In this document: positions 1 to 64,000 of the stretch, in pieces | How positions within the stretch are numbered: position 1 is the stretch's first letter | Layout: each line of letters opens with the position of its first letter | Made by a program: the position numbers and the translations under genes | Notes under the pieces: model-generated | What the model was told of the DNA's origin: nothing | Databases searched by the model: none | What the model saw: the letters and a program-made list of their open reading frames with translations, nothing else | From: Candidatus Parcubacteria bacterium | Lineage (GTDB): Bacteria; Patescibacteriota; Minisyncoccia; Phycocordibacterales; UBA918 | Direction of reading: 5' to 3' | Length of the DNA: 64,000 bases | Assembly (NCBI GenBank): GCA_046050355.1 | Contig: JBJOPW010000003.1 | Location: 11,922-75,921, forward strand

Positions 1-777
1 CAACAATTTCCGCTTCACCACGCACCACCACACCACCCTTACCGTGCGTGTAGGCATGAGAAATATCTTTTTGGTTAAAAGCGACCGCTCCCATCGGGAA
101 GTCTGGGCCTTTGACGAACTTAAGAAGATCATCGGTGGTAGCGTCTGGGTTATCAACGAGATGTTCGACCGCAGCGGCAATTTCGCGGAGGTTGTGTGGC
201 GGAATGTTTGTCGCCATACCAACGGCAATACCGAGAGATCCCATCAGCAAGAGGTTTGGGACGGCCGCTGGCAATACTACTGGTTCTTTTTTGGTGCCGT
301 CGTAGTTCGGTCGCCAATCAACCGTATCTTTTTCCAAATCCCGCAACATCTCCTCGGCGAGACGAGACATTTTGGCTTCGGTGTAGCGGTAGGCCGCAGC
401 ACCGTCACCATCGATTGAACCAAAGTTACCTTGACCAAGCACGAGTGGGTAGCGCGTGGCAAATGGTTGCGCCAGCTTCACCATTGCTTCATACACTGAT
501 GCATCTCCGTGTGGATGAAAGCTACCAAGCACATCTCCCACTACCGTCGCCGACTTTTTAAATTTGGCACTAGCTGTCAGTCCATTAAGACGCATTGAGT
601 AGAGGATACGGCGGTGTACGGGTTTGAGACCATCACGAATATCCGGCAGGGCCCGTGAAGTAATCACCGACATCGCGTAGTCGAGATATGCCCGCTCCAT
701 CTCGGAGGTAATCCCCTGGGTGACAATGCCACGCTCAGGCAATGGCATCGTCTCAGCGACTTCGGTCTTTTTTGGCA
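1..777 (-). CDS. gyrA: DNA gyrase subunit A, N-terminal part (3' end lies beyond the window start)
   Basis: Minus-strand translation from ATG (complement of 775-777) gives MPKKTEV...[31 protein letters not shown]...AAYRYTE...[14 protein letters not shown], the canonical GyrA/ParC N-terminal motifs including the active-site Tyr region. Absent from the ORF track because it runs off the edge. Confidence 0.9.
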
Positions 778-852
778 TAACAGGATATCGTTCGTCTACT
801 TAGCTAAATAACAGGCACTAGTATACCACAAAGCGCTACGGCCATGGAATAG

Positions 853-1263
853 CTAGTTGGTCGAGGAGGCAGTCACGGTAGCACTCGTGGTACCGATGAG
901 TACTGGCGCTGGGGTAGGTGTGGGTGTGGTACTCGTACCAACAAGCGTACGGATATCAATCATCTCTGATGTAGTTGCGGCCGCCGGAGTAGTTGAAGCA
1001 GCGGTTGTACTAGAGAAAGCTCCTGCCACCACACTCGCTTGCTGTCGCAATGACGAAAATTGATCACGAAAACCAGCCCACATCCCGGCAAACGGTGCCG
1101 TGCCTTCATTTGAGGCGAGGGTATCAGGAGAAAACCGCGCCGGCAGTGTCAACGCCCAAATACCACCGACAAGTAAGGTGAACGAGAGAGCGGTCGCAAA
1201 AGCCACCCGCTGACGTACGGCTTTTGGTTTGGTTCGCAGATTGTCTAAAGTTTTAAAGAGCAT
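853..1263 (-). CDS. hypothetical membrane-anchored protein with S/T/A/P-rich low-complexity tail
   Basis: 136-aa ORF with an N-terminal TM segment and a low-complexity C-terminus. No family recognised. Confidence 0.4.
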   Translation of the reverse strand: MLFKTLDNLRTKPKAVRQRVAFATALSFTLLVGGIWALTLPARFSPDTLASNEGTAPFAGMWAGFRDQFSSLRQQASVVAGAFSSTTAASTTPAAATTSEMIDIRTLVGTSTTPTPTPAPVLIGTTSATVTASSTN

Positions 1264-1279
1264 TACTGATAGTTACTGA

Positions 1280-1900
1280 CTATATTGAGAGCACCGCTAT
1301 GTCCCCCTCCATCTCATTCACATCCTTCTTTTTCAACGTGAGTTTGTCGACAGCTTTCACGTCATCAGCACCCGCTTCCTTAAGGAAGGCCTTGAGGGCC
1401 ACCGCATCGTAGTGCATCGGGATAATGAGGCGTGCCTCAAGCTTGAGGCCGAGCTTCGCCGCCTGCGGTACCTCAAGCACATCCCCGCCACCTATTGGGA
1501 TAAAGAGGATATCAATATCGCCAAACTCCGCGAGAATCTTGGGGTCAATCTCTGGATCACCGAGCGCGCCGAGGAATACTATGTTCATTTCTTCGAGACG
1601 CACTTGGTAAATGGTGTTGTAGTGTTCACCTCCAGCATACTTGGTCTTGACCCCGTAGCCACGGGCGGTCACCGTACCAATCTCGTATTCACCCGGACCT
1701 TGCACCACAAATGGTTCTTTGCTGCCATGTGAGGCATTTTCCACCCCATTAAAGTTTGGATGATTGAGTGAGACAAAAGCAACATCAGCGCCAAACTTAA
1801 CCGGACTCAACTTCGATGACTTTGCAATTGGGTCAAAGGCCAGTGTCGTGTCGCCAAACGACACCTTGAAGCACTGCCCACCGTGATATGTGATAACCAT
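1280..1900 (-). CDS. MBL-fold (UPF0173-type) metal-dependent hydrolase
   Basis: MVITYHGGQCFKV...FDP...HYD pattern typical of small beta-lactamase-fold hydrolases. The annotated ORF start (1981) lies inside a perfect palindrome and is AT-rich junk, so ATG at 1898-1900 is preferred. Confidence 0.65.
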   Translation of the reverse strand: MVITYHGGQCFKVSFGDTTLAFDPIAKSSKLSPVKFGADVAFVSLNHPNFNGVENASHGSKEPFVVQGPGEYEIGTVTARGYGVKTKYAGGEHYNTIYQVRLEEMNIVFLGALGDPEIDPKILAEFGDIDILFIPIGGGDVLEVPQAAKLGLKLEARLIIPMHYDAVALKAFLKEAGADDVKAVDKLTLKKKDVNEMEGDIAVLSI

Positions 1901-1953
1901 AGTGGCAGTAGTATACAAGAGGAAATAGAATATAGGAAATTGAATATAGAAAA

Positions 1954-2005
1954 TTTTAGGGGTCCAACCCCGAAATTTCACAATCTCGGGGTTGGACCCC
2001 TAAAA
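1954..2005. repeat. perfect 20-bp inverted repeat (hairpin with 12-nt loop), possible terminator or operator
   Basis: ttttaggggtccaaccccga / tcggggttggacccctaaaa are exact reverse complements. A U-rich tract follows on the minus strand. Confidence 0.6.
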
Positions 2006-2029
2006 TTACCCCTAACATATGTCCGACAC

Positions 2030-3000
2030 AGCCCCCCTTGCATAAATAAAAAGTTGGGAGTATCGTAATCCGTACCGCCGATCTTAAGCGCCGTAGCGAG
2101 TAGGGGTGACGAGCCCCATATAATCGCGGACGAACCAATCGTCTCTCTGGCGCCGAGTTTCTGGCGGTGTTTGCGAAACGGGAGCGAGGAGACAATCCAT
2201 GCCCGATTCGATCGACCGCGGCCATATCCGCGGTTCGCCTGCTGGCGGCCATGCCAGCACCCACGGCCACATCGGTTCCTTCGCGTCGCCTTCGACGATG
2301 GACCAGGCCGAGACCGCGCCCCGGATGTGGGGTCACGGACACTGACGCAACGTTCATGTCAAAGGAGGTGAAAGACATGAAACCGCCGGAGCAGTAGCTC
2401 AAATACCAAGTTCTTCACAGGCTCTAGCTGGTGTGACGCCAGCCTGCCAAAAACCAATCAAAAAGCTCCGACTTCCAAACATCCTTGCCATCACGCTTTT
2501 AAAGCTTTGATGGAAACAACAAGCCTACAAAGAAGGGTTCCGATTTCGAGCAAATAACAGGGAGGGTGAGGTGTTGGCTTCGGCCACACCCCCTCCGCAC
2601 AACCGCCCCAGCCTCCGGCTGCGGGTTTTTCATTTTATCTTTAACGTTCGTCATTGCGAGGAATGGAGCCGAAGCGACATGACGAAGCAATCTAGAGTCA
2701 CATCACAGATTCCTGGATTGCTTCGTCGCTATCACTTCTCGCAATGACGGGTGGAGTTTCCGACCGCTTTTCCCTAGGCAAGGCCTCGGGAACCGTATCC
2801 TATTTACAGTTTTACCCTTTTCTGGTATATTCCCCGCACCGAAAGGTATTAATAGTTTCCTAGCGGCACACGTTAACCCTGGGCTCAAGCACACGGCTAT
2901 GAGATATGGTTGCCCAGACGCGTGTCGTCGGAAGTCGGACAAACACACGAAGCAAGCTTCGGCGTTACGACAGCAATTTTGGTCGTCAATGTACAAATAA
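2030..3000. other. ORF-free, GC-rich, highly structured segment: candidate large non-coding RNA of unknown class
   Basis: No credible ORF in any frame. GC is clearly above the flanking genes. There are nested perfect helices (2649-2660/2738-2749 enclosing 2681-2692/2716-2727), a UUCG-capped hairpin near 2570-2620, and a 10-bp long-range complementarity between 2467-2476 and 2930-2939. Confidence 0.3.
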
Positions 3001-3076
3001 GTACATCTCCTCTCAAAATCTTGTCGCGCCTTGAATCTTATCTCCGTGAGTTCGTCCTTTAACGCATATTAAAAGT

Positions 3077-4162
3077 ATGTCAGAAGAAGTAGTAAACAGT
3101 GTAATGCATACACTCGCCGCCAACATTCCTGATTCTCCAAAAGAGGGTCAATTAGTAGAAGGTACAGTATCAGCCATCGGCCGCGCTCGTGTCTATGTCG
3201 ACCTCCCACCATTTGGTACTGGTCTCATCTTTGGTCGTGAGTACATGAACGCTCGCGACATCCTCCGCAAAGTCTCAGTTGGAGACACCATTGCGGCGAA
3301 GGTTGTTGACGTAAACAACAAGGATGGGTACATCGAGCTCTCACTCAAGGAAGCCCGTCAGGCCCTCATCTGGGCTGATGCCGAAGAAGCCGTGAAGAAG
3401 GGTACGGTTATGAGTCTTGAAGTGAAGGAGGCCAACAAGGGTGGTCTTATCATGGAATGGCAAGGTATCCAGGGCTTCCTCCCAGCTTCACAGCTTGGAC
3501 CAGACAATTACCCACGCGTTGATAACGGCGACAAGGACAAGATCCTTATGGCCCTTAACTCACTCGTTGGTAAGCATCTCGGTGTCGTCATGATCACCGC
3601 TGACCAGAAGGAGCACAAGCTCATCTTCTCAGAAAAGGGTCACCAGGAACGTGAAGAGAAGGGCGAAAAGGTTGGTAAGTACGAAGTGGGTGACGTCCTC
3701 TCGGGCGAAGTGACTGGTGCTGTTGACTTTGGCGTCTTTGTGAAGATTGAACAGGGTCTTGAAGGCCTCGTTCACATCTCTGAACTTGATTGGGGTCTTG
3801 TTGAAAATACTCGCGCCCTCTACAAGGTTGGCGACAAGGTGAAGGTCAAGGTGATTGAAGTGAAGGATGACAAGATTTCTCTCTCAATCAAGCAGCTCCG
3901 TGAAAACCCATGGACTGATGCCGCTCAAAAGTTCGCCAAGGATCAGGTCGTACCAGGTGTTGTTATCAAGTACAACAAGCACGGTGCGCTTGCGTCTATC
4001 CAAGAAGGTGTTGCTGGTCTCGTCCATATCTCTGAATTCGAATCAGAAGAAAAGATGAAGGCTACCCTCTCACTTGGTGGTGTCTACAAGTTCAAGATTT
4101 CTCTCTTTGAGCCATCTGAACAGCGTATGACGTTGACCTTCAAAGATGTAGCTCAGAGTTAG
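3077..4162 (+). CDS. rpsA: 30S ribosomal protein S1 (four S1 domains, short form)
   Basis: Repeated S1-domain pattern: G.lVeGtV..i....vyVDL, GDV..G.V......G.FV.I..G.EGLVHISE. Confidence 0.85.
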   Translation: MSEEVVNSVMHTLAANIPDSPKEGQLVEGTVSAIGRARVYVDLPPFGTGLIFGREYMNARDILRKVSVGDTIAAKVVDVNNKDGYIELSLKEARQALIWADAEEAVKKGTVMSLEVKEANKGGLIMEWQGIQGFLPASQLGPDNYPRVDNGDKDKILMALNSLVGKHLGVVMITADQKEHKLIFSEKGHQEREEKGEKVGKYEVGDVLSGEVTGAVDFGVFVKIEQGLEGLVHISELDWGLVENTRALYKVGDKVKVKVIEVKDDKISLSIKQLRENPWTDAAQKFAKDQVVPGVVIKYNKHGALASIQEGVAGLVHISEFESEEKMKATLSLGGVYKFKISLFEPSEQRMTLTFKDVAQS

Positions 4163-4184
4163 GTACTAACTCTCGCACAACAAA

Positions 4185-4207
4185 CCCCCGCGCCACAGGC
4201 GCGGGGG
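4185..4207. terminator. bidirectional rho-independent terminator between rpsA and pth
   Basis: cccccgcgcc-acag-gcgcggggg with A-run upstream and T-run downstream. Confidence 0.7.
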
Positions 4208-4215
4208 TTTGTTTG

Positions 4216-4800
4216 TTAGTTAAAACGGTTCATCGCGCGCTCCTTCCCTTCGGTCACCAAGGAGACAATCGCCTCAACCACCACCGGATACAGTGCTGTG
4301 TAGATTTCGTTTTCTTCGAGACTAATTTTACCAAGGACATATTGGGCCAGTTCCTCGCTCGTTGGTCGTATCGCCTGCCCCGTCTCACTACCGCGCGCTG
4401 CCACCCCAATCCGTACCCGGACGAAGTCTTTTGTCCCCAAGGTATCGATAATCGACGTCACGCCATTGTGACCACCAGCTCCATTACCAAACGAGATCTT
4501 AAAATCCCCCGCTGGTAGATCAACATCGTCATAGATAACGATGAGTTGGTTGTGTTCCCCTTTTTTGACGAGCTTTTTGACCGCATCCCCCGACTTATTC
4601 ATAAAGGTCTCTGGGTAGAGGACCGTGATAGCATACTCGCCAATGGTGCCTTCACTCACGCGCCCAAGATATTTTTTGCTTGGCATAGCCTCCGGCATAT
4701 CAAAGGCGGTCAGAAGCACGTCACATACGAGCCAACCGATATTGTGCCGCGTGTACTGGTATTTTGCTCCTGGATTCCCGAGCCCGACGATGTAGAACAT
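4216..4800 (-). CDS. pth: peptidyl-tRNA hydrolase
   Basis: MFYIVGLGNPG.KY..TRHNIG N-terminus, diagnostic of Pth. Confidence 0.9.
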   Translation of the reverse strand: MFYIVGLGNPGAKYQYTRHNIGWLVCDVLLTAFDMPEAMPSKKYLGRVSEGTIGEYAITVLYPETFMNKSGDAVKKLVKKGEHNQLIVIYDDVDLPAGDFKISFGNGAGGHNGVTSIIDTLGTKDFVRVRIGVAARGSETGQAIRPTSEELAQYVLGKISLEENEIYTALYPVVVEAIVSLVTEGKERAMNRFN

Positions 4801-4822
4801 GATGAGAATATTGTATCACGCA

Positions 4823-5452
4823 CTATTTCTTGCGAGCGATGATTTCAAATTCATGCCAGTGTTTTGGTGCTCCGAGTGCTGTTGTATCATCCCGCTCCAC
4901 TTCATTAAAATAGAGTATCTCCCAATCAGCAAAAAGTGCCTGGCATTCGTCTTGAGTACAAAAGGTTTTGATACCATCACCGTTATTCCACCCATCTCGG
5001 TCACCAAAGATGTTACCAACAAAAATCCCTCCAACCCGGACGGACCGTAATATTTGATTAAACACCGTCGGGAACTCAACTGGAGGAATAAATGAGAAGG
5101 CATATTGCCCAGTTACAAGATCGAAACGTTCTTGACCATAGTCATATGTCCCAAAACCAACACATTCGAACTGAAATCGACTATCCGTGATAGTGCTCGC
5201 AATTTCCTGACTGGCTTCATCAGCATCAAAGGCATAAACTCTGTCAAAGCCCGCTTGTAACAAGTATTGCGAATCGACCAAAGCACCCGCGCCAACATCA
5301 AGTGCCACACCACGTTCATTAACAAACGGGAGTGCCTGCACGAGCAGCGGTCGTGGTGGGTTAGTCTTCGTTTTTTCGTAATATTTGCGCCAAGAATATT
5401 GCATAGATACGCAGTCTATCACCCACAAAAAAGTTTTACCATCCTGACCCAC
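4823..5452 (-). CDS. class I SAM-dependent methyltransferase
   Basis: LDVGAGALVD glycine-rich SAM-binding motif I followed by an acidic motif II (AFDAD). Confidence 0.65.
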   Translation of the reverse strand: MGQDGKTFLWVIDCVSMQYSWRKYYEKTKTNPPRPLLVQALPFVNERGVALDVGAGALVDSQYLLQAGFDRVYAFDADEASQEIASTITDSRFQFECVGFGTYDYGQERFDLVTGQYAFSFIPPVEFPTVFNQILRSVRVGGIFVGNIFGDRDGWNNGDGIKTFCTQDECQALFADWEILYFNEVERDDTTALGAPKHWHEFEIIARKK

Positions 5453-5531
5453 TCATGCACACTAGTCACTCAAAATGAAAAATTTGTTTTTCATTTTGTA
5501 TCGAGTATAATGATGATAATCATTCACCACT

Positions 5532-6167
5532 ATGTCTTTGTTCTCTCGTACACCAGCACCAGAAATTATTACAACTGCTGACGATGCGGTGGTAATACCA
5601 CCACAGAGTGAGCATCCACTCATCGAAATCTTCCGCTTCACACTTATTGCCCTCGTCATCGTTATACCAATCCGCTTATTTGTCGCCCAACCATTCATCG
5701 TTTCTGGTGCCTCAATGGATGACACCTTTGAGAGTGGTCAATACCTTATCGTTGATCAAGTCAGCTACAAACTTCACGAACCTAAGCGTGGCGACGTCAT
5801 CATCTTCCGCTACCCGAAGGACCCGTCAAAATTCTTTATTAAGCGGGTCATTGGCCTCCCAGGCGATACAGTCACAATCGAAAGTAGTACGGTCACCATC
5901 AAAAACGAAGCGAACCCTGAAGGCTTCACGCTCGACGAACCCTATATCAAGAGTATGCGCAACCGTAGCGATATGACCGAAACCTTAGGCGAACGCGAAT
6001 ACTTTGTCATGGGTGACAATCGCGACCAAAGCTCAGACTCCCGTGTTTGGGGAGTCCTCCAGGAAGAACGCATCATCGGCCGTGCTTTTGTCCGCCTCTT
6101 CCCACCAAATACCTTTGATTACCTACCTGGTGAAGCCCGGTACGACGTTATTACAAGCACACCATAA
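5532..6167 (+). CDS. lepB: signal peptidase I
   Basis: GASMDDTF (catalytic Ser box), KRVIGLPGD, GDNRDQSSDSR boxes. Confidence 0.9.
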   Translation: MSLFSRTPAPEIITTADDAVVIPPQSEHPLIEIFRFTLIALVIVIPIRLFVAQPFIVSGASMDDTFESGQYLIVDQVSYKLHEPKRGDVIIFRYPKDPSKFFIKRVIGLPGDTVTIESSTVTIKNEANPEGFTLDEPYIKSMRNRSDMTETLGEREYFVMGDNRDQSSDSRVWGVLQEERIIGRAFVRLFPPNTFDYLPGEARYDVITSTP

Positions 6168-6178
6168 CAAAGATACGT

Positions 6179-7348
6179 ATGCGCATCACTCATAGTCCAA
6201 CCGAATTTTTGAAAATTGCAGCCGAAACCGCTGAACATTTTGGATTCAAAACTATCGAAGCGCTCCGTCAGGATCCAGCCTGTATCAACTGTACTGTCCC
6301 ACTCTCGCATACGGTATCTGAAGCTGATCACGGACTTGATGCGGTAAACGGCCACCTCTCACGCGCGGTATTAACCTATTGCGAAGCGGGTCTCCATGCC
6401 TATGGCAAACCAGTCTTCCTCTATACAGTAGATGTCACACAAGACAGTAATGAGACTGCCGTTTCATTCCACATCTTCAATGTTGAAAAAAGTATTGCTG
6501 AAGCAATCCTCATTCATACGACAAAAGCGCTCGCGAGTGAACTTGGACATAATGACCACGTAGTCCGTATCAATAGCCTTGGAGACACCGAATCAGTTAC
6601 TCGGTATAGTCGTGAACTAACAAACTTCCTGCGCAAGCGACTTGATCTCCTACCCCCAAACGCCCGAGAGCAGATGAAAGTCCATGCAATGTTAGCACTT
6701 CAAAGCCTGGTAGCAGAAAATCACGACCTGGCATACAAAACCCCAAATCCCCTTGAATACCTCAGTGACCAGAGCCGCAAACACTTCCGCGATATCATCG
6801 AGTATCTCGATATGAGTGGCACCGCTTACGAGATTGACCCTAAAATGCTCGGACACCACGAATACTACAGTGATGCACTCTTCTCGATTGATAGCGACCA
6901 AGACAGTGATGGCGCCCCACTTATCATTCAGGGTGGACGTTTTGACACCTTCCTCGAACGGAAGACCAAGCGGAAGACCGGCGGCGTTGGTGCGGTGGCT
7001 ATCCTCCGCGAACGACCAGCTCCGAGTCGTATTCCTAGGGCAAAGGTAGAAACCCCAAACACCTACATTATCCAACTTGGCTTTGGACCAAAAGTCCGTA
7101 GTCTTATGATTATTGATGAGCTCCGTCGTGCCGGTATTAGCATCATGCAAGATCTCGCAAATGATTCTCTATCCGCTCAGCTTCGCGATGCTGAGACTCG
7201 TGGCGTCAAGCACGTTATCATTATTGGCCAGAAGGAGTTTGTCGATGGTACAGTCATTCTCCGCGATATGGACGCCCGCAAGCAGGAGGCTATCGCAATG
7301 GACAGCCTCGTGAAGCGCCTGAAGCGCGCCGCAATGGTGAACGTCTAA
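6179..7348 (+). CDS. hisS: histidyl-tRNA synthetase (short class II aaRS, HisRS-like)
   Basis: GGRFD (HisRS GGRYD motif) plus a C-terminal class II anticodon-binding domain pattern (IIQLG...HVIIIGQKE...VILRDM). Confidence 0.7.
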   Translation: MRITHSPTEFLKIAAETAEHFGFKTIEALRQDPACINCTVPLSHTVSEADHGLDAVNGHLSRAVLTYCEAGLHAYGKPVFLYTVDVTQDSNETAVSFHIFNVEKSIAEAILIHTTKALASELGHNDHVVRINSLGDTESVTRYSRELTNFLRKRLDLLPPNAREQMKVHAMLALQSLVAENHDLAYKTPNPLEYLSDQSRKHFRDIIEYLDMSGTAYEIDPKMLGHHEYYSDALFSIDSDQDSDGAPLIIQGGRFDTFLERKTKRKTGGVGAVAILRERPAPSRIPRAKVETPNTYIIQLGFGPKVRSLMIIDELRRAGISIMQDLANDSLSAQLRDAETRGVKHVIIIGQKEFVDGTVILRDMDARKQEAIAMDSLVKRLKRAAMVNV

Positions 7349-7452
7349 CATCCATTCCAGCTAACAGACAAAAGTCGGGGCAACGCTCCGGCTTTTTGTC
7401 TGTTCTACCACCTTGCAGTTACTCGCGCCCTATGGTATTCTATCGCCCACAT

Positions 7453-7701
7453 ATGGCAACAAACGTAGCAGTCGCTAAGAATAACAACGAAAGTAGCGCA
7501 AACGTCATCCGACGCTTCCAAAAGCGTGTTCAGGGTGCAGGTATTATCCAGAAAGTTCGTGGTGGTCGTTACCATACACGCATAAAGAGTCGCAACGTAC
7601 AGAAATTTGGTCGTTTGAAGAAGCTGGCCAAAAAAGAAACCTACGAGGAGCTCTTGAAGCTTGGTAAGGTCCAAGAACGTACTCGCGGACGCCGCGGTTA
7701 A
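7453..7701 (+). CDS. rpsU: 30S ribosomal protein S21
   Basis: V.V..NE....ALRRFQKR....G......R...Y.....R...KK....K pattern, basic C-terminus, followed by a strong terminator. The ATG at 7453 is preferred over the upstream 7396 start. Confidence 0.65.
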   Translation: MATNVAVAKNNNESSANVIRRFQKRVQGAGIIQKVRGGRYHTRIKSRNVQKFGRLKKLAKKETYEELLKLGKVQERTRGRRG

Positions 7702-7710
7702 GCATCAAAA

Positions 7711-7742
7711 ACACCACCTCCCTACAGGAGGTGGTGTTTTTA
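7711..7742 (+). terminator. rho-independent terminator after rpsU
   Basis: acaccacctcc-ctaca-ggaggtggtgt followed by TTTTT. Confidence 0.8.
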
Positions 7743-7845
7743 GAATCAAGGGTTCTTTCTTTTGCGGTTCTAAGTGAGCTGGGTTCTGCGACTCACAGGA
7801 CTGGCCTTATAAAAGTGTGCGGAAAATGGCATACTACTTGTATCT

Positions 7846-8226
7846 ATGTCTACTTTTGCGATTGCAAGCACGGTAAAGTCGTACCCAACGTTTCAATACG
7901 AAACGATGAAAAACGATATCCTTGGAAAACGCTATAATCTCTCGCTCCAATTTGTCGGGCCAACCCGCGCAGCGCAGCTAAATACAACCTACCGCCAAAA
8001 AACCTACACCCCAAACGTTCTCTCCTTCCCCTTGACCCCCGACACCGGCGAAATCTTCATCTGCCCGCAGGTAGCGGTCAAAGAAGCTGCGAAGTACAAT
8101 CTCTCACAAAGTGGCTATGTGGCCTACCTCTTCATCCATGGCCTCCTCCACCTCAAAGGACTTGATCATGGAGACGAAATGGACAAGCAAGAGAAGCGTT
8201 ACCTCCGTAAGTACGACATCGCCTAA
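7846..8226 (+). CDS. ybeY: rRNA maturation endoribonuclease YbeY
   Basis: HGLLHLKGLDH zinc-binding motif (H..LHL.G.DH) and an upstream NVLSFP box. Confidence 0.85.
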   Translation: MSTFAIASTVKSYPTFQYETMKNDILGKRYNLSLQFVGPTRAAQLNTTYRQKTYTPNVLSFPLTPDTGEIFICPQVAVKEAAKYNLSQSGYVAYLFIHGLLHLKGLDHGDEMDKQEKRYLRKYDIA

Positions 8227-8229
8227 TCT

Positions 8230-9399
8230 ATGTCAGAACACATTATCACCGGCATTGATGTAGGCACCTTCCAAGTGAAGGTGGCGATTGTACGTGTCCC
8301 AAAACTCAAAGGTGAACGTGGATTACCGCAGATTATTGGCACTGGTTTTGCCGAGAGTCGCGGACTCCGCAATGGCTACATCATTAGTGAAGCTGACGTC
8401 GTACGCAGCATCAGAAGTGCTGTCGCCCAAGCCGAGAAAGCCGCCGGAGTAGATGTGAAGCGGGCCTACGTTTCAATTGGCTCAATTGGCCTTGACGAAG
8501 TAATCTCAACCGGTGAAGTGATTACTTCTCGCGCTGACTCAGAAATTACCAATATTGATATTGAAAAAGCCCAGCAAGACAGTGAGGATCGCATCATCGA
8601 CCATATCCCGAACCGTAAGATCATCCACGCTATTCCCCTACGTTATCGTGTCGATGGTGAGCTCGTCCTTGGTAAGCCCCAGGGCATGCGCGGGACGAAG
8701 CTTGAGGTAGACACCCTTTTCATCACCACCTTCGAGCAGCATCTGAATGATCTCATTGGTGCGGTCGAGCGTACCGGTATCTATGTCGAAGATGTGATGG
8801 CTTCTCCACTGGCCGCCTCCTTTGTCATCCTCTCAAAGGCTCAACGTCGCGCTGGTTGTATCCTCGCGAACATCGGCGCTGAAACAGTCTCAACCGTCGT
8901 TTTTGAGGACATGACACCCGTCTCACTGAAGGTCTTTCCGGTTGGTGCCAACGATATCACCAACGACATCGCGCTTGGACTTCGCATTCCACTTGAAGAA
9001 GCCGAAAAAGTAAAGCGCGGTGGTATGACCACGACCACCATCCCGAAAAAGAAACTTGAGGAGATTATTAATGCGCGCCTTAATGACATCTTTGAACTCA
9101 TTAGTCTTCATTTGAAGAAAATCAAAAAAGACGGACTCCTCCCCGCTGGCATCATCCTCACTGGTGGTGGCGCCACTACGCTTGGTATCCAAGAGCTCGC
9201 CCGCAACACCCTCAATCTCCCTGCTCGTATTGCCACCCTTGAGTTCGGTAAGAACACCAAAGTCCGCGACGCCTCCTGGGCAGTCGCCTACGGCCTCTGT
9301 ATGCTCGGTGCTAGTGATGGTGAGGAGACGACCGCAATTGGGGTAGTGAAGCAGACGAAACGAACTATTCTAGACTGGCTCTCCCAATTCCTCCCCTAG
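8230..9399 (+). CDS. ftsA: cell division protein FtsA
   Basis: GIDVGT actin-fold N-terminus, ~390 aa, immediately upstream of ftsZ. Confidence 0.85.
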   Translation: MSEHIITGIDVGTFQVKVAIVRVPKLKGERGLPQIIGTGFAESRGLRNGYIISEADVVRSIRSAVAQAEKAAGVDVKRAYVSIGSIGLDEVISTGEVITSRADSEITNIDIEKAQQDSEDRIIDHIPNRKIIHAIPLRYRVDGELVLGKPQGMRGTKLEVDTLFITTFEQHLNDLIGAVERTGIYVEDVMASPLAASFVILSKAQRRAGCILANIGAETVSTVVFEDMTPVSLKVFPVGANDITNDIALGLRIPLEEAEKVKRGGMTTTTIPKKKLEEIINARLNDIFELISLHLKKIKKDGLLPAGIILTGGGATTLGIQELARNTLNLPARIATLEFGKNTKVRDASWAVAYGLCMLGASDGEETTAIGVVKQTKRTILDWLSQFLP

Positions 9400-9759
9400 A
9401 ACCAATGAATCGACCTCATCTTCTTTGTTGTCTTCAACTTTGAAGTATTCGTCGTAGCAATAAGTACGTCTCACACTTCAAAGTCTCGACGTCGCGAATC
9501 TGAGGCCGCTCATTGATTCTAGTTTTCAATACCGAGTGCTTTGATATTTTTATTTAGTAAGAAACACAGTCTCAAAAAAACCGTTTTAAAATAACATTTT
9601 TTATATTAGTCAAAAACACGAAAGTCAGGATAGTCAATATAGTGACAGGTAGTTTTATTCCCTGTATGATGGTGACACCTAGAGGCAACGTGCGTTAGAC
9701 ACTGGTCCTTCTGCGGTATCGTTTGGTTATTATTATTTGGAGGTTAGTCGCAACTTATT

Positions 9760-11016
9760 ATGGAACAGATTAAAACAGACGTTGAGTCATTCGCCCGCAT
9801 TCGTGTTGTGGGTGTTGGTGGTTCAGGCAACAACGCCGTGAACTACATGGTCGGCGCCAAAGTTAAAGGTGTTGAATTTATCGCAATCAATAGTGATGCC
9901 CAAGATCTCCATCACTCACTGGCGAAACGTAAGATCCATGTCGGCAAGAATCTCACTCGTGGTCTTGGTGCTGGCGGTAACCCAGACATGGGCCGACGTG
10001 CCGCTGAAGAAACACGCGAAGAAATTGCCAATGCCATCAAGGGTTCAGATATGATCTTTGTCACCTGTGGTATGGGAGGAGGAACCGGTACCGGTGCCGC
10101 TCCAGTCGTGGCGAAGATTGCTCGTGAGAGTGGTGCGCTCACCGTGGGTGTCGTCACGAAGCCCTTCCTCTTTGAAGGGCAGGAACGAATGCGCCTCGCT
10201 CTCCAAGGCATCGAGGAATTGAAAAAAGAAGTCGACGCACTCATCACCATTCCAAACGACCGCCTCCTTGCCATTGTTGACAAAGAGACTACTGTCAAAA
10301 GCGCCTTTGAGCAGTGCGACAATGTCCTCAAGCAAGCCGTTGAAGGTATCTCTGACCTTATCACTATGCCTGGTATCATTAACGTCGACTTCGCTGATAT
10401 TCGTAGCGTCATGGAGAACGCCGGTTCAGCCCTCATGGGTGTCGGCGTCTCAGCTGGCGAAAAGCGCGCTGAGGAAGCCGCCCGCGCCGCTATCAACTCA
10501 CCACTCCTTGAAGTATCAATCACCGGGGCGAAGGGTGTCCTCTTTGCGATTGCCGGTGGTGACGACCTTGGTATGCTCGAAATCCAGGACTCAGCACGAG
10601 TGATTACCGAATCAATTGATCCACACGCCAAGGTTATCTTTGGTGCGATCAAGGACGACAAACTCAAAAAGAACGAGGTGAAGGTGACGGTAATTGCGAC
10701 CGGCTTCCCTGAAGAATCAAGTGGACACCACAGCGCACCAATTGCTCGTCGTGCCCCCATAGCTGAACCATCACCAATTATGGCCGAAACCGAGGAGCCA
10801 GTAGCTGAACCAGTTCGTGGCCGTATCTTCAATTCACTCACGAACCCACGCCGCCAAGAAGTCGACGAAGCACCAGCACCAAAGGTAGACATGATGCCAG
10901 AGCCAAAGCCTGAACTCCCTCGCCGTGAACCCAAGCCAGTCGATCCCGTCGACGAAGACGATGAGGACGATTGGGGCGCCGTGCCGGCCTTCTTGCGTCG
11001 TTCAAAACTTAAATAA
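9760..11016 (+). CDS. ftsZ: cell division GTPase FtsZ
   Basis: [10 protein letters not shown] and [11 protein letters not shown] tubulin signature, disordered acidic C-tail. Confidence 0.95.
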
Positions 11017-11387
11017 AGTTTTGACGAGCAAGGGCCGGCGCGGCGCGGCGGACCGATGTGAGTCGCCCCTTCCTAGGGCGACGAAGCAGGCCGCCGGGGT
11101 CGGAAGTACTTAGATTTTTATGAACGTAGTGAAATAAAAAGCTTAGTAACTTCTGACCTGTTCCTGCATTTCTCCGAAGGAGCCGAACCAGCAAGCCGCA
11201 GCGATACGAACCGCTCCTTCCTAGAGCGGTGAGGCAGCGAGCCGGGTGAGAAATGGGACGGGACCCATTTCGCAAGACCTTGCCAGCTATCTTTTGAGTG
11301 AAAGCGAAAAAGTAGCGACAAGGTGTACTGAACCTGTAAGGTTCGACGGCATTCTCATAATTTAATTTCAAAACCCGATTCATGACA
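11017..11387 (+). other. structured non-coding region downstream of ftsZ (candidate sRNA or long 3' UTR) with two paralogous hairpins
   Basis: Two ~85-nt imperfect tandem units. Hairpins 11062-11082 and 11210-11230 have different, mutually compensatory stems but an identical loop, CUUCCUA. A further hairpin lies at 11251-11271. No ORF. Ends at terminator 11388-11420. Confidence 0.3.
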
Positions 11388-11420
11388 AACCCCGTACTCT
11401 TGAGTACGGGGTTTTGTTTC
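11388..11420. terminator. bidirectional terminator (ftsZ-downstream transcript / csoR-family gene)
   Basis: ccccgtactc-ttg-agtacgggg followed by TTTTGTTT. Confidence 0.7.
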
Positions 11421-11421
11421 C

Positions 11422-11661
11422 CTACAACTTCTTCACAATCGTCTCCAAGAGCATCGTCGTCTCCTCATTAGACCGCTTCCCACCACACTCCTTGAGCGAT
11501 AGCAACAGATACTCCTTCACACAGGCATCAAGCGCACCCTTGGCAGCCAAGAATTGCGGCACTGCATTCGTGCATGATGGCTGGCAGGTCTCGAGGTCAG
11601 TGCGGATTTTTTGCAGCTGCCCTTCAACCCGCTTCAGTCGGTTGACGATTGGTTTCATATG
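11422..11661 (-). CDS. CsoR/RcnR-family (DUF156) metal-sensing transcriptional repressor
   Basis: MKPIVNRLKRVEGQLQKIR...C...C: the RLKRIEGQ signature of the CsoR/RcnR/FrmR family. Start at ATG 11659-11661, which appears leaderless relative to the promoter palindrome. Alternative upstream start at 11712 would add an MYH N-terminus. Confidence 0.75.
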   Translation of the reverse strand, partial: HMKPIVNRLKRVEGQLQKIRTDLETCQPSCTNAVPQFLAAKGALDACVKEYLLLSLKECGGKRSNEETTMLLETIVKKL

Positions 11662-11663
11662 TG

Positions 11664-11694
11664 GACGAGTATACCCCCTGTGGGTATACTCGTC
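11664..11694. promoter_or_regulatory. CsoR-type operator: 13-5-13 perfect palindrome overlapping the -35/-10 of the repressor gene promoter
   Basis: gacgagtataccc-cctgt-gggtatactcgtc. On the minus strand it reads TTGACG-17 nt-TATACT, ending ~7 nt before the ATG. The ATACCC...GGGTAT core matches known CsoR boxes. Confidence 0.6.
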
Positions 11695-11742
11695 AACGCA
11701 AGCGTGGTACACTATGGGCCTAATTAAATTGATTGTTTTTGT

Positions 11743-12657
11743 ATGTTCGATCTCGTCATTATCGGCGGAGGACCAGCTGGCGTATCAGCTGGCGTCTATG
11801 CTGCTCGCAAGCGTTTGACCACGTGCTTCATCACCAAGGATTGGGGTGGCCAGAGTATTGTCTCAACCGATATCCAAAACTGGATTGGTACCCCTTCAAT
11901 TAGCGGCGACAAACTCGCTTCAGACCTCAAGGCCCACCTCCTCTCCTACGCCGGCGAATATGTGACGGTAAAGAACAACCTCGTCACCAACCTCACAAAG
12001 GGTACAGACACCCACACAGTAACTCTCGACAACGGCGAGACCATCGAAGCCCGTGCCATCCTCATTGCGTCAGGTTCAGCGCGACGTCGCCTCTCTATCC
12101 CTGGCGCTGATACCTACGAACACAAAGGGCTCACCTACTGTGCTTCGTGTGATGGTCCACTGTTTGCTGGACAGGACGTCGTTGTCGTAGGTGGCGGGAA
12201 CGCCGGTTTTGAAACCGCCGCCCAGCTCCTCGCTTACACAAAAAGTGTCATCCTCCTCTCTCGCAGTGAGTTTAAGGCCGACGCCATCACGGTCGAGAAG
12301 GTGCTCGCCCATCCGAACATGACTGCCCTCACCCACGCCGAACCAACTGCAGTCTTGGGCGAACAGTTCGTCACCGGTCTCACGTACAAGACTGCTGATG
12401 GTGAAGAAAAGACCATCGCGGTTGTTGGTATCTTTGTCGAAGCGGGTATGCTCCCGAATACCACCTACGCCAAAGACGCCGTCACCCTCGATGCTTTTGG
12501 TCGGGTCGAAATTGATCCGTGGACACAGCGCACTACCACCCCTGGTATCTGGGCCGCTGGTGACTGTACGAATGTGAAGTACCACCAGAACAACATCGCC
12601 GCTGGCGACGCTGTCCGCGCGCTTGAGGACATCTATGTCACATTGAAGGCAAGATAA
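11743..12657 (+). CDS. trxB: thioredoxin-disulfide reductase
   Basis: VIIGGGPAG FAD motif, CASCDG redox-active CxxC, VVVVGGGNAG NADPH motif. Confidence 0.85.
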   Translation: MFDLVIIGGGPAGVSAGVYAARKRLTTCFITKDWGGQSIVSTDIQNWIGTPSISGDKLASDLKAHLLSYAGEYVTVKNNLVTNLTKGTDTHTVTLDNGETIEARAILIASGSARRRLSIPGADTYEHKGLTYCASCDGPLFAGQDVVVVGGGNAGFETAAQLLAYTKSVILLSRSEFKADAITVEKVLAHPNMTALTHAEPTAVLGEQFVTGLTYKTADGEEKTIAVVGIFVEAGMLPNTTYAKDAVTLDAFGRVEIDPWTQRTTTPGIWAAGDCTNVKYHQNNIAAGDAVRALEDIYVTLKAR

Positions 12658-12706
12658 CAGTGACTTGAAAACAAAAACGCACTCCCGTCGGGAGTGCGTT
12701 TTTGTT

Positions 12707-13435
12707 TTAGGTAGTATAGTCCTGGAAAGTGGCCGGTGTCACCACCCGTGGGAAGTGTTCACGGTATTCCGGATTGGCCTCGAGCCAGCGACTAATATCC
12801 GTCCACCTGAGGCCATGAAAGCCAAAGGAGTCCACGTAGTGATAATGATCCTTTGAACGCCCTTCATAGGAGAAGGCTTCGGCCACTGGCACCGGTGCAA
12901 AGCGGATCCCTTTCGCTTCAAGCTTCGCCTTTTCAGTATAACATTGTGCCCAGTCTTCTGGTTCGGTCAAGGTGAAGTCGCCAGCGGCAGCGAGCTTTGC
13001 GGTAAGGGCGAGGAGCTTCTGGCTCCGCCACGAGAAGCCACCGTTACCGACCACGAGCTGCCCAATCGATTCGACCGGTACGTCGTGTCGCTCGACCGTC
13101 CACTGCCCGATCTCAATCGGTGCGCCGATATAGTCGTACTCACGCCAGCTATCCTGCCAGGCACTGGGATTGAGAACAAAACCATCATATTGAATAATCA
13201 ATGCATATGGTGTATCGATATATTTATGAAGCTCGGTCAAGCAAAACTGCGAGTAAGCTTCAATGGAGAGAATGGGCTTAATAGCCACTTGTCGTTCGTC
13301 ACTAGTAGGAATAGAGGTGAGAAGCTTCACTGCTCCAAACTCTACTTCTTTCGTTGATATATCAGCTGCTAAAGCGAGTCGCTTGAAATTAAGACAATCA
13401 ATACCAACAAGGGTCACGTCCGACAATTCAATCAT
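12707..13435 (-). CDS. hypothetical protein (DUF5672-like; possible nucleotide-sugar transferase-like fold)
   Basis: 243-aa ORF from MIELSDVTLVGID. The longer annotated start (13561) crosses a terminator hairpin, so the ATG at 13433-13435 is preferred. GNGGFSWRS motif. Confidence 0.4.
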   Translation of the reverse strand: MIELSDVTLVGIDCLNFKRLALAADISTKEVEFGAVKLLTSIPTSDERQVAIKPILSIEAYSQFCLTELHKYIDTPYALIIQYDGFVLNPSAWQDSWREYDYIGAPIEIGQWTVERHDVPVESIGQLVVGNGGFSWRSQKLLALTAKLAAAGDFTLTEPEDWAQCYTEKAKLEAKGIRFAPVPVAEAFSYEGRSKDHYHYVDSFGFHGLRWTDISRWLEANPEYREHFPRVVTPATFQDYTT

Positions 13436-13457
13436 TGGAAAAATTATATCACGACAC

Positions 13458-13490
13458 GCAAAACGCGCCCCAGCCGGGCGCGTTTTGCTT
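13458..13490. terminator. bidirectional hairpin terminator
   Basis: aaaacgcgccc-cagcc-gggcgcgtttt. Confidence 0.6.
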
Positions 13491-13872
13491 TGTACAACGT
13501 AGAGTTTGGTCGGCATGCTCCGGCTCCTCGAGGGAACCATAGTATGGAGAATCACCACCATGTCGACCTAGATATATGGTCTCATGCTCCCAGAATTGGT
13601 CAATACACAAATACATCCCTAATCGAGCCTTATATTGCAACACTCTGTGTATAACGAGGGGAAAACCCCGTGGGAAACTTCGGTATAACTGTGTCAGTAA
13701 ATGGGTGTGTTACTCAATTGACAGCTGTGGTACTGCTGTTACCTTAAAAGTAACCCGTGATGTAGTGACAGCCAGAACCACTACTACCAGTTGCCCAGGA
13801 GTCTGTCGGCAACCTCTCAAACTACTCTGGAACGAAGTACATATTATTAGTGTTCCTTAAGTACACAAACCT

Positions 13873-14250
13873 ATGGAAAAGATTTATTCATTGTTGATTG
13901 CGAGTGACGAATTATTCACCTGTAGTGCCATCTATCGCTACAGTCATAAACACGATTTCAAGCTTCGTCTTGGACGTGACGAAGAGATCAAAATCGCGCT
14001 GCCGATGCACCTAAAATCGGTGCCGCTCGAAGATATCAACTTAATCTACAATCCTCAGATGATTGATATTTTCTACGCCAAGATTCTACAGACCCAACAA
14101 AAGTTCACTACCCTCAGACACATTATTTTACGAATGCGTCCCTACGAAATCGGCTCCACTCATATCGGCATCGCCACGAGTACAGATGCTCACGACTATG
14201 CCGCTGAAAGTCATGCTATTCCACTCGGATGGGAACCAATGGTTGCCTAA
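13873..14250 (+). CDS. hypothetical protein
   Basis: 125-aa ORF, AT-richer than neighbours. No motif recognised. Confidence 0.3.
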   Translation: MEKIYSLLIASDELFTCSAIYRYSHKHDFKLRLGRDEEIKIALPMHLKSVPLEDINLIYNPQMIDIFYAKILQTQQKFTTLRHIILRMRPYEIGSTHIGIATSTDAHDYAAESHAIPLGWEPMVA

Positions 14251-14288
14251 GTTTTTATCTTTTCTCTACCACAGAGCAAAACTACTAT

Positions 14289-16214
14289 CTACACCATTTT
14301 TTCTTTCATGAATAAAAGCCGCAAACCGTTACCAACTACAAGGAGTGTCCCACCCTCGTGCCCGATGACACCGAGTGGCAGTGGCAGGTAAAAGAATACG
14401 GTAGTAACGACCATAAGGACCATAATCCCGCAGGCAAAGATGAGGTTCTGTCTGATAATGCGGTTCGCACTCCGTGAGAGTGTGTACGCATAGACGAGCT
14501 TCCGGAGGTCATCAGACAGGAGTGCCACATCAGCTGCCTCAATCGCGGCATCAGTGCCAGCGACACCCATGGCAATACCGACCCGGGCAGTCGCAAGCGC
14601 GGCCGCATCATTCACGCCATCCCCCACAAACGCCACCTTGCCTTTCGAAGCGAGGGCCGAGACCGCGTCCACCTTATCCTCTGGTAGGAGTCCTCCCTGT
14701 ATCTCACTCTCACTGAGGCCGAGCTTCGCTCCGATAGCAGCCGCCACCACGCGCGAGTCACCGGTCAGCATCACGATATCCCGCACGCCAACCGCCTTCA
14801 GTTCTCGTAGGGCACCGACCGCTGTCTCGCGGATAGTGTCTGCGAGTGTTATATATCCGAGGACCGTCTCCCCTTCACCAATGATAATTGGCGTCTCACC
14901 AAGTGCCTCGCGCGCCGCGAGTGCTGTCTCTTCGGCCTCAGGGAGCATGGCGCGGTAGTCGGCCATCATGGCGCGGTTCCCGGCCCAGTAGGTCGAGGCG
15001 CCAAGGGTGGCCGTCACGCCTTTGCCTGGTACGGCAGTTGCCTCACCCTCGTGCCCGACTTGCACCCCACGACTCGTCACGTACGCCACAATACTCTCAG
15101 CGAGTGGGTGTGTTGAATGGGCCTCAAGCTGCCCCGCGATCTTGAGAAACACCTCCTCCTCACCAAAGGCCACTACCTGGGTCACCTCCATCACCCCGTG
15201 GGTGAGGGTGCCGGTCTTATCAAGCGCGAGCACTGTCGTATTACCAAAGTCCTCAAGTGCTGCCCCACCTTTAAAGAGCACGCCATGCCGGGCTGCCGCA
15301 GCCAAGGCCGAGAGTACCGCCGCCGGTACACTAATCACGATAGCGCAGGGACTCGCCACTACGAGTAAGGTCGCCGCCTTATAAAACGCTTCGCCTGATG
15401 GTATCCCGAGGAGCAAAAATGCCCCGAGTGCGAGGATGCTTCCAACCAGTACCACAATCGTGTACCGCTGCCCGAACCAATCGCCGAAGCGTTCACTTGG
15501 CGAGCGCTTCGCCTGGGCTTCGGTCACCAGTGCAATCATTCGCGCGAGGGTTGACTGCGACGCGAGGGCGGTCACCTCGATGGTGAGCATAGCGTTTTCG
15601 TTTACCGATCCGGCAAAGACCTTATCTCCCGCTGCCTTATCGACCGGCACCGACTCACCGGTGATACTGGCTTGATTGACCGCCCCACTACCCGATACCA
15701 CTACCCCATCAATCGGTACGCGCTCCGCTGGCCGCACCACCACCACGTCCCCTAGGGCAAGCATTTCTACCGCCACCCGTTCAGTGGAGCCATCAGCTTT
15801 CTTGCGGTTTGCTTCGTCTGGCCGCATGTCCATCAGCGCTGCGACCGAGCGCTTCGTGTTCCCCATCGCGTAGTGTTCAAGCGTCCCGGCGAGACTAAAG
15901 AGGAAGAGGAGGATAGCACCATCACGTACTTCCCCGACGCCAGCGGCTGCAAGCGCGGCGAGTACCATGAGGAGGTCTATATTGAGCTCCTTTTCAAGAA
16001 GCGAGGCAAAGGCCTCTTTTGCGGCCGGTAGTCCACCCGCCAGGTACGCCATGATGTAGAGTCCGGCTGTGACATACATCGGCCATTCGAGCCAGGTACC
16101 AAGTACCCCACCGACGAGGCCGATACCCGTGAGTGCGGTGAGGATACTCTGTATCCAGAGATCACGCCTGTCCGCCGCTATTTCTGCTAAAATCTTTGCT
16201 TTAGTTTTGTCCAT
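14289..16214 (-). CDS. P1B-4-type heavy-metal (Co/Ni/Zn-like) translocating P-type ATPase
   Basis: DKTGTLT phosphorylation site, SPC transmembrane metal motif, GDGVNDAAAL, C-terminal HEGGT. No N-terminal metal-binding domain; ~640 aa. Confidence 0.85.
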   Translation of the reverse strand: MDKTKAKILAEIAADRRDLWIQSILTALTGIGLVGGVLGTWLEWPMYVTAGLYIMAYLAGGLPAAKEAFASLLEKELNIDLLMVLAALAAAGVGEVRDGAILLFLFSLAGTLEHYAMGNTKRSVAALMDMRPDEANRKKADGSTERVAVEMLALGDVVVVRPAERVPIDGVVVSGSGAVNQASITGESVPVDKAAGDKVFAGSVNENAMLTIEVTALASQSTLARMIALVTEAQAKRSPSERFGDWFGQRYTIVVLVGSILALGAFLLLGIPSGEAFYKAATLLVVASPCAIVISVPAAVLSALAAAARHGVLFKGGAALEDFGNTTVLALDKTGTLTHGVMEVTQVVAFGEEEVFLKIAGQLEAHSTHPLAESIVAYVTSRGVQVGHEGEATAVPGKGVTATLGASTYWAGNRAMMADYRAMLPEAEETALAAREALGETPIIIGEGETVLGYITLADTIRETAVGALRELKAVGVRDIVMLTGDSRVVAAAIGAKLGLSESEIQGGLLPEDKVDAVSALASKGKVAFVGDGVNDAAALATARVGIAMGVAGTDAAIEAADVALLSDDLRKLVYAYTLSRSANRIIRQNLIFACGIMVLMVVTTVFFYLPLPLGVIGHEGGTLLVVGNGLRLLFMKEKMV

Positions 16215-16404
16215 AATGGGACTAGTATAGCAAGGAAGTACCCATCAGACGACAAAGACTAATATCTCACCGTAAACTAGACCACTATGCGACTCTTCCA
16301 AACGCCCGACAGTATACCACCAGGCAGTAATTTCAAGCTAGCATTTTGCCAATTTTTTGGTATGATGTCGCCACATTAATGTCCGTTTCGCTACAGACAT
16401 TTTT

Positions 16405-16479
16405 GGCCCTATCGTCTAGCGGCTAGGACACAGGATTCTCATTCCTGTAACCGGGGTTCGATTCCCCGTAGGGTCACCA
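16405..16479 (+). tRNA. tRNA-Glu (anticodon CUC)
   Basis: Cloverleaf: acceptor GGCCCTA/TAGGGTC, anticodon stem CAGGA/TCCTG with loop TTCTCAT, T-arm CGGGG-TTCGATT-CCCCG, CCA encoded. Confidence 0.85.
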
Positions 16480-16516
16480 AAGAGTGCATCGGTTCAAGCG
16501 TCCGAGAAAGATTATC

Positions 16517-17371
16517 ATGGACAACAAATTCCCAAGTTTAAATATAAAAAAGTTTTCGCATAGCTACAGCACATTTTTTGATGCAGCAAAACATGTATTA
16601 AAAACTGCATACACAAACGGCACTCTACTTCACATTCTGCCTGAAAAGATCTGTAAGCAATATCGATATAGTGAACATAACCGTAATCATCTTGGGTTGA
16701 TGAATTTTTTAGAAAGTTCGTATATTTTAAAAGAAGATAAAGATGGGTTTATCTCATTTTTGAATGAAGTAATTCCTGAAGTATTAAAACTTTACCAACG
16801 ATCGTCATATGAACTTGATGGGATAAATAAAAAACTTAGCGAAACACTTTTAGATTTTATTGATCTAGTAATTAGCACTAATGAAGTAGAGGTTTTCGAT
16901 CTGGACTTTTTCTATGACAAAAAAGATAGATCATTCAAAAGAAAACTTGATGATGTAACAATTGAAGTTATAAATCGAAACACTTCTAACCTTGATGAAG
17001 ATGATACTAACAAATTACGTTACGATGAGTGTGTCGCGGAGTTTTTAGCATTCAGACATGACGGACAATCAAATAAGCATCTTTTTTACAACCAATCTCT
17101 AGATAAGTTAAAGAGGATTATAGAAAATACACTTGAAAAACTTTACACTAAAGAAGATGGTACCTTTCCTAAACTAAGTAACAAGAAGCAAATCTCAAAT
17201 ATTCTCTTTGATGATCAAAATCCTGATTTTGAAAATCGTATTGGATACGTTGTGTCAAATATTCATCATGAGCAAGGTGGTCAGCCAAAGAAATTTACTG
17301 AGAAAGAATATGTATACCTTTGGCTAGAACTAAACCAAATTCTATACTTACTTAATAGGTATAAAAAATAA
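16517..17371 (+). CDS. hypothetical protein, AT-rich orphan gene adjacent to tRNA-Glu
   Basis: 285-aa ORF (MDNKFPSL...) with markedly low GC (~30-35%) against a ~50% background, starting 38 nt after the tRNA. Confidence 0.5.
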   Translation: MDNKFPSLNIKKFSHSYSTFFDAAKHVLKTAYTNGTLLHILPEKICKQYRYSEHNRNHLGLMNFLESSYILKEDKDGFISFLNEVIPEVLKLYQRSSYELDGINKKLSETLLDFIDLVISTNEVEVFDLDFFYDKKDRSFKRKLDDVTIEVINRNTSNLDEDDTNKLRYDECVAEFLAFRHDGQSNKHLFYNQSLDKLKRIIENTLEKLYTKEDGTFPKLSNKKQISNILFDDQNPDFENRIGYVVSNIHHEQGGQPKKFTEKEYVYLWLELNQILYLLNRYKK

Positions 17372-17556
17372 ATTGCAAATCCTATCACTTGAGCAAAAGG
17401 TACACGAGCTTAATACCCTGGTACATAAATGTCTAAAAGAAGAAGATCGACTTGAGCAAGACTTCAAAGGCTATGATTAAAACAGCAACTTAAATCTAAA
17501 GCTAACGACTATACATAAGAAGTGACACTCTCCCCTAACAGGAGTATTATAGGGAT

Positions 17557-18228
17557 ATGAAAAACAACACAATTTTGATCGCTCTTGGAGCGCTGGTACT
17601 CGGTGGACTTGGCGGTTATGGCCTCGCGTCCGGACATGGTGATTGGTCACGTGGTGGCTATAAGGACCGTGACCGCGACGACGCTACCCCGATGGGTATG
17701 CACCGGATGCCGGACGGCTCGATGATGGGTAATACTACCAATACACCAAACAATACCGGTATGGGGATGATGGGTGGTATGGGGATGGGTATGATGATGG
17801 TCAGTAGTGAAAAAGAATTCCTCACGGAGATGATTCCCCACCACGAAGAAGCGGTAGTCACTGCGAAAGAAGTGCTCACTCGTGGCGCCACCACCCCAGA
17901 GATCAAGACGCTCGCTGAAGGGATCATCACCGCCCAGGAAAAAGAAATTGCGAGTATGAAGACCTGGTATGCCGCCTGGTACGGTACTCCATACACACCG
18001 TCTGGCAAGTACGAACCGATGATGCGCGACCTCAGTAAGCTCAGTGGGAAAGACCTCGACAAGACCTTCCTCGAAGACATGGTCATGCACCATATGGGTG
18101 CTATCATGATGGCCCATAGTGTACAGGGTGTCATCGAACACAAGGAGGTGGAAGATTTGAGCAAAGCAATTATCGAATCACAATCAAAGGAAATTCGGCT
18201 GATGCGCCAACTTCGAGTAGGGTTATAA
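17557..18228 (+). CDS. secreted DUF305-family protein with Met-rich (MGMGMM) region; putative copper/metal resistance
   Basis: Signal peptide, MGMHRMPDGSMMG...MGMMGGMGMGMMM methionine motifs, and two HH-containing DUF305 half-repeats (IPHHEEAV, MVMHHMGAIMMAH). Confidence 0.65.
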   Translation: MKNNTILIALGALVLGGLGGYGLASGHGDWSRGGYKDRDRDDATPMGMHRMPDGSMMGNTTNTPNNTGMGMMGGMGMGMMMVSSEKEFLTEMIPHHEEAVVTAKEVLTRGATTPEIKTLAEGIITAQEKEIASMKTWYAAWYGTPYTPSGKYEPMMRDLSKLSGKDLDKTFLEDMVMHHMGAIMMAHSVQGVIEHKEVEDLSKAIIESQSKEIRLMRQLRVGL

Positions 18229-18246
18229 GAGTAAAAGAGGAAAGAT

Positions 18247-18280
18247 TCACAAGACCGCAGGCGAGTGCCTGCGGTCTTGT
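18247..18280 (+). terminator. rho-independent terminator
   Basis: cacaagaccgcaggc-gagt-gcctgcggtcttgtg. Confidence 0.7.
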
Positions 18281-18376
18281 GCTTAGACATTACCGCGCAC
18301 TATTGATTTTTAGACAAAAGTATTGTATTATCAAATAAGTTAGTGCTGCACACCGCCACCAAAATGGAGTTTTAAA

Positions 18377-18835
18377 TTGAAGGTAACCGTCACTTCTGTC
18401 CTACCCACAAACGGTGCTGTCGTCTGGAAGCTCTTGAAACAGACTTCAACCCTCATCTATGTGGCTGGCGGTTGGATGACCTACGACGGTGCTACTGATC
18501 TACCACCGACATGGCAAACAGGGGCCACCATGAACCTCAAGCCGAAACTTTGGGGTCAGCCACAAGGCGATCACATCGTGCAGGTAGTTGCCGTCAATGA
18601 TGCCGACCGGATCATTGAGACACGTGAACATGGGGCCAGCATCACCAAGTGGGACCATACCATGCGGGTAATGGGCAATTCATCCAACACCTGCCTACTC
18701 GTCGACACCATCGAGATCGAAGCGGGCTGGCGAACCTTGGCAATCGCGACTTTTGCGTGGTTCTTCTATCGCCATCGTCATAGACGGTGGCTACAGCTTA
18801 TCGCACATGAAACGAAACTGATGACCGCCAGCTAA
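18377..18835 (+). CDS. SRPBCC (Bet v1/polyketide-cyclase-like) family protein
   Basis: 152 aa with beta-rich pattern and a VW..L....W N-terminal signature. Probable TTG start. Confidence 0.4.
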   Translation: MKVTVTSVLPTNGAVVWKLLKQTSTLIYVAGGWMTYDGATDLPPTWQTGATMNLKPKLWGQPQGDHIVQVVAVNDADRIIETREHGASITKWDHTMRVMGNSSNTCLLVDTIEIEAGWRTLAIATFAWFFYRHRHRRWLQLIAHETKLMTAS

Positions 18836-18905
18836 AACGCCGAGAGACGAGGACTATCGAGTCTTCGTCTCTCGACACCCCTCCCCCCGCCCTGACCAGC
18901 GGTTT

Positions 18906-19382
18906 TTACTTTTCTGCTTTTAATATGGCTTTGAGATCTTTCAGTAGGTCAAGCGCATGGGTAGCTGGATCAACTTCAGGATAGACTTTGGCTACTTTAC
19001 CGTCTCGCCCAATAAGGTACGAAATACGGTTAGTACCACGAACTTCTTTACCGTACATCTTTTTTACGACAAAGGCGCCGTACTTGTCCATCATCTCCAT
19101 AGTAGGATCAGAGAGGAGCGTAAATGGTAGTGCGTATTTCTCGGCAAACTTCTTGTGGGACTTTGCGGTGTCTTTGCTAACTCCAAAAACATTCACCTTC
19201 ATCCGTTTGAAGTCTTTGTAGACATCGGCAATCATGCAGGCTTCTTTGGTACAGCCAGGCGTATCATCCTTGGGATAAAAGTAGATAATCGTCCACTGCC
19301 CCATTAATTCCTTGTGGGTATGGGTAACTCCATCTTGATCAACGAGTGAAAACGCTGAGGCTTTTTTACCAATTTTTAGCAT
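18906..19382 (-). CDS. bcp: thiol peroxidase / peroxiredoxin Bcp
   Basis: FYPKDDTPGCTKEAC peroxidatic Cys motif. Confidence 0.9.
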   Translation of the reverse strand: MLKIGKKASAFSLVDQDGVTHTHKELMGQWTIIYFYPKDDTPGCTKEACMIADVYKDFKRMKVNVFGVSKDTAKSHKKFAEKYALPFTLLSDPTMEMMDKYGAFVVKKMYGKEVRGTNRISYLIGRDGKVAKVYPEVDPATHALDLLKDLKAILKAEK

Positions 19383-19464
19383 ATCTTCGAGTATAACAAA
19401 TTCTCTTTTGATACTGCCAGAGACACTTACGGCCCGCGTGGGAGAGGCGGGCCGGTGACTTTGG

Positions 19465-19677
19465 TTAGCGGGCGGTGACCTGAAGTCGGGTTTCGGCGAG
19501 GCGACGCGTGAGCACTGCTGTCCTCACCAAAACGTGACGGTCTGTCTGATCACATTGACGACACTCGCTAAGGACAACCTCGTATTGACTGGCATCAAAG
19601 CGCGAAACGAATTCCAGCTCCTGCTCGTAGGTCTCATCAAAGTCCGCGAAAGGGTCAGCGACGGGGTCGGGCTGCAT
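19465..19677 (-). CDS. hypothetical small acidic protein
   Basis: 70-aa ORF followed on the minus strand by hairpin 19429-19455. Weak evidence. Confidence 0.25.
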   Translation of the reverse strand: MQPDPVADPFADFDETYEQELEFVSRFDASQYEVVLSECRQCDQTDRHVLVRTAVLTRRLAETRLQVTAR

Positions 19678-19785
19678 GGTTACCTCGCTAGATAAGAAGA
19701 GCTTATGTTTTTAATTTATGCTACCGTGCCGCACTTGGCAAGACTTTAGTCATTAACATGATTGCCAAAAGACTAGGCCTGCCTC

Positions 19786-20637
19786 ATGTATAATTTCCAT
19801 ATTATGGAGAGACTCAGATCGACCGAATCTACCGATTTGGAAATGTTTAGTCAGCCAGTATTTAACCAGTTGACTATGAAAGCAACACAGGTCAATCGCT
19901 CTGCCTCGTTGGATATGGAGCCATTTATTGATCTGTATGGTTTAGCTAAAGTAAAAGAAGATTATAGTAAAATCGCGGGGAAAATACTTAGCTATGATAA
20001 ACCCATTTCAAAGGCTGAGGCGATGGGTCCAATTTTTGAAGCGGCATTTTTGGATATAGGACAGAGAGGTCAGTGGTTTGGGGAAAATAGTGAACTAGTC
20101 CGAGCCTCTAAGTTTGACGACATTGAAAATGGCATTGATACCATAGCGACGATGGTGGCACCAGACACTAGCGCTAGACATTTGGCAATTGCGTCAGATC
20201 TAACATTTAGTTACCCCAAAGTGAGTGCGAAGTTCAATCGAATAGTCACTGACGCATTTCGAGGTAAATTAGCGGAAATAAAATATTTTCATTCAGAATT
20301 ACTCCATTTTACCGGGAAACAGTCAAATGTCCCTCGTACCGTCATAGGTCTCGAATCAAAAAATCTTAACCAGATGTTACTCCGTTGGCTCAAAGAACCA
20401 GAACTGACACAATTACAGTATGGTTCAATAATCATGCAACAAATCGCTGCTCAGTGTGAAACGCTGTCCTTAGTAGCTTACTCAAAACATAAAGATGCTT
20501 TTGGTGCTTACCGTCGCGTTGCTGACACTGCTCACATCCTACTTCGGACACACTATAAAGATATTGAACCGCCTGAAGATAAGATCCTTGATGCGATTAA
20601 AGGTCAAAGTGCTCGCTTAAAATCTGAATTTTCATAA
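19786..20637 (+). CDS. hypothetical protein, AT-rich, immediately upstream of tRNA-Val
   Basis: 283-aa ORF with low GC. No motif recognised. Confidence 0.45.
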   Translation: MYNFHIMERLRSTESTDLEMFSQPVFNQLTMKATQVNRSASLDMEPFIDLYGLAKVKEDYSKIAGKILSYDKPISKAEAMGPIFEAAFLDIGQRGQWFGENSELVRASKFDDIENGIDTIATMVAPDTSARHLAIASDLTFSYPKVSAKFNRIVTDAFRGKLAEIKYFHSELLHFTGKQSNVPRTVIGLESKNLNQMLLRWLKEPELTQLQYGSIIMQQIAAQCETLSLVAYSKHKDAFGAYRRVADTAHILLRTHYKDIEPPEDKILDAIKGQSARLKSEFS

Positions 20638-20687
20638 GACTTGTTGTCATTGCATATCGAGTATATTTCAGTATACTAATCCCACCC

Positions 20688-20759
20688 GACCGATTAGCTC
20701 AGTGGTAGAGCGCTTCGTTGACATCGAAGAGGCCACAAGTTCAATCCTTGTATCGGTCA
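20688..20759 (+). tRNA. tRNA-Val (anticodon GAC)
   Basis: Acceptor GACCGAT/ATCGGTC, anticodon stem CTTCG/CGAAG with loop TTGACAT, T-arm ACAAG-TTCAATC-CTTGT. CCA not encoded. Confidence 0.8.
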
Positions 20760-20763
20760 CAGT

Positions 20764-21627
20764 ATGGATGCCATTTTAAAAGACACCGTTATCATCTACC
20801 ACGGCGACTGTCCCGATGGCTTTGGGGCCGCCTACGCCGCCTGGAAGAAGTTTGGTGATACCGCCACCTACCTCCCGTGGAAAGATCATGGGGTCCTTCC
20901 AAGCGGACTCGTAGATAAAAGTATCTTTATTGTCGACTTCTCTTTTCATACCCCTCTGCTGAAGCAACTGAACGACACGAACACAAGTGTCGTCGTCATC
21001 GACCATCACGTCTCGGCTGAAGCTGATGTGCGCATATACCCGCAGAACATCTTTGATAACAATCACTCTGGTTGTGTACTGGCCTGGCAGTACTTCCACC
21101 CTGGGGTACCAGTACCTAATGTACTGCTATATGTTGAGGATCACGACCTGTGGCGTTTTGCACTCATCGAACATCGTGAGTTTAATGTCGCGTTGCACGA
21201 AGAAGTATCGTTTGATTTTGTAGCATGGGACAATCTCATCGAGCGATTGAAAGACGAAAACAATCTCATCAACTTTATAGCCAAAGGTGCCCTCCTCGCG
21301 AAGTTTGAAGACAAAATTGTAAACAAGATATTTTCTTACCGAGAGAAAGTCATCTTTGAAGGTATCGAATGTTATGCGATTAACGCCAGTCGGTATTATC
21401 GGAGTATCCTTGGCAACATGCTCGCCGAATTAAACGAGAATGAGGGTCGTCTACCACTTGGAATCGTATACTATCGCAGTCATGGTCGAGTGAACATATC
21501 ACTTAGAAGTAAAGGTAGGGTAGATGTCGCTAGCATAGCGGCCAAGTTTGGTGGCGGCGGACACAAGCATGCTGCTGGGATTGAGGTCAAAAACTTCCGC
21601 GACTTACCGTTTGCATTTGTAGAATAA
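20764..21627 (+). CDS. nrnA: DHH-family phosphoesterase (NrnA-like nanoRNase/pAp phosphatase)
   Basis: DHH motif (VVIDHH) and DHHA1 GGGGHKHAAG motif. Confidence 0.8.
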   Translation: MDAILKDTVIIYHGDCPDGFGAAYAAWKKFGDTATYLPWKDHGVLPSGLVDKSIFIVDFSFHTPLLKQLNDTNTSVVVIDHHVSAEADVRIYPQNIFDNNHSGCVLAWQYFHPGVPVPNVLLYVEDHDLWRFALIEHREFNVALHEEVSFDFVAWDNLIERLKDENNLINFIAKGALLAKFEDKIVNKIFSYREKVIFEGIECYAINASRYYRSILGNMLAELNENEGRLPLGIVYYRSHGRVNISLRSKGRVDVASIAAKFGGGGHKHAAGIEVKNFRDLPFAFVE

Positions 21628-21676
21628 TCTTATAACCATTCCATTTCTTCCATTTCGTGGTATAACTGGTCACGTT

Positions 21677-22846
21677 ATGCGTATTCTCTCGATTGAAACT
21701 AGCTGCGACGAAACCGCCATCAGCATTGTTGATGTTGAGAGTGAATTCCCGACCGCTACCTACACCGTCCTTGGTAATGCACTGTTTTCACAAGTCGACC
21801 TCCACAAAGAGTATGGGGGTGTCTTCCCGATGATCGCAAAGCGTGAACACGCGAAGACCCTTGTTCCCATGCTTGAAAAAGCCCTCAAGGAAGCCGAACT
21901 CTACGAAGCGGGCGAAACCGTAGTGGAAGATATGGCCAAGCTCCGTGAGACCCTCAGTCGCGAAGACGGTCTCGCTGATGACTTTATCGCCTTCCTCGCT
22001 CACACCCATCTCCCAGAAATAGACATGATTGCGGTCACCAGTGGTCCTGGCCTCGAGCCAGCGCTCTGGGTCGGCGTGAGTTTCGGGAAAGCGCTGGCGG
22101 CAGTGCTTGGCTGCCCCGTCATTCCGGTCAATCATATGGAAGGACATATCCTTGCCTCACTCTACGATGTCGAGGTCGATGACGCACTGGCACCAATACA
22201 GTTCCCAGCGCTCGCCCTCCTCGTCTCGGGTGGACACACCGAACTCATCCTCATGAAGAACTGGGGCCAGTACAAAAAAATTGGTCAGACCCGTGACGAT
22301 GCGGTGGGTGAAGCTTTTGATAAAGTCGCACGCCTGATGGGGCTCCCCTACCCGGGGGGACCCGAAATTGGTCGCCGGGCCGCGATAGCGCGCACCGCGA
22401 ACCTTCCCCACTACGGCGACAAGGTACTGCCCCGTCCAATGATACACAGTGATGATTTTGATTTCTCGTATGCAGGACTCAAGACCGCGGTACGCAATCT
22501 CGTTGGCGACAAGACACTCTCAGAAGACGAAAAGAACGCTCTCTCCCGCGACTTTGAAGACGCGGCTATTGAGTCACTCTACACAAAGACGGTAAAAGCG
22601 ATTGACCACTACGGTATCAATACCCTCATCATCGGCGGCGGGGTCTCAGCGAACAGCTTCCTCCGTCAGACCTTTACCGAAAAGCTCCTTGCGACCCATC
22701 CTCATATCGAGGTCTACCTCCCCCACCGCCACCTCTCAACTGACAATAGTGTCATGATTGCGCTCGCTGGCCACGCACAACTCGCTACCGCTCGCTCTGC
22801 CGGAGCCATAGCCTATATCCGCGCCGACGGCAACCGCTCGCTTTAA
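21677..22846 (+). CDS. tsaD: tRNA N6-adenosine threonylcarbamoyltransferase TsaD
   Basis: MRILSIETSCDETAISIV N-terminus, HMEGH, GGGVSAN. Confidence 0.9.
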   Translation: MRILSIETSCDETAISIVDVESEFPTATYTVLGNALFSQVDLHKEYGGVFPMIAKREHAKTLVPMLEKALKEAELYEAGETVVEDMAKLRETLSREDGLADDFIAFLAHTHLPEIDMIAVTSGPGLEPALWVGVSFGKALAAVLGCPVIPVNHMEGHILASLYDVEVDDALAPIQFPALALLVSGGHTELILMKNWGQYKKIGQTRDDAVGEAFDKVARLMGLPYPGGPEIGRRAAIARTANLPHYGDKVLPRPMIHSDDFDFSYAGLKTAVRNLVGDKTLSEDEKNALSRDFEDAAIESLYTKTVKAIDHYGINTLIIGGGVSANSFLRQTFTEKLLATHPHIEVYLPHRHLSTDNSVMIALAGHAQLATARSAGAIAYIRADGNRSL

Positions 22847-22850
22847 AGAT

Positions 22851-23354
22851 ATGACCAATAATATTGAGCGGCTGGGTCACAGTAAAGACAATAAGGTTTT
22901 ATACCTTGATCTTGACTCCTCACATGCAATCACCCATTTTGCCAAACATAAAAACTTAAAAGCTCTCATAAGTGAGCACATCAGCAACATAGTACTTGAT
23001 ACACCGATAGTTCGTGTTGAAATCGACACAGGGAGTGAAGTAGGTCTCTGTGACTTGGTTACTACCAACGAAACAGACGAGATAGTGTATGCGAAGCGCC
23101 CGCTCCGACATACCTACTCTAGGTTTGCTAAAAACCGCCAGAGCGAACCAACGACCTGGTTTGTACTAGATATTCGTAAACAGCAAAGTGGCAATTATTT
23201 TCTGTACACAGCTTTTATTGGTCGTCTAACCCCTTCGTTTCCAGGTGGAGACTTTCTTCCTGAGCAGAGTCGAGACTTCTGGAGTAATCATGCTCTCGTT
23301 TGGGGTTCACAAGATGTTCTTCCAGATAGCGAAACCACCAACTGTCCTTGGTAA
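22851..23354 (+). CDS. hypothetical protein
   Basis: 167-aa ORF, 4 nt after tsaD. No motif recognised. Confidence 0.4.
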   Translation: MTNNIERLGHSKDNKVLYLDLDSSHAITHFAKHKNLKALISEHISNIVLDTPIVRVEIDTGSEVGLCDLVTTNETDEIVYAKRPLRHTYSRFAKNRQSEPTTWFVLDIRKQQSGNYFLYTAFIGRLTPSFPGGDFLPEQSRDFWSNHALVWGSQDVLPDSETTNCPW

Positions 23355-23498
23355 GGTTACGTACTTGCACAACAATACGTCTGTGCTATATTCAAACTAT
23401 AACCCATGAAGCACACATTTGTAACCTATTTCTATTTTTGGTTTACGAAGCGGGAACACCGTGGTGCTTTTGTGATGAAATAGAAATAGAAAGATAAT

Positions 23499-23545
23499 CA
23501 CAAAACAGTGCGGGGTTCCCTACGGGAACCCCGCACTGTTTTGTG
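23499..23545. terminator. perfect 22-bp stem hairpin (bidirectional terminator-like)
   Basis: cacaaaacagtgcggggttccc-tac-gggaaccccgcactgttttgtg. Confidence 0.7.
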
Positions 23546-23550
23546 TAGGC

Positions 23551-23591
23551 CGCTCCTCTTGACCTAGGGTACCCCTAGGTCAAGAGGAGCG
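23551..23591. repeat. second perfect palindrome (19-bp stem, tac loop) adjacent to the first
   Basis: cgctcctcttgacctaggg-tac-ccctaggtcaagaggagcg. Confidence 0.6.
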
Positions 23592-23641
23592 ACCGGCAAC
23601 CACGCCGGAAGCGCAAAAATGTTCCAACACGGAGACGATAC

Positions 23642-23833
23642 ATGACGTTTGTTCCAACTGGTAACCAAGGTCCATTTCCGCCCAAACCTGGGAAGAGGCT
23701 GGGACCAAGTCGCGAACGTGGCGAGCACCTCAACCGCACCCATGACGGGGCCGATAAACTTGGTACAACCGAACCGCAACAGCCATCACCTGAGGATGAC
23801 ATCGTGGGGTGGCCTCGGGCAGATCAATTGTAG
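23642..23833 (+). CDS. putative small hydrophilic protein (63 aa) in a hairpin-insulated unit
   Basis: GGAGA Shine-Dalgarno 6 nt upstream of ATG. Flanked by palindromes upstream and terminator 23855-23884 downstream. Pro/Gly-rich, no TM. Confidence 0.3.
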   Translation: MTFVPTGNQGPFPPKPGKRLGPSRERGEHLNRTHDGADKLGTTEPQQPSPEDDIVGWPRADQL

Positions 23834-23854
23834 GTCTATAAGCAGTACTCATTC

Positions 23855-23884
23855 GCCCGCGCACCTGCGCGGGCTTTCTTTTTG
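23855..23884 (+). terminator. rho-independent terminator
   Basis: gcccgcgc-acct-gcgcgggc followed by TTTCTTTTT. Confidence 0.75.
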
Positions 23885-23886
23885 GT

Positions 23887-23937
23887 CGAGGTCTTGCCTC
23901 GTCTCAGCATATGTACCACGTACGAGGCAAGACCTCG
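23887..23937. repeat. 16-bp inverted repeat with 19-nt loop upstream of valS
   Basis: cgaggtcttgcctcgt ... acgaggcaagacctcg. Confidence 0.55.
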
Positions 23938-24052
23938 TACTTGATATTTCCGGTTTAATTTTCAATATTCAATGTTCTCTATTCTATATTTTTGTGCTAC
24001 GATGCGACTACTATGAGTGAGTTTATTCCGTTAGAAATCAACGTTTATTATT

Positions 24053-26269
24053 ATGGAAAACAATACAAATAACATGAATGGGGCTTCTCAAAGCCCAATT
24101 TCTAACGGGACGAGTCAAGGTCAAAGTACCACCCCAGCCCTCTTTACCAGTCCCTATAATCCGGCCGACCACGAAGCCCGTATCTATGAGCTATGGGAGC
24201 AGTCAGGTTATTTCAATCCAGACAATTTGCCCGGGGACCGGACTGAGCCTTTTGCTGTGGTGATGCCACCACCAAACGCCAATGCCTCACTCCATGCTGG
24301 CCATGCCCTGTTTGTGACCATTGAAGACATCATGATTCGCTACGAGCGTATGAGGGGTAAGAAGGCTGTGTGGTTCCCAGGCTCAGACCATGCTGGTTTT
24401 GAGACCCAAGTGGTGTACGAAAAGCATCTTGAGAAAGAGGGTCGTTCACGTTTCCAGATGACTCGCGAAGAACTGTATGGTGAAATCTACGATTTCGTAC
24501 AAAAGAATAAAAGCATGATGCAGAACCAGGTACGCTCACTTGGTGCATCCTGCGACTGGTCACGCCAGCTTTTTACCCTTGATGATCGCGTGAAGCGCAT
24601 CGTCTATGAGACCTTCAAACAGCTCGAAACCGACGAACTCCTCTATCGTGGTGCTCGTTCGAGTAACTGGTGCCCGAAGCATCAGACCTCATTCTCGAAT
24701 CTTGAAGTAGAACACGAGGAACGAACCGAACCATTTTATTACTTTCAATACGGACCATTTGTGATTGGTACGGCTCGTCCGGAGACCAAGTTCGGTGACA
24801 AGTATGTCGTCATGCACCCAGATGATGCGCGGTACGCACAGTACACCCACGGACAACAAATCGAGATGGAGTGGATCAATGGGCCGATTACCGCCACTGT
24901 CATCAAAGACGAAGCCGGTGACCCGGAGCTCGGTACCGGTGTAATGACTATCACCCCCTGGCATTCTGGTATCGACTTTGAAATCGCGAAGCGTCACAAT
25001 CTAGACTACGAACAGATCATCGACTGGCGCGGGAAGCTCCTCCCGATTGCCGGTGAGTTCGCTGGCCAGGATATTCGTGAAGCCCGTAAGTTGATTGTCG
25101 AGAAGCTCAAAGAAAAGGGACTCCTTGTCAAAATTGATGAAGGGTACCACCACGCGGTCCCCTGCTGCTACAAGTGTGGTCGTGAGATTGAACCACAGAT
25201 TAAAGAGCAGTGGTTCGTCAACATGAAGCCACTGGCTGCCAAAGCTATTGAAGCTCTTGATGCTGGTCGCTACAGCTTCGTCACAGAACGTGATGAGCGC
25301 GTGTTCCGTCATTGGCTCTCAAATATCGAAGACTGGCCAATCGCCCGCCAGATTGCCTGGGGTATTCCCATTCCTGCCAAGGTCTGTACCGTATGTCATC
25401 ACGGCATGGTCGACCTCGACAATACCATCACTGCCTGCACCAAGTGCGGTGGTACAGTCGAGCAGGAACAAGATACCTTTGATACTTGGTTCTCCTCTGG
25501 CCAGTGGCCACTGTGTGTGACCGACTTTGGTGGTGAGGGTAGCGACTTCAAAACTTTCTACCCCACCGCAGTGATGGAAACGGGCAAAGACATAGTCTTC
25601 TTTTGGGTGGCGCGGATGGTGATGCTCGGTCTCTACCGCACCGGTGAAGTACCATTTAAGAAAATCTACCTCCACGGTATGGTGCGGGACAAGCACGGCA
25701 AAAAGATGAGTAAGAGTAAAGGCAACGTGATAGCACCGAGCGAGATTCAAGAAAAGTACGGGACTGATGCACTCCGCATGGGTCTCATGATGAACAATGT
25801 GCCCGGGACCGATATGAACCTCGATCCAGACAAGGTCAATGCGCACAAGAAGTTCGCCAACAAACTCTGGAACATCACCCGCTTTGTGCTTGATAACACC
25901 GCCGACTACACACCACAGCCACCGCATACCGCCGCTGACCAAGCCTTCGAGGACGCAAATCTCCACCCGATGGTTGCGGAGATTAACAAAGACATGGCCG
26001 CTGACCGTTTTGACCTCGCTGCCGAAAAGATCTACCACTTCGTTTGGGACCACTTCGCGAGTCAGGTAATCGAAGAGAGTAAGATACTTCTCGCTGGTTC
26101 ACCCGCAGAACGTGCATCCCGCCAGCGCATGCTCACCCATTACCTCGTAACGTCACTCAAACTCCTCCACCCATTTATGCCGTTTGTGACCGAGGCCATC
26201 TGGCAGGAGCTACCAGCACACATGAAAGATGCAGAGATACTGATGATTGCATCTTGGCCAAAGGCATAA
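24053..26269 (+). CDS. valS: valyl-tRNA synthetase (short form lacking C-terminal coiled-coil)
   Basis: HIGH-class motif (PPPNANASLHAGHA) and KMSKS; editing-domain and Zn-knuckle (CCYKCG) regions. 738 aa. Confidence 0.8.
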   Translation: MENNTNNMNGASQSPISNGTSQGQSTTPALFTSPYNPADHEARIYELWEQSGYFNPDNLPGDRTEPFAVVMPPPNANASLHAGHALFVTIEDIMIRYERMRGKKAVWFPGSDHAGFETQVVYEKHLEKEGRSRFQMTREELYGEIYDFVQKNKSMMQNQVRSLGASCDWSRQLFTLDDRVKRIVYETFKQLETDELLYRGARSSNWCPKHQTSFSNLEVEHEERTEPFYYFQYGPFVIGTARPETKFGDKYVVMHPDDARYAQYTHGQQIEMEWINGPITATVIKDEAGDPELGTGVMTITPWHSGIDFEIAKRHNLDYEQIIDWRGKLLPIAGEFAGQDIREARKLIVEKLKEKGLLVKIDEGYHHAVPCCYKCGREIEPQIKEQWFVNMKPLAAKAIEALDAGRYSFVTERDERVFRHWLSNIEDWPIARQIAWGIPIPAKVCTVCHHGMVDLDNTITACTKCGGTVEQEQDTFDTWFSSGQWPLCVTDFGGEGSDFKTFYPTAVMETGKDIVFFWVARMVMLGLYRTGEVPFKKIYLHGMVRDKHGKKMSKSKGNVIAPSEIQEKYGTDALRMGLMMNNVPGTDMNLDPDKVNAHKKFANKLWNITRFVLDNTADYTPQPPHTAADQAFEDANLHPMVAEINKDMAADRFDLAAEKIYHFVWDHFASQVIEESKILLAGSPAERASRQRMLTHYLVTSLKLLHPFMPFVTEAIWQELPAHMKDAEILMIASWPKA

Positions 26270-26384
26270 CGTGGTACGATCGACTATTTTGGAAATCGCC
26301 TCAAATGAGGCGATTTCCTTTTCCCCGTATCGGGCTTTCTCGCCACTATTCGCAAGACTACGCCTGCTACAATGTTAAGACACT

Positions 26385-27083
26385 ATGGACATTACTCCAG
26401 CAGCCTTCGCTATCGCTGCCGTCTCAGGACTGGTACCGGCGCTATTTTGGCTTTGGTTCTGGCTTCGCGAAGATAAGGTAAAACCTGAACCAATCCTCCT
26501 TATCGTCATCACCTTTATTGCCGGCATGGCAGTAGTACCACTTGCCCTTCCACTCCAGAAGCTTGCTATTGAATTATATATTGGCACCAGTCTGGTGGTA
26601 GCGTGGGTCATTATTGAAGAAACCCTCAAATATGCGCTCGCTGTCCTCATTATCCTTTGGAACCGAGCCGTTGATGAGCCGATCGATATGATTATCTACA
26701 TGATCACCATCGCGCTTGGGTTTGCGGCGCTTGAAAATACCCTCTTTCTTCTCTCACCAGTCTCGGGTGGCGATTACATGAATTCGACCCTCACCGGTTC
26801 CTTCCGCTTTTTAGGCGCATCACTTCTCCATATCCTCGCCTCGGGGACTGTCGGAGTCTTCCTCGCTTTTGCCTTTTATAAGAGCAAACTCACACAAATC
26901 CTCTTTGGCATGCTGGGGTTATGCCTGGCTATTGTATTGCATGCTCTCTTTAACTTTTTTATAATTGATGCAAGTGGAGAAACTATCCTCGGTGTGTTTC
27001 TCTTCGTCTGGATAGGAATTATTATCCTGTTCTTCTTATTCGAAAAAGTCAAAGCTACCGAACGGAAGCAATTAGTACCTTAG
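26385..27083 (+). CDS. prsW: PrsW-family intramembrane metalloprotease
   Basis: EETLKY (EExxK), FAALENTLF (FxxxE), HILASG (HxxxxxxG) motifs in a polytopic membrane protein. Confidence 0.65.
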   Translation: MDITPAAFAIAAVSGLVPALFWLWFWLREDKVKPEPILLIVITFIAGMAVVPLALPLQKLAIELYIGTSLVVAWVIIEETLKYALAVLIILWNRAVDEPIDMIIYMITIALGFAALENTLFLLSPVSGGDYMNSTLTGSFRFLGASLLHILASGTVGVFLAFAFYKSKLTQILFGMLGLCLAIVLHALFNFFIIDASGETILGVFLFVWIGIIILFFLFEKVKATERKQLVP

Positions 27084-27093
27084 TTCCCTCTTT

Positions 27094-27609
27094 ATGAAAA
27101 AACCATCATTCCTCGACCGCCTCACTGGCAATGTACAACACGAAGACTACGATCGTGTTTTAGCTGACGACCACCATTTTGGCGACGACGAGGCTGAAGC
27201 AGTGGATGAATACGGGGAAGACGAAGACACCTGGCAAGACGGCAACACCCACGATCATACCCCCCAAGAAGGCGAACTACCGGTAGATATGTACCAAACA
27301 GCTGACGCTATTGTGATTCGTGCCTTGGTAGCAGGTGTCAGTCCAAACGATCTTGATATCGCCATCACGCGCGATATGGTCACTATTAAAGGTATGCGAG
27401 AAGAATACCAAGAATCATCAGACGACAACTACTTCCACCGCGAGCTCTTCTGGGGTTCATTCTCGCGGACCCTTCTCCTTCCTGAAGAAGTTGTTATCGA
27501 TGAAGCAGATGCCCAAGAAAAGCACGGCCTCCTTGAAATCCGTTTGCCAAAGCTTGATAAAAATCGCAGTACACAGCTGAGGGTTAAATCACAAGTTCAT
27601 AAGGCATAA
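27094..27609 (+). CDS. Hsp20/alpha-crystallin family small heat-shock protein
   Basis: Alpha-crystallin domain pattern (VD.Y.T.D...I.A.V.GV...D..I......V.I.G.R) and C-terminal LLEIRLPK. Confidence 0.8.
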   Translation: MKKPSFLDRLTGNVQHEDYDRVLADDHHFGDDEAEAVDEYGEDEDTWQDGNTHDHTPQEGELPVDMYQTADAIVIRALVAGVSPNDLDIAITRDMVTIKGMREEYQESSDDNYFHRELFWGSFSRTLLLPEEVVIDEADAQEKHGLLEIRLPKLDKNRSTQLRVKSQVHKA

Positions 27610-27610
27610 G

Positions 27611-27639
27611 AAAAGGCGGTCCCACGGGACCGCCTTTTT
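27611..27639. terminator. bidirectional terminator
   Basis: aaaaggcggtccc-acg-ggaccgcctttt. Confidence 0.75.
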
Positions 27640-27644
27640 CATTT

Positions 27645-27950
27645 TCACCAGCCATCGCGCGCCGCAAGATACTCCTTGCAGAACGACATTTGCTGCGAAG
27701 TCGTGAGCGGAATGTAATGCTGACGGCAACCGTAGTTCACCTCCGCATGCTCTTCATCATGATACGAAATGATGAGTTGCTTTTCCGTCACGATCGTCGT
27801 GCATGGCTGGAGACGAAACATTGTCGCCCAGTCGCGAATGATTTGTCGCGCGACCTGAAACTCCGCCACCGGCTGGAGCAATCGCTCGAGAGTCAGACAT
27901 CGAGAATCAGTACTCATCTGCAAAGAACCATCCATCTTGCTTTCCTCCAT
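27645..27950 (-). CDS. hypothetical Cys-containing small protein
   Basis: 101-aa ORF bounded by terminators. No family recognised. Confidence 0.35.
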   Translation of the reverse strand: MEESKMDGSLQMSTDSRCLTLERLLQPVAEFQVARQIIRDWATMFRLQPCTTIVTEKQLIISYHDEEHAEVNYGCRQHYIPLTTSQQMSFCKEYLAARDGW

Positions 27951-28004
27951 CTGTTGGGCACATACCCTGTTTGAACATTTCCGAGCCTCGTCATTTCACA
28001 ACCG

Positions 28005-28032
28005 AAAATCCGCCTCGGACGGCGGATTTTGA
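28005..28032. terminator. bidirectional hairpin terminator
   Basis: aaaatccgcc-tcggac-ggcggatttt. Confidence 0.6.
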
Positions 28033-28182
28033 ATGTCATCGGAGGAGATGCTCAAAAGCTACCGTCTGGTGCGGATAGTAGATACACAGGATGAGGAGAA
28101 ACTACTCCAGGTGGCGATGTGGTGGGTGAGCTTCATAGTGGTTTTATGATACTCCTTCAAATATTATTTGTCTAGATACTAC

Positions 28183-28509
28183 TCACAGCCCCAGTACTAC
28201 AGCAACTGTCTGGTCAACTTTTGATTGCACTTCCGACTCTAAACGACCAAGCTGTCCTAATACAATTTTTCGATCGAGGGTCGCAATTTTGTCACAGATT
28301 ATGTATGAAGCAATTTTAATCCCATTTTGTTGTGATGGCGTGATGGGTACTACAGCTACAGCTGGCGATTTATGTTTTGAGGAAATGAAGACGACAATAA
28401 CATCACTACCCTTAGCCTGCTTTGATAATACTAACGCCGGTCTCACTTTCTGTCCTGAAAGGTCGGTAAACGGAAACGGAATAAGAACAATATCACCACG
28501 CTTAGGCAT
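28183..28509 (-). CDS. mazF: MazF/PemK-family endoribonuclease toxin
   Basis: MPKRGDIVLIPFPFTDLSGQKVRPALVLS ... ICDKIATLD.K matches the PemK/MazF signature. Confidence 0.85.
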   Translation of the reverse strand: MPKRGDIVLIPFPFTDLSGQKVRPALVLSKQAKGSDVIVVFISSKHKSPAVAVVPITPSQQNGIKIASYIICDKIATLDRKIVLGQLGRLESEVQSKVDQTVAVVLGL

Positions 28510-28753
28510 ATTTTTGTTTAATATCAGCCAGAGTATATGTATCTGGTTCGTCGTTCAAAAAATCAAAACTGTTCGAGTAGGCATTTATATTCGTGATATC
28601 ACTAATATCTGCACGATACTGGGTTGGAAATTTAATAAGCACTGCTTCAGGTTTATCATGGCGCCCAATCACAAAATTCGCACCCTCAGTGGCTACGAGG
28701 TCTACCAAATCAGCGATTTTTTTGCGTGCTGTAGTGGTTGAAATGATTTTCAT
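28502..28753 (-). CDS. Phd/YefM-family antitoxin (with C-terminal extension)
   Basis: MKIISTTTARKKIADLV...VIGRHDKPEAVLI matches YefM/Phd. The stop overlaps the mazF start by 8 nt. The annotated longer start (28813) adds 20 aa that are not conserved. Confidence 0.75.
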   Translation of the reverse strand: MKIISTTTARKKIADLVDLVATEGANFVIGRHDKPEAVLIKFPTQYRADISDITNINAYSNSFDFLNDEPDTYTLADIKQKYA

Positions 28754-28861
28754 ATCAATATTGTACATTTTGTACAAAATACTGCAAGTCAAACAAACAT
28801 GTTCAGTAAACACTGCCCAACTCGGATTGTTCCGGCCCTAAAGGGAACCCCGGAACAGTCT

Positions 28862-28880
28862 TTCGAGCCCGCCCCCAAGC
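28862..28880 (+). repeat. copy of tRNA-Phe 3' end (T-loop to acceptor), plus-strand orientation
   Basis: TTCGAGCCCGCCCCCAAGC is the exact reverse complement of 29121-29139 inside the minus-strand tRNA-Phe gene. Confidence 0.7.
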
Positions 28881-29035
28881 TACAAATAGCAACGACCATG
28901 AAACATGCGTTTCGTACAAACGGGCTCGACCCAGAATCGCGGTTATTTATTTCACTGCGTTCATAAACAGACTCGCGTTCTTGGTCGGCTCCTCCTCGTT
29001 TTGCTCGCCCCAGCTCACAAAACATCGTCCGGAGC

Positions 29036-29080
29036 TTCGAGCCCGCCCCGGACGACATACTCATGTCGTCCTCCCAAGCA
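29036..29080 (+). repeat. second copy of tRNA-Phe 3' end, split by a 22-nt hairpin insertion
   Basis: TTCGAGCCCGCCCC-[ggacgacatactcatgtcgtcc]-TCCCAAGCA. Confidence 0.65.
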
Positions 29081-29126
29081 CATATGAAAAAACTCCCAAC
29101 TAGGAGTTTTTTCATATGTGCTTGGG
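29073..29126. repeat. perfect 24-bp-arm palindrome spanning the tRNA-Phe 3' end and its trailer
   Basis: cccaagcacatatgaaaaaactcc-caacta-ggagttttttcatatgtgcttggg. The right arm is part of the tRNA acceptor stem. Confidence 0.7.
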
Positions 29127-29191
29127 GGCGGGCTCGAACCGCCGACCCCTTCCTCTTCAGGGAAATGCTCTACCAACTGAGCTACCCAAGC
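29119..29191 (-). tRNA. tRNA-Phe (anticodon GAA)
   Basis: Minus-strand cloverleaf: acceptor GCTTGGG/CCCAAGC, D-arm GCTC-AGTTGGTA-GAGC, anticodon loop CTGAAGA, T-arm GGCGG-TTCGAGC-CCGCC, discriminator A. Position 37 is G. CCA not encoded. Confidence 0.8.
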
Positions 29192-29235
29192 AGTGAGGCA
29201 CATTGTACCTGAATTTAAGTTTTTTTCAACTTTAA

Positions 29236-29691
29236 TTACTGCCCCTCCCCACTAGGAAATCGAACGCTTTCAACAAGATAAGAAGTCTTCCCTCTCCATG
29301 GCCGAATCCCATATCTTTGCGAATATTTTATCTCTATGATGTCGCCTGTCCTTGCCGCTTCTTCAAGCATAGAAATTAGCAAATAGTTATCGGCACTTTT
29401 CTCATCAATAGAAAAATCCCAACTTTCTACGTATGCACCACTTTGTGTTACCCCAAGACTACCCTCATATGTTTTCCATAGCAAACCTTTATCACTCAAT
29501 TTTACAACCTGTCCTATTCGTATTCCCTCACTATATTCAAAATCATAGGCAACTAAACCAATTGCAATTGGAATGAGGGTCGTAAATAGAATCACTGACA
29601 ACGGTATACATAATACCAACAACCATGTCCACATTGTAGATTTTGATTTTCTACGTTTCTTTTTTTCACTTATAACTTCTGGAGTTTCCAT
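29236..29691 (-). CDS. hypothetical membrane-anchored protein, AT-rich, upstream of tRNA-Phe
   Basis: 151-aa ORF. Basic N-terminus plus TM then a soluble domain. Low GC. Confidence 0.45.
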   Translation of the reverse strand: METPEVISEKKKRRKSKSTMWTWLLVLCIPLSVILFTTLIPIAIGLVAYDFEYSEGIRIGQVVKLSDKGLLWKTYEGSLGVTQSGAYVESWDFSIDEKSADNYLLISMLEEAARTGDIIEIKYSQRYGIRPWRGKTSYLVESVRFPSGEGQ

Positions 29692-29699
29692 AATTATTT

Positions 29700-29999
29700 T
29701 TATTGGCCCATATACGTCTCAATCAGGCTTTCTATGACGGTTGTGGGAACAGTAACACCATTTACCTCAATACCTGTCCCGGTACCCGTTGTGACGCCAA
29801 TAAAGGCATTGTACAAGTAGTAATAGGCAAGCAGTGGAATACCGAGAAGTATCGTGTACCAAATCACCTTAAAGATGAAGCGGCGGCGCTCACGCCGTTC
29901 TTGGCGAATCAAGAGCTCATTGTTCTGTCGCACCAGTTCTTGATTCTCCCGCAACAGCTTAATAATAAGCTCGTGTTGATCAGTTGGCATTGGGTCCAT
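29700..29999 (-). CDS. hypothetical small membrane protein with N-terminal coiled-coil
   Basis: 99-aa ORF. ELVRQNNELLIRQERRERRR then one TM. AT-rich. Confidence 0.4.
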   Translation of the reverse strand: MDPMPTDQHELIIKLLRENQELVRQNNELLIRQERRERRRFIFKVIWYTILLGIPLLAYYYLYNAFIGVTTGTGTGIEVNGVTVPTTVIESLIETYMGQ

Positions 30000-30008
30000 A
30001 TGCTCTCA

Positions 30009-31187
30009 TTATACATCCCTTTGCTGGTGCGCGATGGATTGATGTAGAAAGACAAACGCGAGCATTGCGAGGGTACCGGCGACTAGACCTGAAGCCAAAA
30101 AGGCAGTCTCGAGCGACCAGACGTCAGCTACCCAACCGATAACCGGTGACACAATAGCAAAAAATAATCGTGTGTAGAGTGAGTTTAGAGAAATGACGGT
30201 AGCCCGAATATCAGATGGTGTTTGTTTGTGAAGGAAGTCGAGCATAATTGGATGCAAAATTCCACGAAGTAACCACGCGAGAGACATCACCGCCACCGCG
30301 GCCAGACCAATCCCAAAACTAAGGAGTATAAATACCATTCCCACTACCCCACCGCTGAGGCCAAACAATAGTGAAAAGCCAAGACGTCGCTGCAAACGAT
30401 GCGCAATATACGAACCAAATGCAGTTATTGCATTATAAGAAGCCCAGAGCACTCCAAATAACACCAAAGGAACACCTATCTCTTGCCAATATGGTTGTGC
30501 CATCCAGACGAGCAATAAACCCGACGAAAATAATATGCCCGTAAAGATATTCATATGAAGAATAGTTTTGTTCTCATACAGCGCATACCGGAGTGCTCCC
30601 AATAAATCTTTCCGTTGACGATGTCCAATCTCCATCTTTGGTTCTTTAAGCAAAAAAGTAAGCGGTATCGAACAAAGCATCACAAAAAACTGTATATATA
30701 AAACCACCGTAACTGAGTACCAGCTAGCCAAGAGACCCCCTAAGATTGCTGCTGAAGCTTCTGAGAGCCGTGCAATACTGAGCATGCGACCTTCAATCTT
30801 GGTGTGTTTATCAGTAGCGTTGTATTGCTTAAGGGTGTCATACAACAAAGCTGAGTCGGCTCCAGATATAAACGATATCGAAACAGCTAACAATAACTCT
30901 GCGGTAGCAAAACCCCAAAAGTCACCCGATAACGCATACGCGAGGTACCCGAGACTGCCGAATACCATACCAATGACTAGCGAATATTTGCGCCCGAAAC
31001 GATCAGCGAAATAACCCGATGGCACTTCCAGTGCAACGATAGCTACCGAAAAAAGTACTTGGAGCAAGAAGACATCTTGCATCGATAATCCCACATCGAG
31101 CCAATAGAGCGTAATGATGGGAATCATCAATAAAAAGGCTCGAATTGCTCGAACTATGAGAAGAAGTGTAATTTGTCGTTGCATCAA
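30009..31187 (-). CDS. MFS transporter
   Basis: 12-TM profile; GYFADRFGRKYSL matches MFS motif A (G.a.DrfGrr). Confidence 0.8.
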   Translation of the reverse strand: MMQRQITLLLIVRAIRAFLLMIPIITLYWLDVGLSMQDVFLLQVLFSVAIVALEVPSGYFADRFGRKYSLVIGMVFGSLGYLAYALSGDFWGFATAELLLAVSISFISGADSALLYDTLKQYNATDKHTKIEGRMLSIARLSEASAAILGGLLASWYSVTVVLYIQFFVMLCSIPLTFLLKEPKMEIGHRQRKDLLGALRYALYENKTILHMNIFTGILFSSGLLLVWMAQPYWQEIGVPLVLFGVLWASYNAITAFGSYIAHRLQRRLGFSLLFGLSGGVVGMVFILLSFGIGLAAVAVMSLAWLLRGILHPIMLDFLHKQTPSDIRATVISLNSLYTRLFFAIVSPVIGWVADVWSLETAFLASGLVAGTLAMLAFVFLHQSIAHQQRDV

Positions 31188-31246
31188 ACAATCGTATCAC
31201 AAACCCTCACTTCCCGACTATTTTTGTGCTACGATACCCCGTACAA

Positions 31247-31318
31247 GCCCCCGTAGCACAACGGATAGTGCAGTCCCGTCCTAAGGGAACGATCTGGGTT
31301 CGATTCCTGGCGAGGGCA
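31247..31318 (+). tRNA. tRNA-Arg (anticodon CCU), with one C-A acceptor mismatch and one anticodon-stem mismatch
   Basis: GCCCCCG-TA-GCAC-AACGGATA-GTGC-A-GTCCC-GTCCTAA-GGGAA-CGAT-CTGGG-TTCGATT-CCTGG-CGAGGGC-A, followed by terminator 31332-31368. Confidence 0.65.
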
Positions 31319-31331
31319 CACAAACGTAAAA

Positions 31332-31368
31332 GAAAAGCACTCTTTATCTAAAGAGTGCTTTTCTTTTA
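31332..31368 (+). terminator. rho-independent terminator after tRNA-Arg
   Basis: aaaagcactcttta-tct-aaagagtgctttt followed by CTTTT. Confidence 0.75.
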
Positions 31369-31523
31369 GTAAGCAATCAGTATTGCTTACGTACACTTGT
31401 GTGAGACGGAACGATGTTTTCGCTATTCCTAATGCCAAAACGAGTGAGTCGGGGTCGAGAACACTTAGTAGTTTAGAAGCGTAGCGAACTAATATACTTA
31501 GTGATTCGTGACTATTGTTAAAC

Positions 31524-31557
31524 AACAAAACCTTTCTGTTAACAGAAAGGTTTTGTT
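31524..31557. terminator. perfect 34-bp palindrome, likely bidirectional terminator downstream of the glutaredoxin gene
   Basis: aacaaaacctttctgtt/aacagaaaggttttgtt. Confidence 0.6.
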
Positions 31558-31573
31558 TATGGTTGCTCAAAAC

Positions 31574-31810
31574 TTACACTCCCAGGAGTTCCTTCACCTT
31601 GGCTTCATCAAATCCCACAATCACATCGTCTTCGATACGAATTACGGGCACACCCATCTGACCGGTCATATCTACCATCTCCTTACGCTTTTCAAGATCA
31701 CTCGCCACGTCGTGTTCAGTAAAGGCGATGTTATGCTCAGCAAAAAAATCCTTGGCCATGTGGCAGTAGTGGCAAACCGGAGTACTATAAATGGTGACAG
31801 TTTTACTCAT
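31574..31810 (-). CDS. glutaredoxin-like protein (NrdH/Grx family)
   Basis: MSKTVTIYSTPVCHYCHMAK: thioredoxin-fold CxxC N-terminus, ~78 aa. The ATG at 31810 is preferred over the annotated 31855. Confidence 0.75.
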   Translation of the reverse strand: MSKTVTIYSTPVCHYCHMAKDFFAEHNIAFTEHDVASDLEKRKEMVDMTGQMGVPVIRIEDDVIVGFDEAKVKELLGV

Positions 31811-31845
31811 ATACAATTTCTTATGTTTATGACAATAAGTATACC

Positions 31846-32223
31846 TTACCGCCAAAAAATATACCAGGGAGGGGTATCCGGCGTTGGTGGTAGTGGTGTC
31901 ACATCACTGTCACTTTTCTCTTCATCTACAATGATCACCACCTGCTCGCCTGGTTGCGCAACATCAAAGTTGCGACGCATTTCAGCCTCCATTCCCCGCT
32001 CACTGCTTAGGTATTCAACTTTATCTTTGATATGTTCCTTGCGTCCGACTAACTCAGATACCCGTACTTCCGCTTCAGCTCGGCGGTTAGCCATGTCTCG
32101 CTCAATAGTATACCGATCAATTACCACCCACAACAAAAAAATACACACGGTACCGAGTATACCCACCACCCACCAGGATTTGAGCACGCCGCGCCAACTG
32201 CGCTTTTCGTAAAACTGCAACAT
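31846..32223 (-). CDS. FtsB/DivIC-like septum formation protein (TM + coiled coil)
   Basis: N-terminal TM followed by a coiled-coil (AEAEVRVSELVGRKEHIKDKVEYL). Architecture only. Confidence 0.4.
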   Translation of the reverse strand: MLQFYEKRSWRGVLKSWWVVGILGTVCIFLLWVVIDRYTIERDMANRRAEAEVRVSELVGRKEHIKDKVEYLSSERGMEAEMRRNFDVAQPGEQVVIIVDEEKSDSDVTPLPPTPDTPPWYIFWR

Positions 32224-32258
32224 ATGGTACTATTCTAGCATTAAATTGTTAGTCGCCT

Positions 32259-32372
32259 ATGAGTTTTCTCTACCACAAAAACACCAAGAAAATTATCAAA
32301 TGGATTTGGATTGTCATCGCCAGCCTCATCGTAGCCAGTATGGTCGCCAGCCTCTTCGCCGGCTACATGTAA
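32259..32372 (+). CDS. putative 37-aa single-TM small protein, translationally coupled to the downstream gene
   Basis: MSFLYHKNTKKIIKWIWIVIASLIVASMVASLFAGYM. The stop TAA is 1 nt before the ATG of 32374. Below the ORF-track size cut-off. Confidence 0.35.
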   Translation: MSFLYHKNTKKIIKWIWIVIASLIVASMVASLFAGYM

Positions 32373-32373
32373 T

Positions 32374-33015
32374 ATGATCGACACCGAAGCAACACCTAAG
32401 ACCCCCGAATCACTGTATCGTGAAGCGGCTATACTCCTCCGAAAGCTAACCGAACAAATGCCTGACATGACTTTGCCTGATGAGCCGTGGACTCTTGATG
32501 ATATGGGCAAGCCTGTACTAAGTGAAATTTTTACTGACATGGAATTTTTACTTGCTACCGATGATGATCCTGTCGCAGATCGTCTATATGCTGAAATGTA
32601 TAAATTATTCCAAGAAGCCGAAAGATTGCCTCGCGAGTCTACACCCAACGAAAGCGAACAATTACGGACGGAAGTCAGTGAGTTTCTGAAAGTGTACGAC
32701 GATGAGACACTACATCATCTCACTTTAGCTACAACCTGGGAATTAGCGAAGTCAGATGAACTAAGAACGTTGTTGCGCGACACTACTTTTAGAGACTTCC
32801 ACGCAAAAATGACTGAAATGGTCATGACTCCAGAAATTCGAGACCCCGAGTCAAGAACAAACCCTGAATATGATTGGTTCTGGAAAGAAATGCTCCCGCA
32901 GTTTTTGAAAATTCGTAGTGCTCATGGTCGATATATGCATGATGTCCTCACCCACGACATGCCAAATTGGACACCGCTACTTGATTATTGCAAGGTAGCC
33001 AGCAATGAATTATAA
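32374..33015 (+). CDS. hypothetical acidic protein
   Basis: 213-aa ORF, no TM. No motif recognised. Confidence 0.45.
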   Translation: MIDTEATPKTPESLYREAAILLRKLTEQMPDMTLPDEPWTLDDMGKPVLSEIFTDMEFLLATDDDPVADRLYAEMYKLFQEAERLPRESTPNESEQLRTEVSEFLKVYDDETLHHLTLATTWELAKSDELRTLLRDTTFRDFHAKMTEMVMTPEIRDPESRTNPEYDWFWKEMLPQFLKIRSAHGRYMHDVLTHDMPNWTPLLDYCKVASNEL

Positions 33016-33203
33016 TCGTCATCCTATCACGCAACACTTGCACCAAAAGACCGCCCTGAAGGCGGTCTTTTTGTTTATACTTCGTTTCGTGAAAGTGACT
33101 TATTTCGAGATGGATGCGAGGCGGATGAGCAAAAATATGAGGAGGTGTACTCGTTGTACATTGACTCATATTTTTGCTCATCCAACAAAGCAGACGCTCA
33201 AAA

Positions 33204-34997
33204 TTAGTCACTTTTGACCATTTTCATGAAAACGTCTTGGGGGATGTTTACCCGATTCTTGCCCAACTCGAGCGCCTTCTTCTTCCCTTTCTTCTGCTTC
33301 TCAAGCAGCTTCATCTTGCGGGTGATGTCGCCACCGTAGAGGTAGCCGGTCACGTCTTTACGAAACGCTGAAAGCGACCGAGAGGCGATAATTTTACCGC
33401 GCACCTTCGCTTGGAGCTTCGTCACAAACTGCTGGCGAGGCATGTTGTCGTAGAGCTTGTCGACGACAGCGCGCGCATCAAATTCGGCACGTCGTTCGCC
33501 GACGACACGCGAAAATGCCGTGATAAGCTCCTCAGCCACGAGCACATCCATGCGTACCACGGTCGCTGGGCGCATCTCAGCAATCTCGTAGGAGAGCGAT
33601 GCGTAGCCACTACTGGCGTTTTTGAGTTTATCAAAGAAGTTCCGCATCAGTTCACGTAGTGGCATCTCAATCGTGATCAAGTTACGGCCGTCTTTGAGGA
33701 CCTCGGTATCAATGATACTGCCTTCGTGGTCAAAGAGGAGGGTCATGATGTTACCAAGGTGATCAACTGGCGTAATAATCTGCCCCAAGAGCCACGGTTC
33801 GCGCACTGATACTTTCTCCCCATGATCAGGAAAACGTGAAGCAGCATAAATAGACTCAATATGCCCATCATCAAACGTTACTTCGTATGCAATCGAAGGT
33901 GAGGTAATAATAATCTCAATATCAAATTCACGGCGCAGGCGCTCGGTTACAATTTCGAGATGAAGCATGCCGAGGAAACCGCAGCGGAAGCCGCGACCAA
34001 GCACACCTGACGATTCTTCTTCGTACGAAAGCGAGGAATCAGAGAGTTTTAGCCGGTCAAGAGCCTGCCTCAGCATGGTGAAATCATCCTGGCTATCCGG
34101 GAAGATAGAGGCCCAGACTACCGGCCGCGCTGGCGCATAGCCTGGCAGTGGTGGAGCAGGTTTTTTCTCAAGCGTGAGGGTGTCACCGACGGTGGCTACC
34201 CCCGGCTCTTTGATGCCGGTAACGATGTAACCAATTTCACCCTCGGAAATCTTCTCACACGGCACTTCGCTTGGCGTCACCATACCAACTTCAAGGGCGG
34301 TGAAGCTTTTACCTCCAGCCACAAAACAGAGCTGATCACCTTTCTTTACTTCCCCGTCAAACACGCGCATAAAGACAATGACGCCCCGGTGGTTTGAGTA
34401 CGTGAAGTCAAAGATGAGTCCGCGGTACGCATCAAGCTCACTCGGCTTTGGCGCGGGAATACGATCACAGATAGCCGCGAGGAGTTCAGGTACCCCGGCG
34501 CCAGTCTTCCCTGATACGAGGAGAATATCCGACCGCTCACACCCCAAGAGTTCCATCACTGATTCGGCGATTTCATCCGGTCGGGAGTGGGCCATGTCGG
34601 TCTTGGTGAGCACCGGAATGATGGTGAGGCCTTGCTCACGAGCCATCGAGAGTGTCGTCAGTGTCTGGGCCTGAATCCCTTGTGTGCTATCAACAAGGAG
34701 AAGCACACCCTCCACCGCCTTCAGGGCACGCGATACCTCATACGAGAAGTCAATGTGGCCTGGGGTATCGATGAGGTTAAGCTGGTGCTCGACACCATTG
34801 TGTACAAACTTCATGCGTACCGGCTGCATCTTGATCGTAATCCCCCGCTCCCGCTCGAGCTCCATGGAGTCGAGGACCTGCTCTTTCATCTTGCGGGCTT
34901 CGACCGTCCGGGTCGTCTCGAGCATACGGTCAGCCAAGGTCGACTTGCCGTGGTCGATGTGGGCAATGATGCTGAAATTTCTAATATGGGTGGTCAT
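33204..34997 (-). CDS. lepA: elongation factor 4 (LepA)
   Basis: MTTHIRNFSIIAHIDHGKSTLADR G1 motif, DTPGH, NKID-type box, LepA C-terminal domain. Confidence 0.95.
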   Translation of the reverse strand: MTTHIRNFSIIAHIDHGKSTLADRMLETTRTVEARKMKEQVLDSMELERERGITIKMQPVRMKFVHNGVEHQLNLIDTPGHIDFSYEVSRALKAVEGVLLLVDSTQGIQAQTLTTLSMAREQGLTIIPVLTKTDMAHSRPDEIAESVMELLGCERSDILLVSGKTGAGVPELLAAICDRIPAPKPSELDAYRGLIFDFTYSNHRGVIVFMRVFDGEVKKGDQLCFVAGGKSFTALEVGMVTPSEVPCEKISEGEIGYIVTGIKEPGVATVGDTLTLEKKPAPPLPGYAPARPVVWASIFPDSQDDFTMLRQALDRLKLSDSSLSYEEESSGVLGRGFRCGFLGMLHLEIVTERLRREFDIEIIITSPSIAYEVTFDDGHIESIYAASRFPDHGEKVSVREPWLLGQIITPVDHLGNIMTLLFDHEGSIIDTEVLKDGRNLITIEMPLRELMRNFFDKLKNASSGYASLSYEIAEMRPATVVRMDVLVAEELITAFSRVVGERRAEFDARAVVDKLYDNMPRQQFVTKLQAKVRGKIIASRSLSAFRKDVTGYLYGGDITRKMKLLEKQKKGKKKALELGKNRVNIPQDVFMKMVKSD

Positions 34998-35257
34998 AAA
35001 TTGTTCCTACAGTACCGCAAAATAGCAATAAATACCAGTCGAGACAACTTACGACGAATTCATCGAGCATGGTCAAAAGTTCCTTAGACGACAAGTAAAA
35101 GTGTAAATTGAAAACAAGCATAGGTCACTTTGTTACTAAAACTTTTCAAATTACTTCAGATGCGCGGCGTCAAGGATTGAGAATTGGAGGCGAATTTTTT
35201 ATACGATGACAATTCGAAGGACGCAGACAACAAAGCAGCTGAACAATTTGGGAAGTT

Positions 35258-36937
35258 TTAGAGGATGTCTGGTTGAGGAGCAACAACATCAGTCTTCCAG
35301 ATTCGCATCTTAAAGGACTTGGTGATTTCTGTCAGCTCTGGCGAACGGAGCACATAATACGTAGCTACGACGCCAGCCACACCAAATAGAGCTCCCGTCA
35401 AACCTTGAATAAAGATACCAATAAATTTGTCTTGATTGACACCTTCAACGACAAACGCGAGCGCTAGATACGCTACGAGACTACCGAGAATTCCCGCAAG
35501 CAACGCTCTTGCAAAGGACATAAACAAGTTCTTCCACGGTAATGAGAATCGCCAAGAAAACAAACAAAACATGACAATCAACTCAATGATAATACCAAGC
35601 AAAAATCCAAGCGGTATCATCAGTACCTCGACTCCAACCACGCCATTAAGACGCAAGGCCTCAGTCACCAAGGTAGCAAAACTGGCCGTCTCCGCAAAAA
35701 GCCTTGTACAAACATATGCCCCCACTGCTCCAACTCCAGTACCCAAAGCGGTCACGAGAAGGGGCGTACGAGTCAAGCCGCCAGCGTAAAAAGCCCGCAC
35801 CAAGAGCAATAGTATCGCCTGCCCCACCAACGTGAGGACAAACAAGGCCAACGCCGCCGCCACCAGTCTTGTATCATCCCAATTAAATGATCCACTCCCG
35901 AGCAGTACGCGAACAATCTGGGCACGCAGTACAATCACGAGCGCAGTGATGGGAATCGCCCAAAAGATAATATGTCGTAAGGCAGTTGTCACATACGCCA
36001 CAAACTTTTTTTCTTCCTTTTTTGCGAGCAAATCTGCTAGCACCGGAAAGGCTGCTACCGAATAACTCATGCCAACAATGGCGAGCGGGACTGATTGTAA
36101 ATTGTAAGCAAATTGCAAAACCGCTACGGAACCAACAGCCAAACTACTCGCAATCATCACAAATACAATCATCTGTAGTTGCCCAAAAGACAAAGTTAAT
36201 GCCCGTGGTAATGCTACCTGCGCCACCGACCAAACAAGACGCCAGTCAATTTTCCATACCAAACCAAAGGCCAAACGTGTCCTCATAACAAGTGGCCACT
36301 GCACTACCATATGACCAGCCGCCCCGAGCACAACACCGAAAGCCAAGCCCGGAAGGCCCCAAAGAGGAAAGAACACCAGCGCCCCAATAATAATACCCAC
36401 ATTGTATAAAAGTGGAGACAGTGCGTATAAAACAAAGCGGTGATGTATCTGTGTAACCACCCCGAATAAACTTGAAATACCGAGTAAAAACGGCTGCACC
36501 AGCAAGATACGGAGTATCGTTACAATCTGTGTGTATGCTTCAGGCGAAAAACCTGGGAAAAGTTTTGGTACGATAAACGGCGCACAAATCGCCGCCACAA
36601 CAGCGACGGTTATATAAAAGAACAAAAAGAGCGAGAACATCTGTGCCAAGACGGCTCGACCACCCGCACCATCGTCTTCTACCTCAGCTCTGGTCACAAA
36701 CGGCAACAATACATAGACAGATAACACCGACGCAAATAACACAAATAAGAGATCGGGAATACGAAAAGCAGCATAGTAGAGATCAAGTTCATAACCAGCC
36801 CCAAATTGATGGGCCAGTATGCGGTCGCGAACAATGGCGAGCAGTTGTGAAGCGAGCGTAAAGAGGGCAAGGACATAGGCTGCCTGATGCAGGCCGCGCA
36901 CCTCACGGTACAGAAGATTAAAGACACGTGTTACCAT
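35258..36937 (-). CDS. murJ: lipid II flippase MurJ
   Basis: 14-TM profile; N-terminal region LASQLLAIVRDRILAHQFGAGYELDLYYAAFRIPDLL is typical of MurJ/MviN. Confidence 0.85.
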   Translation of the reverse strand: MVTRVFNLLYREVRGLHQAAYVLALFTLASQLLAIVRDRILAHQFGAGYELDLYYAAFRIPDLLFVLFASVLSVYVLLPFVTRAEVEDDGAGGRAVLAQMFSLFLFFYITVAVVAAICAPFIVPKLFPGFSPEAYTQIVTILRILLVQPFLLGISSLFGVVTQIHHRFVLYALSPLLYNVGIIIGALVFFPLWGLPGLAFGVVLGAAGHMVVQWPLVMRTRLAFGLVWKIDWRLVWSVAQVALPRALTLSFGQLQMIVFVMIASSLAVGSVAVLQFAYNLQSVPLAIVGMSYSVAAFPVLADLLAKKEEKKFVAYVTTALRHIIFWAIPITALVIVLRAQIVRVLLGSGSFNWDDTRLVAAALALFVLTLVGQAILLLLVRAFYAGGLTRTPLLVTALGTGVGAVGAYVCTRLFAETASFATLVTEALRLNGVVGVEVLMIPLGFLLGIIIELIVMFCLFSWRFSLPWKNLFMSFARALLAGILGSLVAYLALAFVVEGVNQDKFIGIFIQGLTGALFGVAGVVATYYVLRSPELTEITKSFKMRIWKTDVVAPQPDIL

Positions 36938-36939
36938 AT

Positions 36940-39408
36940 CTATTCTGTTGGTGCGGGGTCACTCGCTGCTGGTACCGTATTGACTGGCACCAACAAATCA
37001 CTCTCGGGGACTGTCACCGTTGGATCGACAGTACTGTCAGTGTCATTGGGCTCAGGTTCAGTGATGGGAGTGTTTTGCTGGCCCAGTACCGCCGTGGCTG
37101 ATTCCCCGCCTTCGAGGCGGGCAATAGTATCACCAAGCACCTCATTGGCTGGATTTAGTTCCCGGACAATCCGCAATTGTTCGAGCGCGGCCGGAACGTT
37201 GTCTTCTTTTAGTAATAACAATGCGAGTAAATATCGTGCGTTTGCATACTGTGGATCGCGGGTGATCGCTTCTATAAACGCAGCTTTCGCAGCTCCATCA
37301 TCACCTTTCGCTTGGAGGAGTACTCCGAGTTGGTAATAGCGACCAGCATTATTCGCTTCAAGCGCTAATATTGATTGAGTTGTCTTTATTGCCTCATCAA
37401 TGTTACCAGAAGCAACATCAAGTTCAGCGAGCACACTCAAGGCATCAGTATAATTTGGCTTCTTCTGTAATGACTGCAGTAATAGAGATCTGGTGCCCTC
37501 GACGTTATTTTTTGTTAGCTCAAGGAGAGCTAACTTGAAGTCATAATACGGATTTTGCGGATCGCGGCGGACGGCTTCACTGTAGTCTCCTTTTGCTCGA
37601 TCATAGGCTCCTTCAATTTTTAGTCGGGCGAGCAACTCATAGATATCGCCACGAATTGCCCAATTACGCGCATCACTTGCTCGTTCTTTAATGGCGATAT
37701 TACCGGCCTCGAGGGCGGCGGTCGTAACCGCATTAAATTTTTCTACCTCCGTAGGAGATGATGCTCCGGCAGCGATAATCGTTGCGAGCGCCTCTAGGTA
37801 GTACTGTGCCAAATCTCTCACGTAGCCATCATGAGCATCAAGTGTATGGGCTTTGGCAACCAACCGAGTGATAGTATCAAGTTGTGCGTCACCAGGCGGA
37901 ACCTCAAGGGCGGCATTAAATGTGCGTATACTCAGCACTTGACGGAGTAAGTAGTATTCCACCGCTACTGATAGAACCACAACAATCATCACACCAGCGA
38001 TGAGAACAAACCCCGTACGTGAATCACGAAAGAGATTAAACGTAGCCATTGGCTTGTCCATGAGGATCTCATACGCCACGACAAATAGTCCCGTGGCAGT
38101 AAAGCCAAGCATCAGTATGACCGAACCGGGTACATAGAAAAGTGCAACCAGCCATACAAAGACAGCCACGGTAAAACTGATGGTAGCGATAAAATACCAA
38201 AAATAATCAGTCACCCGCGGACGAAGAAGTACGCGTGCTCCTTGCCATAGCAACAGACTCAAGAAAACCACCCACGCGACAATTGCGAATAAACCGCTCG
38301 TCACAAACCAGGTCATGAGGTAACTGCTGCCGGCGTAAAATGGTGTATTCCAAAATAATGTCGTGTTGAGTGATTGATCTTTGTATAGTTGCCAGGCCTC
38401 ATGGAAGTGATTTGGTCCAGCCCCCATTATCATCCGATCATTAAAAACACCTTTGAGGATATCCAGTGTCGCCCCTAAGGAAGGGCGGACCTCAAGGTAA
38501 CTAATACCGGTCTTACTATTGATGTATGCACCGAGAGTGGTACCTCCGATGACGAACAAGATAGCCATGAGACAAGAGATTGCCAAGGCACCAACAACAA
38601 CGAGTGAGGCCGGTTGACCAGAAGAAGCGACTTTTCCGATACGACCTTTGGTCAGGGTAAACATCAAAAGGAGCAAGCTAAAAAAGCCAACTACGTACCA
38701 GGTCATGGTGAAATTTATCACACCGAGCATGACCAGCGACGAAACAATGGTCAGGAGTACAAATACTTCTAAATATCGTGGCAAATTGAGCTGAATGAGT
38801 GAAATCAGTCCAACAATAATGACTAACGTAAAGAAGATTGCTAGATCATTGAAGCTCCCAATAAGGGTAGCCACCGGCGAATTAACCAGCCCAAATGATA
38901 ATATATCAGCGCCGAAGAGTAACCGCGCCACATGGATCAAAGCCAGTATCACCGCTGAGACACACAAGCTACCATACAAGAAAATCACCCCCGACTTAGC
39001 ATCTTTAAACACTCCCATCATCAGCATGATGACCAAACCAACCAGCAAAAAACCAACTGTATGAATCTCAAGCTGACCACCCCAAAAAGCGACGGATGAT
39101 TGTGGCGCTAACAAACCAGCCCCGATACTGATGAACACCACACTACCCCAGGCCAGTAAGAGTGTTGGCACGCGTAGCGCAATTGACCCACGACGTAATA
39201 TGGCAAGACTGTAGGTCATAACCGCTGCCGTGATCATAGCGGCCATAAAGTGTGTCTTTATCGACGGCGTTAGCGCGGGTATTCCCGGCACAAAAAGAAG
39301 CGGTAGTAGTGACACGGCAACGATCAGTAACCCCCGCGTCAGCTTCATAAAAAACCTATACAATCGATCAACATTTGTTGTTTGGGGGGCAAATTGCACA
39401 AAATTCAT
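36940..39408 (-). CDS. O-antigen ligase-like polytopic membrane protein with C-terminal TPR repeats
   Basis: ~12 TM N-terminal half, then tandem TPR-like repeats (YYQLGVLLQAKGDDGAAKAAFIEAITRDPQYANARYLLALLL). Confidence 0.6.
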   Translation of the reverse strand: MNFVQFAPQTTNVDRLYRFFMKLTRGLLIVAVSLLPLLFVPGIPALTPSIKTHFMAAMITAAVMTYSLAILRRGSIALRVPTLLLAWGSVVFISIGAGLLAPQSSVAFWGGQLEIHTVGFLLVGLVIMLMMGVFKDAKSGVIFLYGSLCVSAVILALIHVARLLFGADILSFGLVNSPVATLIGSFNDLAIFFTLVIIVGLISLIQLNLPRYLEVFVLLTIVSSLVMLGVINFTMTWYVVGFFSLLLLMFTLTKGRIGKVASSGQPASLVVVGALAISCLMAILFVIGGTTLGAYINSKTGISYLEVRPSLGATLDILKGVFNDRMIMGAGPNHFHEAWQLYKDQSLNTTLFWNTPFYAGSSYLMTWFVTSGLFAIVAWVVFLSLLLWQGARVLLRPRVTDYFWYFIATISFTVAVFVWLVALFYVPGSVILMLGFTATGLFVVAYEILMDKPMATFNLFRDSRTGFVLIAGVMIVVVLSVAVEYYLLRQVLSIRTFNAALEVPPGDAQLDTITRLVAKAHTLDAHDGYVRDLAQYYLEALATIIAAGASSPTEVEKFNAVTTAALEAGNIAIKERASDARNWAIRGDIYELLARLKIEGAYDRAKGDYSEAVRRDPQNPYYDFKLALLELTKNNVEGTRSLLLQSLQKKPNYTDALSVLAELDVASGNIDEAIKTTQSILALEANNAGRYYQLGVLLQAKGDDGAAKAAFIEAITRDPQYANARYLLALLLLKEDNVPAALEQLRIVRELNPANEVLGDTIARLEGGESATAVLGQQNTPITEPEPNDTDSTVDPTVTVPESDLLVPVNTVPAASDPAPTE

Positions 39409-39547
39409 ATGACAAAAAAGACTACCATTACCTCAGGCATACGCTAATCATAGCATAAAAAATGCCTTATCTTTATTACTACGGATAAGATTTGTACATA
39501 AATGAAAGCAGTGTGTACTGGTTTTTGTGCTGTGCTCCGTAGTAACT

Positions 39548-40066
39548 CTAATTTGATTGGTTGAAAATCGACATATCTAGTGAGTCACCAGCACTAATCC
39601 CAGCTAGCGCAAATAGTCCAGGAATAGTCTCGATAACATACCGGGCTGGTGCTGAGGGACTAAACGACGCGGGGTAGGTATCGGGCGAAATATTGGCTGC
39701 AATATGGGTAACGGTACCAGAAGCCGTTACCCAGATAATATCAATTGGATAGGCCATATCCTTCATCCAAAATGACCACCGCTCGTCAGTCGAAAAGACA
39801 AACACCTTGACGATATCTGGCGGCAACGCTGAAGTGTTCGACAAACCTAGTGAACGTTCAGTCTCGGTGGTGGCGAGCGATGCATACACCACCTTATCCC
39901 CGAGTGTCCATGGTACCAGTGGTTCGAAGTAGCTTCGAGTGGTCGTGGTCGCTATCGGTTTTGGCATCGGCTCTGAAACTGCTGGCGGGGCATTACGTAC
40001 TATAAGCAAGAGTACCAATCCACCACACACGAAGGTGAGGAGCAATAGCTTAAAAGAAGCGGACAT
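39548..40066 (-). CDS. DUF192-domain protein
   Basis: Signal/TM then the PIDIIWV...G.V motif typical of DUF192. Confidence 0.5.
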   Translation of the reverse strand: MSASFKLLLLTFVCGGLVLLLIVRNAPPAVSEPMPKPIATTTTRSYFEPLVPWTLGDKVVYASLATTETERSLGLSNTSALPPDIVKVFVFSTDERWSFWMKDMAYPIDIIWVTASGTVTHIAANISPDTYPASFSPSAPARYVIETIPGLFALAGISAGDSLDMSIFNQSN

Positions 40067-40454
40067 ACAAGAGATATGTCACTACCGATACTGACATACC
40101 AAGGATTGTCCCCCACGCCATATCGACGAGCGTTATCGATAGCGGCCAACCACGTAAGGTAGCGAGGTTAGTGAGATCATACGTCGCGTACGTAAAGAAA
40201 CCGAAGAGAGCACCGTAGATGAACGCGTATTGCCACTCGCCTTTTACTGCCGCTGGGTAAATAGCGAAGATAACGAGACCAACGAGAAACACCAGATAAA
40301 AGATAATGGCGGCCGTCCAATTGATATCCCCCATGATGTAGCCAAGTTTTTCTCTATAGAAGTTACTGGCTATGAAGCCGAGCCAGACCATATCAATCGC
40401 AAAAAAGATTGGTACTGAGATGAGGTACAACGTCACAAATTGGCTGATATTCAT
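40050..40454 (-). CDS. DUF2177-like integral membrane protein
   Basis: 4-TM small protein. The ATG at 40454 is preferred because the annotated longer start crosses terminator hairpin 40470-40500. Confidence 0.5.
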   Translation of the reverse strand: MNISQFVTLYLISVPIFFAIDMVWLGFIASNFYREKLGYIMGDINWTAAIIFYLVFLVGLVIFAIYPAAVKGEWQYAFIYGALFGFFTYATYDLTNLATLRGWPLSITLVDMAWGTILGMSVSVVTYLLYVRFF

Positions 40455-40533
40455 ATACCCCAAGTATATCACGCGCCATACACAAAAACCGCCCACTACT
40501 TCGGACGGTTTTCGCGAAAACACGGTAAAGGCT

Positions 40534-41406
40534 TTACGGTTTTTTGATTGACTCAAGCATTGCCGCCACCCCAGCTAAATCTTTGTTGGTACCAGCATCA
40601 AGAATGATGGTATTGCCGTGAGCGGCCGCACTGGTGATGGTATCAAGGCGATTGGTATCAGAAAGGAGTTGAATCGATTGTTCAGTTGAAAGTCCAGCAT
40701 TTTGCATCGTCCGCATCGCTTCCTCAAGACCACGAGCAATCGCTTCACGCATCTCTGCCATACCCTCACCTTGGAGCTTCTTACTCTCCGCCTCAGCCTG
40801 CGCTGCGCCGACGAGCTTGATACGCTGTGCTTCAGCTTCGTTGCGAGCAGCTTCCATGAGACGCTTACTCGCAATCACTTGATTGAAGGCATCGCGCACT
40901 TCAGCACTGGGCTGTGGTTCGTCTACCAGTACATTTTCGATGATGTACCCAAAGCGAGCAAACTGCGCTGAGAGTGCCGACTGGACTTCTTGCTCGACCG
41001 CATCGCGGTTGGCGTAGAGGTCGGTCATCTCCATCCCCGAAGCCGTCTGACGGACATTATTGAGGACGTAAGACGCAATCTGCTTTTCTGGGGCCTCCAG
41101 TTCGTAGTGGGCCTTCACTGCTCCCACACCATCATCACTCGCTCGATACTGTACCTTGACGGGCAAGGTCATAAACGCGTTGTCACTGGTCTTCACCGAC
41201 ACATCAGCATGGATTTCTTGAATCTGTAAGTTAACCCGCGCCACAATAGCGGTAATAGGCCACGGGGCTTTGACATGGAGGCCCGGAAAAACCGCCTGCG
41301 GATGTGGTCGACCAAAGGTTTCGAGAATCGCGGCCGTCTTCCCTCGCACCACATAGAGCATGGACGGGAGGAGTAAGAGCACCAGAACGAGAATAATCCA
41401 AAACAT
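40534..41406 (-). CDS. SPFH/band-7 (stomatin/prohibitin-like) membrane protein
   Basis: N-terminal TM, SPFH domain pattern, C-terminal Ala/Glu-rich coiled-coil. Confidence 0.8.
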   Translation of the reverse strand: MFWIILVLVLLLLPSMLYVVRGKTAAILETFGRPHPQAVFPGLHVKAPWPITAIVARVNLQIQEIHADVSVKTSDNAFMTLPVKVQYRASDDGVGAVKAHYELEAPEKQIASYVLNNVRQTASGMEMTDLYANRDAVEQEVQSALSAQFARFGYIIENVLVDEPQPSAEVRDAFNQVIASKRLMEAARNEAEAQRIKLVGAAQAEAESKKLQGEGMAEMREAIARGLEEAMRTMQNAGLSTEQSIQLLSDTNRLDTITSAAAHGNTIILDAGTNKDLAGVAAMLESIKKP

Positions 41407-41475
41407 ACAATTATTGGTTACTAATTAATACTACCAGCATAACGGAAATCTGCCCGGGTGGCTAGGACGACCCCA

Positions 41476-42282
41476 TTACTCGTGAGGTAACTCATCATCA
41501 TCATGGGCACCGGCCCCGTGAGCATGTTCATCAGTAACTGCAAACGCCACCAGTGACATCACCGCTAATCCAATGAGAAGGACCAACACGTGCTTGAGAA
41601 AGCCAACCCGATCACCATGGTGATGGGGCTTTGGTATGAGGTCATGGAGTACCACGTGGAGGAAAAATCCAGCCGCAATAGCGAGGAGCAACACCTCCAG
41701 GTCGTGACTGACAACAGCGAGGTAACTCAGTCCTATACCAATAAAGATGGTGCTTGATACCAGGAAGTTGACGAGGAGTGCTCGCTTTGTGCTATACCCC
41801 GCTTGCCTCAAGACAAAGAATTCTGACACTTCTTGCAAGGCTTCGTGAATAAGAATTGATACCGTCACTGCCATACCAAGCGCTGGCGAGACGAGAAAGG
41901 CCGGTACCAAGATAATACCGTCGCCAATATTATGGACGGCGTCCCCCACAATCAGCTTTCGTGCACTCGTGCGATGGCCATGGTGGTCATGCTCACACTC
42001 GGGCTCATGGTGCTGGTGGGCTTCCGGTAGTAGATACTCGAGTCCCCACGCCAAGACATACCCCGCACCGATAAGGAGGACGGCCAGGAGTGCAGTGTCC
42101 GTGAGCGCAAACACCTCAAGAGCCAAGGCGCCTGAGGTTACAAGGAAGACTCCGGCCGAAAACGACACAAGGTACGACAGTCGCTCCTCAAGAAACTTGG
42201 CTGCTACTTTGTGGGTAAATAAAATACCCGTGAGTGACGTCACCATCACAAGGAGTCCGGCACCAATAATTTGTAGTTCCAT
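41476..42282 (-). CDS. ZIP-family metal (zinc) transporter, ZupT-like
   Basis: His-rich loop HQHHEPECEHDHHGH; HNIGDG and HE..QE motifs in TM4/5. The annotated 42333 start is GTG inside the operator, so the ATG at 42282 is preferred. Confidence 0.7.
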   Translation of the reverse strand: MELQIIGAGLLVMVTSLTGILFTHKVAAKFLEERLSYLVSFSAGVFLVTSGALALEVFALTDTALLAVLLIGAGYVLAWGLEYLLPEAHQHHEPECEHDHHGHRTSARKLIVGDAVHNIGDGIILVPAFLVSPALGMAVTVSILIHEALQEVSEFFVLRQAGYSTKRALLVNFLVSSTIFIGIGLSYLAVVSHDLEVLLLAIAAGFFLHVVLHDLIPKPHHHGDRVGFLKHVLVLLIGLAVMSLVAFAVTDEHAHGAGAHDDDELPHE

Positions 42283-42333
42283 ACAAAAATTAAACGCAAG
42301 TAATTTGCATTTAGCATCATACCAAAACCACAC

Positions 42334-42360
42334 AGCTATTGCAAGTGACTTGCAATAGCT
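42334..42360. promoter_or_regulatory. 13-1-13 perfect palindrome in the divergent ZIP / Fur-family intergenic region (candidate Zur box)
   Basis: agctattgcaagt-g-acttgcaatagct. A TATAAT at 42370-42375 lies 9 nt before the regulator ATG. Confidence 0.55.
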
Positions 42361-42384
42361 GCCACGTCACGGTATAATTTTTAA

Positions 42385-42741
42385 ATGCAAAAGCGCTTTA
42401 GTCAAAAACGTGAAGATATACGCCAATTCCTCGCCGAAGCGAAAGAAGCGCTATCGGCAGCTCAGATAGTAGCTGCTCTTCCCCATATTGACCTCACGAC
42501 GGTGTACCGGAACCTCGACCAGTTCGTGGCTGATGGCGACGTCAAAAAAATCACGCTCGGAGGCGAAGCGCTCTACGAATACCAACCGCACCCGCATCAC
42601 CACGCAGTCTGTGATACTTGTCAGCGGATTATCCACTTCACAGCGCCGGACGAAAAAATAAAACTACTGCTCGGTCTACGAGACTTTACCATTAGCAGTC
42701 TCGAGCTCACCGTTCATGGTCTCTGCGACCACCAAAAGTAG
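42385..42741 (+). CDS. zur: Fur-family transcriptional regulator (Zur-like)
   Basis: Winged-helix N-terminus, HPHHH...C..C and H.LC.H metal sites. Divergent from the ZIP transporter. Confidence 0.75.
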   Translation: MQKRFSQKREDIRQFLAEAKEALSAAQIVAALPHIDLTTVYRNLDQFVADGDVKKITLGGEALYEYQPHPHHHAVCDTCQRIIHFTAPDEKIKLLLGLRDFTISSLELTVHGLCDHQK

Positions 42742-42750
42742 CAGTGGCCC

Positions 42751-44001
42751 CTACAACAAGAAGAATGCCCCTAATCCCAATAAAAAGAGTAGTCCAAATA
42801 CATCGGTAGTGGTTGAAATAAAAATCATTGAGGTAGCAGCAGGATCAAAGCCGAATCGCTTCAAGATTAAAGGAGTAATCGTACCAAAAAAGCCAGCTAC
42901 CATATGCACACCGAGGATACTTAAAGCGACCACGAGCCCCAACCAAAGCGATTGACCCATTATGAGTGATAAGAGGGCAACGATACACCCAATCAAACCC
43001 CCTGTCATCACGGCAGCAGCCACTTCATGCTTGAGTACGCCAAAGCTATCCGCCAGCGACACCGATCCTAAGGTAATGCCGCGTACCGTCACCGCAAAGG
43101 TCTGACTGGCTGCGTTCCCTCCCATACCAGCGACTACCGGTATATAAATCGACAAAAATGTCAGCGCTTCCATCGTATCCTGAAACAAAAGAATGACCCC
43201 AGCCGCCAAAAAGCAAGTAGCGAGATTGAGAACCAACCACGGGCTGCGGTTTTTGAACTTCTTCCACGCGCTATCATGAGGGCGTTCACTACTATCGACC
43301 CCAGCGATACTATACAGTGATTCAGCGGGTAGGTGTCCAAACAGATCAAGGGCGTCGTCGGCATAGATAACACCGAGCACGCTACTATCATTATCAAGCA
43401 CAATCACCTTACGTCTACCTGAACTAGTGATAGTCTCTATAATCTCCCCAACTTCCGCCTGGTACGTGATGGTAGTGACTGGTTGCGCAAATTTGGCTAG
43501 CGAGACATTACTGCGTTCTCTCACCAGTACCCCGATTGGGACTTCGCCAAGCAATTGACCCGCTTCATGAACGAGTATCTCGGGAAACTTACCAGTTTCT
43601 TCATAATGGGCTTCAATGATGTCACCAGCCTCACCAACAGTTGTAGTGGCCGGAATAAACACGTAATTAAAATGAACCAATGCAAACGTTGCTTTGGGAT
43701 GAAAGCGAAGGAAATACTCAACTTTATCCTTGATATCAGCTTTTAAGGCCGAGACAATTTTCCCACGACGATGCGGATCTTTGATGCGAGTGACCAGCCG
43801 CTCGGCCGCCTGCAAATCCATGTGATCAAGAATATCAATAATCTCACGATCGGAAAGCTCCCGTAATATCTGTTGTTGCACATAGGCTGAGACAGATTGC
43901 AAGATAGTGCTCTGCTCACCAATGGAAAGCCCACGCAACAAAGCTACTCGCTCTTGCGGATGATAGGTGACTTGCTTAGCTACTGCGTCGACATCATTCA
44001 T
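42751..44001 (-). CDS. mgtE: magnesium transporter MgtE
   Basis: MgtE N-domain, tandem CBS domains, C-terminal 5-TM MgtE pore domain (GNAASQ). Confidence 0.85.
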   Translation of the reverse strand: MNDVDAVAKQVTYHPQERVALLRGLSIGEQSTILQSVSAYVQQQILRELSDREIIDILDHMDLQAAERLVTRIKDPHRRGKIVSALKADIKDKVEYFLRFHPKATFALVHFNYVFIPATTTVGEAGDIIEAHYEETGKFPEILVHEAGQLLGEVPIGVLVRERSNVSLAKFAQPVTTITYQAEVGEIIETITSSGRRKVIVLDNDSSVLGVIYADDALDLFGHLPAESLYSIAGVDSSERPHDSAWKKFKNRSPWLVLNLATCFLAAGVILLFQDTMEALTFLSIYIPVVAGMGGNAASQTFAVTVRGITLGSVSLADSFGVLKHEVAAAVMTGGLIGCIVALLSLIMGQSLWLGLVVALSILGVHMVAGFFGTITPLILKRFGFDPAATSMIFISTTTDVFGLLFLLGLGAFFLL

Positions 44002-44015
44002 AGAGTCGAGAGTGA

Positions 44016-44972
44016 TTAAATGAGCACTTCAATTTTGGCGTCTTTTTTGAGCGTATCAATGTATGCACTGATCAATTCCTGTTCTTTGCCAAAGCGGATT
44101 TCTTGTTCGATTTGCGGTCGCACTTCTTCGAGTGGCGGGACCTTAACTTCAGGATTGGCAGTGACACTCTTATAGAGAGCAGCCACCTCCTCGTCAGTCA
44201 CAGTGATATCGTCGGTCTTCACTGCACTATCAAGATGTGTCTGAATGAGAATCTCATCTTCAATGTCCTGCATGAGACCGTCTTTGGTAATTTTGAGCTC
44301 TACCATCCGCGCCATTAAAGCCTCTTCCCCACCTTGTGAAGCAACAATTCCTTGGTAACGCTCAGTAATCTGCTCTTCAGTTACTACGACACCAGCATTG
44401 CGAGCAGCTTGCTTCAACAGAGTGCTATTTACAAGCACATCAATCGCTTGTTTTTTGATTTGTTCAGCTACCGCTGGGTCACTCGCATCGGCTCCTTGTG
44501 TGGCCGCTTGAAGTGAGAGCTGCTCAACGTTCTTGTCATAGAGTGACTGTGGGATCTTTTCACCGTTCACTTTTGCTACTGCCGCTTCAGGCATAATGAG
44601 TGCACTTACCTGATCAAAAATACCCGTGTTGACACGACCTTGTTTTTCAAGGAGATAGAGCAGGGCTCCGCCCATCAGTACTACTATGAGAGCTGCAATA
44701 CCGTATTGTTTCAATACTTGCCGGCGAGCCGATGGATTACCAACTGTAGGTGTGGACGTCATCGTGGCAGCGATAGCTGTCGCTCCCAAGTCAGTAGAGA
44801 CAGTAACCGGCGCCACACTCTCTGATGAGGTAGCAGCTACGTTTGTCACCGCGTTAACCTCCCCATCAGTGTGTACCGTGGTACTTGTCGTTGTAGTTTC
44901 TGGCACCTGAGTTCCTGTTGACTCTGGAGTTGTTGTAGTGGTAGTGGTTGGTTCTTGCATAGTCAATAACAA
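44016..44972 (-). CDS. SurA-N/PpiD-like periplasmic chaperone with Thr-rich N-terminal linker
   Basis: TM anchor, T-rich low-complexity segment, then SurA_N-like helical domain. Confidence 0.45.
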   Translation of the reverse strand: MLLTMQEPTTTTTTTPESTGTQVPETTTTSTTVHTDGEVNAVTNVAATSSESVAPVTVSTDLGATAIAATMTSTPTVGNPSARRQVLKQYGIAALIVVLMGGALLYLLEKQGRVNTGIFDQVSALIMPEAAVAKVNGEKIPQSLYDKNVEQLSLQAATQGADASDPAVAEQIKKQAIDVLVNSTLLKQAARNAGVVVTEEQITERYQGIVASQGGEEALMARMVELKITKDGLMQDIEDEILIQTHLDSAVKTDDITVTDEEVAALYKSVTANPEVKVPPLEEVRPQIEQEIRFGKEQELISAYIDTLKKDAKIEVLI

Positions 44973-45045
44973 TCAAATCAATAAGAGCGTAATCGCACCA
45001 AAAAACAGCGCAATAACGGTGTTAGTATACCATGCTCTTTTATGA

Positions 45046-45798
45046 TTATTCTAGCGCACCCCCATGTTCAGTACTCCACGCGTACATTACAATGGCAGCC
45101 GAAGCGGCAGCATTAAGCGATTCGCAGCGCGGATGCATCGGAATAGAAAGTAGTGTATCACAGGCTTCGCGTGTCTTTTCGCGGAGACCATGCCCTTCGT
45201 TACCAAGTACAAAGACCGCCGGCTTGGTAAAGCGCTCTTGGGGCAATGGGACCGCCCCCGCTTCACCAGCCAGTCCATACACCCAAGCCCCACGTTTCTT
45301 TAAATCACTGAGGGTGGCGTTGACATTTCGTATTTCGACAATTGGTATCCGAAACGCCATGCCGGCCGATACTTTGACCACCGTTCCGGTCAGCGGTGCC
45401 TGATTGTGTGGCGGGATCATGACCGCTGCAAACCCACAGGCCGCAGCCGAACGAATGACAGCCCCAACATTATGGGGATCTTGTACCTCACCGAGCACTA
45501 AGATTGCTGTGTCCGGCGTTAGAGTAATAGTTTCGATAAAACGCTTGTATTCCGTCAAAAGTCCGGCCACATACACACCAGCCACCACTCCTTGGTGTAC
45601 CGCATCACTCCGGAGGCCACCCGGGAGACGTTTTTCGTTTAAAAGTTTGGGTGCCACTTTAGCTCGTTCAAATTTGGCCAATAATTTGGCGTCACGAAAA
45701 TCAGCCGCAACGTATAGTTCACGGACCAAGTCAGGGCGAAAACTTAACGCTTCATCAATAGCGTGTTTGCCAAATACGTAGACAAGTTCTTTTTGCAT
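45046..45798 (-). CDS. SpoU/TrmH-family RNA 2'-O-methyltransferase (RlmB-like)
   Basis: N-terminal substrate-binding domain (VFGKHAIDEAL) and SPOUT motifs (LVLGEVQDPHNVGAVIRSA, GNEGHGL). Confidence 0.8.
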   Translation of the reverse strand: MQKELVYVFGKHAIDEALSFRPDLVRELYVAADFRDAKLLAKFERAKVAPKLLNEKRLPGGLRSDAVHQGVVAGVYVAGLLTEYKRFIETITLTPDTAILVLGEVQDPHNVGAVIRSAAACGFAAVMIPPHNQAPLTGTVVKVSAGMAFRIPIVEIRNVNATLSDLKKRGAWVYGLAGEAGAVPLPQERFTKPAVFVLGNEGHGLREKTREACDTLLSIPMHPRCESLNAAASAAIVMYAWSTEHGGALE

Positions 45799-45823
45799 GC
45801 AGGGTAGACTACCACAGCAATAA

Positions 45824-46291
45824 TTATAAACAAGTCATTGCTTTCATACCTTCAACAACTGTTGGCGCGTCTCCCGCTTTGATCGCAGCTACTCGATCTT
45901 TACCAATAGTCTCAATAAAGCAAGCTTCGAGTTCTGGGGTGAGGGTTTTTGGCAACTTGGCTTCATCAATACCAAGTTTTGACAACAGCCGTCGCTGTTC
46001 GGGAGACAACCAATCGGCGGTAAGAGAAGCAGCTGGAGTTGGATCTGATGACTCCTCATTACTCGATACGGTATCGGTTACTGGTGAGTCTGGCACGAGA
46101 GATCCACTAAAATCAATCCCACTTTCAGTTACTTCACCACGAATATTATTGGCAAAATTAATTACCTCATCCTTTGACGGCATGTCGGTATAGACTCGAA
46201 TCAAACTAATAACCACAAAAGCCGCCGCAAAAATACCAACAAATACTAAGACTCCAGCTGTCCATGAACGTTTACCTGGCTGCATATACAT
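45824..46291 (-). CDS. hypothetical membrane-anchored protein
   Basis: 155-aa ORF with an N-terminal TM. Confidence 0.4.
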   Translation of the reverse strand: MYMQPGKRSWTAGVLVFVGIFAAAFVVISLIRVYTDMPSKDEVINFANNIRGEVTESGIDFSGSLVPDSPVTDTVSSNEESSDPTPAASLTADWLSPEQRRLLSKLGIDEAKLPKTLTPELEACFIETIGKDRVAAIKAGDAPTVVEGMKAMTCL

Positions 46292-46360
46292 GACAGTATA
46301 TCAGACCCCAGGAGGATGTCTTCATATATCTATCTGGTATGATATGCATGATACTCCACT

Positions 46361-47401
46361 ATGCCAATTGTTACCCCCCGCCCACCTCGCCGCCTCACTG
46401 GGTTGCGATTCATTATTTGGACTAGTACGTTTTTGATTATCATGGTTGGTATTGGGTTTTTGAGTCTTATTCATCTCAAATCACTCGCACTCACTACGCC
46501 AATAACTAGCGAGGTTGGAGCCCCTACAGACGGACTACCGCCACTTCCGATTGGCGTTGATCCAGTGGCTAAAGTAATAGAAGAAAATCCAGCTGTTGAC
46601 GCTTACATGGCGGACTTTGTCGCGAGCAACCATACAGAACCAAGCCTCACCGACAACTGGCTTAACCGAGCCCTCGCTCGCCTGAGTGAACTTGATTGGT
46701 ACCAAAATCTCGCTACCCCCGCCACTCGTATTTTGATTATTCAATCTGGTGAACGACACGAAGAAATAGCAAAAAATTTCGCTCGCATTCTCCACTGGAC
46801 TGACGAAGAAAAGGTCGCCTTCACCGATCGACTCATGGACGAGGTACCGGCTGTGCGCGACGGAAAACTATACCCTGGTCGCTATGTGGTGCCAAATGAC
46901 GCTGGCCCCGAAGAAGTCGCCATCGCCGTGGCTGAGCGGTTTAACGCTGAAGTACGTACTCGTTATACCGATGACGTAGCCAAAAAAATTCCCCTCAAAG
47001 ACGCACTCATCATTGCTTCTCTCATCGAACGTGAGGCCTATGATTTTACCGATATGCGCTACATCTCCGGCGTCATTTGGAACCGACTCTTTATTGATAT
47101 GAAATTACAAATTGATGCTACCTTACAGTACGCCCGGGGTGAACAGAGTGCAGCCGCTGGTGGTCGGTACTGGCCGGTGCCGCGACCACAAGACAAGTTC
47201 ATTAAGTCTCCCTTTAATACCTATCAGAACACCGGTCTCCCGCCAGCTCCAATCGCCAACCCATCAATTGACGCCATCATCGCTGCCCTCAATCCCCGCG
47301 AGACCGACTGTCTTTTCTACTACCACACCGACGACGGTACCTTCTACTGCAATGCGACGTACGAGGAACATGTCGCTGGTATCAAGCAGCACCTCAAATA
47401 A
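46361..47401 (+). CDS. mltG: endolytic murein transglycosylase MltG (YceG-like)
   Basis: N-terminal TM, YceG domain with conserved LIEREA and NTYQNTGLPPAPIANP segments. Confidence 0.8.
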   Translation: MPIVTPRPPRRLTGLRFIIWTSTFLIIMVGIGFLSLIHLKSLALTTPITSEVGAPTDGLPPLPIGVDPVAKVIEENPAVDAYMADFVASNHTEPSLTDNWLNRALARLSELDWYQNLATPATRILIIQSGERHEEIAKNFARILHWTDEEKVAFTDRLMDEVPAVRDGKLYPGRYVVPNDAGPEEVAIAVAERFNAEVRTRYTDDVAKKIPLKDALIIASLIEREAYDFTDMRYISGVIWNRLFIDMKLQIDATLQYARGEQSAAAGGRYWPVPRPQDKFIKSPFNTYQNTGLPPAPIANPSIDAIIAALNPRETDCLFYYHTDDGTFYCNATYEEHVAGIKQHLK

Positions 47402-47428
47402 AAGAACGGCCAGGAGGCCGTTCTTTTA
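47401..47428. terminator. bidirectional terminator
   Basis: aaagaacggcc-agga-ggccgttcttt. Confidence 0.75.
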
Positions 47429-47905
47429 TGTATGCAACCCTTCAAAGAGATACCGTAATACTCCATCACCAAGCTTGCTGGACAAAAAGTCTTGTCCTAA
47501 TCCTGTCGGTCGTATCGTACGGCTTTCGTCGGTCGTCACCCAATTCACACGAGCCAGTTCGTGTGCATGGGTCGGGGTGTCCCCTAGGGTACGATAGTCA
47601 GCCGCATTATCGATAGCAAAGAAAAACTCCACTGCATGTTTTCCATTGTCTTGTGTGTAGTTGTGAATATACAGGAGTGAGCCAACCACCGGTATCACTC
47701 CGAGTTCTTCTTCAAGCTCGCGAATCAGTCCGGCTTTAATATCCTCACCCCACTCCAAGTGACCACCAGGTAACACGAGCACGCCCTCCTTGCCGACATG
47801 CTCCACAAGGAGTAACTCGCCCTTATCCAGAATAATGCCACGGCAGCGGACAACAAACTTTTTTTCCATACTCTCTGGGTTACTTACTTCCATAATGCCA
47901 ACCAC
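47426..47905 (-). CDS. NUDIX hydrolase
   Basis: Nudix box GGHLEWGEDIKAGLIRELEEELG. Confidence 0.85.
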   Translation of the reverse strand: MVGIMEVSNPESMEKKFVVRCRGIILDKGELLLVEHVGKEGVLVLPGGHLEWGEDIKAGLIRELEEELGVIPVVGSLLYIHNYTQDNGKHAVEFFFAIDNAADYRTLGDTPTHAHELARVNWVTTDESRTIRPTGLGQDFLSSKLGDGVLRYLFEGLHT

Positions 47906-48246
47906 ACACCAATGTAGTGAACCACAACATAGAGGAAGAAGATGTACCCAAGCACACCAACAATCAGGGTGAGGGCGAGGTAATTAATAATTTCATTGCG
48001 ACGACGCTTCGCTTCATCGATAGTACAGATACCTTTCTTTCGCGTTAGATAGTAGTAGAGAGAACCCATAAGGGCGAGGAGACCGGTGCCACGAAACAAC
48101 CACTTATAGTCACCGTAAAGGGTGTCAGCCAATGATGACGCAAAGCTTGCGCTCGCGACACCAAGAAGTACCAAAATCACCGGTGAGAGACAGCAAAGTG
48201 ACGCCAAGAGTACCGGCAGACTCGAAATCTTAAATATATCTTTCAT
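47884..48246 (-). CDS. small 3-4 TM membrane protein with intramembrane Cys-Cys pair
   Basis: LCCLSPV in TM1. A MerT-like or thiol-disulfide membrane protein is possible but unproven. Confidence 0.35.
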   Translation of the reverse strand: MKDIFKISSLPVLLASLCCLSPVILVLLGVASASFASSLADTLYGDYKWLFRGTGLLALMGSLYYYLTRKKGICTIDEAKRRRNEIINYLALTLIVGVLGYIFFLYVVVHYIGVWLALWK

Positions 48247-48255
48247 ATGTAGCTA

Positions 48256-49461
48256 TTATACGGCAGACAGCCACAACCCATACCCAGCAGCTTCCATCTC
48301 GGCCTGCGGGATAAAGCGAAGCGCCGCCCCATTCATACAGTACCGTTGACCACCCCGGTCGGCTGGACCGTCTGGAAAGACGTGTCCAAGATGCGAGTCA
48401 GCAAAGCGTGAACGAACCTCCGTACGGGTAGAAAAGAGTTTTTTGTCTTCATGGAGCGTGACTACCTCGTCGCTGATGGGACGTACAAACGACGGCCAGC
48501 CAGTTCCCGAATCATACTTGTCTCGTGAAGAAAACAGTGGTTCGCCGGAAACAATATCAACATAAATACCGGCCTCGTAATTTTTATCAAGCTCGCTGGT
48601 ACTCGAGCGCTCGGTGCTATCTTCCTGCGTCACACGGTACGATACGTCAGATAAAATTTGTCGTAACTCCGCTTCCCCAGGCTTTACAAAATTGTTCCAA
48701 CTCTCAGCAGTAAACGGTGTTTGCATAGTATTTTTATTTACGTTACTAACTTCAGGCCCAGTCGAGAATTCAAATGTATCTGCACTACTGCCCCAAACAC
48801 TTTGATAAAACTTAGTTCGTCCTGATGCAGCTCGATAATAATTGTAGCGAACCGGATTTTTGACTGCATAGTCTTGATGGTAATCCTCGGCAGCAAAAAA
48901 TGCTGGCCTTGGTAACAGTGCTATCGTCACTGGTTCGCTATATTTGCCGGCGGCATTAACCGCCTCTATCACTTGTTTAGCCGCCTCCTGTTCTTCGTCT
49001 GTTTCGTAGTACACCGCCGGTGCATACTGTACCCCGCGATCATAAAACGATCCTTCGGCATCAGTGGGGTCGCCGTGTTTCAATATATGTTCAACGAGGT
49101 TTTTGTATGATACCACCGTCGGATCATAGGTGACTTCGACTACCTCACGATGTCCTCCCGCCGCATAGTTTTCGTAGGTAGGACTATCGGTAGTACCGCC
49201 AGCATACCCCGAGACCACAGCAACGACACCAGCCACTGCCTCCAAATCATGCTCAACACACCAGAAACAACCATTGGCGAGGATTGCACTGGCGGTATTG
49301 GTGGCTACGATGTTCACATGCGGCGTAACGACAGGTTCACGCAGGATTGGCGTTGAAACGTTTTCCGGCAACCACAACATCACTCCTAAAACGAGAAAGG
49401 TTCCCATCACCGCAAATCCAACCAAGAGTTTAGGAAGCGGCATAGCAGTCAAAGTACACAC
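48256..49461 (-). CDS. msrAB: bifunctional peptide methionine sulfoxide reductase MsrA-MsrB fusion
   Basis: MsrA GCFWCVE active site in the N-half; MsrB RYCMN/GWPSF motifs in the C-half; signal/TM at the N-terminus. Confidence 0.85.
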
Positions 49462-50126
49462 TATTCGAGACTAAAGGTGGCGCGTGTTGTCACCATTACT
49501 TCTTTGTTCAGTGAACCGGTATCGTATGAGCCGTAGTCACTAATATCTACCCCACCCTGTGGCAATACCTGGACCACGCCACCCACCGCATTACGCAACA
49601 TCCCAACCTCTCGTCCTGATTCAGAGGCAATGGCTTCGGCTCGAGCAGTGGCGTCTTTGATGGCTTCAGAGAGGAGCGAGACCCGCATTTCATCAAGCTT
49701 ACTGTAGGTGAGTTCAAGTCCTCCGGTAGTCACCACATACCCATCGCCATTGAGGGGACTGAGGTCGTTTGCGAGCGCAGTCAATTTTGCCACGTCACTG
49801 CCGCGGACAATCACGCTCCGGTTAATGGTATACCCAGTCTGTACCGCCTCGGCGTTTTGTGGGTAGTAGTACGTCGCACTAATGTTGCCGGCCGGTGTTT
49901 CAAAGTCAGTATGACCTTCTTTAGTCAAATACGACGTGACTTTTTCGACCGCTCGACCGAGTCGCTCCACCCCTGCCTGCTGATCACCCAAACCAGTCTT
50001 TGTTTCGAGATTGATAATGAGTCGACCAGTATCTGCTACTACCGCCTCTTTGGCTGAGCCAGTCACCTCAATGGTATCGCTCGCCAGTTTGATATCGTAA
50101 AGTACCTGACCACCGTACCAAACCAT
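49461..50126 (-). CDS. SIMPL-domain (DUF541) protein
   Basis: N-terminal TM then SIMPL-like pattern. Confidence 0.5.
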
Positions 50127-50231
50127 AAGTCCCAGTGCCAGTGACAGAATCGTAACGGCGGCTACCCGCGGTTCACTATATAATCAAACAATTTATTAAA
50201 ATGCATATACCACAGTATAGCACTGGCGGTA

Positions 50232-51794
50232 TTACCTGTCTGCCGCTACCTCGATATCTACTACTTCTTTTGTGATAAGTGATTCACTCACGGCAATATT
50301 GTCTTGCAGACGCTTGAGGATTTTTATTTCTTCCCGAGTGAGCTTGCGCTTTTTACTCGCTTTTTCAAGGGATTCTATATCAACCTCAAGATCTGCTTTA
50401 AGCAGGGTAAATGACTTATGCACCATCATCCGAGCTTCGGTGATTTCGGTATGGAGTCTCTTTTTGAAGCCTGTAAACGTGCGCCAACTCCAGAGCAACA
50501 TCAGTCCCGTGAGTACAAGGAGTATGAGACTTGGCACCACAATCGCCAACACCGTTGCTGCTACGACACCAGTATTCAACGTCATCGTCTCGCCAAAGAG
50601 TGATCGGATTGGTGTTTCTTGGGGTGTCGATGTTGTCACTGCCGAAGAGACGTCAGCAATAGTGATTGTCTCAGTGCGAGACAAAATATTACCAGCCTGG
50701 TCGATAGCCCGTATGGTGACACTATGCTCACCGACGGTAAGCCCACTAAACTTGTATATAGGTCTATTACCGTCAATCAAAATTGGTTCGCTGTCACCGA
50801 CAACTACTTCATAGCGCATAATCCCAGAAATGCCATCAAAGGCGGTGAAACCAAACACATTATCGCCGAGATTGGTTACTGCCATTTTTTCTGGTGGCGT
50901 TGTATCAACTTGGAGCTTGTAGTGTTCTATAGCTCCCCAACCGGATGCCGTTTTGTACTGTACATGGAGGTATGAAATGCCCTCAGCCAAATCCTCAATC
51001 GTGCGGCTGGTAATTGGTGGCGTGTAGACTACAGTCGGCACTGAATCTGGTTGTTCGTCTACCAAGAGTCGCATCGCTACCACATCATCAGTCAGGGCAA
51101 AATTAAATGTACCAGTCGTTTCTTTTGACCAACTATCTGGAGCATGGCTCAAGGACTCGACTTTTGATACCGGCTGATTATTTACGCCATCATCAGTCAC
51201 CAAGGTAACAGGCTGTATCCCTGTCCCTGACGGCTTTGTTTCCACCACTGGTGCAGATGGCGTATCAACTACCGGAGCTGGTTCAGTCAGCTGGTACGTC
51301 GCGCTACCGCGGCTTTGTAATATTTCGGTACCCAGTCCATCATTGGCGAGCACTGACGCAGTACTGTAACTGAGTACCGCGGTCCCCACCGCTTTTACTC
51401 TAAAGGTTACCGTCAAAATCGCACCGCCCTGACCGGTATAACCTGGATTGAGGCTAATACCTTCAAAATTGATAGTGCCGGCACTATTTGAAAACGATGG
51501 TTCTACGACCCAGAGTGAAATGAGGGAGTGACTTTTTGACACCGACACCACCTCGAGTTGATTTGATGGAAACGACACTGTACCCGATACTGCATTCACT
51601 GCCTTGTCGCTACTCCCCACCGTGATAGTTGTAACAATCGTCGACCCAACAGCATACGAACCGCTCGTTCGATCAAAGGATAAACTTGCCGCCGCAGTTA
51701 TCGCCGGCATAGCAAATACAACGAGGAAGCCACTAAGGATTACACCAAGCGAGTACGGTAATAAGTACGAGCAAAATAAAGACCGAGTAGACAC
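50232..51794 (-). CDS. membrane-anchored surface protein with cohesin-like N-terminal domain
   Basis: Signal/TM, beta-sandwich-like region (SFDRTSGSYAVGSTIVTTITV...FEGISLNPGYTGQGGAILTVTFRVKAVGTAVLSY), C-terminal TM and coiled-coil tail. Start uncertain (overlaps upstream gene by 55 nt). Confidence 0.45.
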   Translation of the reverse strand: MSTRSLFCSYLLPYSLGVILSGFLVVFAMPAITAAASLSFDRTSGSYAVGSTIVTTITVGSSDKAVNAVSGTVSFPSNQLEVVSVSKSHSLISLWVVEPSFSNSAGTINFEGISLNPGYTGQGGAILTVTFRVKAVGTAVLSYSTASVLANDGLGTEILQSRGSATYQLTEPAPVVDTPSAPVVETKPSGTGIQPVTLVTDDGVNNQPVSKVESLSHAPDSWSKETTGTFNFALTDDVVAMRLLVDEQPDSVPTVVYTPPITSRTIEDLAEGISYLHVQYKTASGWGAIEHYKLQVDTTPPEKMAVTNLGDNVFGFTAFDGISGIMRYEVVVGDSEPILIDGNRPIYKFSGLTVGEHSVTIRAIDQAGNILSRTETITIADVSSAVTTSTPQETPIRSLFGETMTLNTGVVAATVLAIVVPSLILLVLTGLMLLWSWRTFTGFKKRLHTEITEARMMVHKSFTLLKADLEVDIESLEKASKKRKLTREEIKILKRLQDNIAVSESLITKEVVDIEVAADR

Positions 51795-52606
51795 AATACT
51801 AGTATACCGATAATGCGGAGAGACTGTTCATACTGACCAACCCCATTTTGGGGATAGAGTACGGCGGTGCGCGTGTTACCATTTTTATCAACGGCCTTTA
51901 CATAAATCTTTTTATCAAGATTTTGATGCTGTAACTCGTACGGACTTTCTGTTTGCTGGTAGGTACCAAACCAACCTTCTTTCACCGCCATGTAATCAAG
52001 GCCAGAGCCTTTGTCTTCGGTAGCAAATATAAGCGTCCACGCTCCCCCAAACATATCCGGGTCGCGAACAATTTGTGGTGTAAAAGCTTCTGGTAGTTCA
52101 TCATCAACCATTTGTATTGACACCATGGACGGACCAGCCACCACCGCCAGATGCAGGTTTTCTACTTGAGTCTTTGCTGGTGTACCCATCCCATCATGGA
52201 GGAGAATTTCATGAGTAGTGATATCAATCTTGCCCTGACCTAGAGCGGTGGCTTTGAAGTGTAGCGTGATAACGGTTATCGCTTCGCCGCTAAATCCACC
52301 CGGGGTAATACCGCTGAGAACAATTTTTCCTTTGGTTTCTTCTTTTGGTCGTTCTACCCAGAGCGAGACGACCGAATCACCGTCATCAAAATCAACAAAT
52401 TCAAGAAACTCAGTCGGGTACGTAAGGGCCATACCGACAGTATTCATTGTTTGCCCTTCAGTATCAAGCACTACAGCAACTATCACATCATCACCAACCC
52501 GCGAAGTCTTAAAATCACTTTGGAGCGTCAAATCAGCGGCCTGCACATACGGTACCCAAACAAAAAGCGCTAATCCACATATTCCCACTAGTAAAATCTG
52601 TCGCAT
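51740..52606 (-). CDS. membrane-anchored surface protein with cohesin-like domain (paralog of previous)
   Basis: Signal peptide MRQILLVGICGLALFVWVPYVQA, then RVGDDVIVAVVLDTEGQTMNTVGMALTYPTEFLEFVD...GFSGEAITVITLHFKATALG, then C-terminal TM. Confidence 0.45.
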   Translation of the reverse strand: MRQILLVGICGLALFVWVPYVQAADLTLQSDFKTSRVGDDVIVAVVLDTEGQTMNTVGMALTYPTEFLEFVDFDDGDSVVSLWVERPKEETKGKIVLSGITPGGFSGEAITVITLHFKATALGQGKIDITTHEILLHDGMGTPAKTQVENLHLAVVAGPSMVSIQMVDDELPEAFTPQIVRDPDMFGGAWTLIFATEDKGSGLDYMAVKEGWFGTYQQTESPYELQHQNLDKKIYVKAVDKNGNTRTAVLYPQNGVGQYEQSLRIIGILVLCLLGLYFARTYYRTRLV

Positions 52607-52607
52607 A

Positions 52608-53657
52608 CTACCCGGTCCAATTAAATGCCAATATACTAAAGTCGACCAAGTTAATCTTGCCGTCACCATTAAGGTGTTTCGCTTCACGGAGTGCAAACTC
52701 TGGTGTCATTGACCGTAAGTACCAAAAAGCGGCAATAGAAAAATCAACCAGGTTAACCCGACAATCCGCATTAAGATCAGCGCGCGGGCTACACTCTACT
52801 GATGCTTCACGATACACATCTTTGGTGCCAACCGAAAAAGCATACGCCGCACTCTGTGAAGAAATCGTGTCTTCGATACTCGAGCGCGCTTTGGCGTGAT
52901 GCTCCCCCACTTCGAGTACCGATGAATCAAAACTACGCAGGTACACACCATCAGTACCAGCGGTAGTTTTTACAAAAAATTGTTGCTCAGAATTAACTTC
53001 TAGTGTTACGGCAGAGAGCGGGAAGCTCTGCCCAAAGAGGATGATCGGGTTTCCTTTTTTTACTTCAATTTTATCTCCCGTAATGGTAGGAGCGACATAG
53101 ACACTTTCGATTTTGGCAAGAATGTTTCTGGTCACGGTGACTGGAAAGGTGAGCAGTGACGAACGAATCCCTTTGGTGTCTTCACTATAGAGTGAAAAAA
53201 TGTAGGTACCAGCGGCTAGACCCCGCACGAGGACTTGAAACGTAGCGTTCTCATCCGCTATGGTAGTTGCTACTACCTGCGCATCCTTAAGAATCGTCAC
53301 TTCACTGCCTGGATAAGCCCGACCAGTAATCACCACTTGGGCTCCACGGGTTTGACTGCCACCGCCACCTCCGCCGCCGCCACTTGGTGGCGTGTAGACA
53401 CAGGAGAGGGTATTAAACAAACACGATGAGGTACAAGCAAGGACGCCGCTGGTGAATCCGCGTGACTGACACGAGGCACCACCAAAGTTTCCGCTATCAC
53501 ATTCTTCGCCGCTATCAATGATGCCATCCCCACATCCAGGCACTCGCCCTTCTATTATGACTGTACTACTACCAACTCCTTGAGCAAAAATTGTGTTTGT
53601 GTAAGCAAAAACCAGCACTAGTACCAACAACGCACTTCCCGTTAGCAAATACCGCAT
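52608..53657 (-). CDS. secreted protein with Cys-rich N-domain, Gly8 linker, Ig-like middle and C-terminal dockerin-type repeat pair
   Basis: Two dockerin-like Ca-binding repeats: DLNADCRVNLVDFSIAAFWYL and LNGDGKINLVDFSILAFNW (D.N.DG.VN..D...L). Confidence 0.55.
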   Translation of the reverse strand: MRYLLTGSALLVLVLVFAYTNTIFAQGVGSSTVIIEGRVPGCGDGIIDSGEECDSGNFGGASCQSRGFTSGVLACTSSCLFNTLSCVYTPPSGGGGGGGGSQTRGAQVVITGRAYPGSEVTILKDAQVVATTIADENATFQVLVRGLAAGTYIFSLYSEDTKGIRSSLLTFPVTVTRNILAKIESVYVAPTITGDKIEVKKGNPIILFGQSFPLSAVTLEVNSEQQFFVKTTAGTDGVYLRSFDSSVLEVGEHHAKARSSIEDTISSQSAAYAFSVGTKDVYREASVECSPRADLNADCRVNLVDFSIAAFWYLRSMTPEFALREAKHLNGDGKINLVDFSILAFNWTG

Positions 53658-53663
53658 CGCACA

Positions 53664-54623
53664 TTAGCTACTCTTTTTACTTTTTGAGATAATCCACGCG
53701 TTGTATCGTTTGAGCAGAACGATAAGGATGATGATTGCGACCACAACGACGGTGAGGAGTTGCCATGGTACTAGCAAAAACCACAGCGAGTCACTGACCG
53801 TTTGATTGGTTGCGCCATAGACGACAGATAAGTTCGCTTTATACAAACCAAAGTGAAAATCACTGAGCTGATTTTTTACAGTACCAAAAAATGAAGTGGT
53901 GGTAGTAGCGCCTGCGAGACTGCCCCACACTGGTTCAAACTTACGAGTGCTATTAGGCAACACACTTCCTTCGTTTATGTTGGCAGAGATAGTCGCAGCC
54001 GTTCCACCAAACATATTTTTGATCGTGATATCACCAAGCGGTACTACTCGGTCACCGCCACTGTTAGCAAAGCGGTATTGAAAACTAACCGGCAGATCAA
54101 CCTGTAGACGAGAACCGGTAAGGGTAAAATCTTTGATACCCGCCGCTTCAGGAATGTCTCCCGAGACACGCAGGAGAATGAGTACGCCGAGCTTCCCACC
54201 AATTGCTACTTCGCCAGCGGCTTCGATCTCTGGATCTTGTTCGCCCCAAAAGATAGCAGCAAAATACCCACCCGGTTCGGCATCATTTGGAATCGTGATG
54301 GTGAACGGTACTTTTTTGGTTTCGCCGGTGGCCAGTAGGACACTGGTTTCTGTTCCCAGCCAGGTAGCCAGCCCATCGGACCCGCCAATAAACTTTGGTG
54401 AGCCGGTATCACCACTTGGTTCAAAGTTTTCAAACGATGAGAAAAAGGTCTTCGATCCAGCCTGCTCATTAAGCATCTCAAGTTCACCATGGAGGGTTTG
54501 TCCGGGGTCACCAGTCACCTCAATAGTCACCGGCGAAATCGTCAGGGCCTTGGCTTCATGGTTCCCCACAAAAAAACATAACAAAAGTGCTGCGACCAAT
54601 GTTATGTTTTTGAGTGATTTCAT
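53664..54623 (-). CDS. DUF916/CscA-like cell-surface protein (signal peptide, beta-rich ectodomain, C-terminal TM anchor)
   Basis: MKSLKNITLVAALLLCFFVGNHEAKA signal, ISPVTIEVTGDPGQT start of ectodomain, C-terminal TM plus basic tail KRYNAWIISKSKKSS. Confidence 0.45.
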   Translation of the reverse strand: MKSLKNITLVAALLLCFFVGNHEAKALTISPVTIEVTGDPGQTLHGELEMLNEQAGSKTFFSSFENFEPSGDTGSPKFIGGSDGLATWLGTETSVLLATGETKKVPFTITIPNDAEPGGYFAAIFWGEQDPEIEAAGEVAIGGKLGVLILLRVSGDIPEAAGIKDFTLTGSRLQVDLPVSFQYRFANSGGDRVVPLGDITIKNMFGGTAATISANINEGSVLPNSTRKFEPVWGSLAGATTTTSFFGTVKNQLSDFHFGLYKANLSVVYGATNQTVSDSLWFLLVPWQLLTVVVVAIIILIVLLKRYNAWIISKSKKSS

Positions 54624-54668
54624 GAGAGGAATAATACCCTAATTTGGCGCCCCTGCAAGTATGGAGGC

Positions 54669-55736
54669 TTAGAAGTTGGCCGTAGCTACGTAGGTTACCG
54701 CGCCTGTATATGAACCGGCTTCAGTGTTCGCGGTAATGTTAGCAATATAACGAGCTGAGTATGTCGTGTTCGCCGATGCCCCTGAAGCTGAAGCGATAAT
54801 ATCAGGGAAGGCAGCAGTATCAAATGCAAATCCAGCAGCGGCGTAGGGAGCAACCACCGCACCAGAGCCACCGGTGGCTGTCATACGAAGACCAAATTGC
54901 TCAGTACCAACTGATGAGGCAGTGTTTGCTGCACCAATTGCCGTGATGGTATTGGCCCCCGAGGTGAGCGTAGTACCACCAACGGTCATGGTGTAGCCAT
55001 TGGCGGCGTTTGTACCAACAATCACATTGTGTGCTTCACCTTCAGAACCTGCACCGGCACCAGTACCATCCGCAAAACGAGCAGCCGAAGCTGATAGTGT
55101 GCCAAAACCAATGGTAGTGTCAGAAATACTGAATGTCAGTGACTGGGGCACGGTAGCGGTAATATCAACTTGGTTACTCGTCAACATATTAACGGTCATA
55201 TCACCCGCATCACCAAACGCCCCACTAATCGAGATTACGTATGATCCCGGTGTTGATGGGTTGATTGCATTAGTTCCATCCATGGTGATGATGATTTTAT
55301 CGCTTGGTGCTACAGCGGCTGCACCAACACCGTCAGTAGGCGCCGTGAGCGTCAAGACGCGGTTCTGTGTGGACGAGAATGCCGCTCCCCACGCTGTGGC
55401 TGAAGCCGAGGCGGCCAATGTTTCTGTACTTTCTGCACCAGTGGTTGCACCGTGAGTAAATGTCACGGTACCAATCGTTTTACTCGTGAAGTTGAAGTCT
55501 GACGGGAAGGTAATGATGATCGTATCAGTGTTGTTGTTGGCTCCAGTCGGGGTCGTAAAGCGAATGGTATGGGTTGAGGTTGCGCTCACCGTCAATGACG
55601 ACATCGTGTCTGAAGCATTGGTGATCGATGCAGCCCTTGCCACCTGCATTGGCACGATCGCCAACATAATAATGGCGACACTGAGAAGCAAACTGATGGT
55701 CTGCGTACTGTAATTTTGTAAAACGGATAAACTCAT
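54669..55736 (-). CDS. secreted WxL-like (CscB/C-type) surface protein
   Basis: Signal peptide. C-terminal ~170 aa with QSLTFSISDTTIGFGTLS, GTEQFGLRMTA and terminal GSYTGAVTYVATANF blocks, paralogous to 58088-59077. Confidence 0.5.
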   Translation of the reverse strand: MSLSVLQNYSTQTISLLLSVAIIMLAIVPMQVARAASITNASDTMSSLTVSATSTHTIRFTTPTGANNNTDTIIITFPSDFNFTSKTIGTVTFTHGATTGAESTETLAASASATAWGAAFSSTQNRVLTLTAPTDGVGAAAVAPSDKIIITMDGTNAINPSTPGSYVISISGAFGDAGDMTVNMLTSNQVDITATVPQSLTFSISDTTIGFGTLSASAARFADGTGAGAGSEGEAHNVIVGTNAANGYTMTVGGTTLTSGANTITAIGAANTASSVGTEQFGLRMTATGGSGAVVAPYAAAGFAFDTAAFPDIIASASGASANTTYSARYIANITANTEAGSYTGAVTYVATANF

Positions 55737-55879
55737 ACGTTGGTGATAGAACTAAACAATAAATGCATGTAAATGAGACAGGTCAAAGTGACCACTTTTC
55801 CCATAGACCATTATACCCCACCAAGCCACGCTGGAACTGTTTACCTGTGTAGAAGATAGCCGTGTGGTCATGGTAGAAT

Positions 55880-57103
55880 GTGACCATCTATACTATGCTC
55901 CGAAACGTATTTGGACTCATTTCAACCGCCAACAAAGTCTTCAGTGTTCTTTTGTTATTCGCCCTTTCGGTGGCGATTTTTCGCTATGTCTATGCGGCTA
56001 CTCCGAACCCCGGACACAATTTTAGCGCGATTGGCGGTGGAGCAGTCCAAGGTGATCTGCTCTATGGTTCAGCGGCCGATACGCTCTCAGCTCTCCCTAA
56101 AGATACTAACGCTACTCGTTACCTCTCAAATACTGGAGCGAGTAACAACCCCGCCTGGGCGCAGGTGAATCTCACAAATGGTGTGACAGGAATTTTGCCG
56201 GGTGCAAATGGCGGCACCGGCAATGGCTTCTTTGCCGTCAGCGGACCCGCTACTGCCCTGCGCACCTTTACCTTCCCTAATGCTGACGCCACCGTCCTCA
56301 CAAGTAACGCCGCGGTGACAGTGGCTCAAGGAGGCACCGGCCTGACGACCTTGACTGTCAATAACCTCCTCGTTGGTAACGGGACCGGTAACGTTACCTT
56401 TATTGCCCCGTCAACTGATGGCAATATCCTCCAATCAAACGGCACCACCTGGATTAGTACAACGGGAGGTGTGATTCACGGCCGCCAAACCCTCACCTCA
56501 GGTACTACCTATACACCAACCACCGGCACCAAAGAAATTTGGATCCGCATGTGGGGTGGTGGTGGTGGTGGTGGTGGTTGTTCTGCTGTGGCTGGTTGTG
56601 CCGGCGGAGGTGGCGGTTCTGGCGGTTACGCTGAATATTACCTCACCGGTGTCACCGGAACCTATACCTATGCTATTGGTGCCGCCGGAGCTGGGAACTC
56701 AGGTGCGGCCGGAGGAAACGGTGGTAACACCACCTTTAACACCGGTGTTACCACCATCACTGCCTTTGGTGGTACGGGTGGAACCTTTACCGCCGGTACA
56801 GCCGCGATCAAATTTATGCCTGGTGGAGCTGGTGGCGTGATTTCAACCAATGGTCACGTTAACGGTGCTGGCGCCCCAGGAGACAACGGTATGACCAGTA
56901 CCGTAAACACGGTGGTGATGTCAGGCGCTGGAGGTGCTACTGCTCTTGGGGGCGCTGGTAACGGTCGTAACACCACCGGTGCCGGGAACGCCGCCATCGC
57001 CAACACCGGCTCTGGTGGTGGTGGCGCTGCCGCTGCGGCCGCCACGGCCAATGCTGGTGGCGCTGGTGCTGCTGGTGTCATTATTATCACTGAATTTAGA
57101 TAA
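55880..57103 (+). CDS. secreted glycine-rich repetitive protein (beta-solenoid / tail-fibre-like)
   Basis: Signal anchor, then GxGxT-type repeats (LPGANGGTGNGFFAVSG..., VAQGGTGLTTLTV), a Gly8 run, GGxGG repeats to the C-terminus. Confidence 0.5.
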   Translation: MTIYTMLRNVFGLISTANKVFSVLLLFALSVAIFRYVYAATPNPGHNFSAIGGGAVQGDLLYGSAADTLSALPKDTNATRYLSNTGASNNPAWAQVNLTNGVTGILPGANGGTGNGFFAVSGPATALRTFTFPNADATVLTSNAAVTVAQGGTGLTTLTVNNLLVGNGTGNVTFIAPSTDGNILQSNGTTWISTTGGVIHGRQTLTSGTTYTPTTGTKEIWIRMWGGGGGGGGCSAVAGCAGGGGGSGGYAEYYLTGVTGTYTYAIGAAGAGNSGAAGGNGGNTTFNTGVTTITAFGGTGGTFTAGTAAIKFMPGGAGGVISTNGHVNGAGAPGDNGMTSTVNTVVMSGAGGATALGGAGNGRNTTGAGNAAIANTGSGGGGAAAAAATANAGGAGAAGVIIITEFR

Positions 57104-57105
57104 CA

Positions 57106-58110
57106 ATGACTGCACGTCTGTACCACCAACCAAGCCCGCTCTTACTCTTTCCAGTCTTCTTACTGCTGATTATTTTTTGTATACCAACTACCCACGGACA
57201 AACACCAACAGAAACACCCGACATCGCCACACCGGTGGTTTCTACACCAAACTTTCTACTCGATACACCCATTTTCACAAACGTTGAACAGTCTGCCGTG
57301 CTGTTGACGCCGACGTTTTCTGATAATAGTACCAACCTTGCCTTTTATCTTCGTTGCCCGCACACTCTGTGTGGGAATGAAGACCTGTCGGCATCACCGT
57401 ATTACCAATTTAGTGCCGAAAATATTGGTCGCGGTAGCCTCCCCTTTAGTGAGTACTGGGCGCCACCCACTGCCACCGACTATGCGGTAATTGAATATGC
57501 CAACGACAACCAGCAATTTAGTTGCTCGGGACTGACGTTTGAGGCCTGTCTTGCTGATACACATTTTGTGCAGGTATTTTATTTTGCTGTGGTTGACGAT
57601 AGTAGCACCATCACCCCCGAACTACGCGCCGAAAAAGAACGTCTCAACAATCCAAATCCGCTGAGTGCAGAGGCAGATACCGCAGCCGTCAGTGAAGAGC
57701 TGCGGTTACTCTCGATCAATCTCTCCTCTACTTCTATCAGTTCTGACCTCGATAACGGACTGATCGTGACCGCTTCACTCGATGGCATCCCAAGTGTCGT
57801 ACTCGCCTCTGATAGTACCAGTAGCACGGCAACAGCGACAGACAGTACTCCTGAAAGCAGTTCTCCGATCAAGGATTTTTTTGCTGATGTTGTTGAAACG
57901 GTAGTGGGATTATTTACCGAACCAGACACGCCTCCCCCACCAACTGAAACGGTCACACCTCCTGAGTCTGTCCCGCCACCAGTCACCCCAAGCGACCTTG
58001 AACCAACCACAACCAACGACACACCATCGCCATCTTTTCTCGATACGGTACAATCATTCATATCGACGGATGTAACCACCCCAGACGATGTCACGACTGC
58101 TTCATTCTAA
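57106..58110 (+). CDS. secreted S/T/P-rich hypothetical protein
   Basis: Signal peptide, Cys-containing middle domain, PPPP/Ser-Thr-rich C-terminal half. Confidence 0.45.
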   Translation: MTARLYHQPSPLLLFPVFLLLIIFCIPTTHGQTPTETPDIATPVVSTPNFLLDTPIFTNVEQSAVLLTPTFSDNSTNLAFYLRCPHTLCGNEDLSASPYYQFSAENIGRGSLPFSEYWAPPTATDYAVIEYANDNQQFSCSGLTFEACLADTHFVQVFYFAVVDDSSTITPELRAEKERLNNPNPLSAEADTAAVSEELRLLSINLSSTSISSDLDNGLIVTASLDGIPSVVLASDSTSSTATATDSTPESSSPIKDFFADVVETVVGLFTEPDTPPPPTETVTPPESVPPPVTPSDLEPTTTNDTPSPSFLDTVQSFISTDVTTPDDVTTASF

Positions 58111-59077
58111 AATTATCGCCGGCCTCCTCATCTGCGGCCTCATTATGCTTGTCACCCCGCAGACAAATGCCGGTACGCTTTCATGTTCGATTACCACTAA
58201 TGCCGCTTGTACCCAAACCAAGATTCTTCGTCTCTCAGATACCACCAACGCCCACGCTGAACTTCCAAGTCAATCAACTGCTGCTTATGATAACAATGTG
58301 GTCTGCTGCACGAACGTCATTGGTCTTGGCAACTCTTGCGCGGGCACCAATGCTATTGCGGTCAAACTATCCGCCACCACCAATGCCCACGCCGAACAAA
58401 ACACCGAAGCCAACTATGCTGGTAACAATGCCTGTATCTCGGTTCCAACTGGTGGCAGTGTGACCGTTGGTTACCAGGCGTCGAACTGCACCGGCTACGA
58501 CACCACTATCGGCTCAATCGAATCACTCACAAACTCCCACGTCGGTGATGCAGCAGCGTATACCACCAAAATCTGCGCGACCGCCTCGGGTGTGCCGCAG
58601 ACACTCGTCTTTAGTATCTCTGATAACAGTATTGGGTTTGGTTCACTCTCACCGGTCCAAACCAGGTACGCCACAGGAGATACCGTCGGTGCTACCAGTG
58701 ACAGTGCTGACGCACATACTATTTCTATCGCCAGTAACGCAACAGGAGGTTATAGTATGACGATTAGTGGACAGACCCTGACCTCTGGGGCTCATACTAT
58801 TACTGCCATCGGCGGAACGGCCGTTGCCCCTGCTGTAGGTAACGAGCAATTTGGTGTACGCTTGAGCGTTAACTCCGGCACTGGCTCAGCAGCTTCACCA
58901 TATAACGGCAGTAATTGGGCACTTGATACCGGTGCCTTCCCAGACACTATAGTGACCGGAAGTGGTGACTCGGTAACTACGGTGTATGGCGCCCGGTATA
59001 TGGTAAACACGGCCACACTCACCGAACCCGGCAACTACAACGCTGTTATCACATATACTGTTACGGCTACATTCTAA
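58088..59077 (+). CDS. secreted WxL-like surface protein (paralog of 54669-55736) with Cys-rich N-domain
   Basis: QTLVFSISDNSIGFGSLS, GNEQFGVRLSV, GNYNAVITYTVTATF blocks align with 54669-55736. N-half has two TTNAHAE repeats and 11 Cys. Confidence 0.5.
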   Translation: MSRLLHSKIIAGLLICGLIMLVTPQTNAGTLSCSITTNAACTQTKILRLSDTTNAHAELPSQSTAAYDNNVVCCTNVIGLGNSCAGTNAIAVKLSATTNAHAEQNTEANYAGNNACISVPTGGSVTVGYQASNCTGYDTTIGSIESLTNSHVGDAAAYTTKICATASGVPQTLVFSISDNSIGFGSLSPVQTRYATGDTVGATSDSADAHTISIASNATGGYSMTISGQTLTSGAHTITAIGGTAVAPAVGNEQFGVRLSVNSGTGSAASPYNGSNWALDTGAFPDTIVTGSGDSVTTVYGARYMVNTATLTEPGNYNAVITYTVTATF

Positions 59078-59083
59078 TCTTGA

Positions 59084-59329
59084 TTACAGACCCTGTTTGC
59101 GCGCGCCCCGACGATCATAAAAAGTCCAGAGGTAGTACTGCTCCACTTTCTCTCTAGCCCACGGTGTTTTACGCAAAAACGTCAAACTCGAATTGACACT
59201 CGGTTTATCGACGAAACACTTGATCTTGATTTTTTGCCCAAGCGCTGCCCAGCCGTAGTGCGCTGACAACTCTTCGACCTGTCGCTTGAGAGTAATACCG
59301 TGAAGCGGATTATTTGGTTGTATGGTCAT
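59084..59329 (-). CDS. DUF2132 (VF530-like) small protein
   Basis: NPLHGITL...HYGW..L...I.I.CF...[21 protein letters not shown] matches the DUF2132 signature. Confidence 0.55.
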
Positions 59330-59336
59330 TATATTG

Positions 59337-60425
59337 CTAGCTTCCTTGATCAAATCGTTCAAGACTTTGATTCAATTGCCGATTCACCCGCACAAACGTG
59401 GCTCGCTTGGCAAATTCTTTGAGCGTGGCTGCCCCAATGTACGTACCGGTACTCCGCAGTGCTCCAAACAAATCTTGCAAAAAGTCATAGATTGAACCCT
59501 TGAGGGGAATCAACGTGTAGCGTCCCTCACTCGCTCGATGGGTATCTTTTTTTCCGTATAGCTTCGTCATAGCGTGATTCGAAGACGAACCAAAATACTC
59601 CTTGTACTGCCTGCCATCTTTTTCGACTGTTTCACCAGCACTTTCAATAAAACCCGAAAACATTGATCCAAACATATTAAAGTCGGCGCCAGCCGCAAAC
59701 GCTTTAGCGACACAGGATGGATACTGCTGACCGCCATCGGCAATAATAAGTCCGCAGCCCTGCCCACTATTGAGGCCATGGGCTGCGTCTGCACACTCAA
59801 TCACTGCACTGAGCTGTGGGTATCCCACCCCGGTCATCCGCCGAGTCGTACAAGCACTGCCGGGACCAATACCAACTTTTACAATATCGGCACCCGATAA
59901 AATAATCTCTTCGGTCATTTCGTTGGTGACCACGTTCCCGGCGATAATGATATGTTTCGGAAACATTTTTCGAATCAGTTTTATCGTATCAGTAAAACGT
60001 TCAAGGTAGCCATTTGGTACATCAATACAGATGAAGGCAAAATTATCCATGAGCTTGGCTTTCTGCATCGCTTTAATCTGCACAATATCTTCATCTCGAA
60101 TCCCGATGGTGAACGCAATATAGGGTGCGATAGCGAGCAGTTCTTTTTTGGTCTTGAAGCTACCAAAAAACTGTTCAAAGTCTTTGACCGTGTAGTACTT
60201 ATGAAAAGTGGTAACGATTTTTTGCTGTGACAAGATGCGTGCCATTTCAAAGGTCCCGCAGGTTGCCATATTAGCAGTCATAATAGGTACACCAGTCCAG
60301 ACTTGTGGCGAGTGATAAAACTTGAACGTGCGTTCGAGAGAGACATCCTTCCGTGAGGTCAAGGTACTCCGTTTTGGGCGCAAGAGTACATCCTGATAAT
60401 CAAGCTTAATTTCTTCTTCAATACG
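59337..60425 (-). CDS. guaC: GMP reductase (IMPDH/GMPR family TIM-barrel without CBS insert)
   Basis: [14 protein letters not shown]-terminus, [12 protein letters not shown] active-site loop. 362 aa from [11 protein letters not shown]; the annotated longer start adds 45 aa. Confidence 0.8.
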
Positions 60426-60471
60426 CATAATAATCTCAGTATACCAACTAATAGCCAACACCGCACGAAAC

Positions 60472-60756
60472 TCACTTCGGTTTTGAAAAGTACTTGGCAG
60501 CACCTGGCCTTCGGTGGGGACAGCCTGGCCAGCAGCAAGGGCGACGTTTCCCGCGTCCAAGGTCGAGGGTCAGGCGGCGTAAGTGGTCCGCACGCGTCTC
60601 GGCTTTTTTTACATACGTCACCCAACAGATCCACTCGTTGCGCGCCAGTGGCGTGAGACCATTCCAGATGTCTGGTATCCCTTTAGTACGAAGTAGCACC
60701 TGCCGCATATCAGTCGGTAGTCGGTGGTTTACCCCAGTAGCAAGAGTGGTTGTCAT
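60472..60756 (-). CDS. YdeI/OmpD-associated family small protein
   Basis: LARNEWICWVTYVKKAETRADHLRRL pattern. Confidence 0.4.
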   Translation of the reverse strand: MTTTLATGVNHRLPTDMRQVLLRTKGIPDIWNGLTPLARNEWICWVTYVKKAETRADHLRRLTLDLGRGKRRPCCWPGCPHRRPGAAKYFSKPK

Positions 60757-61015
60757 GCCTCTATTCTAGCGTATCTCTGAACAATAATGAAAAGGACCCT
60801 GAGCACGCATGCGCCCAGGGTCAGTTCTTTGCTCCTTGCCTCGTTCCGCTTGCTCACGGATGTACGCTTGCAAGCGTTCCACTGCTTCTGCTCGTGCCGC
60901 CTCCTGGTATTCGCTGTGTTTTGCCGCTTTGCACTGGTTCCGAGCTGTCTCCTGAGCATGTGTTCCTCCTTCTGACCAGAAAGACAACATATCATAATTT
61001 TAGAACCGTGCAATT

Positions 61016-61684
61016 TTATTGCATCAGCTTCAGACGGCGCCAAGCTAACAAACTGCATTCAAATAAAACCCACATCCCGATAATAAATAGAATTAACCGC
61101 ACATCAAGGAGCTGCAAGGCATCTTTACCGAGGGTATAGACAAGCACTCCCCAAAAGGTATTCCAAAGCAAGATTGCCAGTCCTGCCCGCACGACAAACC
61201 GATAAAGGCGCATCTGCACAATACCAGCGGCCGTCGAAGAAAACGCCGCCAGTCCAGGATTCCAAAACGTATAAAAAATGTACCGGGTATCGTGCCGTTC
61301 CAAATTTGCTTGTGCTTGTAGAATACTGCGCCGTAATCCAAACCGAAGGAAGAGCCGGTACCATCCATATTTGCCGAGTAGATAATTGATACTATAGCCA
61401 CCAGCCATACCAACACTCACGGCACAGACCGACCAAAACGCTGCCGTCGGATCTGGTGCCAATCCCACTCCCAAAAAGATAATGAGGCTACCCGGAAAGT
61501 ATAGTCCAATAAAAAGAAGTGATTCTAAGAACGAACCAAACAGCAGCACCCATAGCCCGTATTGGCTCAACCAACTTGAAACAATAGCGATCATTTCGGT
61601 CTCTGGCGGCAAATCAAACAGACGCCACAAGAGTGCGAGCCCAAGCACTAAACCAAACCAAAATAACGCTGACTTAATTCCCAT
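61016..61684 (-). CDS. DedA/VTT-family membrane protein
   Basis: Polytopic; YFPGSLIIFLGVG motif region typical of DedA (SNARE-associated). Confidence 0.6.
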   Translation of the reverse strand: MGIKSALFWFGLVLGLALLWRLFDLPPETEMIAIVSSWLSQYGLWVLLFGSFLESLLFIGLYFPGSLIIFLGVGLAPDPTAAFWSVCAVSVGMAGGYSINYLLGKYGWYRLFLRFGLRRSILQAQANLERHDTRYIFYTFWNPGLAAFSSTAAGIVQMRLYRFVVRAGLAILLWNTFWGVLVYTLGKDALQLLDVRLILFIIGMWVLFECSLLAWRRLKLMQ

Positions 61685-62229
61685 TACGATTGTTCGCCTT
61701 CAAGTGCTGCTTTGATAAGTGATTTGTTGAATGAGTTCGTCGTCTTTATTTGACTAAGTGCTTCTGCTTCAAACATCCCTACCGACACCTCAAGTTCGTA
61801 AGCTTGATTTAGTGCATCAAGCCGGGAAATCACTTCACGCATGTCATCTTGTGATGCTACATCTGTATCTAATTTAATATAAGCCTCACTTAACGCTAAC
61901 TCAGCAGCCGCTACGATTTCTAATTGGGATTTACCCTTTACACAAGTGAGCGTCGGTGTCTCCCATCCATACTCATAATTTTCGCAATCTAAAGAATCAG
62001 CCATCTCCTGTGTATTCTTGCTTTCCTTCAAATAATCATTCCCAACTTCCGCAAAAGAAACCATGTCTTCTTCTTTCATGTTTGTTACATACTCCGTAGC
62101 TTCTTCCTGTGTCATTCCTGTATCTTCAGAAAAATTGTTAATCACATCTTGTTGAGTAAATGTGTACGCAGTACCACCAATCAGTAGCGTAACCACCCCA
62201 CCAACAATAATGTTTTTGATGTTATCCAT
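61684..62229 (-). CDS. hypothetical secreted/membrane-anchored acidic protein
   Basis: 181 aa, N-terminal TM. Start overlaps the dedA stop. Confidence 0.4.
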   Translation of the reverse strand: MDNIKNIIVGGVVTLLIGGTAYTFTQQDVINNFSEDTGMTQEEATEYVTNMKEEDMVSFAEVGNDYLKESKNTQEMADSLDCENYEYGWETPTLTCVKGKSQLEIVAAAELALSEAYIKLDTDVASQDDMREVISRLDALNQAYELEVSVGMFEAEALSQIKTTNSFNKSLIKAALEGEQS

Positions 62230-62519
62230 ATGTATTAACTATGCCATATGAAATATATTTCGTACATCCCATATACCAAAACAACATCCTGCAGGATGCT
62301 GTTTTGGCTTCGGCGATTGGTTACTTCTTTGGCTGTACGGCAGCGGGCTGTGAAGCATCTTTACTCTGCGTATTGGGAGTTGGGGTCGTGGTTTCTACTT
62401 TTTTTTCATCTGCCATATGAGTTGTCTTATGAGCGATTAAACCGCGGTACTGTCAGTATACGCTACATCACACAAATAGATAGTCAAAACGTTAGTCGAG
62501 TCGGCAGAGCGTTCTTGCC

Positions 62520-62906
62520 TTATACCACCCGGACCAACTTCCCTTTTCGCTTTACGAGGTTTTTGTAGTCCCACTGTATCTCTTTAGCTTTTTTGAGCCA
62601 ACGCTTCACTTCCTTTTCACTCACCTGCCCGACCGTCGTGAACGTGATACTGGCATCCTTGAATTTGCCCGTACCTGGCATCAGTGCCGCTTCACCAAAA
62701 TCAGCACCGCTCCAAAACATCAGTCTGATACCACTTTTTAGTTTTGAATAGCCTACTACCGGATTGCCGTCAAGAAACCATACCGGGTGACGGTGCCAGA
62801 TTTTGCTTTCCGCTTTTTTGAGATGAGTTTCAATAATGCGGAGCAACTCGTCACAAATCACTCGTTCACTAGCAGCCTGCACTTGATTGTATTCGTGTAT
62901 TTCCAT
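62520..62906 (-). CDS. DUF1801 (YdhG-like) domain protein
   Basis: 128 aa; pattern W..K.K.GI.LMFW...DF consistent with DUF1801. Confidence 0.45.
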   Translation of the reverse strand: MEIHEYNQVQAASERVICDELLRIIETHLKKAESKIWHRHPVWFLDGNPVVGYSKLKSGIRLMFWSGADFGEAALMPGTGKFKDASITFTTVGQVSEKEVKRWLKKAKEIQWDYKNLVKRKGKLVRVV

Positions 62907-62911
62907 AACAA

Positions 62912-63286
62912 CTATTTAGCTCTCGTTCGAAGAATCTTTTCTATCGGCTTACCTTTCGCCGATTCATCAATAAGCTTATCAAGGTACCGTACCTCGCGCA
63001 TCAAGGGTTCTTGAATTGCTTCTACTCGCACCCCACAAATAACACCAGTAATCAATTTACGATTCAGATTTAGCTTTGCTTGCTTAAAAAATGTTTCAAA
63101 GTTTGTCCCTTTTTTTATATGCGACAGAATACTCCGCTTCGAGTAGCCGGTAAGCCACAAAATCACCGCATCAACTTCAGCTTCAGTCCGCCCTTTCTTT
63201 ACCGCCTTGGCCACATAGAGCGGATACACCACTCCAAACGACATGGTCGCTACTCGCTTCAAAGTTGCTGGCGATGTCGGTTTCAT
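62912..63286 (-). CDS. hypothetical conserved small protein
   Basis: 124-aa ORF 6 nt downstream of the previous gene. Confidence 0.4.
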
Positions 63287-63354
63287 ACTACTCTATGTTA
63301 CCACAAGTACAGGCAGTGTAACTGAATCAGTATGTACCGAGTTATAAGTAGTAT

Positions 63355-63654
63355 ATGAAATGGCATCCTTTTTTAAATGCATTGGCAGCAACTTTATACA
63401 TTACCGGCCTCGTTTCTTTTTTACAGTGGATTGAGACGTTTAAGGCCAACACCCCCGATACCCTCATCGATGGAGTCGGGGCTATTTCCCTCTTTACATT
63501 CTCCGGTTCAGTCATGGCTTTTCTCATTTTCTATCAACCACTCGTGCGCCTCATCGACAAAGACTATCGTGGCGGACTTAACTACTTTCTCGCCACCCTC
63601 GGCTACTTTGGTCTCACTACCGCCATCATTCTGACAACAGTATTGTGGCACTAG
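63355..63654 (+). CDS. small 3-TM membrane protein
   Basis: 99-aa hydrophobic ORF. Confidence 0.45.
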   Translation: MKWHPFLNALAATLYITGLVSFLQWIETFKANTPDTLIDGVGAISLFTFSGSVMAFLIFYQPLVRLIDKDYRGGLNYFLATLGYFGLTTAIILTTVLWH

Positions 63655-64000
63655 ACTAAACGCTCGTACCAAGATTTGTATTTTTTAACCATTGCCGGTA
63701 TACCCTTAGAAGAATCAGCGATTTTTTGTTTACCATGTACGAGAGTGATTGTGGTTGCTACCGTTTGAAGATTAGTCGGAACAGCTTTGCTGATCTGAGT
63801 ACTATACTTTTTGGCTTCGCGAATGATGTCTTTTGGCGTACGCGTTACCTCTGCAATGAGAGATGTAGCGCTTAAAGGCTTACCTGTCACTTTGCGTACG
63901 GCAGTCTTAAAATCATAACGGGCTCCCCAAGACCAAGCGGCTTTTAATTCTCGCCCAACTGCTTTGTTATCAACTATTGAACCGTACTTCTTTTTGAAAT
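63651..64000 (-). CDS. hypothetical protein, C-terminal part (5' end beyond the window)
   Basis: The minus-strand frame is open from position 64000 to the stop at 63651 (...KKKYGSIVDNKAVGRELKAAWSWGARYDFKTAVRKVTGKPLSA...SWYERLV). The annotated M at 63890 is a GTG inside the continuous frame. Confidence 0.45.
   Translation of the reverse strand, partial: FKKKYGSIVDNKAVGRELKAAWSWGARYDFKTAVRKVTGKPLSATSLIAEVTRTPKDIIREAKKYSTQISKAVPTNLQTVATTITLVHGKQKIADSSKGIPAMVKKYKSWYERLV

Follow-up and report, generated by a model that had tools for sequence, protein, structure and literature searches.

What occupies the 1.18-kb spacer between the divergently transcribed genes for an MBL-fold hydrolase (minus strand) and ribosomal protein S1 (rpsA, plus strand) in this Paceibacteria (Patescibacteria) genome? 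A sequence-only reading of positions 1954-3000 of the 64-kb window (the whole stretch of DNA that was analysed, 64,000 nt, in whose numbering all coordinates are given) had proposed a single large non-coding RNA (ncRNA), with RNase P RNA as a candidate. The divergent gene pair is kept in most of 80 related species loci, and the gap between the two genes ranges from 182 to 2154 nt; most of the window spacer must therefore be lineage-specific. Indeed, blastn and nhmmer comparisons with the related loci restrict wide conservation to approximately 2800-2945, and the phylogenetic distribution differs from one part of the spacer to the next. We consider it likely that the spacer is a patchwork of independent parts (an rpsA leader RNA, a GC-rich unit and insertions; Table 1) and not one RNA, this confidence applying to the explanation as a whole, in which the leader would act as an S1 operator.

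Table 1. Features of the MBL hydrolase-rpsA spacer and its flanking genes
Feature	Position	Strand	Remarks
MBL-fold hydrolase gene (Lactamase_B_3)	1280-1900	-	Pfam E = 1e-23; start codon at 1900
Candidate -10 box of the MBL gene	1910-1918	-	TGnTATACT-type
Near-perfect palindrome	1952-1977/1982-2007		26-nt arms, 96% identity; terminator-like on the minus strand, followed there by a U-tract
Conserved block with putative weak sigma-70-like promoter	2026-2066	+	TTGCAT (2038-2043), 17 nt, TATCGT (2061-2066)
Conserved structured 5' domain, ~200 nt	2070-2266	+	RNAalifold
Helices of the 5' domain	2070-2073/2263-2266; 2074-2081/2160-2168; 2088-2093/2148-2153; 2096-2101/2122-2127; 2128-2133/2139-2144; 2214-2221/2228-2235; 2241-2247/2252-2258	+	
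Invariant hairpin of the 5' domain	2174-2190/2196-2210	+	encloses AGGAGA (2187-2192) and AUG (2199-2201)
48-codon ORF, MPDSIDRGHIRGSP...	2199-2345	+	candidate small gene, coding status uncertain
Fast-evolving 3' part of the GC-rich unit	2346-2560	+	mosaic among variants
Mini-ORF, MKPPEQ and stop	2377-2397	+	behind AAAGGAGGTGA
UUCG-capped hairpin, GGAGGGUG..CCCCCUCC	2561-2597	+	loop 2579-2582
Predicted intrinsic terminator of the GC-rich unit	2603-2636	+	stem, then GGGUUUUUCAUUUU
Nested palindromic MITE-like insertion	2646-2752		motifs GTCATTGCGAG and GGATTGC
3' arm of a palindrome	2772-2789		complete in relatives (CCGAGRCCTTGCCTAGGG-GTAC-CCCTAGGCAAGGCCTCGG)
Predicted rpsA promoter	2803-2831	+	TTTACA, 17 nt, TGgTATATT (extended -10); 10/12 positions, TG present
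Conserved rpsA 5' leader RNA, ~100 nt	2838-2935	+	alignment A2, model R1
Leader P1	2838-2840/2845-2847	+	GAAA loop
Leader AU-rich strand	2848-2860	+	
Leader P2	2864-2872/2921-2930	+	C2926 bulged
Leader junction UUAACC	2873-2878	+	conserved as UUAAC
Leader P3	2879-2884/2912-2917	+	encloses conserved 27-nt loop 2885-2911
Foldback insertion between leader and rpsA start region	2936-3058	+	one long imperfect hairpin
rpsA, ribosomal protein S1	3077-4162	+	361 aa, four S1 domains, Pfam S1 E = 1e-44; no Shine-Dalgarno sequence

The proposal of one large ncRNA, for instance a divergent form of RNase P RNA, that spans the entire 1-kb interval or its minus strand draws on observations that hold in themselves. 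Both strands fold better than shuffled sequences, and the minus strand carries a terminator-like hairpin (2007-1952) as well as the 12-mer AAACTCCACCCG at 2748-2759, which in RNA form (AAACUCCACCCG) we take to be a stretch of the E. coli M1 (RNase P) RNA. This 12-nt string is, however, the one likeness to bacterial RNase P RNA, and we judge it a chance match: of 88 loci, 87 lack it and only the contig of the window itself has it, the sequence around it is missing from loci L003, L004, L082 and L087, and it lies on the strand opposite to the nearby conserved structure. Covariance-model searches returned no RNase P match in the 64-kb window at the gathering score, no match to any Rfam family in 1850-3150 on either strand at E<=10, and none in four relatives at E<=1. 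The P4 strands GAGGAAAGUCCGGGC and ACAGAACCCGGCUUA, allowing up to three mismatches, have no match in 1954-3000, and the three-mismatch matches in the window lie only near 6.7-7.8 kb and are no more frequent than expected by chance. The same Rfam searches, at the gathering score or E<=10, gave nothing for tmRNA, SRP, 6S, group II introns or the large ncRNAs. Two pieces, UUUGCGAAAC and GAUUCGA, resemble what is presumably the 5' end of E. coli tmRNA; this resemblance was rejected, as there is no T-arm, the pieces stand in the wrong order and no model matches. In the 64-kb window ARAGORN reported four tRNAs and nothing else, all of them outside the interval.

Furthermore, the interval does not behave as one unit. 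Its parts differ in distribution, and the closest relatives (e.g. L003 and L004) have neither the nested hairpin nor the 1952-2007 palindrome nor the 12-mer; several of the helices listed in favour of a single RNA fall in such insertions. The interval is divided by a predicted terminator, conserved on the plus strand, and by a predicted second promoter, and in the GC-rich part the pairing fits the plus strand better, whereas the earlier reading used the minus strand. A single large ncRNA is thus extremely improbable in our estimation, and RNase P can be set aside as a false lead. What survives of the claim is that the interval does contain structured, conserved non-protein RNA, namely the rpsA leader and the GC-rich 5' domain. 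Other parts of the sequence-only reading fared similarly. Region 2010-3000 is highly structured, with z = -5.2 on the plus and -4.5 on the minus strand relative to shuffles, much of this excess being due to perfect palindromes. A raised GC content applies to approximately 2100-2400 (62-65%), whereas 2400-3000, at 47-53%, is the same as the flanking genes (~50%). The 10-bp pairing of 2467-2476 with 2930-2939 is exact in its complementarity but does not exceed chance level (roughly 0.7 perfect 10-mers are expected within 1.2 kb), and it shows an uncompensated one-sided change in L004.

A good part of the visible structure belongs to hairpins that come and go between relatives. The hairpin reported at 1954-2005 with a minus-strand U-tract is real and extends over 1952-2007. 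Since it stands ~50 nt before the start codon of the minus-strand MBL gene, it is not the terminator of that gene, whose own mRNA is probably leaderless, given that the candidate -10 box stands next to the start codon. The block AGTGGCAnTAGTATACAAGAG on the MBL side is kept in all close relatives. The palindrome itself is present in L087 and L082, a different hairpin takes its place in L003 and L004, and no second copy exists within the 64-kb window. The nested inverted repeats are likewise present where they had been described (2649-2749), with an outer pair at 2649-2665/2733-2749 (17 nt, 88%) and an inner pair at 2681-2695/2713-2727 (15 nt, 93%). L003, L004 and L087 lack this element, and related copies exist in L002/L082 and, in inverted orientation, in L005; its GTCATTGCGAG motif is also carried by plasmids of Methylocystis and Methylosinus and is repeated in tandem in L074.

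A presence and orientation that vary among close relatives, together with a motif that recurs in unrelated bacteria and in tandem, recall MITE/REP-like repeats. Unlike such repeats, the element is single-copy in the 64-kb window, and neither a target-site duplication nor a transposase was identified for it; a literature search by sequence for a family name of the GTCATTGCGAG hairpin gave only unrelated primer matches. The palindrome 1952-2007, the nested element and the half palindrome 2772-2789 are probably all insertion/deletion debris of hairpin-forming elements in an insertion-tolerant spacer. The spacer is a hot spot for hairpin insertions, and its apparent structure is consequently inflated for a reader who sees the sequence only.

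The GC-rich unit (approximately 2026-2636) is restricted to genomes whose rpsA is at least 95.8% identical, and its carriers are the window, L002/L082, L003/L085, L004/L084 and L087 only, which amount to five independent variants. It is predicted to be a separate plus-strand transcription unit with its own promoter and terminator. Conservation in all five variants begins at the block 2026-2066, where the putative promoter hexamers agree with 7 of 12 consensus positions and fall under the scan threshold. At the far end, the predicted terminator is kept in all five, with a compensatory replacement of CAGCC/GGCUG by CGGC/GCCG. The UUCG-capped stem that had been placed near 2590-2615 is real but is located at 2561-2597, the terminator-like stem with its U-run at 2603-2636 being a separate structure; its arms (GGGAGGG..CCCUCC) are retained in four of the five variants, while the interior varies. 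Within the fast-evolving 3' part, 2442-2565 is common only to the window, L004 and L084.

The 5' domain folds with -74.4 kcal/mol on the plus strand versus -63.2 kcal/mol on the minus strand (RNAalifold), the plus strand being favoured because G-U pairs turn into A-C mismatches on the minus strand. A minus-strand RNA ending at the 1952-2007 hairpin was rejected as the source of this domain on account of the same mismatches. Pairing is kept in 97% of the cells and five pairs show double-sided changes, in a set of five variants and for a structure derived from the alignment that was scored; covariation in the unit is thin because most helices are invariant and the variants are so few. Invariant runs in the domain reach 28 nt, compared with 46-72% identity at the four-fold degenerate sites of the flanking genes, and the 5' half of the unit is, as far as this comparison of variants goes, under purifying selection. 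No Rfam model, riboswitch and aptamer models included, matches the domain. A pairing of GUCUCU (2141-2146) with AGGAGAC, which would mask the Shine-Dalgarno-like sequence, was discarded, as it is not kept in L003.

These invariant blocks bear directly on whether the GC-rich segment might be a pseudogene in decay or inert DNA gained by horizontal transfer. Its GC content of 62-65% against ~50% in the flanks and its narrow distribution would suit such an origin, as would the finding, in a 20-mer scan of metagenomes, of one 20-mer within two high-GC coding genes (L083 and L086). Those two matches were rejected as relatives, since their number is about that estimated for a collection of that size, and were judged to be due to chance. 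Blocks of up to 28 nt have stayed invariant although neutral sites are 28-54% diverged, which argues against decay. Pfam searches with eight ORFs, tblastx against the relatives and protein searches with the 48-aa plus-strand and 148-aa minus-strand ORFs gave no protein signal in any frame tested. Nor did the interval yield phage or viral-contig matches, and its sole plasmid match is the 40-nt motif of the nested hairpin (2708-2750), outside the GC-rich segment. We regard decay or inert acquisition as very improbable.

Whether the unit encodes a small protein is more finely balanced. The interval had been described as free of ORFs and of any plausible protein. The second statement stands insofar as the ORFs have no Pfam match, the 148-aa minus-strand ORF has no homologue and tblastx against the relatives favours no frame; the first overlooks the 48-codon ORF at 2199-2345, which begins 6 nt after AGGAGA, is open in all five variants and is called by JGI's gene caller. 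The unit may, as one tenable reading that we hold tentatively, be mainly the mRNA of a 38-48-aa protein whose N-terminus (MPDSIxRGxxRGSP) is conserved and whose C-terminus varies, the structure upstream serving translational control. In favour of this reading, AGGAGA, the 6-nt spacer and the ATG are invariant, the three length differences (38-48 codons) are all in frame, the TGA is kept in four of five variants, and gene callers in two sources predicted the ORF independently. Within the first 16 codons, changes at the three codon positions number 0/0/3 between the window and L003 and 2/2/3 between the window and L087. Over the whole ORF, however, they amount to 17/13/9 and 5/8/9; there is no third-position bias, the majority of changes are non-synonymous, and the peptide is barely conserved past codon 14. 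An alternative frame is as open as this one, or open longer, in every variant owing to the high GC content, and those codons that are conserved overlap RNA hairpins in which compensatory changes are seen. Pfam gave no match for the ORF, whose only relatives are two protein clusters, out of 5.8 billion sequences searched. Finally, this genome hardly uses Shine-Dalgarno sequences, one preceding only 2 of the 49 genes examined, so that AGGAGA need not function as a ribosome-binding site.

It is just as possible, in our view, that the unit is a structured RNA confined to this lineage and wholly non-coding (an sRNA or an orphan element akin to a riboswitch), whose ORF is incidental to GC content, a composition that leaves several frames open. 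The hairpin at 2241-2258 has been rebuilt from different sequence in L087 and L082, such that the structure outlasts the peptide, and the G-U pairs exist only on the plus strand. Against this stand the in-frame indels with the invariant ATG and the largely retained TGA, the want of a match to any known RNA class, and the weak covariation among five variants. We read the unit, provisionally, as either a lineage-specific structured regulatory RNA or a small-protein mRNA with a structurally gated start. In the latter form it would resemble riboswitch- or leader-controlled small ORFs with buried ribosome-binding sites, by virtue of its multi-helix 5' domain and the invariant hairpin that buries AGGAGA and the AUG; it would differ from them in that no known aptamer matches, only a 48-codon ORF precedes the terminator and Shine-Dalgarno sequences are rare in the genome.

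The widely conserved part of the spacer is the leader RNA in front of rpsA. Model R1 recovers it in 33 of 80 GTDB species loci, a count that includes the window's own species (probably L002 or L087); in the window and the 32 related loci it is present once each, invariably immediately upstream of rpsA. No further R1 copy is present in the 64-kb window, and neither there nor in the ~0.8 Mb of loci searched was the element found away from rpsA. In the R1 alignment, 99.7% of the cells pair and 48 double-sided compensatory changes are recorded; the covariation score of 0.387 compares with <=0.079 in slid controls and was reached by none of 500 shuffles. Comparison with homologous loci, which had been put forward as a way of examining the interval, thus gives strong covariation for helices P2 and P3, P2 being fully swapped in L024, L028 and L034. 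A single point of the P3 loop accommodates inserted hairpins whose length differs between loci, and an all-against-all column scan detected no covariation that would explain the 27-nt loop, neither an extra helix nor a pseudoknot.

Upstream of rpsA in 15 more distant loci we found a sister form, R2, in which P2 covaries, the junction reads UAAYC and the tail ACAA. The two forms are probably homologous, as suggested by their common architecture rather than by a joint model, and together they occur in at least 48 of the 80 species loci. Region 2800-3076 has no match in Rfam 15 at E<=10, and hence none to a riboswitch class.

The placement of the leader is equally regular. The rpsA -10 box keeps a constant distance from it in all aligned loci, and most relatives have 10-25 nt between the end of the structure and an AUG that lacks a Shine-Dalgarno sequence; loci with short spacers leave too little space for a terminator between leader and AUG. 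The element would accordingly class as a ribosomal protein (r-protein) leader, i.e. a conserved structured RNA in the rpsA 5' UTR, its co-transcription being suggested by the -10 box and the terminator-free gap. The rpsA start region is A/U-rich, and the leader-carrying genomes appear to translate mostly leaderless mRNAs; a search of the literature on Shine-Dalgarno use in Patescibacteria returned nothing usable. In the window, the foldback insertion intervenes between leader and start region; it is shared with L004, its central 80 nt are missing in L002, and most relatives have merely 10-25 nt at this position.

By analogy with E. coli, where S1 competes with the 30S subunit at the Shine-Dalgarno-free start region of rpsA (PMC10931766, PMC3616713), we infer that the leader may be an S1 autoregulatory operator. 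Binding of free S1 to the AU-rich strands, which P2 draws together, and possibly to the conserved loop as well, would set it in competition with the 30S subunit for the rpsA start region; the regulatory logic would be that of E. coli rpsA, operating through an unrelated fold. In the window lineage, a self-contained foldback would have been inserted between operator and start site, and since it closes on itself the two would remain spatially close. The ~140 nt between leader and AUG in this lineage nevertheless weaken a simple occlusion model.

The comparison with the S1 leader of E. coli and other Gammaproteobacteria is one of position and general design. Both lie in the rpsA 5' UTR and adjoin a start region without a Shine-Dalgarno sequence (PMC3616713, PMC10931766), both combine helices with AU-rich single strands, and each is limited to one bacterial lineage. 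They share no similarity of sequence or fold: the E. coli leader consists of three hairpins with GG loops, while that of the window has two nested helices, the UUAAC junction and the 27-nt loop. A further parallel is the Cyano-S1 motif, which PMC3616713 cites as a candidate structured RNA upstream of rpsA in Cyanobacteria, likewise a motif from comparative genomics tied specifically to this gene. It belongs to a different phylum and has a different structure. Searches of Rfam 15 at E<=10, in which we assume both motifs to be represented, gave no sign of homology between our leader and either the E. coli S1 leader or Cyano-S1.

A pair of helices, a junction that does not vary, a conserved loop and a variable stem that is tolerated are typical of riboswitch aptamers too, and a riboswitch or another protein partner fits this anatomy of the leader as well as S1 does, S1 being in general a binder of low specificity (PMC3616713). 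The element might then be a metabolite or alarmone riboswitch, the site of another protein or an RNA thermometer that controls rpsA. We consider this unlikely, as the leader is linked to rpsA alone, being present once per locus and nowhere else in the window or in the ~0.8 Mb of loci searched, as it matches no known riboswitch class, and as the AU-rich flanks and Shine-Dalgarno-free start region fit S1 autoregulation (PMC10931766).

Two broader possibilities follow, and that one or other of them holds seems to us only slightly short of an even prospect. R1 and R2 could represent an undescribed, Paceibacteria-wide S1 operator in genomes that otherwise rely on leaderless mRNAs free of Shine-Dalgarno sequences; or the GC-rich 5' domain (2070-2266) could be an orphan ligand-sensing RNA that gates a buried start codon, which we rank as the less likely of the two. 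To our knowledge, the regulatory RNAs of Patescibacteria are almost unknown, and neither Rfam 15 nor the literature searched yielded a described r-protein leader for this group. A covarying leader found only with rpsA offers a concrete, testable case for translational feedback. If the S1-operator reading is true, the Candidate Phyla Radiation would gain its first defined autoregulatory r-protein leader, and with it a route to studying how S1 levels are set in ultra-small symbionts.

The MBL-fold hydrolase gene and rpsA are divergently oriented, which makes the sequence separating them a divergent-promoter spacer. The genomes nearest to the window are Patescibacteria MAGs that carry the labels Paceibacteria, Kaiserbacteria or Parcubacteria, and a JGI metagenome contig (Ga0451701_0000087) also matches it. 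Using the S1 protein as query, 80 species-representative loci were retrieved, most of which retain the gene pair, with a gap of 182 to 2154 nt. Since approximately 250 nt is enough for the needs of both genes, most of the 1.18-kb spacer is lineage-specific; blastn and nhmmer comparisons with the 80 loci revealed wide conservation only at ~2800-2945. The sequence-only reading had proposed one large ncRNA across 1954-3000. This interval does contain real structured RNAs, but they are neither RNase P RNA nor a single molecule: it is made up of two structured RNAs, an rpsA leader and a GC-rich unit of narrow range, amid hairpin insertions.

Features of the spacer and of related loci (L numbers); coordinates without a locus label are window positions
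Feature	Position	Strand	Remarks
MBL-fold hydrolase gene	1280-1900	minus	start codon 1900; Pfam Lactamase_B_3
Spacer	1901-3076		flanked by MBL gene (minus) and rpsA (plus)
Predicted intrinsic terminator	2603-2636	plus	kept in all five variants of the GC-rich unit; one compensatory change
Second palindrome family, 3' arm	2772-2789		only part kept in window
Second palindrome family, relatives	L004 ~4640-4690; L087 ~3205-3270; L005 4500-4545
rpsA promoter-like site, TTTACA-17-TGgTATATT	2803-2831		precedes leader
P2 helix of leader	2864-2872/2921-2930		bulged C
P3 helix of leader	2879-2884/2912-2917
Self-folding insertion, 123 nt	2936-3058		between leader and start region; window, L004, partly L002
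rpsA	3077-4162	plus	four S1 domains
P3-loop hairpin insertions			L002, L003, L004, L008, L009, L013, L014, L016, L022, L031
Sister form of leader	~70-120 nt upstream of rpsA		L037, L043, L046-L050, L053-L059, L061; more distant Paceibacteria
Example ATGs with -10-like box	1900, 16214, 19382, 60428	minus
Example ATGs with -10-like box	21677, 26385, 46361	plus

The fold of the rpsA leader was derived with RNAalifold from a MAFFT alignment of 25 loci (A2), and consists of two nested helices, P2 and P3, with UUAACC between them; 5' of P2 lie a small hairpin (ACC-GAAA-GGU) and then an AU-rich strand, AUUAAUAGUUUC. Pairing is retained in 99.7% of alignment cells, with double-sided changes in 7 of 15 pairs (48 cells), and the covariation score of 0.387 was reached by none of 500 shuffles, slid-partner controls scoring 0.079 at most. 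The entire P2 is swapped in three loci (L024, L028 and L034; GGGGUGUG/CACACC.CC). One point in the 27-nt P3 loop holds inserted hairpins of 20-110 nt in ten loci and is a typical variable stem, while the remainder of the loop is conserved in sequence; no additional covariation was found in it. The -10 box of the promoter-like site is conserved at a fixed distance from the leader. In most loci the structure stops 10-25 nt 5' of the AUG, which indicates that the element belongs to the rpsA mRNA, and the AUG context is A/U-rich and devoid of a Shine-Dalgarno motif.

The leader model R1 matches 33 of the 80 GTDB species loci, the window's plus 32 related ones, as one copy per locus that is always directly 5' of rpsA; rpsA is at least 75% identical in all of these. 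R1 gave no match elsewhere in the 64 kb, nor in loci with 58-65% rpsA identity. Many of the latter carry a sister form, in the order UUAUUAG, a covarying P2 with a bulge, UAAYC, P3, ACAA and AUG, which R1 does not detect and for which a separate model, R2, matches upstream of rpsA in 15 loci. Another conserved pattern was observed upstream of rpsA in further distant loci, among them L062, L065, L067 and L078. At L032, the leader is broken by G10 and C10 homopolymer runs (830-1200), and its two R1 matches (853-1007 and 1044-1198) may represent an assembly artefact or a duplication.

The GC-rich unit (2026-2636) is common only to the window, L003/L085, L004/L084, L087 and L082/L002, with rpsA at least 95.8% identical in all. 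When metagenomes were scanned with an invariant 20-mer, CTGGCGGTGTTTGCGAAACG, just four further copies of the segment were found, all at the same genomic position, and viral, phage and plasmid searches returned no match to it. The 20-mer also occurs within unrelated high-GC coding genes at L083 1327-1346, where the gene looks nitroreductase-like, and L086 2194-2213; these were judged to be chance matches. Between the genomes carrying the unit, identity at four-fold degenerate sites of the flanking genes is only 46-72%, whereas invariant runs in the segment reach 28 nt; the 5' half of the segment is therefore under purifying selection. RNAalifold predicts a multi-helix domain at 2070-2266, including an invariant hairpin that encloses AGGAGA (2187-2192) and AUG (2199-2201). 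This 5' domain scores better on the plus than on the minus strand (-74.4 versus -63.2 kcal/mol) since A-C combinations replace many G-U pairs on the latter. Pairing is retained in 97% of cells, with double-sided changes in just 5 pairs, and the 250 nt 5' of the terminator are a mosaic among the variants. The GC-rich segment is a separate lineage-specific plus-strand unit of ~560 nt rather than a section of a 1-kb RNA. The raised GC content ascribed to the whole interval holds at 2100-2400 but not elsewhere, and the UUCG-capped hairpin exists, though at 2561-2597 rather than 2590-2615.

Contrary to the description of the interval as ORF-free, a 48-codon ORF preceded by AGGAGA is present at 2199-2345. 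The unit may be either a small-protein mRNA or a non-coding RNA. Every variant keeps the ORF open, at 38-48 codons, its three length differences are all in frame and its TGA is common to four variants, in keeping with a small-protein mRNA. However, substitutions show no third-position bias, peptide conservation is limited to the first 14 residues, an alternative frame has a longer open stretch, and the conserved codons overlap RNA helices; two more hairpins lie within the ORF. With starts set at each ORF's first ATG, some perhaps wrongly, a Shine-Dalgarno-like motif (GGAG, GAGG or AGGA, 4-18 nt from the ATG) precedes 2 of the 49 window ORFs of at least 150 aa, and many of the 49 have a TATACT/TATAAT-like -10 box 7-12 nt 5' of the ATG. 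These sequence patterns suggest that initiation in this genome is mostly leaderless and independent of Shine-Dalgarno sequences. At 2363-2397, a strong Shine-Dalgarno-like AAAGGAGGTGA lies 7 nt 5' of a mini-ORF with a Pro-Pro motif, MKPPEQ*, which reads MKPPK* in L003, has ATA for ATG in L087 and is absent in L004.

Both strands of the interval form more stable folds than shuffled sequence does (z = -5.2 and -4.5), and the inverted repeats listed in the sequence-only reading are present; hairpin insertions explain much of the impression of a highly structured interval. The nested palindrome at 2646-2752 is missing in L003, L004 and L087, with related versions in L002/L082 and, inverted, in L005. 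At its site, L004 and L087 have a different perfect palindrome; this second family, CCGAGRCCTTGCCTAGGG-GTAC-CCCTAGGCAAGGCCTCGG, occurs again in the equivalent spacer of relatives. The 2646-2752 motif, GTCATTGCGAG...GGATTGC, is also found on plasmids of Methylocystis and Methylosinus, and L074 has it in a tandem array (230-600) of ~59-nt units, each with GTCATTGCGAG...GGCAATCC. On the Methylocystis plasmid pGW6_2 (L088 1440-1550), it forms an intergenic hairpin. Judged by sequence, the GTCATTGCGAG hairpins look like a repeat family present in more than one phylum. An inverted pair of CTCGCAA-like 12-mers at 40836-40879 (two mismatches each, ~20 nt apart) may be another small hairpin of this family. 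The palindrome at 1952-2007, which is common to L087 and L082 and has another hairpin in its place in L003 and L004, lies on the upstream rather than the downstream side of the MBL gene. A proposed 10-bp long-range pairing is at chance level and uncompensated in L004.

RNase P RNA, suggested by the 12-mer AAACUCCACCCG, was refuted. Across the entire window, the only Rfam 15 matches at gathering score were four tRNAs, with no RNase P or large-ncRNA match in the interval; at E<=10, 1850-3150 gave only spurious microRNA-type matches on palindromes. Rfam matched nothing in the spacers of four relatives. The conserved P4 strands are absent from the interval, and the 12-mer, which among 88 loci was seen in the window's own contig only, falls within sequence missing from the closest relatives.

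In E. coli, free and 30S-bound S1 compete for the rpsA start region, which has AU-rich single strands and no Shine-Dalgarno sequence; this leader type is restricted to Gammaproteobacteria, while Cyanobacteria have a different motif upstream of rpsA (PMC10931766, PMC3616713). The Paceibacteria leader resembles that of E. coli in position and logic, although the folds are unrelated, and on this analogy we propose that it would act as an S1 autoregulatory operator. Because the insertion at 2936-3058 closes on itself, leader and start region could stay near in space. It is also possible that the leader is a riboswitch or a site for another protein partner. The rpsA leader is a further example of the r-protein-leader kind, and in Paceibacteria it may serve as the operator through which S1 controls its own synthesis.

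Follow-up and report, generated by a model that had tools for sequence, protein, structure and literature searches.

The window (the whole 64-kb stretch of DNA analysed in this study) carries ftsA (8230-9399) and ftsZ (9760-11016, plus strand), followed by a gene for a csoR-like repressor (11422-11712, minus strand) and a trxB-like gene (11743-12657, plus strand). The sequence between ftsZ and the csoR-like gene (11017-11420) folds with a minimum free energy of -159.8 kcal/mol (z = -6.2 against shuffles), and with the 57 terminal nt of ftsZ included (10960-11175) z against shuffles falls to -9.25, because the segment directly behind the stop codon, herewith designated A′ (11016-11046), is the reverse complement of the CDS end. 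An earlier note on this DNA had described a structured region of ~390 nt with two hairpins, and both were indeed found, GTCGCCC-CTTCCTA-GGGCGAC at 11062-11082 and ACCGCTC-CTTCCTA-GAGCGGT at 11210-11230, these two being the only such hairpins in the 64-kb window. The blocks shared around them represent true homology, since R1, a covariance model of the M1+M3 unit (see below) constructed from relatives, scores 137.7 bits for unit 1 (11029-11169, plus strand) and 55.8 bits for unit 2 (11177-11289, plus strand, M1 part only). The terminator predicted to end the region was likewise seen in the fold at 11390-11419 (plus strand; CCCCGUACUC-UUGA-GUACGGGG followed by a U-tract) as an intrinsic terminator common to the convergent csoR-like gene; a consensus terminator scanner gave no call at this site, probably because an extension of the stem consumes the T-run. 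The idea of a single RNA special to ftsZ had to be given up, and the region is instead a mosaic of modules, M1, M3 and M2, that recur mostly 3′ of tRNA and tmRNA genes and are missing at 28 of 74 related ftsZ loci.

The Rfam scan, one of the checks proposed for this region, identified no family matching it. With Rfam 15 at the gathering threshold, the whole window gave four tRNAs and nothing else, and a search of 10900-11500 at E<=10 gave chance-level matches only, the best being CRISPR-DR43 with 25.6 bits against a threshold of 35. This sub-threshold match corresponds to the apical M3 (11113-11141, minus strand), carries no repeat array and is most likely due to chance. Ten related loci yielded tRNA and tmRNA only, and the family has no counterpart in Rfam at either gathering or permissive thresholds. 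Nor was a description of the element found in the literature searched, also under the name of an 'ftsZ-DE' motif. A hammerhead ribozyme was rejected after comparison by hand, the junction strands (GAAA / GG / none) misfitting its core, and other self-cleaving ribozymes, covered by the Rfam scans, were unsupported.

Modular organization of the array downstream of ftsZ

A total of 80 related ftsZ loci were collected, which share blocks with the window downstream of ftsZ in varying number and order. Three modules were set apart: M1, consisting of helix P2, a G-A internal loop and P3, the latter being the CUUCCUA hairpin; M3, a hairpin of ~60 nt; and M2, of ~100 nt. In the window all the parts of the array lie on the plus strand. 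The last ~40 nt of ftsZ including its stop codon (A, 10976-11016) form in the fold the 5′ strand of a long hairpin, H0, with the stop codon in the loop, and A′ forms the 3′ strand; judged from the fold and from comparison of loci, A′ begins the inserted element. It is followed by M1a (11047-11097), assigned by its R1 match and by covariation and composed of P2, an internal loop that carries tandem G-A pairs, and P3 (11062-11082, loop CUUCCUA), and by M3a (11098-11158), delimited by covariation, a long hairpin with a conserved CUUAG/CUUAG box, conserved G-U and A-G near the base and an AU-rich top. At 11157-11180 stands a displaced former ftsZ end (pseudo-A2), which reads P-V-P-A-F-L-R-R-S and is distinguished from the real end by synonymous differences; the variation of the pseudo-end is 3-nt periodic in alignment columns 141-151. 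Next to it are a remnant of a second A′ (GAACCAGC) together with M1b (11181-11246), composed of P2, an internal loop and P3b (11210-11230, loop CUUCCUA) and matched by R1 over model positions 1-70, and then M2b (11245-11345), in which GGUGAGAA-hairpin-CGCAAGA is followed by a covarying stem that encloses an inner hairpin and, after GUACUG, by a further hairpin with UGUAA as its loop. M2 gave 72 nhmmer matches, in which compensatory stem changes are evident, and the counterpart of M2b in the related locus L003 is 91% identical. Comparison with the pseudo-ends of L004 and L005 suggests that 11346-11360 (..GGCAUUCUC..) is the decayed remnant of an older ftsZ end.

Outside the ftsZ locus, a third M1+M3 copy was detected at 31387-31524 (plus strand, R1 78.2 bits), 68 nt 3′ of tRNA-Arg(cct) (31247-31319), and a diverged member at 28918-29080 (minus strand; R1 match at 28918-29025 with 23.2 bits) 3′ of tRNA-Phe (29191-29118). 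The tRNA-Arg(cct)-linked unit (31320-31530) lies between two terminators with a small hairpin, GUAAGCAAUCAGUAUUGCUUAC, ahead of it, and a 14-nt near-complement of the tRNA-Arg end and trailer also precedes the unit at 31387-31524. Downstream of tRNA-Phe (28800-29120, minus strand), a near-perfect palindrome of ~27+27 nt with the tRNA acceptor 3′ strand and terminator is followed by two diverged elements, each opening with the complement of the tRNA 3′ end. A weak R1 match at 23479-23605 was discarded as merely a pair of palindromic terminator-like hairpins; these two adjoining long perfect palindromes (23479-23600; stems of 17 bp and 20 bp) lie between two ORFs and are unrelated to the modules.

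The M1+M3 unit, a previously undescribed, strongly structured module of ~120 nt, was identified with R1 in 43 of the 80 related ftsZ loci, and a total of 132 R1 matches were obtained from 100 metagenome loci. For 29 ftsZ-linked units, RNAalifold indicated compensatory changes in 23 of 29 pairs. When a curated structure of 35 pairs was applied to these 29 sequences, 92% of the cells were paired, against 76% for shuffles and 29-44% for slid partners, and changes on both sides were found in 25 of the 35 pairs. Among the 132 metagenome matches, the level of pairing was 93.1%, both sides changed in 33 of the 35 pairs, and none of 500 shuffles was as good as the alignment. The covariation in these 29 ftsZ-linked and 132 metagenome homologues is strong, in good agreement with the earlier proposal that the two hairpins are paralogous parts of a structure kept by compensatory change. 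For the metagenome set, G-U and U-G combinations (206) exceed A-C and C-A combinations (44), which identifies the sense strand as the folding strand, whether in the form of RNA or as DNA in single-stranded form; one G-U is conserved in 116 of the 132 matches, and the neighbouring A-G is conserved as well. Compensatory changes beyond controls combined with strand-specific G-U, the general mark of structured non-coding RNAs, are thus both present in this family. One contig (CAXRCZ010000007.1, 127 kb; loci L015 and L016) carries the same ftsZ locus and unit twice in inverted arrangement (23062-32288, and 94429-103655 reversed), so that one has to assume a large inverted duplication or else an artefact of the assembly.

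Displaced gene ends at ftsZ and at tRNA and tmRNA genes

The 15 C-terminal residues of FtsZ are invariant in 78 loci while the synonymous sites vary, and in 16 loci A′ follows the synonymous choices of the real ftsZ end, the partner bases being located ~70 nt downstream. The H0 partner strand covaries in these 16 loci with the third positions of the Gly-Ala-Val codons: the combination with A′ is CG in 9, UA in 5 and GC in 2 cases for Gly; AU in 5, CG in 4, GC in 4 and UA in 2 for Ala; and UA in 8, CG in 3, and GC, AU and UG in one each for Val. According to the earlier note, loss of the region in relatives that retain ftsZ would speak against a functional structure, and such loss is seen by half: the FtsZ C-terminus is invariant in the 78 loci, whereas the downstream array is wholly different even at 95-97% FtsZ identity.

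In 46 ftsZ loci bearing a unit, the median A′ score was 12 and a pseudo-end was identified in 39, whereas the 28 unit-less loci carry a plain terminator, with an A′ score of 7, equal to chance, and a pseudo-end in 3. Because these empty sites have no A′ above chance and mostly no pseudo-end, A′, the core and the displaced end form a single inserted entity. In at least 20 loci, the pseudo-ends still read as an intact FtsZ-end peptide (11 residues) written in other synonymous codons, and the Ser codon differs between pseudo-end and real end, AGC versus UCA being among the cases. Since the reading is intact yet the codons differ from those of the real end, the pseudo-ends must have evolved as coding sequence in another lineage. 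Recent events and stacking can be recognised in three loci. A near-perfect direct repeat of 38 nt flanks a 150-nt insert in L073, four remnants are stacked in L002, and in L003 (95% FtsZ identity) an extra unit with its own ftsZ end lies upstream of a real end, A′ and M1a that resemble those of the window. An RNA switch in which A′ alternates between the real and the displaced end was also considered and found no support, as A′ tracks the synonymous sites of the real end and not those of the displaced end; a closing helix with the displaced end scored barely better than mismatched partners.

At tRNA loci, the order is tRNA, trailer, terminator, often a small conserved hairpin (Hc), A′, M1, and M3 ending in GUGACC, after which the tRNA 3′ end occurs for a second time, again with a trailer and a terminator behind it. 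T-loop position 57 (TTC|GAAUC) is the exact starting point of this displaced copy, which often agrees with the gene at 18-20 of 20 positions. A′ is here the complement of the acceptor 3′ strand, the T-stem 3′ strand and the T-loop, or of the last tRNA bases and the trailer. A match between A′ and the tRNA of the same unit was seen in 53 of 63 cases, whereas mismatched partners gave 5 of 288; for a displaced direct copy, the corresponding counts are 31 of 63 units and 1 of 288 controls. An 18-nt copy of the 3′ end was identified downstream for 51 of the 217 tRNA and tmRNA genes in the fetched loci, mostly 127-400 nt away and in a few cases further, and if the reading given below is true, as a rough estimate about a quarter of the tRNA genes would be affected, besides tmRNA and ftsZ. 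The upstream strand is not part of a pseudo-tRNA, i.e., a duplicate with an insertion in the T-loop, because the T-loop of tRNA-Phe reads UUCGAGC and the upstream strand, GCUCGAA, complements this sequence instead of repeating it.

In the first data set, each of the 72 nhmmer matches has the orientation of the upstream gene, and those not linked to ftsZ are located 73-124 nt 3′ of a tRNA gene. After an unbiased scan of metagenome contigs with the M3 pattern, we identified at least 120 loci, and 114 of the matches listed are not at a contig edge. A same-strand tRNA gene of any isotype is present less than 450 nt upstream of 78 (68%) of these 114 listed matches and ftsZ upstream of 3, while several others follow tmRNA (confirmed by Rfam for L143). 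Because placement at tRNA and tmRNA genes dominates the metagenome matches, ftsZ is a minority habitat of a tRNA/tmRNA-associated family. Units were also found after sequences ending in ...CUCGGCGCAC or ...GCCUGCGCAG (L106:8541-9312; L116:1930-2054; upstream in L093 and L114), which received no ARAGORN or Rfam call and may be divergent stable-RNA genes.

Interpretation of the array and rival explanations

With a probability of about 0.58, we interpret the region as two small integrative elements without genes that stand in tandem at the ftsZ 3′ end together with remnants, the stack having grown by accretion. An element of this kind would bring its own copy of the target 3′ end, which would become the working end of the gene, and the A′ of the element would pair with this new gene end into a long hairpin; the core of the element would consist of M1+M3, of M2 or of a mosaic of such modules. 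Recombination inside the 3′ end of the gene would bring about the integration, the crossover at tRNA and tmRNA genes falling precisely within the T-loop (TTC|GAAUC) or else on the 3′ end, and the old gene end would be pushed downstream and stay there as a direct repeat, each newcomer pushing the earlier elements further out. Both CUUCCUA hairpins would be the P3 arms of two cores, separately acquired or recombined, and the difference in their stems within the same framework would follow because these arms belong to two separate cores of one family. We infer that the integration is reversible and site-specific and is catalysed in trans by an enzyme encoded outside the element, and also that the core is made as RNA, the core 3′ of ftsZ lying inside the ftsZ transcription unit; the location of tRNA-linked units behind a terminator counts against transcription of the core. 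The core most likely serves the element itself, for instance as a recombination or processing arm, rather than the regulation of ftsZ. A benefit to the host could be an alternative, as the unit is kept long-term 3′ of ftsZ in about 60% of the loci.

No recombinase or transposase tied to the units was found, and the elements, 150-250 bp in length and without ORF, contain no integrase gene. The same sites are used by two larger islands, in which the small units are distal and adjoin the displaced tRNA end: a 5.45-kb island at tRNA-Tyr in L120, with a gene for a large serine recombinase (its stop codon inside the tRNA-Tyr 3′ end) and a Schlafen-like gene, and a 5.5-kb island in L107 with a type III R-M system. 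The large serine recombinase was nevertheless rejected as the mobiliser, as four further loci with members of this tRNA-overlapping family (L201-L204) have neither unit nor direct repeat. The genes of this recombinase family are invariably convergent with a tRNA gene for Tyr or Lys, the 3′ part of which they overlap (L120:4303-5832; L201:8378-9991; L203:9001-10572; L204:231-1787); the recombinase ORF of L201 encloses the complete tRNA-Tyr on the opposite strand. A RAYT-like Y1 transposase was also discarded as the mobiliser, the REP hairpins flanking its gene being unrelated to the modules. The RAYT-like genes are common in the phylum, single and syntenic in the order secA - rayT - tyrS - nusB - rnc (L203:18740-19570; L205, L207 and L209 around 3900-4700), with GTAG-type REP hairpins, CGTAGAGGTTTAACCTCTACG, to either side. 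Non-autonomous elements derived from IS200/IS605 (PATE) have a left and a right subterminal hairpin, which a Y1 transposase cuts beside a short target motif without producing a duplication; in our family the junctions are located at hairpin feet after TTC, CAC or ACC, and a cognate transposase was not found. No free or circular form was seen. A phage origin was rejected, with no pattern matches in viral contigs and no blastn match in phage genomes.

A point against the model of gene-less integrative elements is that it gives no route for one scaffold to gain a matching end and an antisense copy for each tRNA isotype. Retargeting of one scaffold to every tRNA isotype, tmRNA and ftsZ would be accounted for if the M1+M3 or M2 scaffold together with A′ formed a guide RNA or a folded guide DNA that programs an enzyme encoded elsewhere, A′ base-pairing with the 3′ end of a chosen conserved gene and leading to a precise and reversible 'end-replacement' integration, a proposal that we hold to be rather improbable. 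Slightly less improbable, though still unlikely, is that the folds act as single-stranded DNA, being the end hairpins of a non-autonomous element that is moved by a strand-specific enzyme such as a HUH transposase of the IS200/IS605 or REP-like type, or a recombinase of the integron- or CTX-like type working on folded DNA. The asymmetry of pairing is strand-specific and the helix irregularities are conserved, which speaks in favour, and both junctions are located at hairpin bases (TTC|G paired to GAA of A′, and ACC|G at the M3 base); the terminator insulates tRNA-linked units from tRNA transcription, the A:A′ helix would, as RNA, compete with tRNA folding, and candidate enzymes, the RAYT-like proteins, are commonly encoded in the phylum. 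The single, syntenic state of the RAYT genes and the unrelated GTAG-type REPs at their flanks do not fit a role in mobilising the units, however, and no IS200-type gene was found near any unit. The G-U and A-G pairs and the junction conservation are equally typical of RNA, and the array 3′ of ftsZ must be transcribed. In another doubtful explanation, about as unlikely as the preceding one or marginally more so, the array is a cis-acting 3′-UTR element of the host, the last 13 codons of ftsZ and A′ forming a helix that buries the stop codon and the repeats being local duplications; helix and downstream arms would control the stability or processing (for instance by RNase III) of the mRNA 3′ end or the termination of FtsZ translation. 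As no terminator separates ftsZ from the array, the two must be co-transcribed; the covariation of synonymous sites of the ftsZ end with A′, the z value of -9.25 for the helix including the ftsZ end, and the presence of a unit at 46 of 74 related loci are all consistent with it. A dedicated function in ftsZ expression is, however, difficult to reconcile with the occurrence of the same modules mostly 3′ of tRNA and tmRNA genes, with the 28 of 74 ftsZ loci that have a plain terminator without A′, with arrays that differ wholly among genomes of 95-97% identical FtsZ, and with the foreign sets of synonymous codons in the displaced ends.

The function suggested in the earlier note was that of a trans-acting small RNA, the CUUCCUA loops of which would act by pairing with AGGAAG sequences of the Shine-Dalgarno type or by titrating a protein. 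The two loops are indeed identical, CUUCCU is complementary to AGGAAG or AGGAGG, and UUCCUA is seen again in 14 of the 29 ftsZ-linked units. Of the 108 other units, though, only 11 have it, the loop being missing in about 90% of the tRNA-linked ones, P3 ranges from 8 to more than 30 nt in length, and in many units its loop is of 3 nt instead of UUCCUA; a loop that is not conserved across the family is not what an anti-Shine-Dalgarno RNA would carry. The proposed search for genes with AGGAAG-type sites also came back empty in the window, with AGGAAG upstream of 0 of 36 genes and GGAG or AGGA upstream of 2 of 36, and we regard this function as very improbable. Apart from this question, the near absence of Shine-Dalgarno motifs (2 of 36 long ORFs) and the TATAAT/TATACT-like hexamers closely preceding several starts suggest that initiation in this genome is leaderless or independent of such motifs. 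A coding function deserves practically no credence. The earlier statement that the region contains no ORF overlooked one of 124 aa that spans the whole of it on the minus strand (11009-11383), and this might be taken for a protein gene (read from 11383 to 11009), but the ORF has no Pfam match, is not retained in the closest relatives L002 and L003 (longest open stretches of 65 and 86 codons), and has the repeat units, 148 nt apart, in different frames, the variation following base pairing and not codons.

Relation to known systems and significance

tDNA islands are described as restoring their targets and displacing target fragments, with newcomers pushing older elements outward (PMC4383910; bioRxiv 10.1101/2020.12.28.424599). 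With such islands (the Islander model, and tycheposon-type accretion in Prochlorococcus), the elements identified in this study share the 3′ part of tRNA and tmRNA genes as target, the crossover in the T-loop, the restored gene, the displaced fragment that marks the far end as a direct repeat, and the stacks of partial tRNAs (PMC4383910; 10.1101/2020.12.28.424599). In our family the upstream tRNAs are intact, and the junction falls on T-loop position 57 or else on the 3′ end; in the window the target is ftsZ, whose 15 C-terminal residues are intact and invariant, and the displaced fragment forms the distal direct repeat at 11157-11180. Unlike tDNA islands, the present elements are only ~150-250 bp long, carry neither an integrase gene nor any other, bear an antisense copy of the target end beside a covarying structured core, and in one lineage have the 3′ end of a protein gene, ftsZ, as the target.

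Integron cassettes with attC sites are promoter-less, lack a recombinase of their own and are stacked in one orientation at a fixed site; in attC, a long and imperfect inverted repeat encloses a variable structured centre, with folding on one strand, and empty as well as cargo-bearing versions exist. The elements share with cassettes the promoter-less and recombinase-less stacking in one orientation at a fixed site, the inverted repeat folded on one strand around a variable structured centre, and the occurrence of both empty and cargo-bearing versions. They differ in having neither R''/R' cores (RYYYAAC/GTTRRRY) nor an intI/attI platform, and, in contrast to attC, their inverted repeat copies the end of the target gene itself, with the crossover placed at its inner instead of its outer edge. 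Inspection of junction sequences by eye revealed no RYYYAAC/GTTRRRY cores, and the gene calls for the loci examined, a part of the 200 loci being annotated, included no tyrosine recombinase. REP/BIME, BOX and ERIC sequences are short, multi-copy, modular and hairpin-forming, lie just 3′ of genes in one orientation and are transcribed in 3′ ends. Our elements are also short, multi-copy, modular hairpins just after genes, but do not belong to REP/BIME, the REPs around RAYT genes being CGTAGAGGTTTAACCTCTACG hairpins unrelated to M1, M3 and M2; REPs are not known to copy the end of the adjoining gene or to displace it. A MITE has constant terminal inverted repeats and a short target-site duplication, and the elements do not conform to it, since A′ changes with each target and the direct repeat consists of 12-38 nt of the target end.

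The bridge/seek RNA of IS110 and the omega RNAs of IscB/TnpB combine a conserved scaffold with a variable target-complementary segment and are encoded at the element end. The scaffold described here is likewise joined to a variable target-complementary segment, but no gene of these types is found nearby, the segment of 12-35 nt pairs with the element's own copy of the target, and there is no Rfam match. Small RNAs derived from 3′ external transcribed spacers of tRNAs or from mRNA 3′ UTRs are located directly downstream on the sense strand, as are our units behind tRNA or coding genes; unlike these RNAs, most of the tRNA-linked units lie behind a terminator, and the flanks show insertion signatures.

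A potentially important feature is the target-matched antisense segment beside a conserved scaffold, and machinery that reads such an antisense copy of 12-35 nt could be a new programmable integration system. For annotators, 'conserved 3′-UTR RNAs' in these genomes may be arms of mobile elements. If our reading is true, two or three new structured RNA or DNA motifs would be added beyond Rfam, the synonymous sites of an essential coding sequence would co-evolve with downstream non-coding DNA, and the ultra-small genomes of Patescibacteria would hold many gene-less mobile elements that rewrite the ends of essential genes while leaving these genes unbroken.

Follow-up and report, generated by a model that had tools for sequence, protein, structure and literature searches.

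The window (the whole 64-kb stretch of DNA that was analysed) carries on its minus strand a tRNA-Phe(GAA) gene at 29119–29191 (start 29118/9; ARAGORN; Rfam RF00005, 67.6 bits), preceded on the same strand by a promoter-like site, TTGAAA-16-TACAAT (29202–29229), a pattern match from a consensus scan. The CCA end is not encoded and a C directly follows the gene, as in all CPR loci examined. The gene runs into a perfect 54-bp palindrome (29073–29126, both strands) that combines the 3' end and trailer of the tRNA, a terminator, and an inverted copy belonging to a neighboring element, X (see below). The palindrome arms (29073–29096 and 29103–29126; 24+24 nt, 100% complementary) surround a 6-nt centre and fold with energies of −39.6 and −40.8 kcal/mol, one per strand; the right arm includes the tRNA acceptor 3' strand plus A73 and C. 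At the palindrome core (29087–29112, both strands; AAAAAACTCC/GGAGTTTTTT), a G+C-containing hairpin with a GGAGT/ACTCC stem lies between an A-run and a T-run, which on folding has the form of a predicted bidirectional intrinsic terminator. Two sense copies of the tRNA end lie farther along on the plus strand. The first, TTCGAGCCCGCCCCCAAGC (28862–28880), equals tRNA positions 29120–29138 at 19/19 nucleotides, and with up to three mismatches allowed, the 64 kb contain no match besides this copy and the tRNA itself, against an expectation of 0.01. The second is split into the T-loop and T-stem 3' strand (TTCGAGCCCGCCCC, 29036–29049, 14/14), a 22-nt hairpin (29050–29071), and the acceptor 3' strand with A73 and C (TCCCAAGCAC, 29071–29080). 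All of the features that an earlier note on this DNA had described, including the perfect palindrome reaching into the tRNA acceptor and the hairpin that interrupts the second copy, are present at the coordinates given there and far exceed chance. An ORF of 108 aa in the spacer (28789–29115) has no family match in Pfam and starts inside the terminator, and is therefore treated as spurious. Beyond the repeats, adjoining and overlapping minus-strand ORFs (28183–28813) form a type II toxin-antitoxin pair: a Phd/YefM-type antitoxin (28502–28813, as an ORF from a GTG start, with an MKIIS... start at 28753; PF02604, 1.5e-9) and a PemK/MazF-type toxin (28183–28509; PF02452, 1.9e-18).

The tRNA-like fragments belong to an apparently uncatalogued family of hairpin-rich elements of ~170 bases, whose members adjoin tRNA genes tail-to-tail in numerous ultra-small CPR bacteria (Patescibacteria); two decayed copies end in these fragments. 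On the strand opposite the tRNA, a complete element begins with an antisense copy of the block from the tRNA T-loop to the 3' end, continues with a conserved junction from which two long hairpin arms with co-varying stems extend, and ends in a sense copy of the same block that is usually split by a perfect 9-bp hairpin (hp3); the sense copy is followed by a palindromic bidirectional terminator common to element and tRNA. The copy nearest the tRNA in the window is a nearly complete X-type element (28920–29080, plus strand; nhmmer 2e-17; 91% identity to L202 and 92% to L221 by alignment). A leftover of its outer antisense T-loop/T-stem copy, CGGGCTC (28921–28927), pairs in the predicted fold with 29039–29045 as helix P1b, whose pair columns (11–16/135–140) are unchanging across 11 sequences. 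Arm 1 (P2 and hp1, 28928–28986) folds as a 20-pair hairpin with the loop TTCACTGCGTTC and has compensatory changes in 7 of 22 pairs among relatives, and arm 2 (P3 and hp2, 28987–29036) consists of GGCTCC/GGAGCT enclosing a GTTTTG/CAAAAC hairpin, with compensatory changes in 8 of the 13 pairs of helices 4–5. The sense copy follows, with hp3 (29050–29071; GGACGACAT ACTC ATGTCGTCC, a perfect 9-bp stem with a 4-nt loop) between its T-stem and acceptor parts. The acceptor-complement at the 5' end, GCTTGGGGGC in relatives, is replaced by GTACAAAC, and the copy is shown to have lost its outer repeat through a small deletion. The decayed inter-element palindrome before it (28881–28919, both strands; TACAAATAGCAAC...GAAACATGCGTTTCGT), compared with intact versions in L041 and L053, has lost its right arm together with the GCTTGGGGGC of the next element. 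The second element (28812–28880, plus strand; 90% identity to the 3' part of the complete L055 element and 89% to L024), which the Phd antitoxin ORF abuts, is truncated at its 5' end and by fold keeps only arm 2 (GTTCCGG..CCGGAAC, 28825–28860) and the unsplit 19-nt sense copy (28862–28880). The orientation of the copies had looked anomalous because only the "inverted" ones survive in the window. Further members lie elsewhere in the window: one with an A-type interior and a 22-nt hairpin (31369–31390) stands tail-to-tail with tRNA-Arg(CCT) (31247–31319) on the minus strand (31369–31517; nhmmer 6.5e-24) and has the palindrome 31327–31368 in common with it, and two more, with A-type and B-type interiors (11040–11345, minus strand; nhmmer 1.7e-18), lie downstream of and convergent with ftsZ (identified by Pfam), with no tRNA nearby and no Rfam match. 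In all, 4–5 divergent copies occur in the 64 kb.

Among CPR tRNA-Phe loci of other genomes with enough downstream sequence, 28 of 42 contain an element, always on the strand opposite the tRNA, and 14 of 42 contain none; metagenome contigs add 28 occupied tRNA-Phe loci, for a total of at least 56. Occupied loci hold one to three tandem elements, each ~150–190 bp and non-coding. The recurrence of the repeats downstream of tRNA-Phe in relatives would by itself suit a conserved trailer, the reading that the earlier note had named as contrary to its own, but variable DNA and empty sites occur there too. A scan of genomes with the 19-mer gave 67 loci, 46 of which are CPR tRNA-Phe genes, five of these with a second exact copy nearby; among the nhmmer matches listed, the only locus labelled as a non-CPR phylum that shares the 19-mer and has an element is L075 (labelled Azotimanducaceae). 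Elements are of types X, Y, A, B, and C, with the order differing by locus, copy number ranging from zero to three, and deletions at internal junctions; Y-type copies retain a partial T-arm, CGGCGGTTCGAGCCCG, and L070 has only the palindrome plus CCCAAGCAC. Relatives of the element adjoin tRNA-Arg, tRNA-Val, and tRNA-Ser, and a convergent tRNA (Phe, Arg, Val, or Ser) lies downstream of 28 of 30 A-type interiors; a 29th (L061) is on a contig that breaks off within tRNA-Phe. In the copy nearest the tRNA, the interior stops 92–120 nt from the tRNA 3' end. At the hp3 position, at least 17 different stems occur in 22 genome copies, and the 28 metagenome loci have further perfect or near-perfect hairpins. 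Complete Phe-type copies have terminal inverted repeats in which GCTTGGGGGCGGGCTCG pairs with CGAGCCCGC(hp3)CCCCAAGC; these are degenerate in the X copy of the window. A literature search for a CPR repeat or RNA linked to tRNAs found no description.

Read on the tRNA strand, an occupied site runs from the tRNA through a new terminator, the element, and a displaced copy of the tRNA 3' end to the old terminator. This order is the footprint of DNA inserted at the tRNA T-loop with the 3' end of the gene restored; integrated DNA is delimited by a regenerated tRNA and a displaced fragment (the Islander principle, PMC4383910). The block from the T-loop to A73 and C forms direct repeats resembling attachment sites, 17–23 bp long at tRNA-Phe in 11 loci (in L056, 23 bp flanking 168 bp) and 44 bp long at tRNA-Ser in L074, where the element ends match tRNA-Ser, not tRNA-Phe, and the repeat runs 25 nt beyond the tRNA end. 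The terminator after the distal repeat resembles those at empty sites. The fragments had been recognized in the earlier note as the T-loop-to-3'-end block used by tyrosine integrases, and this identification stands: the same block bounds the inserts of complete relatives as a direct repeat. In the window, no direct copy of the block within three mismatches occurs in 64 kb, CGGGCTC at 28921–28927 being all that is left, and the copies beside tRNA-Arg and tRNA-Val and after ftsZ are without direct repeats. Among occupied and empty relatives, the best pairs are only ~80% identical, and no clean pair was found.

The tRNA-Phe locus is a recombination hot spot: the number and type of elements vary by genome, the neighboring slot holds differing small gene cassettes, and the tRNA-Phe module is inverted between relatives. 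The closest relatives of the window share hsp20, a conserved block R, the element array, tRNA-Phe, and a gene of 99 aa; Phd/MazF is found among them only in L222. The antitoxin is missing at the same position in L024, L055, L235, and L202, and the slot holds two other genes in L229, HicA/HicB-like genes in L202 (judged from ORFs, not by profile), and nothing in L024, L055, and L235. In these last three genomes the tRNA-Phe module, which occurs in both orientations, is flipped, and between L229 and L235 the flanks are 95% identical while the module has opposite orientations; a search for inverted repeats at the module borders found none. Repeated recombination at the site, as proposed earlier, is borne out by all three kinds of variation. 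Inversion is supported for the module; the inverted copies themselves are a built-in part of the element, and the toxin-antitoxin pair adjoins the repeats as described but sits outside rather than between them.

The best explanation of these observations, offered tentatively, is that the elements are miniature recombination cassettes at the tRNA T-loop, with a structured RNA family as a serious rival. Such cassettes would be non-autonomous, and would be gained, lost, duplicated, and truncated through recombination at the repeated tRNA-end block, by a recombinase acting in trans; each would give the tRNA a fresh terminator, and the nested inverted and direct repeats would turn the site into a hot spot. 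More speculatively, a cassette may enter as a folded single strand, its palindrome re-creating the tRNA 3' end as its own attachment site. Several observations weigh against cassettes. No recombinase or integrase was found among the 39 window ORFs scanned with Pfam, the search that the earlier note had suggested, nor a recombinase gene beside any inspected locus, and the analysis turned up no autonomous or free parent element; IMG/VR does not contain the 19-mer, and BLAST of phage and plasmid collections gave no match. (A 14-mer interior motif gave unspecific matches only in IMG/VR.) Copies within one genome are divergent and thus show no sign of recent transposition, direct repeats are lacking at the Arg, Val, and ftsZ copies and could elsewhere have arisen by tandem duplication, and standard att recombination leaves the inverted copy and the hairpin unexplained. 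Finally, pairing in the arms is preserved by numerous compensatory changes; this argues for selection on structure and would not be seen in a passive scar.

A family of immobile structured small RNA genes is a possible though rather unlikely alternative to cassettes. The RNAs would be transcribed toward the tRNA and stop at the shared terminator, or would be a product of tRNA read-through on the other strand; a long terminal helix built by the tRNA-like ends would imitate the acceptor and T-arm (part of the T-arm being retained even in Y-type copies) and may recruit proteins that process or bind tRNA. The conserved fold is a three-way junction with a side hairpin, in which the core is conserved and the distal stems are variable. 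Paired cells make up 94.5% of the X-type alignment, compared with 85% in shuffles, and double changes affect 21 of 50 pairs where 10.4 are expected, and no shuffle out of 500 equals either value; compensatory changes are likewise present in hp3 and in 7 of the 9 recovered pairs of the A type. Also in favour of RNAs are conserved loop motifs (TTCGCTTCGCTC, CTAGGAAG), an ACTAAGT motif that is repeated on both arms, the fixed position and orientation relative to tRNAs, and the persistence of the family in tiny, dense genomes that carry the labels of several CPR classes. An RNA made from one strand usually tolerates G:U pairs and not A:C, but the stems show no strand asymmetry (77 G:T versus 98 A:C equivalents), with only 1 G:T among 194 positions in hp3. 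The consensus scan found no promoter-like site ahead of the plus-strand elements of the window, many copies start no more than ~10 nt from the upstream terminator, one third of loci are empty, and the extension of the tRNA-Ser direct repeat 25 nt past the tRNA end is not required by RNA pairing. Nor do the elements match any Rfam family: with Rfam 15 covariance models at permissive thresholds, applied to the locus, the whole window, the ftsZ-downstream copies, block R, and eight complete foreign loci, only true tRNAs were recovered, with the elements unmatched at E up to 10 in the window and up to 1 in the eight loci. Some known RNA classes were set aside: matches to microRNA, RNAI, and CRISPR-DR models were sub-threshold and reflect hairpins only; ARAGORN finds no tmRNA or permuted tRNA, the acceptor is without G3:U70, and there is no tag reading frame; the group I introns of Patescibacteria tRNAs are irrelevant, being located in the anticodon loop and much larger (PMC13011429); and TIGR-Tas arrays differ in periodicity and require an associated protein. 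The composite reading, that CPR bacteria have either an undescribed system of T-loop-inserting miniature cassettes or a new class of structured RNAs mimicking the acceptor and T-arm, and that in either case the repeats cause the tRNA module to flip and toxin-antitoxin and other small gene cassettes to be captured, is doubtful when taken as a whole.

Long perfect palindromes at gene ends are the norm in this genome, with ~22 sites of the same A-run/stem/T-run architecture in 64 kb compared with 0.7 expected; what distinguishes the present one is that its arms run into the tRNA. An explanation built on this background, which we consider unlikely, is that the elements are REP/BIME-like clusters of terminator or insulator palindromes that would stop convergent transcription both ways, the tRNA-end copies being passive products of template-switch extension of a terminator palindrome into the invariant tRNA arm. 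Consistent with this, every element lies between convergent units with such terminators on its flanks, the stems are perfect on both strands, as suits a bidirectional function, and the length of tRNA and trailer copied varies from 2–5 nt at tRNA-Arg and tRNA-Val to 19–23 nt at tRNA-Phe; the reduced locus of L070 also fits. Left unexplained are the conservation of a non-palindromic interior across distant genomes and four tRNA species, the outer direct repeat, and the constancy of the tRNA position at which the hairpin splits one arm.

The earlier note itself had read the repeats as scars of integration and excision, in which case a prophage or island integrated in tRNA-Phe by its own tyrosine integrase would have been deleted and inverted, with the toxin-antitoxin pair as surviving cargo. 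The copied block is the usual att core of the T-loop class, the toxin-antitoxin pair adjoins it, and inverted sites derived from tRNAs allow an integrase to flip the DNA between them (Thermococcus Int-pTN3, PMC5495485); nevertheless, this account is highly improbable, and comparison with other genomes largely refutes it. The "scars" recur, with one and the same internal structure, in at least 56 loci, the inverted copies being a built-in part of a ~170-bp structured element in dozens of genomes; the hairpin is a conserved feature with co-varying stems; the window has no direct copy of the block within three mismatches, no integrase among the 39 ORFs scanned, and no similarity to phages or plasmids; and the toxin-antitoxin pair, outside the repeats, is replaced by unrelated cassettes in relatives. 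The chance of a palindrome-caused assembly artefact is negligible: although fold-back contigs can arise from palindromes, L208 having the look of one, and Logan unitigs are interrupted within the tRNA, the locus is base-for-base identical in a JGI contig and two Logan assemblies from other samples (four independent assemblies in all), which excludes a one-off assembly error, and the same architecture recurs in dozens of genomes from different projects.

The genomes of CPR bacteria (Patescibacteria) are tiny and dense and are thought to have little mobile DNA or non-coding RNA, yet two thirds of the sampled tRNA-Phe loci hold 150–500 bp of conserved and highly structured non-coding DNA that is partly copied from the tRNA. 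If the elements are cassettes, they would constitute a minimal form of tRNA-targeted recombination that needs no linked integrase, and would account for a hot spot that swaps toxin-antitoxin and other small genes and flips the tRNA module; if they are RNAs, they would represent a new tRNA-mimicking family in an uncultivated radiation. On the practical side, short-read assemblies break or fold back at palindromes centred on tRNAs, and tools that find islands by their displaced tRNA fragments would be misled by the inverted ones.

Several known systems share part of this organization. REP/BIME sequences likewise cluster as hairpins where the 3' ends of convergent genes meet, and plausibly act in termination or insulation, but the units described here are composite (three different arms plus tRNA-derived ends), lack a GTAG/CGTC head, and are far fewer. 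MITEs, Correia elements, BOX, ERIC, and RUP are similar in length (100–200 bp), in having 17–21-nt terminal inverted repeats and strong predicted hairpins, and in their intergenic location and modular subtypes; in contrast to MITEs, the terminal repeats here, present in complete Phe-type copies, are copies of the neighboring tRNA 3' end and not transposase sites, no target duplication of 2–10 bp is seen, the copies are few and divergent rather than many and near-identical, and they keep a fixed position and orientation with respect to tRNA genes. In Thermococcales, integrase-driven inversions also occur at inverted tRNA-derived repeats where close relatives differ by inversion (PMC5495485); here, the inverted segment is a module of 350–420 bp that contains the tRNA and has borders without an inverted repeat, and no integrase is known. 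As with islands and prophages that tyrosine integrases insert in tRNA genes (PMC4383910), the gene-attached copy keeps the tRNA intact, the displaced copy delimits the insert distally, and successive inserts lie in tandem at one tRNA; the differences are that the insert is just ~170 bp, non-coding, and without an integrase, that its conserved interior is folded, that an additional block copy, inverted and divided by a hairpin, is present, and that the tRNA-Arg and tRNA-Val members are without a direct repeat. Integron attC sites and the integration of CTX-phi as a folded single strand (PMC4792948, PMC3442271) offer a further parallel, with tandem cassettes at one fixed site, an imperfect palindrome at the end of each unit, with the recombination core on its arms, and an extra-helical feature on one arm, which corresponds here to hp3. 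Unlike in those systems, the target is the tRNA T-loop rather than attI or dif, the cassettes are without ORFs, and the palindrome arms are tRNA-derived, with no RYYYAAC/GTTRRRY cores, no IntI, and no identified Xer partner. The arrangement of core, loop, and inverted core beside the target is also what a folded single-stranded attP would leave; single-strand recombination is here purely conjectural.

The window comes from a MAG labelled Candidatus Parcubacteria, and its tRNA-Phe(GAA) gene lies on the minus strand (29118/9–29191; ARAGORN and Rfam). A perfect palindrome with 24-nt arms (29073–29096 and 29103–29126) and a 6-nt centre was located by the repeat finder, as were two inverted copies of the T-loop-to-acceptor block: one with 19/19 identity (28862–28880), the other identical over its first 14 nt (29036–29049), then interrupted by a 22-nt insert that forms a perfect 9-bp hairpin (29050–29071), and resuming beyond it as TCCCAAGCAC. 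At up to three mismatches, this 19-mer occurs in the 64 kb at these two sites alone (0.01 expected). The inverted tRNA-Phe fragments and palindrome described in the earlier note are confirmed in position by ARAGORN, Rfam, the repeat finder and the 19-mer scan.

An exact 19-mer scan of 185,579 species genomes returned 67 loci, 46 of which are tRNA-Phe genes of the Candidate Phyla Radiation (CPR); in five loci, a second exact copy lies within 50–280 bp. Inspection of these loci revealed a recurrent, hairpin-rich element on the strand opposite tRNA-Phe. It starts with (GT)GCTTGGGGGCGGGCT(CGA/GAT/CGG), which is antisense to the tRNA 3′ end, continues through a long hairpin arm, a short conserved linker and a second hairpin arm to TTCGAGCCCGC, a 9-bp hairpin (hp3) and CTCCCCAAGCAC, and ends in a palindromic terminator abutting the tRNA; several interior types are distinguished (X, Y, A, B, and C). 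According to profile searches, 28 of 42 tRNA-Phe loci have one or more elements downstream, without exception on the strand opposite the tRNA; in the 14 empty loci, hsp20 is followed by one terminator and then by tRNA-Phe. The same searches gave no element matches at 19-mer-sharing loci labelled as non-CPR phyla, with the exception of L075, a locus labelled Azotimanducaceae, perhaps through mislabelling or misbinning. When metagenomes were scanned for the split copy, 38 loci were recovered (28 judged real elements, 10 chance matches). The elements match no family in Rfam 15, and no published description of them was found in the literature searched, although one outside the searchable library is possible. 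A tmRNA was also considered; none is present.

Two copies remain at the window's tRNA-Phe. The X-type element (28920–29080) is 91–92% identical to copies at two related loci, L202 and L221; in the first ten columns of their alignment (A3) it reads TCGTACAAAC where relatives have (G)CTTGGGGGC, and it has therefore lost its outer tRNA-end copy, CGGGCTC (28921–28927) being the sole remnant. A second element (28812–28880), 89–90% identical to the last ~70 nt of the complete element of L055 and L024, lacks its 5′ two thirds, and the antitoxin gene begins at the truncation point. The inter-element palindrome (28881–28919) is decayed, with intact counterparts in L041 and L053. The inverted orientation that had seemed anomalous is thus explained, because complete elements carry both antisense and sense copies, of which the window kept only the sense ones.

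Direct repeats on the tRNA strand measure 17–23 bp in eleven loci and 13–14 bp in three more; in L056, for example, the 23-bp block GGTTCGAGCCCGCCCCCAAGCAC at the tRNA end recurs 168 bp downstream, where it is followed by the hsp20 terminator. The repeated block spans the T-loop to A73 plus C, where conservation across all CPR tRNA-Phe loci ends. Insertion of DNA into a tRNA gene, with the gene's 3′ end regenerated by the insert, produces such an arrangement (PMC4383910). Our tentative reading, held with somewhat less than even confidence, is that the elements are miniature cassettes that recombine at the T-loop of the tRNA and provide the terminator as well.

The surroundings were compared by BLAST of window 26000–31600 against all loci and by a further alignment (A4). 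The closest relatives have the order valS, PrsW, hsp20, block R, element array, tRNA-Phe, a 99-aa gene and tRNA-Arg. A slot separating block R from the element array holds a different small cassette, or nothing, in each relative, most of these cassettes lying on the tRNA strand. The slot of the window holds the Phd/MazF toxin–antitoxin pair (28183–28813; PhdYefM and PemK-MazF families verified by Pfam), with a counterpart in L222 only among the compared loci; the pair is a neighbour of the repeats, not cargo enclosed by them. By reading of the ORFs, HicA/HicB-like genes were assigned to the L202 slot (471–930), and a 217-aa gene and a 179-aa GrpB-like gene to that of L229 (1064–2300); the translated sequence suggests a NUDIX-like gene in L059 and L079, and the slot is vacant in L024, L055, and L235. 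The 151-aa gene (29236–29691) is lineage-specific as well. A 101-aa ORF (27645–27950, minus) between hsp20 and block R has no Pfam match, and since the corresponding stretch aligns poorly in relatives (A4), its slot is variable too. Block R itself, a conserved non-coding stretch of ~190 nt (27985–28175, minus), is 82–91% identical in at least 12 relatives whose adjoining ORFs differ; with a promoter-like TAGACA-17-TATCAT (28174–28146), a terminator hairpin (28005–28030), a fold z-score of −2.7 and no Rfam family match, it is a candidate small RNA of a new type.

In L024, L055, and L235, the module of promoter, tRNA-Phe, palindrome and elements is reversed within matching flanks. The flanks of L229 are 95% identical to those of L235, yet the two loci differ by inversion of a 347-bp module and by a 1.5-kb indel; no inverted repeats were found at the borders of the invertible module. 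For inversions driven by an integrase between sites derived from tRNAs, Thermococcales offer a precedent (PMC5495485).

Relatives of the element occur at other tRNAs. With an iterated A-type interior profile, 30 copies were detected. Downstream of 28 of them lies a tRNA in convergent orientation [Phe, Arg(CCT), Val(GAC) or Ser(CGA)]; for one more, in L061, the contig terminates within tRNA-Phe. In the copy nearest the tRNA, the interior stops 92–120 nt from the tRNA 3′ end. In the window, an element (31369–31517, minus) that has its own perfect 22-nt hairpin (31369–31390) lies tail-to-tail with tRNA-Arg(CCT) (31247–31319), the two having in common a palindrome with 19-bp arms (31327–31368); a tRNA-Arg-derived direct repeat is absent there. 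At tRNA-Arg and tRNA-Val, the sequence copied by the elements is limited to the trailer and the final 2–5 nt of the tRNA. At the tRNA-Ser of L074, both element ends copy tRNA-Ser instead of tRNA-Phe, and the element is flanked by a direct repeat of 44 bp made up of a terminator arm and the tRNA 3′ end. The only tRNA-independent site seen is downstream of ftsZ (9760–11016), where two tandem elements with A- and B-type interiors (11040–11345, minus), convergent with ftsZ, fill a gap with no nearby tRNA. A different kind of tRNA-fragment array is found in a more distant member of the Parcubacteria (L005, GCA_027490575.1, 12925–13127), where two tandem partial copies of the tRNA-Phe 5′ end (ATATGCCGA..GTCTCAGTTGGTAGAGCAA) precede tRNA-Phe.

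Single-sequence folding predicts one design for types X, Y, and A: a terminal helix from the two tRNA-derived ends, the side hairpin hp3 branching off, and two arms at the inner junction. RNAalifold on eleven X-type copies gave 50 pairs, with 94.5% of cells paired (85% in shuffles, 28–49% with partners slid) and compensatory double changes in 21 pairs (10.4 in shuffles); none of 500 shuffles reached the observed value. Among 22 genome copies, 17 or more different hp3 stems occur, comprising 193 Watson–Crick pairs and one G:T in 194 positions (recounted with three spurious matches left out); metagenome copies, read by eye, add perfect or near-perfect stems of other sequence. This covariation counts in favour of a structured RNA gene family, a reading that we consider possible but doubtful, and no σ70-like site was found upstream of the plus-strand copies. 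When both strands of 37 elements were folded, 77 G:U pairs were counted on one strand versus 98 on the other, and in 31 elements the fold of the tRNA strand was the more stable. The predicted folds lack strand asymmetry, unlike an RNA made from one strand; the test is compatible with function at either the DNA or the RNA level, because every terminator palindrome in this genome is also perfect (~22 sites versus 0.7 expected). On the tRNA strand, loops of the arm-1 hairpin (hp1) read C-GNA-G, as GCGAAGC, ACGAAGT, GCGTAGC or ACGCAGT (e.g., window 28951–28962 and 11113–11141), a motif that forms exceptionally stable DNA mini-hairpins.

We think it unlikely that the elements are a passive cluster of terminator or insulator palindromes, a reading to be weighed against the tRNA-derived direct repeats. 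Any tRNA-Phe transcript that reads through the central terminator would, by prediction, sequester the acceptor and T arms of the tRNA in a ~40-bp duplex (−99.8 kcal/mol), and this terminator is therefore probably important to tRNA maturation. The ~22 long perfect gene-end palindromes across the window (arms 9–24 bp; the expected 0.7 comes from shuffling) usually carry an A-run and a T-run (e.g., 4179–4213, 12668–12708, 23499–23545, 23551–23591, and 31524–31557); two neighbouring ones occupy the 700-bp gap upstream of valS. Very improbable are scars of a classical prophage or island: no phage or plasmid similarity was found, nor any recombinase among the 39 window ORFs scanned. The earlier view of the fragments as att-type blocks at a recombination-prone site with inversions is retained, and that of remnants of a large integrase-bearing element is given up. 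An assembly artefact has next to no probability, the tRNA-Phe locus being identical in one JGI contig and two Logan assemblies of other samples. Assembly does fragment here, as the tRNA is conserved and recurs in inverted form; in the same strain, short-read unitigs (L001 and L003) stop within tRNA-Phe, at window 29164–29171. A perfect fold-back contig without the tRNA (L208, JACCDR011363728.1, 3121–6854), in which valS, PrsW, hsp20, and an X element are followed by a palindrome and the same genes in reverse, is probably an artefact nucleated by the tRNA/element palindrome.

If the elements are recombination cassettes, a circular form made up of the block, the interior, the inverted block carrying hp3, and the terminator could recombine with the tRNA at the block, which would give exactly the observed order. 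Alternatively, the same product would come from a folded single strand in which the palindrome restores the duplex tRNA end; the two routes are indistinguishable in the present data. Insertion of a folded single strand would resemble that of CTX-φ or integron attC (PMC3442271, PMC4792948).

Follow-up and report, generated by a model that had tools for sequence, protein, structure and literature searches.

A probable Pam-type pilus locus in Patescibacteria with a predicted dockerin-cohesin membrane anchor

Pam pili were described in Candidatus Mycosynbacter amalyticus (Troman et al. 2026, bioRxiv 10.64898/2026.03.03.709456). Their pilins, PamA and PamB, have two domains and a linker, and the founding filaments were solved by cryo-EM. 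Two chaperones, PamC and PamD, are PapD/FimC-like; each has a signal peptide and, at the C-terminus, a transmembrane (TM) helix. The tip is PamT, a single-domain pilin, and the terminator is PamR, an RbmA-like protein that has a strand at its N-terminus and a TM helix at its C-terminus. The neighbourhoods of pam genes include a tail-fibre-like protein and, typically, ATP synthase genes. The paper emphasises Saccharimonadia and Microgenomatia, and its main text makes no mention of cohesin, dockerin or WxL (10.64898/2026.03.03.709456).

The WxL or Csc clusters of Lactobacillales and Bacillales comprise WxL proteins and WxLIP, which has the layout DUF916-DUF3324-TM. The WxL proteins are described as peptidoglycan-bound and not filament-forming (PMC10599100, PMC1534035). 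How does a locus of exported proteins in a Candidatus Parcubacteria bacterium compare with these systems?

The window analysed is a stretch of 64,000 nucleotides (GCA_046050355.1 JBJOPW010000003.1:11922-75921). Positions 50232-59077 hold an island of eight consecutive open reading frames (ORFs), O1 to O8, flanked by genes for SIMPL and for VF530 (DUF2132 in the original prediction) and IMPDH. All eight predicted ORFs are present at the claimed coordinates, which bear out a divergent arrangement with five minus-strand and three plus-strand genes. The N-terminal signal peptide or anchor claimed for each is seen as one hydrophobic 19-mer per protein (Kyte-Doolittle ≥ 1.6), and a hydropathy scan of all eight places a second, C-terminal membrane segment in O1, O2 and O4. 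Motif searches of the eight proteins gave no LPXTG-like sorting signal, as sortase-assembled pili would have, and no class III prepilin signal, the mark of type IV pili; no glycoside hydrolase or other enzyme domain was found in them with Pfam or NCBIfam. The locus contains no usher-sized ORF and no Pfam match to PapD_N or PapD_C (PF00345/PF02753), and there are no ATP synthase genes within 10 kb. We consider the island to be, with fair probability, a Pam-type pilus locus of an ultra-small bacterium of the Patescibacteria or CPR (Parcubacteria/Paceibacteria-like), encoding a chaperone-assisted donor-strand fibre that is anchored by dockerin and cohesin.

The locus was compared with 69 related species-level loci (71 when two copies of the window's own contig are counted). 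Nearly all are labelled as CPR metagenome-assembled genomes or unclassified bacteria, the labels including Parcubacteria/Paceibacterota and Kaiser-, Nomura-, Taylor-, Magasanik-, Falkow-, Gracili- and Peregrinibacteria; a minority carries the labels Gammaproteobacteria, Pseudomonadales or Bacillota, apparently assigned in error by automatic procedures. Homologues of O5, O4, O3, O2 and O1 keep identical order and strand in about 50 of the 69 genomes, and in about 50 of these CPR loci the order begins with a tip-like pilin. With this order kept while the flanking genes differ between loci, the grouping is not a matter of chance, and the predicted single, co-conserved unit of surface proteins is upheld by synteny in relatives.

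The predicted major pilin is O5 (355 aa; 54669-55736, minus strand), which scores 79.2 bits against the NCBIfam model NF058581, CPR_Pam_pilin_C (cut-off 55). A signal peptide is followed by an N-terminal beta-sandwich domain (55173-55631), by a linker, SNQVDITATVP, that is a candidate donor strand (55140-55172), and by the C-terminal Pam-pilin domain detected with NF058581 (54672-55139), all on the minus strand. The AF2 monomer (pLDDT 79.8) likewise has two beta-rich domains, residues 189-197 in the linker being the sole stretch under pLDDT 50; comparison of its fold brings up Ig-like adhesins and pilins of a generic kind. There are more than 1200 homologues of O5, with 67-94% identity among the 120 matches listed, and most related loci keep the linker motif in their major pilin.

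A second pilin-domain protein, O8 (329 aa; 58088-59077, plus strand), reaches 64.7 bits against the same model and is predicted to be the tip subunit. Its C-terminal domain is common to O5 (34% identity overall) and is preceded by an atypical linker, KICATASGVPQT (58568-58603, plus strand), while its N-terminal domain is Cys-rich with three T(N/T)(A/S)H repeats. The canonical major-pilin linker is missing from O8-class proteins. In relatives, giant proteins of 800-2900 aa occupy the upstream position of O8; these too are without the canonical linker and end in the same pilin domain. Neither O5 (39.5 bits) nor O8 (32.2 bits) reaches the 240-bit cut-off of the PamT equivalog NF058579. O5 and O8 had been taken for WxL-like paralogues: the common C-terminal domain stands, and NF058581 takes the place of WxL, of which no match was found. 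The WxL motif is absent from O5 and occurs once in O8, and the dual motif is absent.

In O4 (319 aa; 53664-54623, minus strand), a signal peptide precedes two beta-sandwich domains, which are followed by a C-terminal TM helix (53697-53765, minus strand). Its model resembles PapD/FimC-type chaperones at the fold level only, and searches at the sequence level match O4 neither to PapD or DUF916/DUF3324 nor to any Pam chaperone model. It is therefore by fold and gene context that O4 is predicted to be a membrane-anchored, PamC/PamD-like pilus chaperone. A motif in O4, EVAIGGKLGVLILLRV (54165-54212, minus strand), has mostly invariant or near-invariant residues. The earlier view of O4 as a DUF916-like, TM-anchored protein was right about the C-terminal TM helix, but even at E ≤ 1 neither DUF916 nor DUF3324 is matched.

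O3 (349 aa; 52608-53657, minus strand) is a predicted pilus terminator or adaptor with Big_6 and Dockerin_1 assignments. It starts with a signal peptide, and its middle part has a Cys-rich module, a poly-Gly linker and two Ig-like domains; Big_6 is matched in O3 (E 6.5e-6) and in 34 of 42 members of its family. The C-terminal dockerin (52611-52781, minus strand) has a duplicated calcium-loop-like segment, DLNADCRVNLVDFS / HLNGDGKINLVDFS. O3 itself scores 17.9 bits against Dockerin_1 (PF00404), under the gathering score of 22.9, and the dockerin protein of the original prediction is supported at the family level, where 34 of 42 members match at E ≤ 0.01 (best 3.6e-11).

The mature N-terminus of the O3 family repeats the inter-domain linker motif of the major pilin. 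When a position matrix made from 52 pilin linkers was run over 1423 ORFs, 20 of the top 25 non-pilin matches were O3-family proteins, with the match always immediately after the signal peptide. Linker and O3 strand are more alike within a locus than when permuted (2/10000, in a test that ignores phylogenetic relatedness). The donor-strand-like segment in the window, STVIIEGRV (53541-53567, minus strand), fits the pilin linker less well than do the strands of many relatives. In one related locus (L066), the dockerin protein opens with a pilin-like N-terminal domain.

What would the dockerin bind? O2 was first called at 51740-52696 (minus strand); its true start is likely to be Met31 at 52606, which gives a protein of 288 aa (51740-52606), the length of the gene called on the source contig. 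It has a signal peptide, a cohesin domain (52202-52510), an Ig-like/OmpL47-type domain and a C-terminal TM segment found by hydropathy (51761-51826), all on the minus strand. O2 is above the cut-off of Pfam Cohesin (PF00963; E 2.7e-5, 24.8 bits, cut-off 24.1), 12 of 37 family members match this model (best 2.1e-9), and the family profile matches the cellulosomal scaffoldin cohesin structures 5aoz and 5m2o. The larger O1 (520 aa; 50232-51794, minus strand) carries a signal peptide, a cohesin-like domain (51327-51689), Ig-like domains, a TM segment (50484-50582, by hydropathy) and a conserved cytoplasmic tail of about 80 aa (50235-50483) with a motif in the family consensus, all on the minus strand. 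The N-terminal domains of O1 and O2 are paralogous (133 aa, E 4e-15 with BLASTP). O1 has no direct Pfam Cohesin match, and its assignment is carried by this paralogy and by family members, 12 of 31 of which match Cohesin (best 3.8e-8) and 22 of 31 Big_13. On these grounds the two paralogous membrane-anchored cohesin proteins first proposed are retained.

The O3 dockerin and neighbouring cohesin genes occur together in 47 loci; seven loci have neither, two have the dockerin only, and one further apparent mismatch was a pattern miss (Fisher p ~1e-6, in a test that ignores phylogenetic relatedness). Two loci, L031 and L070, encode an O3 homologue without a dockerin and with a TM helix of its own at the C-terminus, and in neither are cohesin genes nearby.

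The remaining proteins are accessory. O6 (55880-57103, plus strand) has an N-terminal signal anchor and is tail-fibre-like. The glycine-rich protein expected here is confirmed by its composition (22% Gly) and by matches to Pfam Gly_rich_2 (E 1.7e-11) and to phrog_863, 'tail fiber assembly' (E 8.3e-30). Among the 69 related loci, 12 have O6 next to the pilus genes; counting the window's contig, present in two copies, makes this 14 of 71. O7 (57106-58110, plus strand) is an acidic, poorly conserved secreted protein, with 43 acidic and 8 basic residues; at 36% S+T+P it is as rich in these residues as claimed. It has no match among Pfam, NCBIfam or phage families and was found only in the closest relatives (three related loci and the window's own contig).

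From the domain and fold assignments, the gene order, the strand motif common to pilin and O3 and the dockerin-cohesin co-occurrence, we infer a thin surface fibre with a defined polarity. All components would be carried across the membrane by Sec. O4, held by its C-terminal helix, would act on new pilins like PapD/FimC or a WxLIP chaperone, completing their unfinished C-terminal domain with an inserted strand, for which the largely invariant EVAIGGKLGV is a candidate. O8, whose Cys-rich head and atypical linker accompany an acceptor domain, would begin the fibre as its tip. O5 would polymerise, the linker strand QVDITATV of each copy entering the C-terminal domain of the preceding subunit. 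Because O3 has a pilin-like strand motif and lacks an acceptor domain, it would cap the cell-proximal end as the last subunit. The O3 dockerin would then bind the membrane proteins O2 and O1 by their cohesin domains, a pairing that would fasten the fibre without usher, sortase or outer membrane. Such a fibre may serve in host attachment.

The proposed system shares with Pam pili its CPR-restricted, Sec-exported two-domain pilins with a common C-terminal domain, and a PapD-like chaperone (for O4, at the fold level only) that a C-terminal TM helix holds at the membrane. Usher and sortase are absent from both, and a tail-fibre-like gene, here O6, is nearby. In both, the inter-domain linker is the proposed donor strand. 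In contrast to Pam loci, there is a single chaperone gene (O4) instead of PamC and PamD, O8 has two domains whereas PamT has one, and the relatives are labelled as CPR groups other than Saccharimonadia and Microgenomatia, with ATP synthase genes lacking within 10 kb of the locus. No PamR-like protein was recognised: in none of the eight do a strand motif, Ig-like domains and a TM helix occur together. O3 carries the strand yet ends in a dockerin, and it is in L031 and L070 that the PamR-like combination is seen. Termination and anchoring would here be divided between the dockerin protein O3 and the cohesin membrane proteins O2 and O1. The locus had been called undescribed as a unit. Its pilin and chaperone core was published in 2026, while cohesin and dockerin are absent from the main text of that paper (10.64898/2026.03.03.709456).

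The chaperone-usher systems of Gram-negative bacteria (Pap, Fim, Csu, CFA/I) differ in having an usher and an outer membrane; here the O4 chaperone is membrane-tethered and lacks a Pfam PapD_N/PapD_C match. Their donor strand is an N-terminal extension, whereas here, O3 excepted, it is an internal linker between two domains. Clostridial cellulosomes resemble the locus in the Pfam Cohesin and Dockerin_1 matches, the duplicated calcium-loop-like segment of O3 and the scaffoldin-cohesin profile matches. In contrast to cellulosomes, where dockerin-borne carbohydrate-active enzymes sit on a multi-cohesin scaffoldin, there are no enzymes, each cohesin protein is a single-pass membrane protein with one cohesin, and the dockerin is on a protein with a pilin-like donor strand, its proposed role being fibre anchoring and not enzyme assembly. 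The proposed use of a cohesin-dockerin pair as the membrane fastener of a surface fibre appears to be previously undescribed.

Could these proteins work together without forming a filament? In a Csc/WxL-type complex, a WxLIP-like O4 would hold O5 and O8 on the cell surface by strand complementation, and cohesin and dockerin would be a separate docking platform. This is unlikely. The WxL/DUF916 toolkit of the original prediction was not recovered, as none of the eight proteins matches PF13731 (WxL), PF06030 (DUF916) or PF11797 (DUF3324) at E ≤ 1; the dual WxL motif and an LPXTG partner (CscD-type) are absent, and the phylum is another. Moreover, the Pam pilin model, founded on filaments solved by cryo-EM, scores both O5 and O8 above its cut-off, and the conserved linker with its copy in O3 would have no role without polymerisation. 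It is more doubtful still that O5 is an envelope coat or S-layer-like protein with envelope biogenesis factors as neighbours: the Pam pilin C domain is above cut-off, the two-domain-plus-linker layout is that of PamA/PamB, and the chaperone-like partner and the strand motif common to O3 would be left unexplained.

The cohesin and dockerin assignments would also suit a mini cellulosome-like scaffold, in which O1 and O2 serve polymer degradation by displaying dockerin-bearing enzymes or binding proteins, and the pilin-like genes are neighbours without a part in it. However, the eight proteins have no enzyme domain, the sole dockerin protein has Ig-like domains and a pilin-linker-like N-terminus, and the cohesin and dockerin genes are fixed directly behind the pilin and chaperone genes in about 50 species, so that we regard this reading as very improbable. 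Least credible is that secreted proteins unrelated to one another, and without a joint function, have come together by chance. O7, without homologues outside close relatives, and O6, in few related loci, would fit, and for them the reading could still hold; for the core it is contradicted by synteny of six genes in about 50 species-level genomes with unrelated flanks.

A wider proposal, put forward tentatively, is that the cohesin-dockerin pair is the anchor of a donor-strand pilus, with O3 as strand mimic and plug, and that O4, the WxLIP of Firmicute WxL clusters and the PapD chaperones belong to one ancient strand-complementation machinery. If this is true, that machinery spans CPR, Gram-positive and Gram-negative bacteria, and WxL clusters may likewise build polymers or employ true donor-strand chemistry.

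All eight open reading frames (O1 to O8) that the original prediction placed in the island at 50232-59077 were found there. Each protein has one N-terminal hydrophobic segment, and O1, O2 and O4 have an additional C-terminal membrane segment. The most likely start of O2 is Met31 (52606), which agrees with the source contig (75-kb JGI metagenome), where the gene is called at 288 aa. The long O1 reading frame shares 55 nt with the end of O2 (51740-51794), as it also does in the related locus L003, and O7 shares 23 nt with O8 (58088-58110). The source annotation makes O1 28 residues shorter, and its signal peptide would then be lost. A scan of the island for promoters and terminators stayed at background level (12 found versus 10.9 expected).

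What kind of surface structure does the island encode? Its best reading is as a Pam-type locus for a donor-strand pilus built with the aid of a chaperone. O5, the predicted major pilin, and O8, the predicted tip pilin, share a C-terminal domain, and both exceed the 55-bit cut-off of the NCBIfam model NF058581, 'Pam pilus system pilin subunit' (79.2 and 64.7 bits, respectively). Two filaments have been solved from the CPR (Patescibacteria) bacterium Ca. Mycosynbacter amalyticus; in Pam pili, a pilin domain accepts the linker of a neighbouring subunit, and a prediction-based proposal for the system includes the membrane-tethered PapD-like chaperones PamC/D, the tip pilin PamT and the membrane-anchored terminator PamR (2026 preprint, doi 10.64898/2026.03.03.709456). 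Cohesin, dockerin, WxL and Paceibacteria are absent from the main text of that preprint.

The structure model of O4, the predicted membrane-tethered chaperone, was built with 32 homologues (pLDDT 82.5) and shows, after the signal peptide, a pair of beta-sandwich domains followed by a helix at the C-terminus (residues 287-318). The O5 model (pLDDT 79.8) has two beta-rich domains, and its only stretch of very low confidence is the linker, residues 189-197; by fold it resembles Ig-like coat proteins, adhesins and pilins in a generic way. Searches of PDB sequences with O4, O5 and their family profiles gave nothing useful. An NCBIfam scan of L064, a relative with several chaperone genes, matched no PamC/D/R model, and thus no curated model ties O4 to PamC/D.

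The linker of the ~350-aa major pilin carries the motif D/N-Q-V-x-[VI]-[TS]-A-x-V in most loci (49/69). The same motif is found at the mature N-terminus of the family of O3, the dockerin protein, immediately after the signal peptide; the strand reads ITVEITATVPGCGDG in many relatives and STVIIEGRVPGCGDG in the window. When a position matrix made from 52 pilin linkers was run over every ORF of 100 aa or more found in the loci (1423 in all), O3-family proteins made up 20 of the 25 top non-pilin matches, at ORF residues 22-57. Within a locus, the linker and the O3 strand resemble each other more than permuted pairs do (2/10000, a figure inflated by shared ancestry). Proteins of the O8 class and the giant proteins found in related loci have unrelated sequences in place of the major-pilin linker. 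By analogy with chaperone-usher logic, a donor strand without an acceptor domain, as in O3, would have the look of a terminator, and an acceptor domain without a canonical linker, as in the O8 class, that of a tip.

Unannotated homologues of O4 and of O5 number in the hundreds to thousands each; the O4 family has 7464 representatives at 50% identity (exhaustive profile search, E <= 1e-3). A scan limited to one genome per species yielded 69 loci, most of them labelled Parcubacteria/Paceibacterota, Kaiser-, Nomura-, Taylor-, Harrison-, Magasanik-, Falkow-, Gracili- or Peregrinibacteria. Mapping by tblastn and ORFs recovered a recurrent gene order in about 50 loci: an O8-like or giant (800-2900 aa) protein, O5, O4, O3, O2 and O1. 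By the same mapping, the SIMPL, Msr, IMPDH and VF530 genes are not conserved as neighbours of the cluster. O6, a glycine-rich protein matching Pfam Gly_rich_2 and phage tail-fibre families (phrog_863, E 8.3e-30), adjoins the cluster in 12/69 related loci, and the Ser/Thr/Pro-rich O7 in 3/69; with the window's own contig counted in, the figures were 14 and 4. In the window, MsrA and MsrB are fused into one methionine sulfoxide reductase with a membrane segment at its N-terminus; next to it is a small membrane protein, MerT-like and bearing a CC motif (47884-49461). Beside the surface-protein island, the two might act as a pair that repairs proteins outside the cytoplasm.

Several operon-bearing records (L013, L021, L025, L043-L045, L051 and others) bear 'uncultured Gammaproteobacteria', 'Pseudomonadales' or 'Bacillota' in their titles. 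The L021 contig is 2.7 kb long. Errors of binning or automated taxonomy probably explain these titles. If any of them is genuine, the system reaches beyond CPR. A variant layout, with three O4-like paralogues, a PamT-like pilin and the dockerin and cohesin genes upstream of the pilin, is seen in L061, L064, L065, L066 and L068, where the chaperone-like genes match no NCBIfam model.

How would such a fibre be held at the cell? The original prediction read cohesin and dockerin modules in the island, and profile searches bear this out, for the dockerin at family level. O2 matches Pfam Cohesin barely over the gathering score and shares its N-terminal domain with O1 (BLASTP E 4e-15); O3 combines a Dockerin_1 match below threshold with a Big_6 Ig domain and a Cys-rich repeat. 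Across the families, Dockerin_1 is found in 34/42 O3 members (best 3.6e-11), Cohesin in 12/37 O2 members (best 2.1e-9) and 12/31 O1 members, and the profile built from the O2 family hits cohesin structures from cellulosomes. Where the sequence downstream of O3 runs for at least 2 kb, 47 loci combine an O3 ending in a dockerin with adjacent cohesin genes, 7 lack both and 2 have the dockerin only (Fisher p ~1e-6, kinship ignored); one apparent exception was a pattern miss. The O3 homologues of L031 (1056-2123) and L070 (2363-3274) keep the N-terminal strand and Ig domains and finish with a transmembrane helix of their own in place of the dockerin, a layout effectively equal to that of PamR; no cohesin genes lie near either. 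In L066-type loci, the dockerin protein is pilin-like in its N-terminal domain (28% identity, 163 aa, E 0.002). Together, the co-occurrence counts and these variants suggest that the dockerin and cohesin-transmembrane proteins may replace a direct membrane anchor, as a previously undescribed module of a pilus locus acting through predicted cohesin-dockerin binding.

Most O3-family members have a poly-Gly run between the Cys-rich module and the Ig-like domains, with 8 Gly in the window (53340-53370 region) and up to ~16 in the relatives read. The cytoplasmic tail is conserved in the O1 family; in O1 it is a charged stretch of ~80 residues after the transmembrane segment (50235-50483), with the family-wide motif KRxLTxEE...L..L......AE..I.KE..DI. 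Such conservation implies that the larger cohesin anchor may have a partner in the cytoplasm or take part in signalling.

The giant proteins encoded upstream of the major pilin in many relatives (L043:109-8757, L045:3-8753, L055:80-8791, L036:786-4394 and others; 800-2900 aa) carry the Pam pilin C domain at their extreme C-terminus and are candidate variable tip adhesins. The L036 protein contains a MAM domain. The N-terminal domain of O8 (58088-58600) has 9 Cys and three spaced Thr-(Asn/Thr)-(Ala/Ser)-His repeats, which read LSDTTNAHAE, LSATTNAHAE and ESLTNSHVGD. Small O8-class proteins have a conserved Cys (KIC[GA]TA) in the linker before the pilin domain, which might staple the linker and prevent its donation.

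Other surface systems fit less well. Sortase pili, type IV pili and a cellulosome are rejected: the first two lack their defining motifs here, the last its defining enzymes. The original prediction also assigned WxL and DUF916-like proteins; no membership of these families is found, with WxL, DUF916, DUF3324 and PapD unmatched in the eight proteins by Pfam even at E <= 1 and by the NCBIfam scan, but a resemblance in fold and organisation stands. By prediction, the WxL beta-sandwich is completed by a hairpin strand of WxLIP (PMC10599100); chaperone strand complementation works on the same principle.

The Pam-type locus suggests that this fibre is widespread, well past the lineages of its first description, and points to an anchoring mechanism that would need no usher, sortase or outer membrane. 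Much of bacterial diversity belongs to the CPR, whose members apparently live attached to other cells; to our knowledge, the mechanism of attachment is mostly unknown except in a few cultured Saccharibacteria. The variable giant tip proteins of relatives are candidate host-recognition determinants. Cohesin-dockerin pairs would gain a structural role outside cellulosomes, and the locus would connect three surface systems so far studied apart: Pam, WxL/Csc and chaperone-usher.
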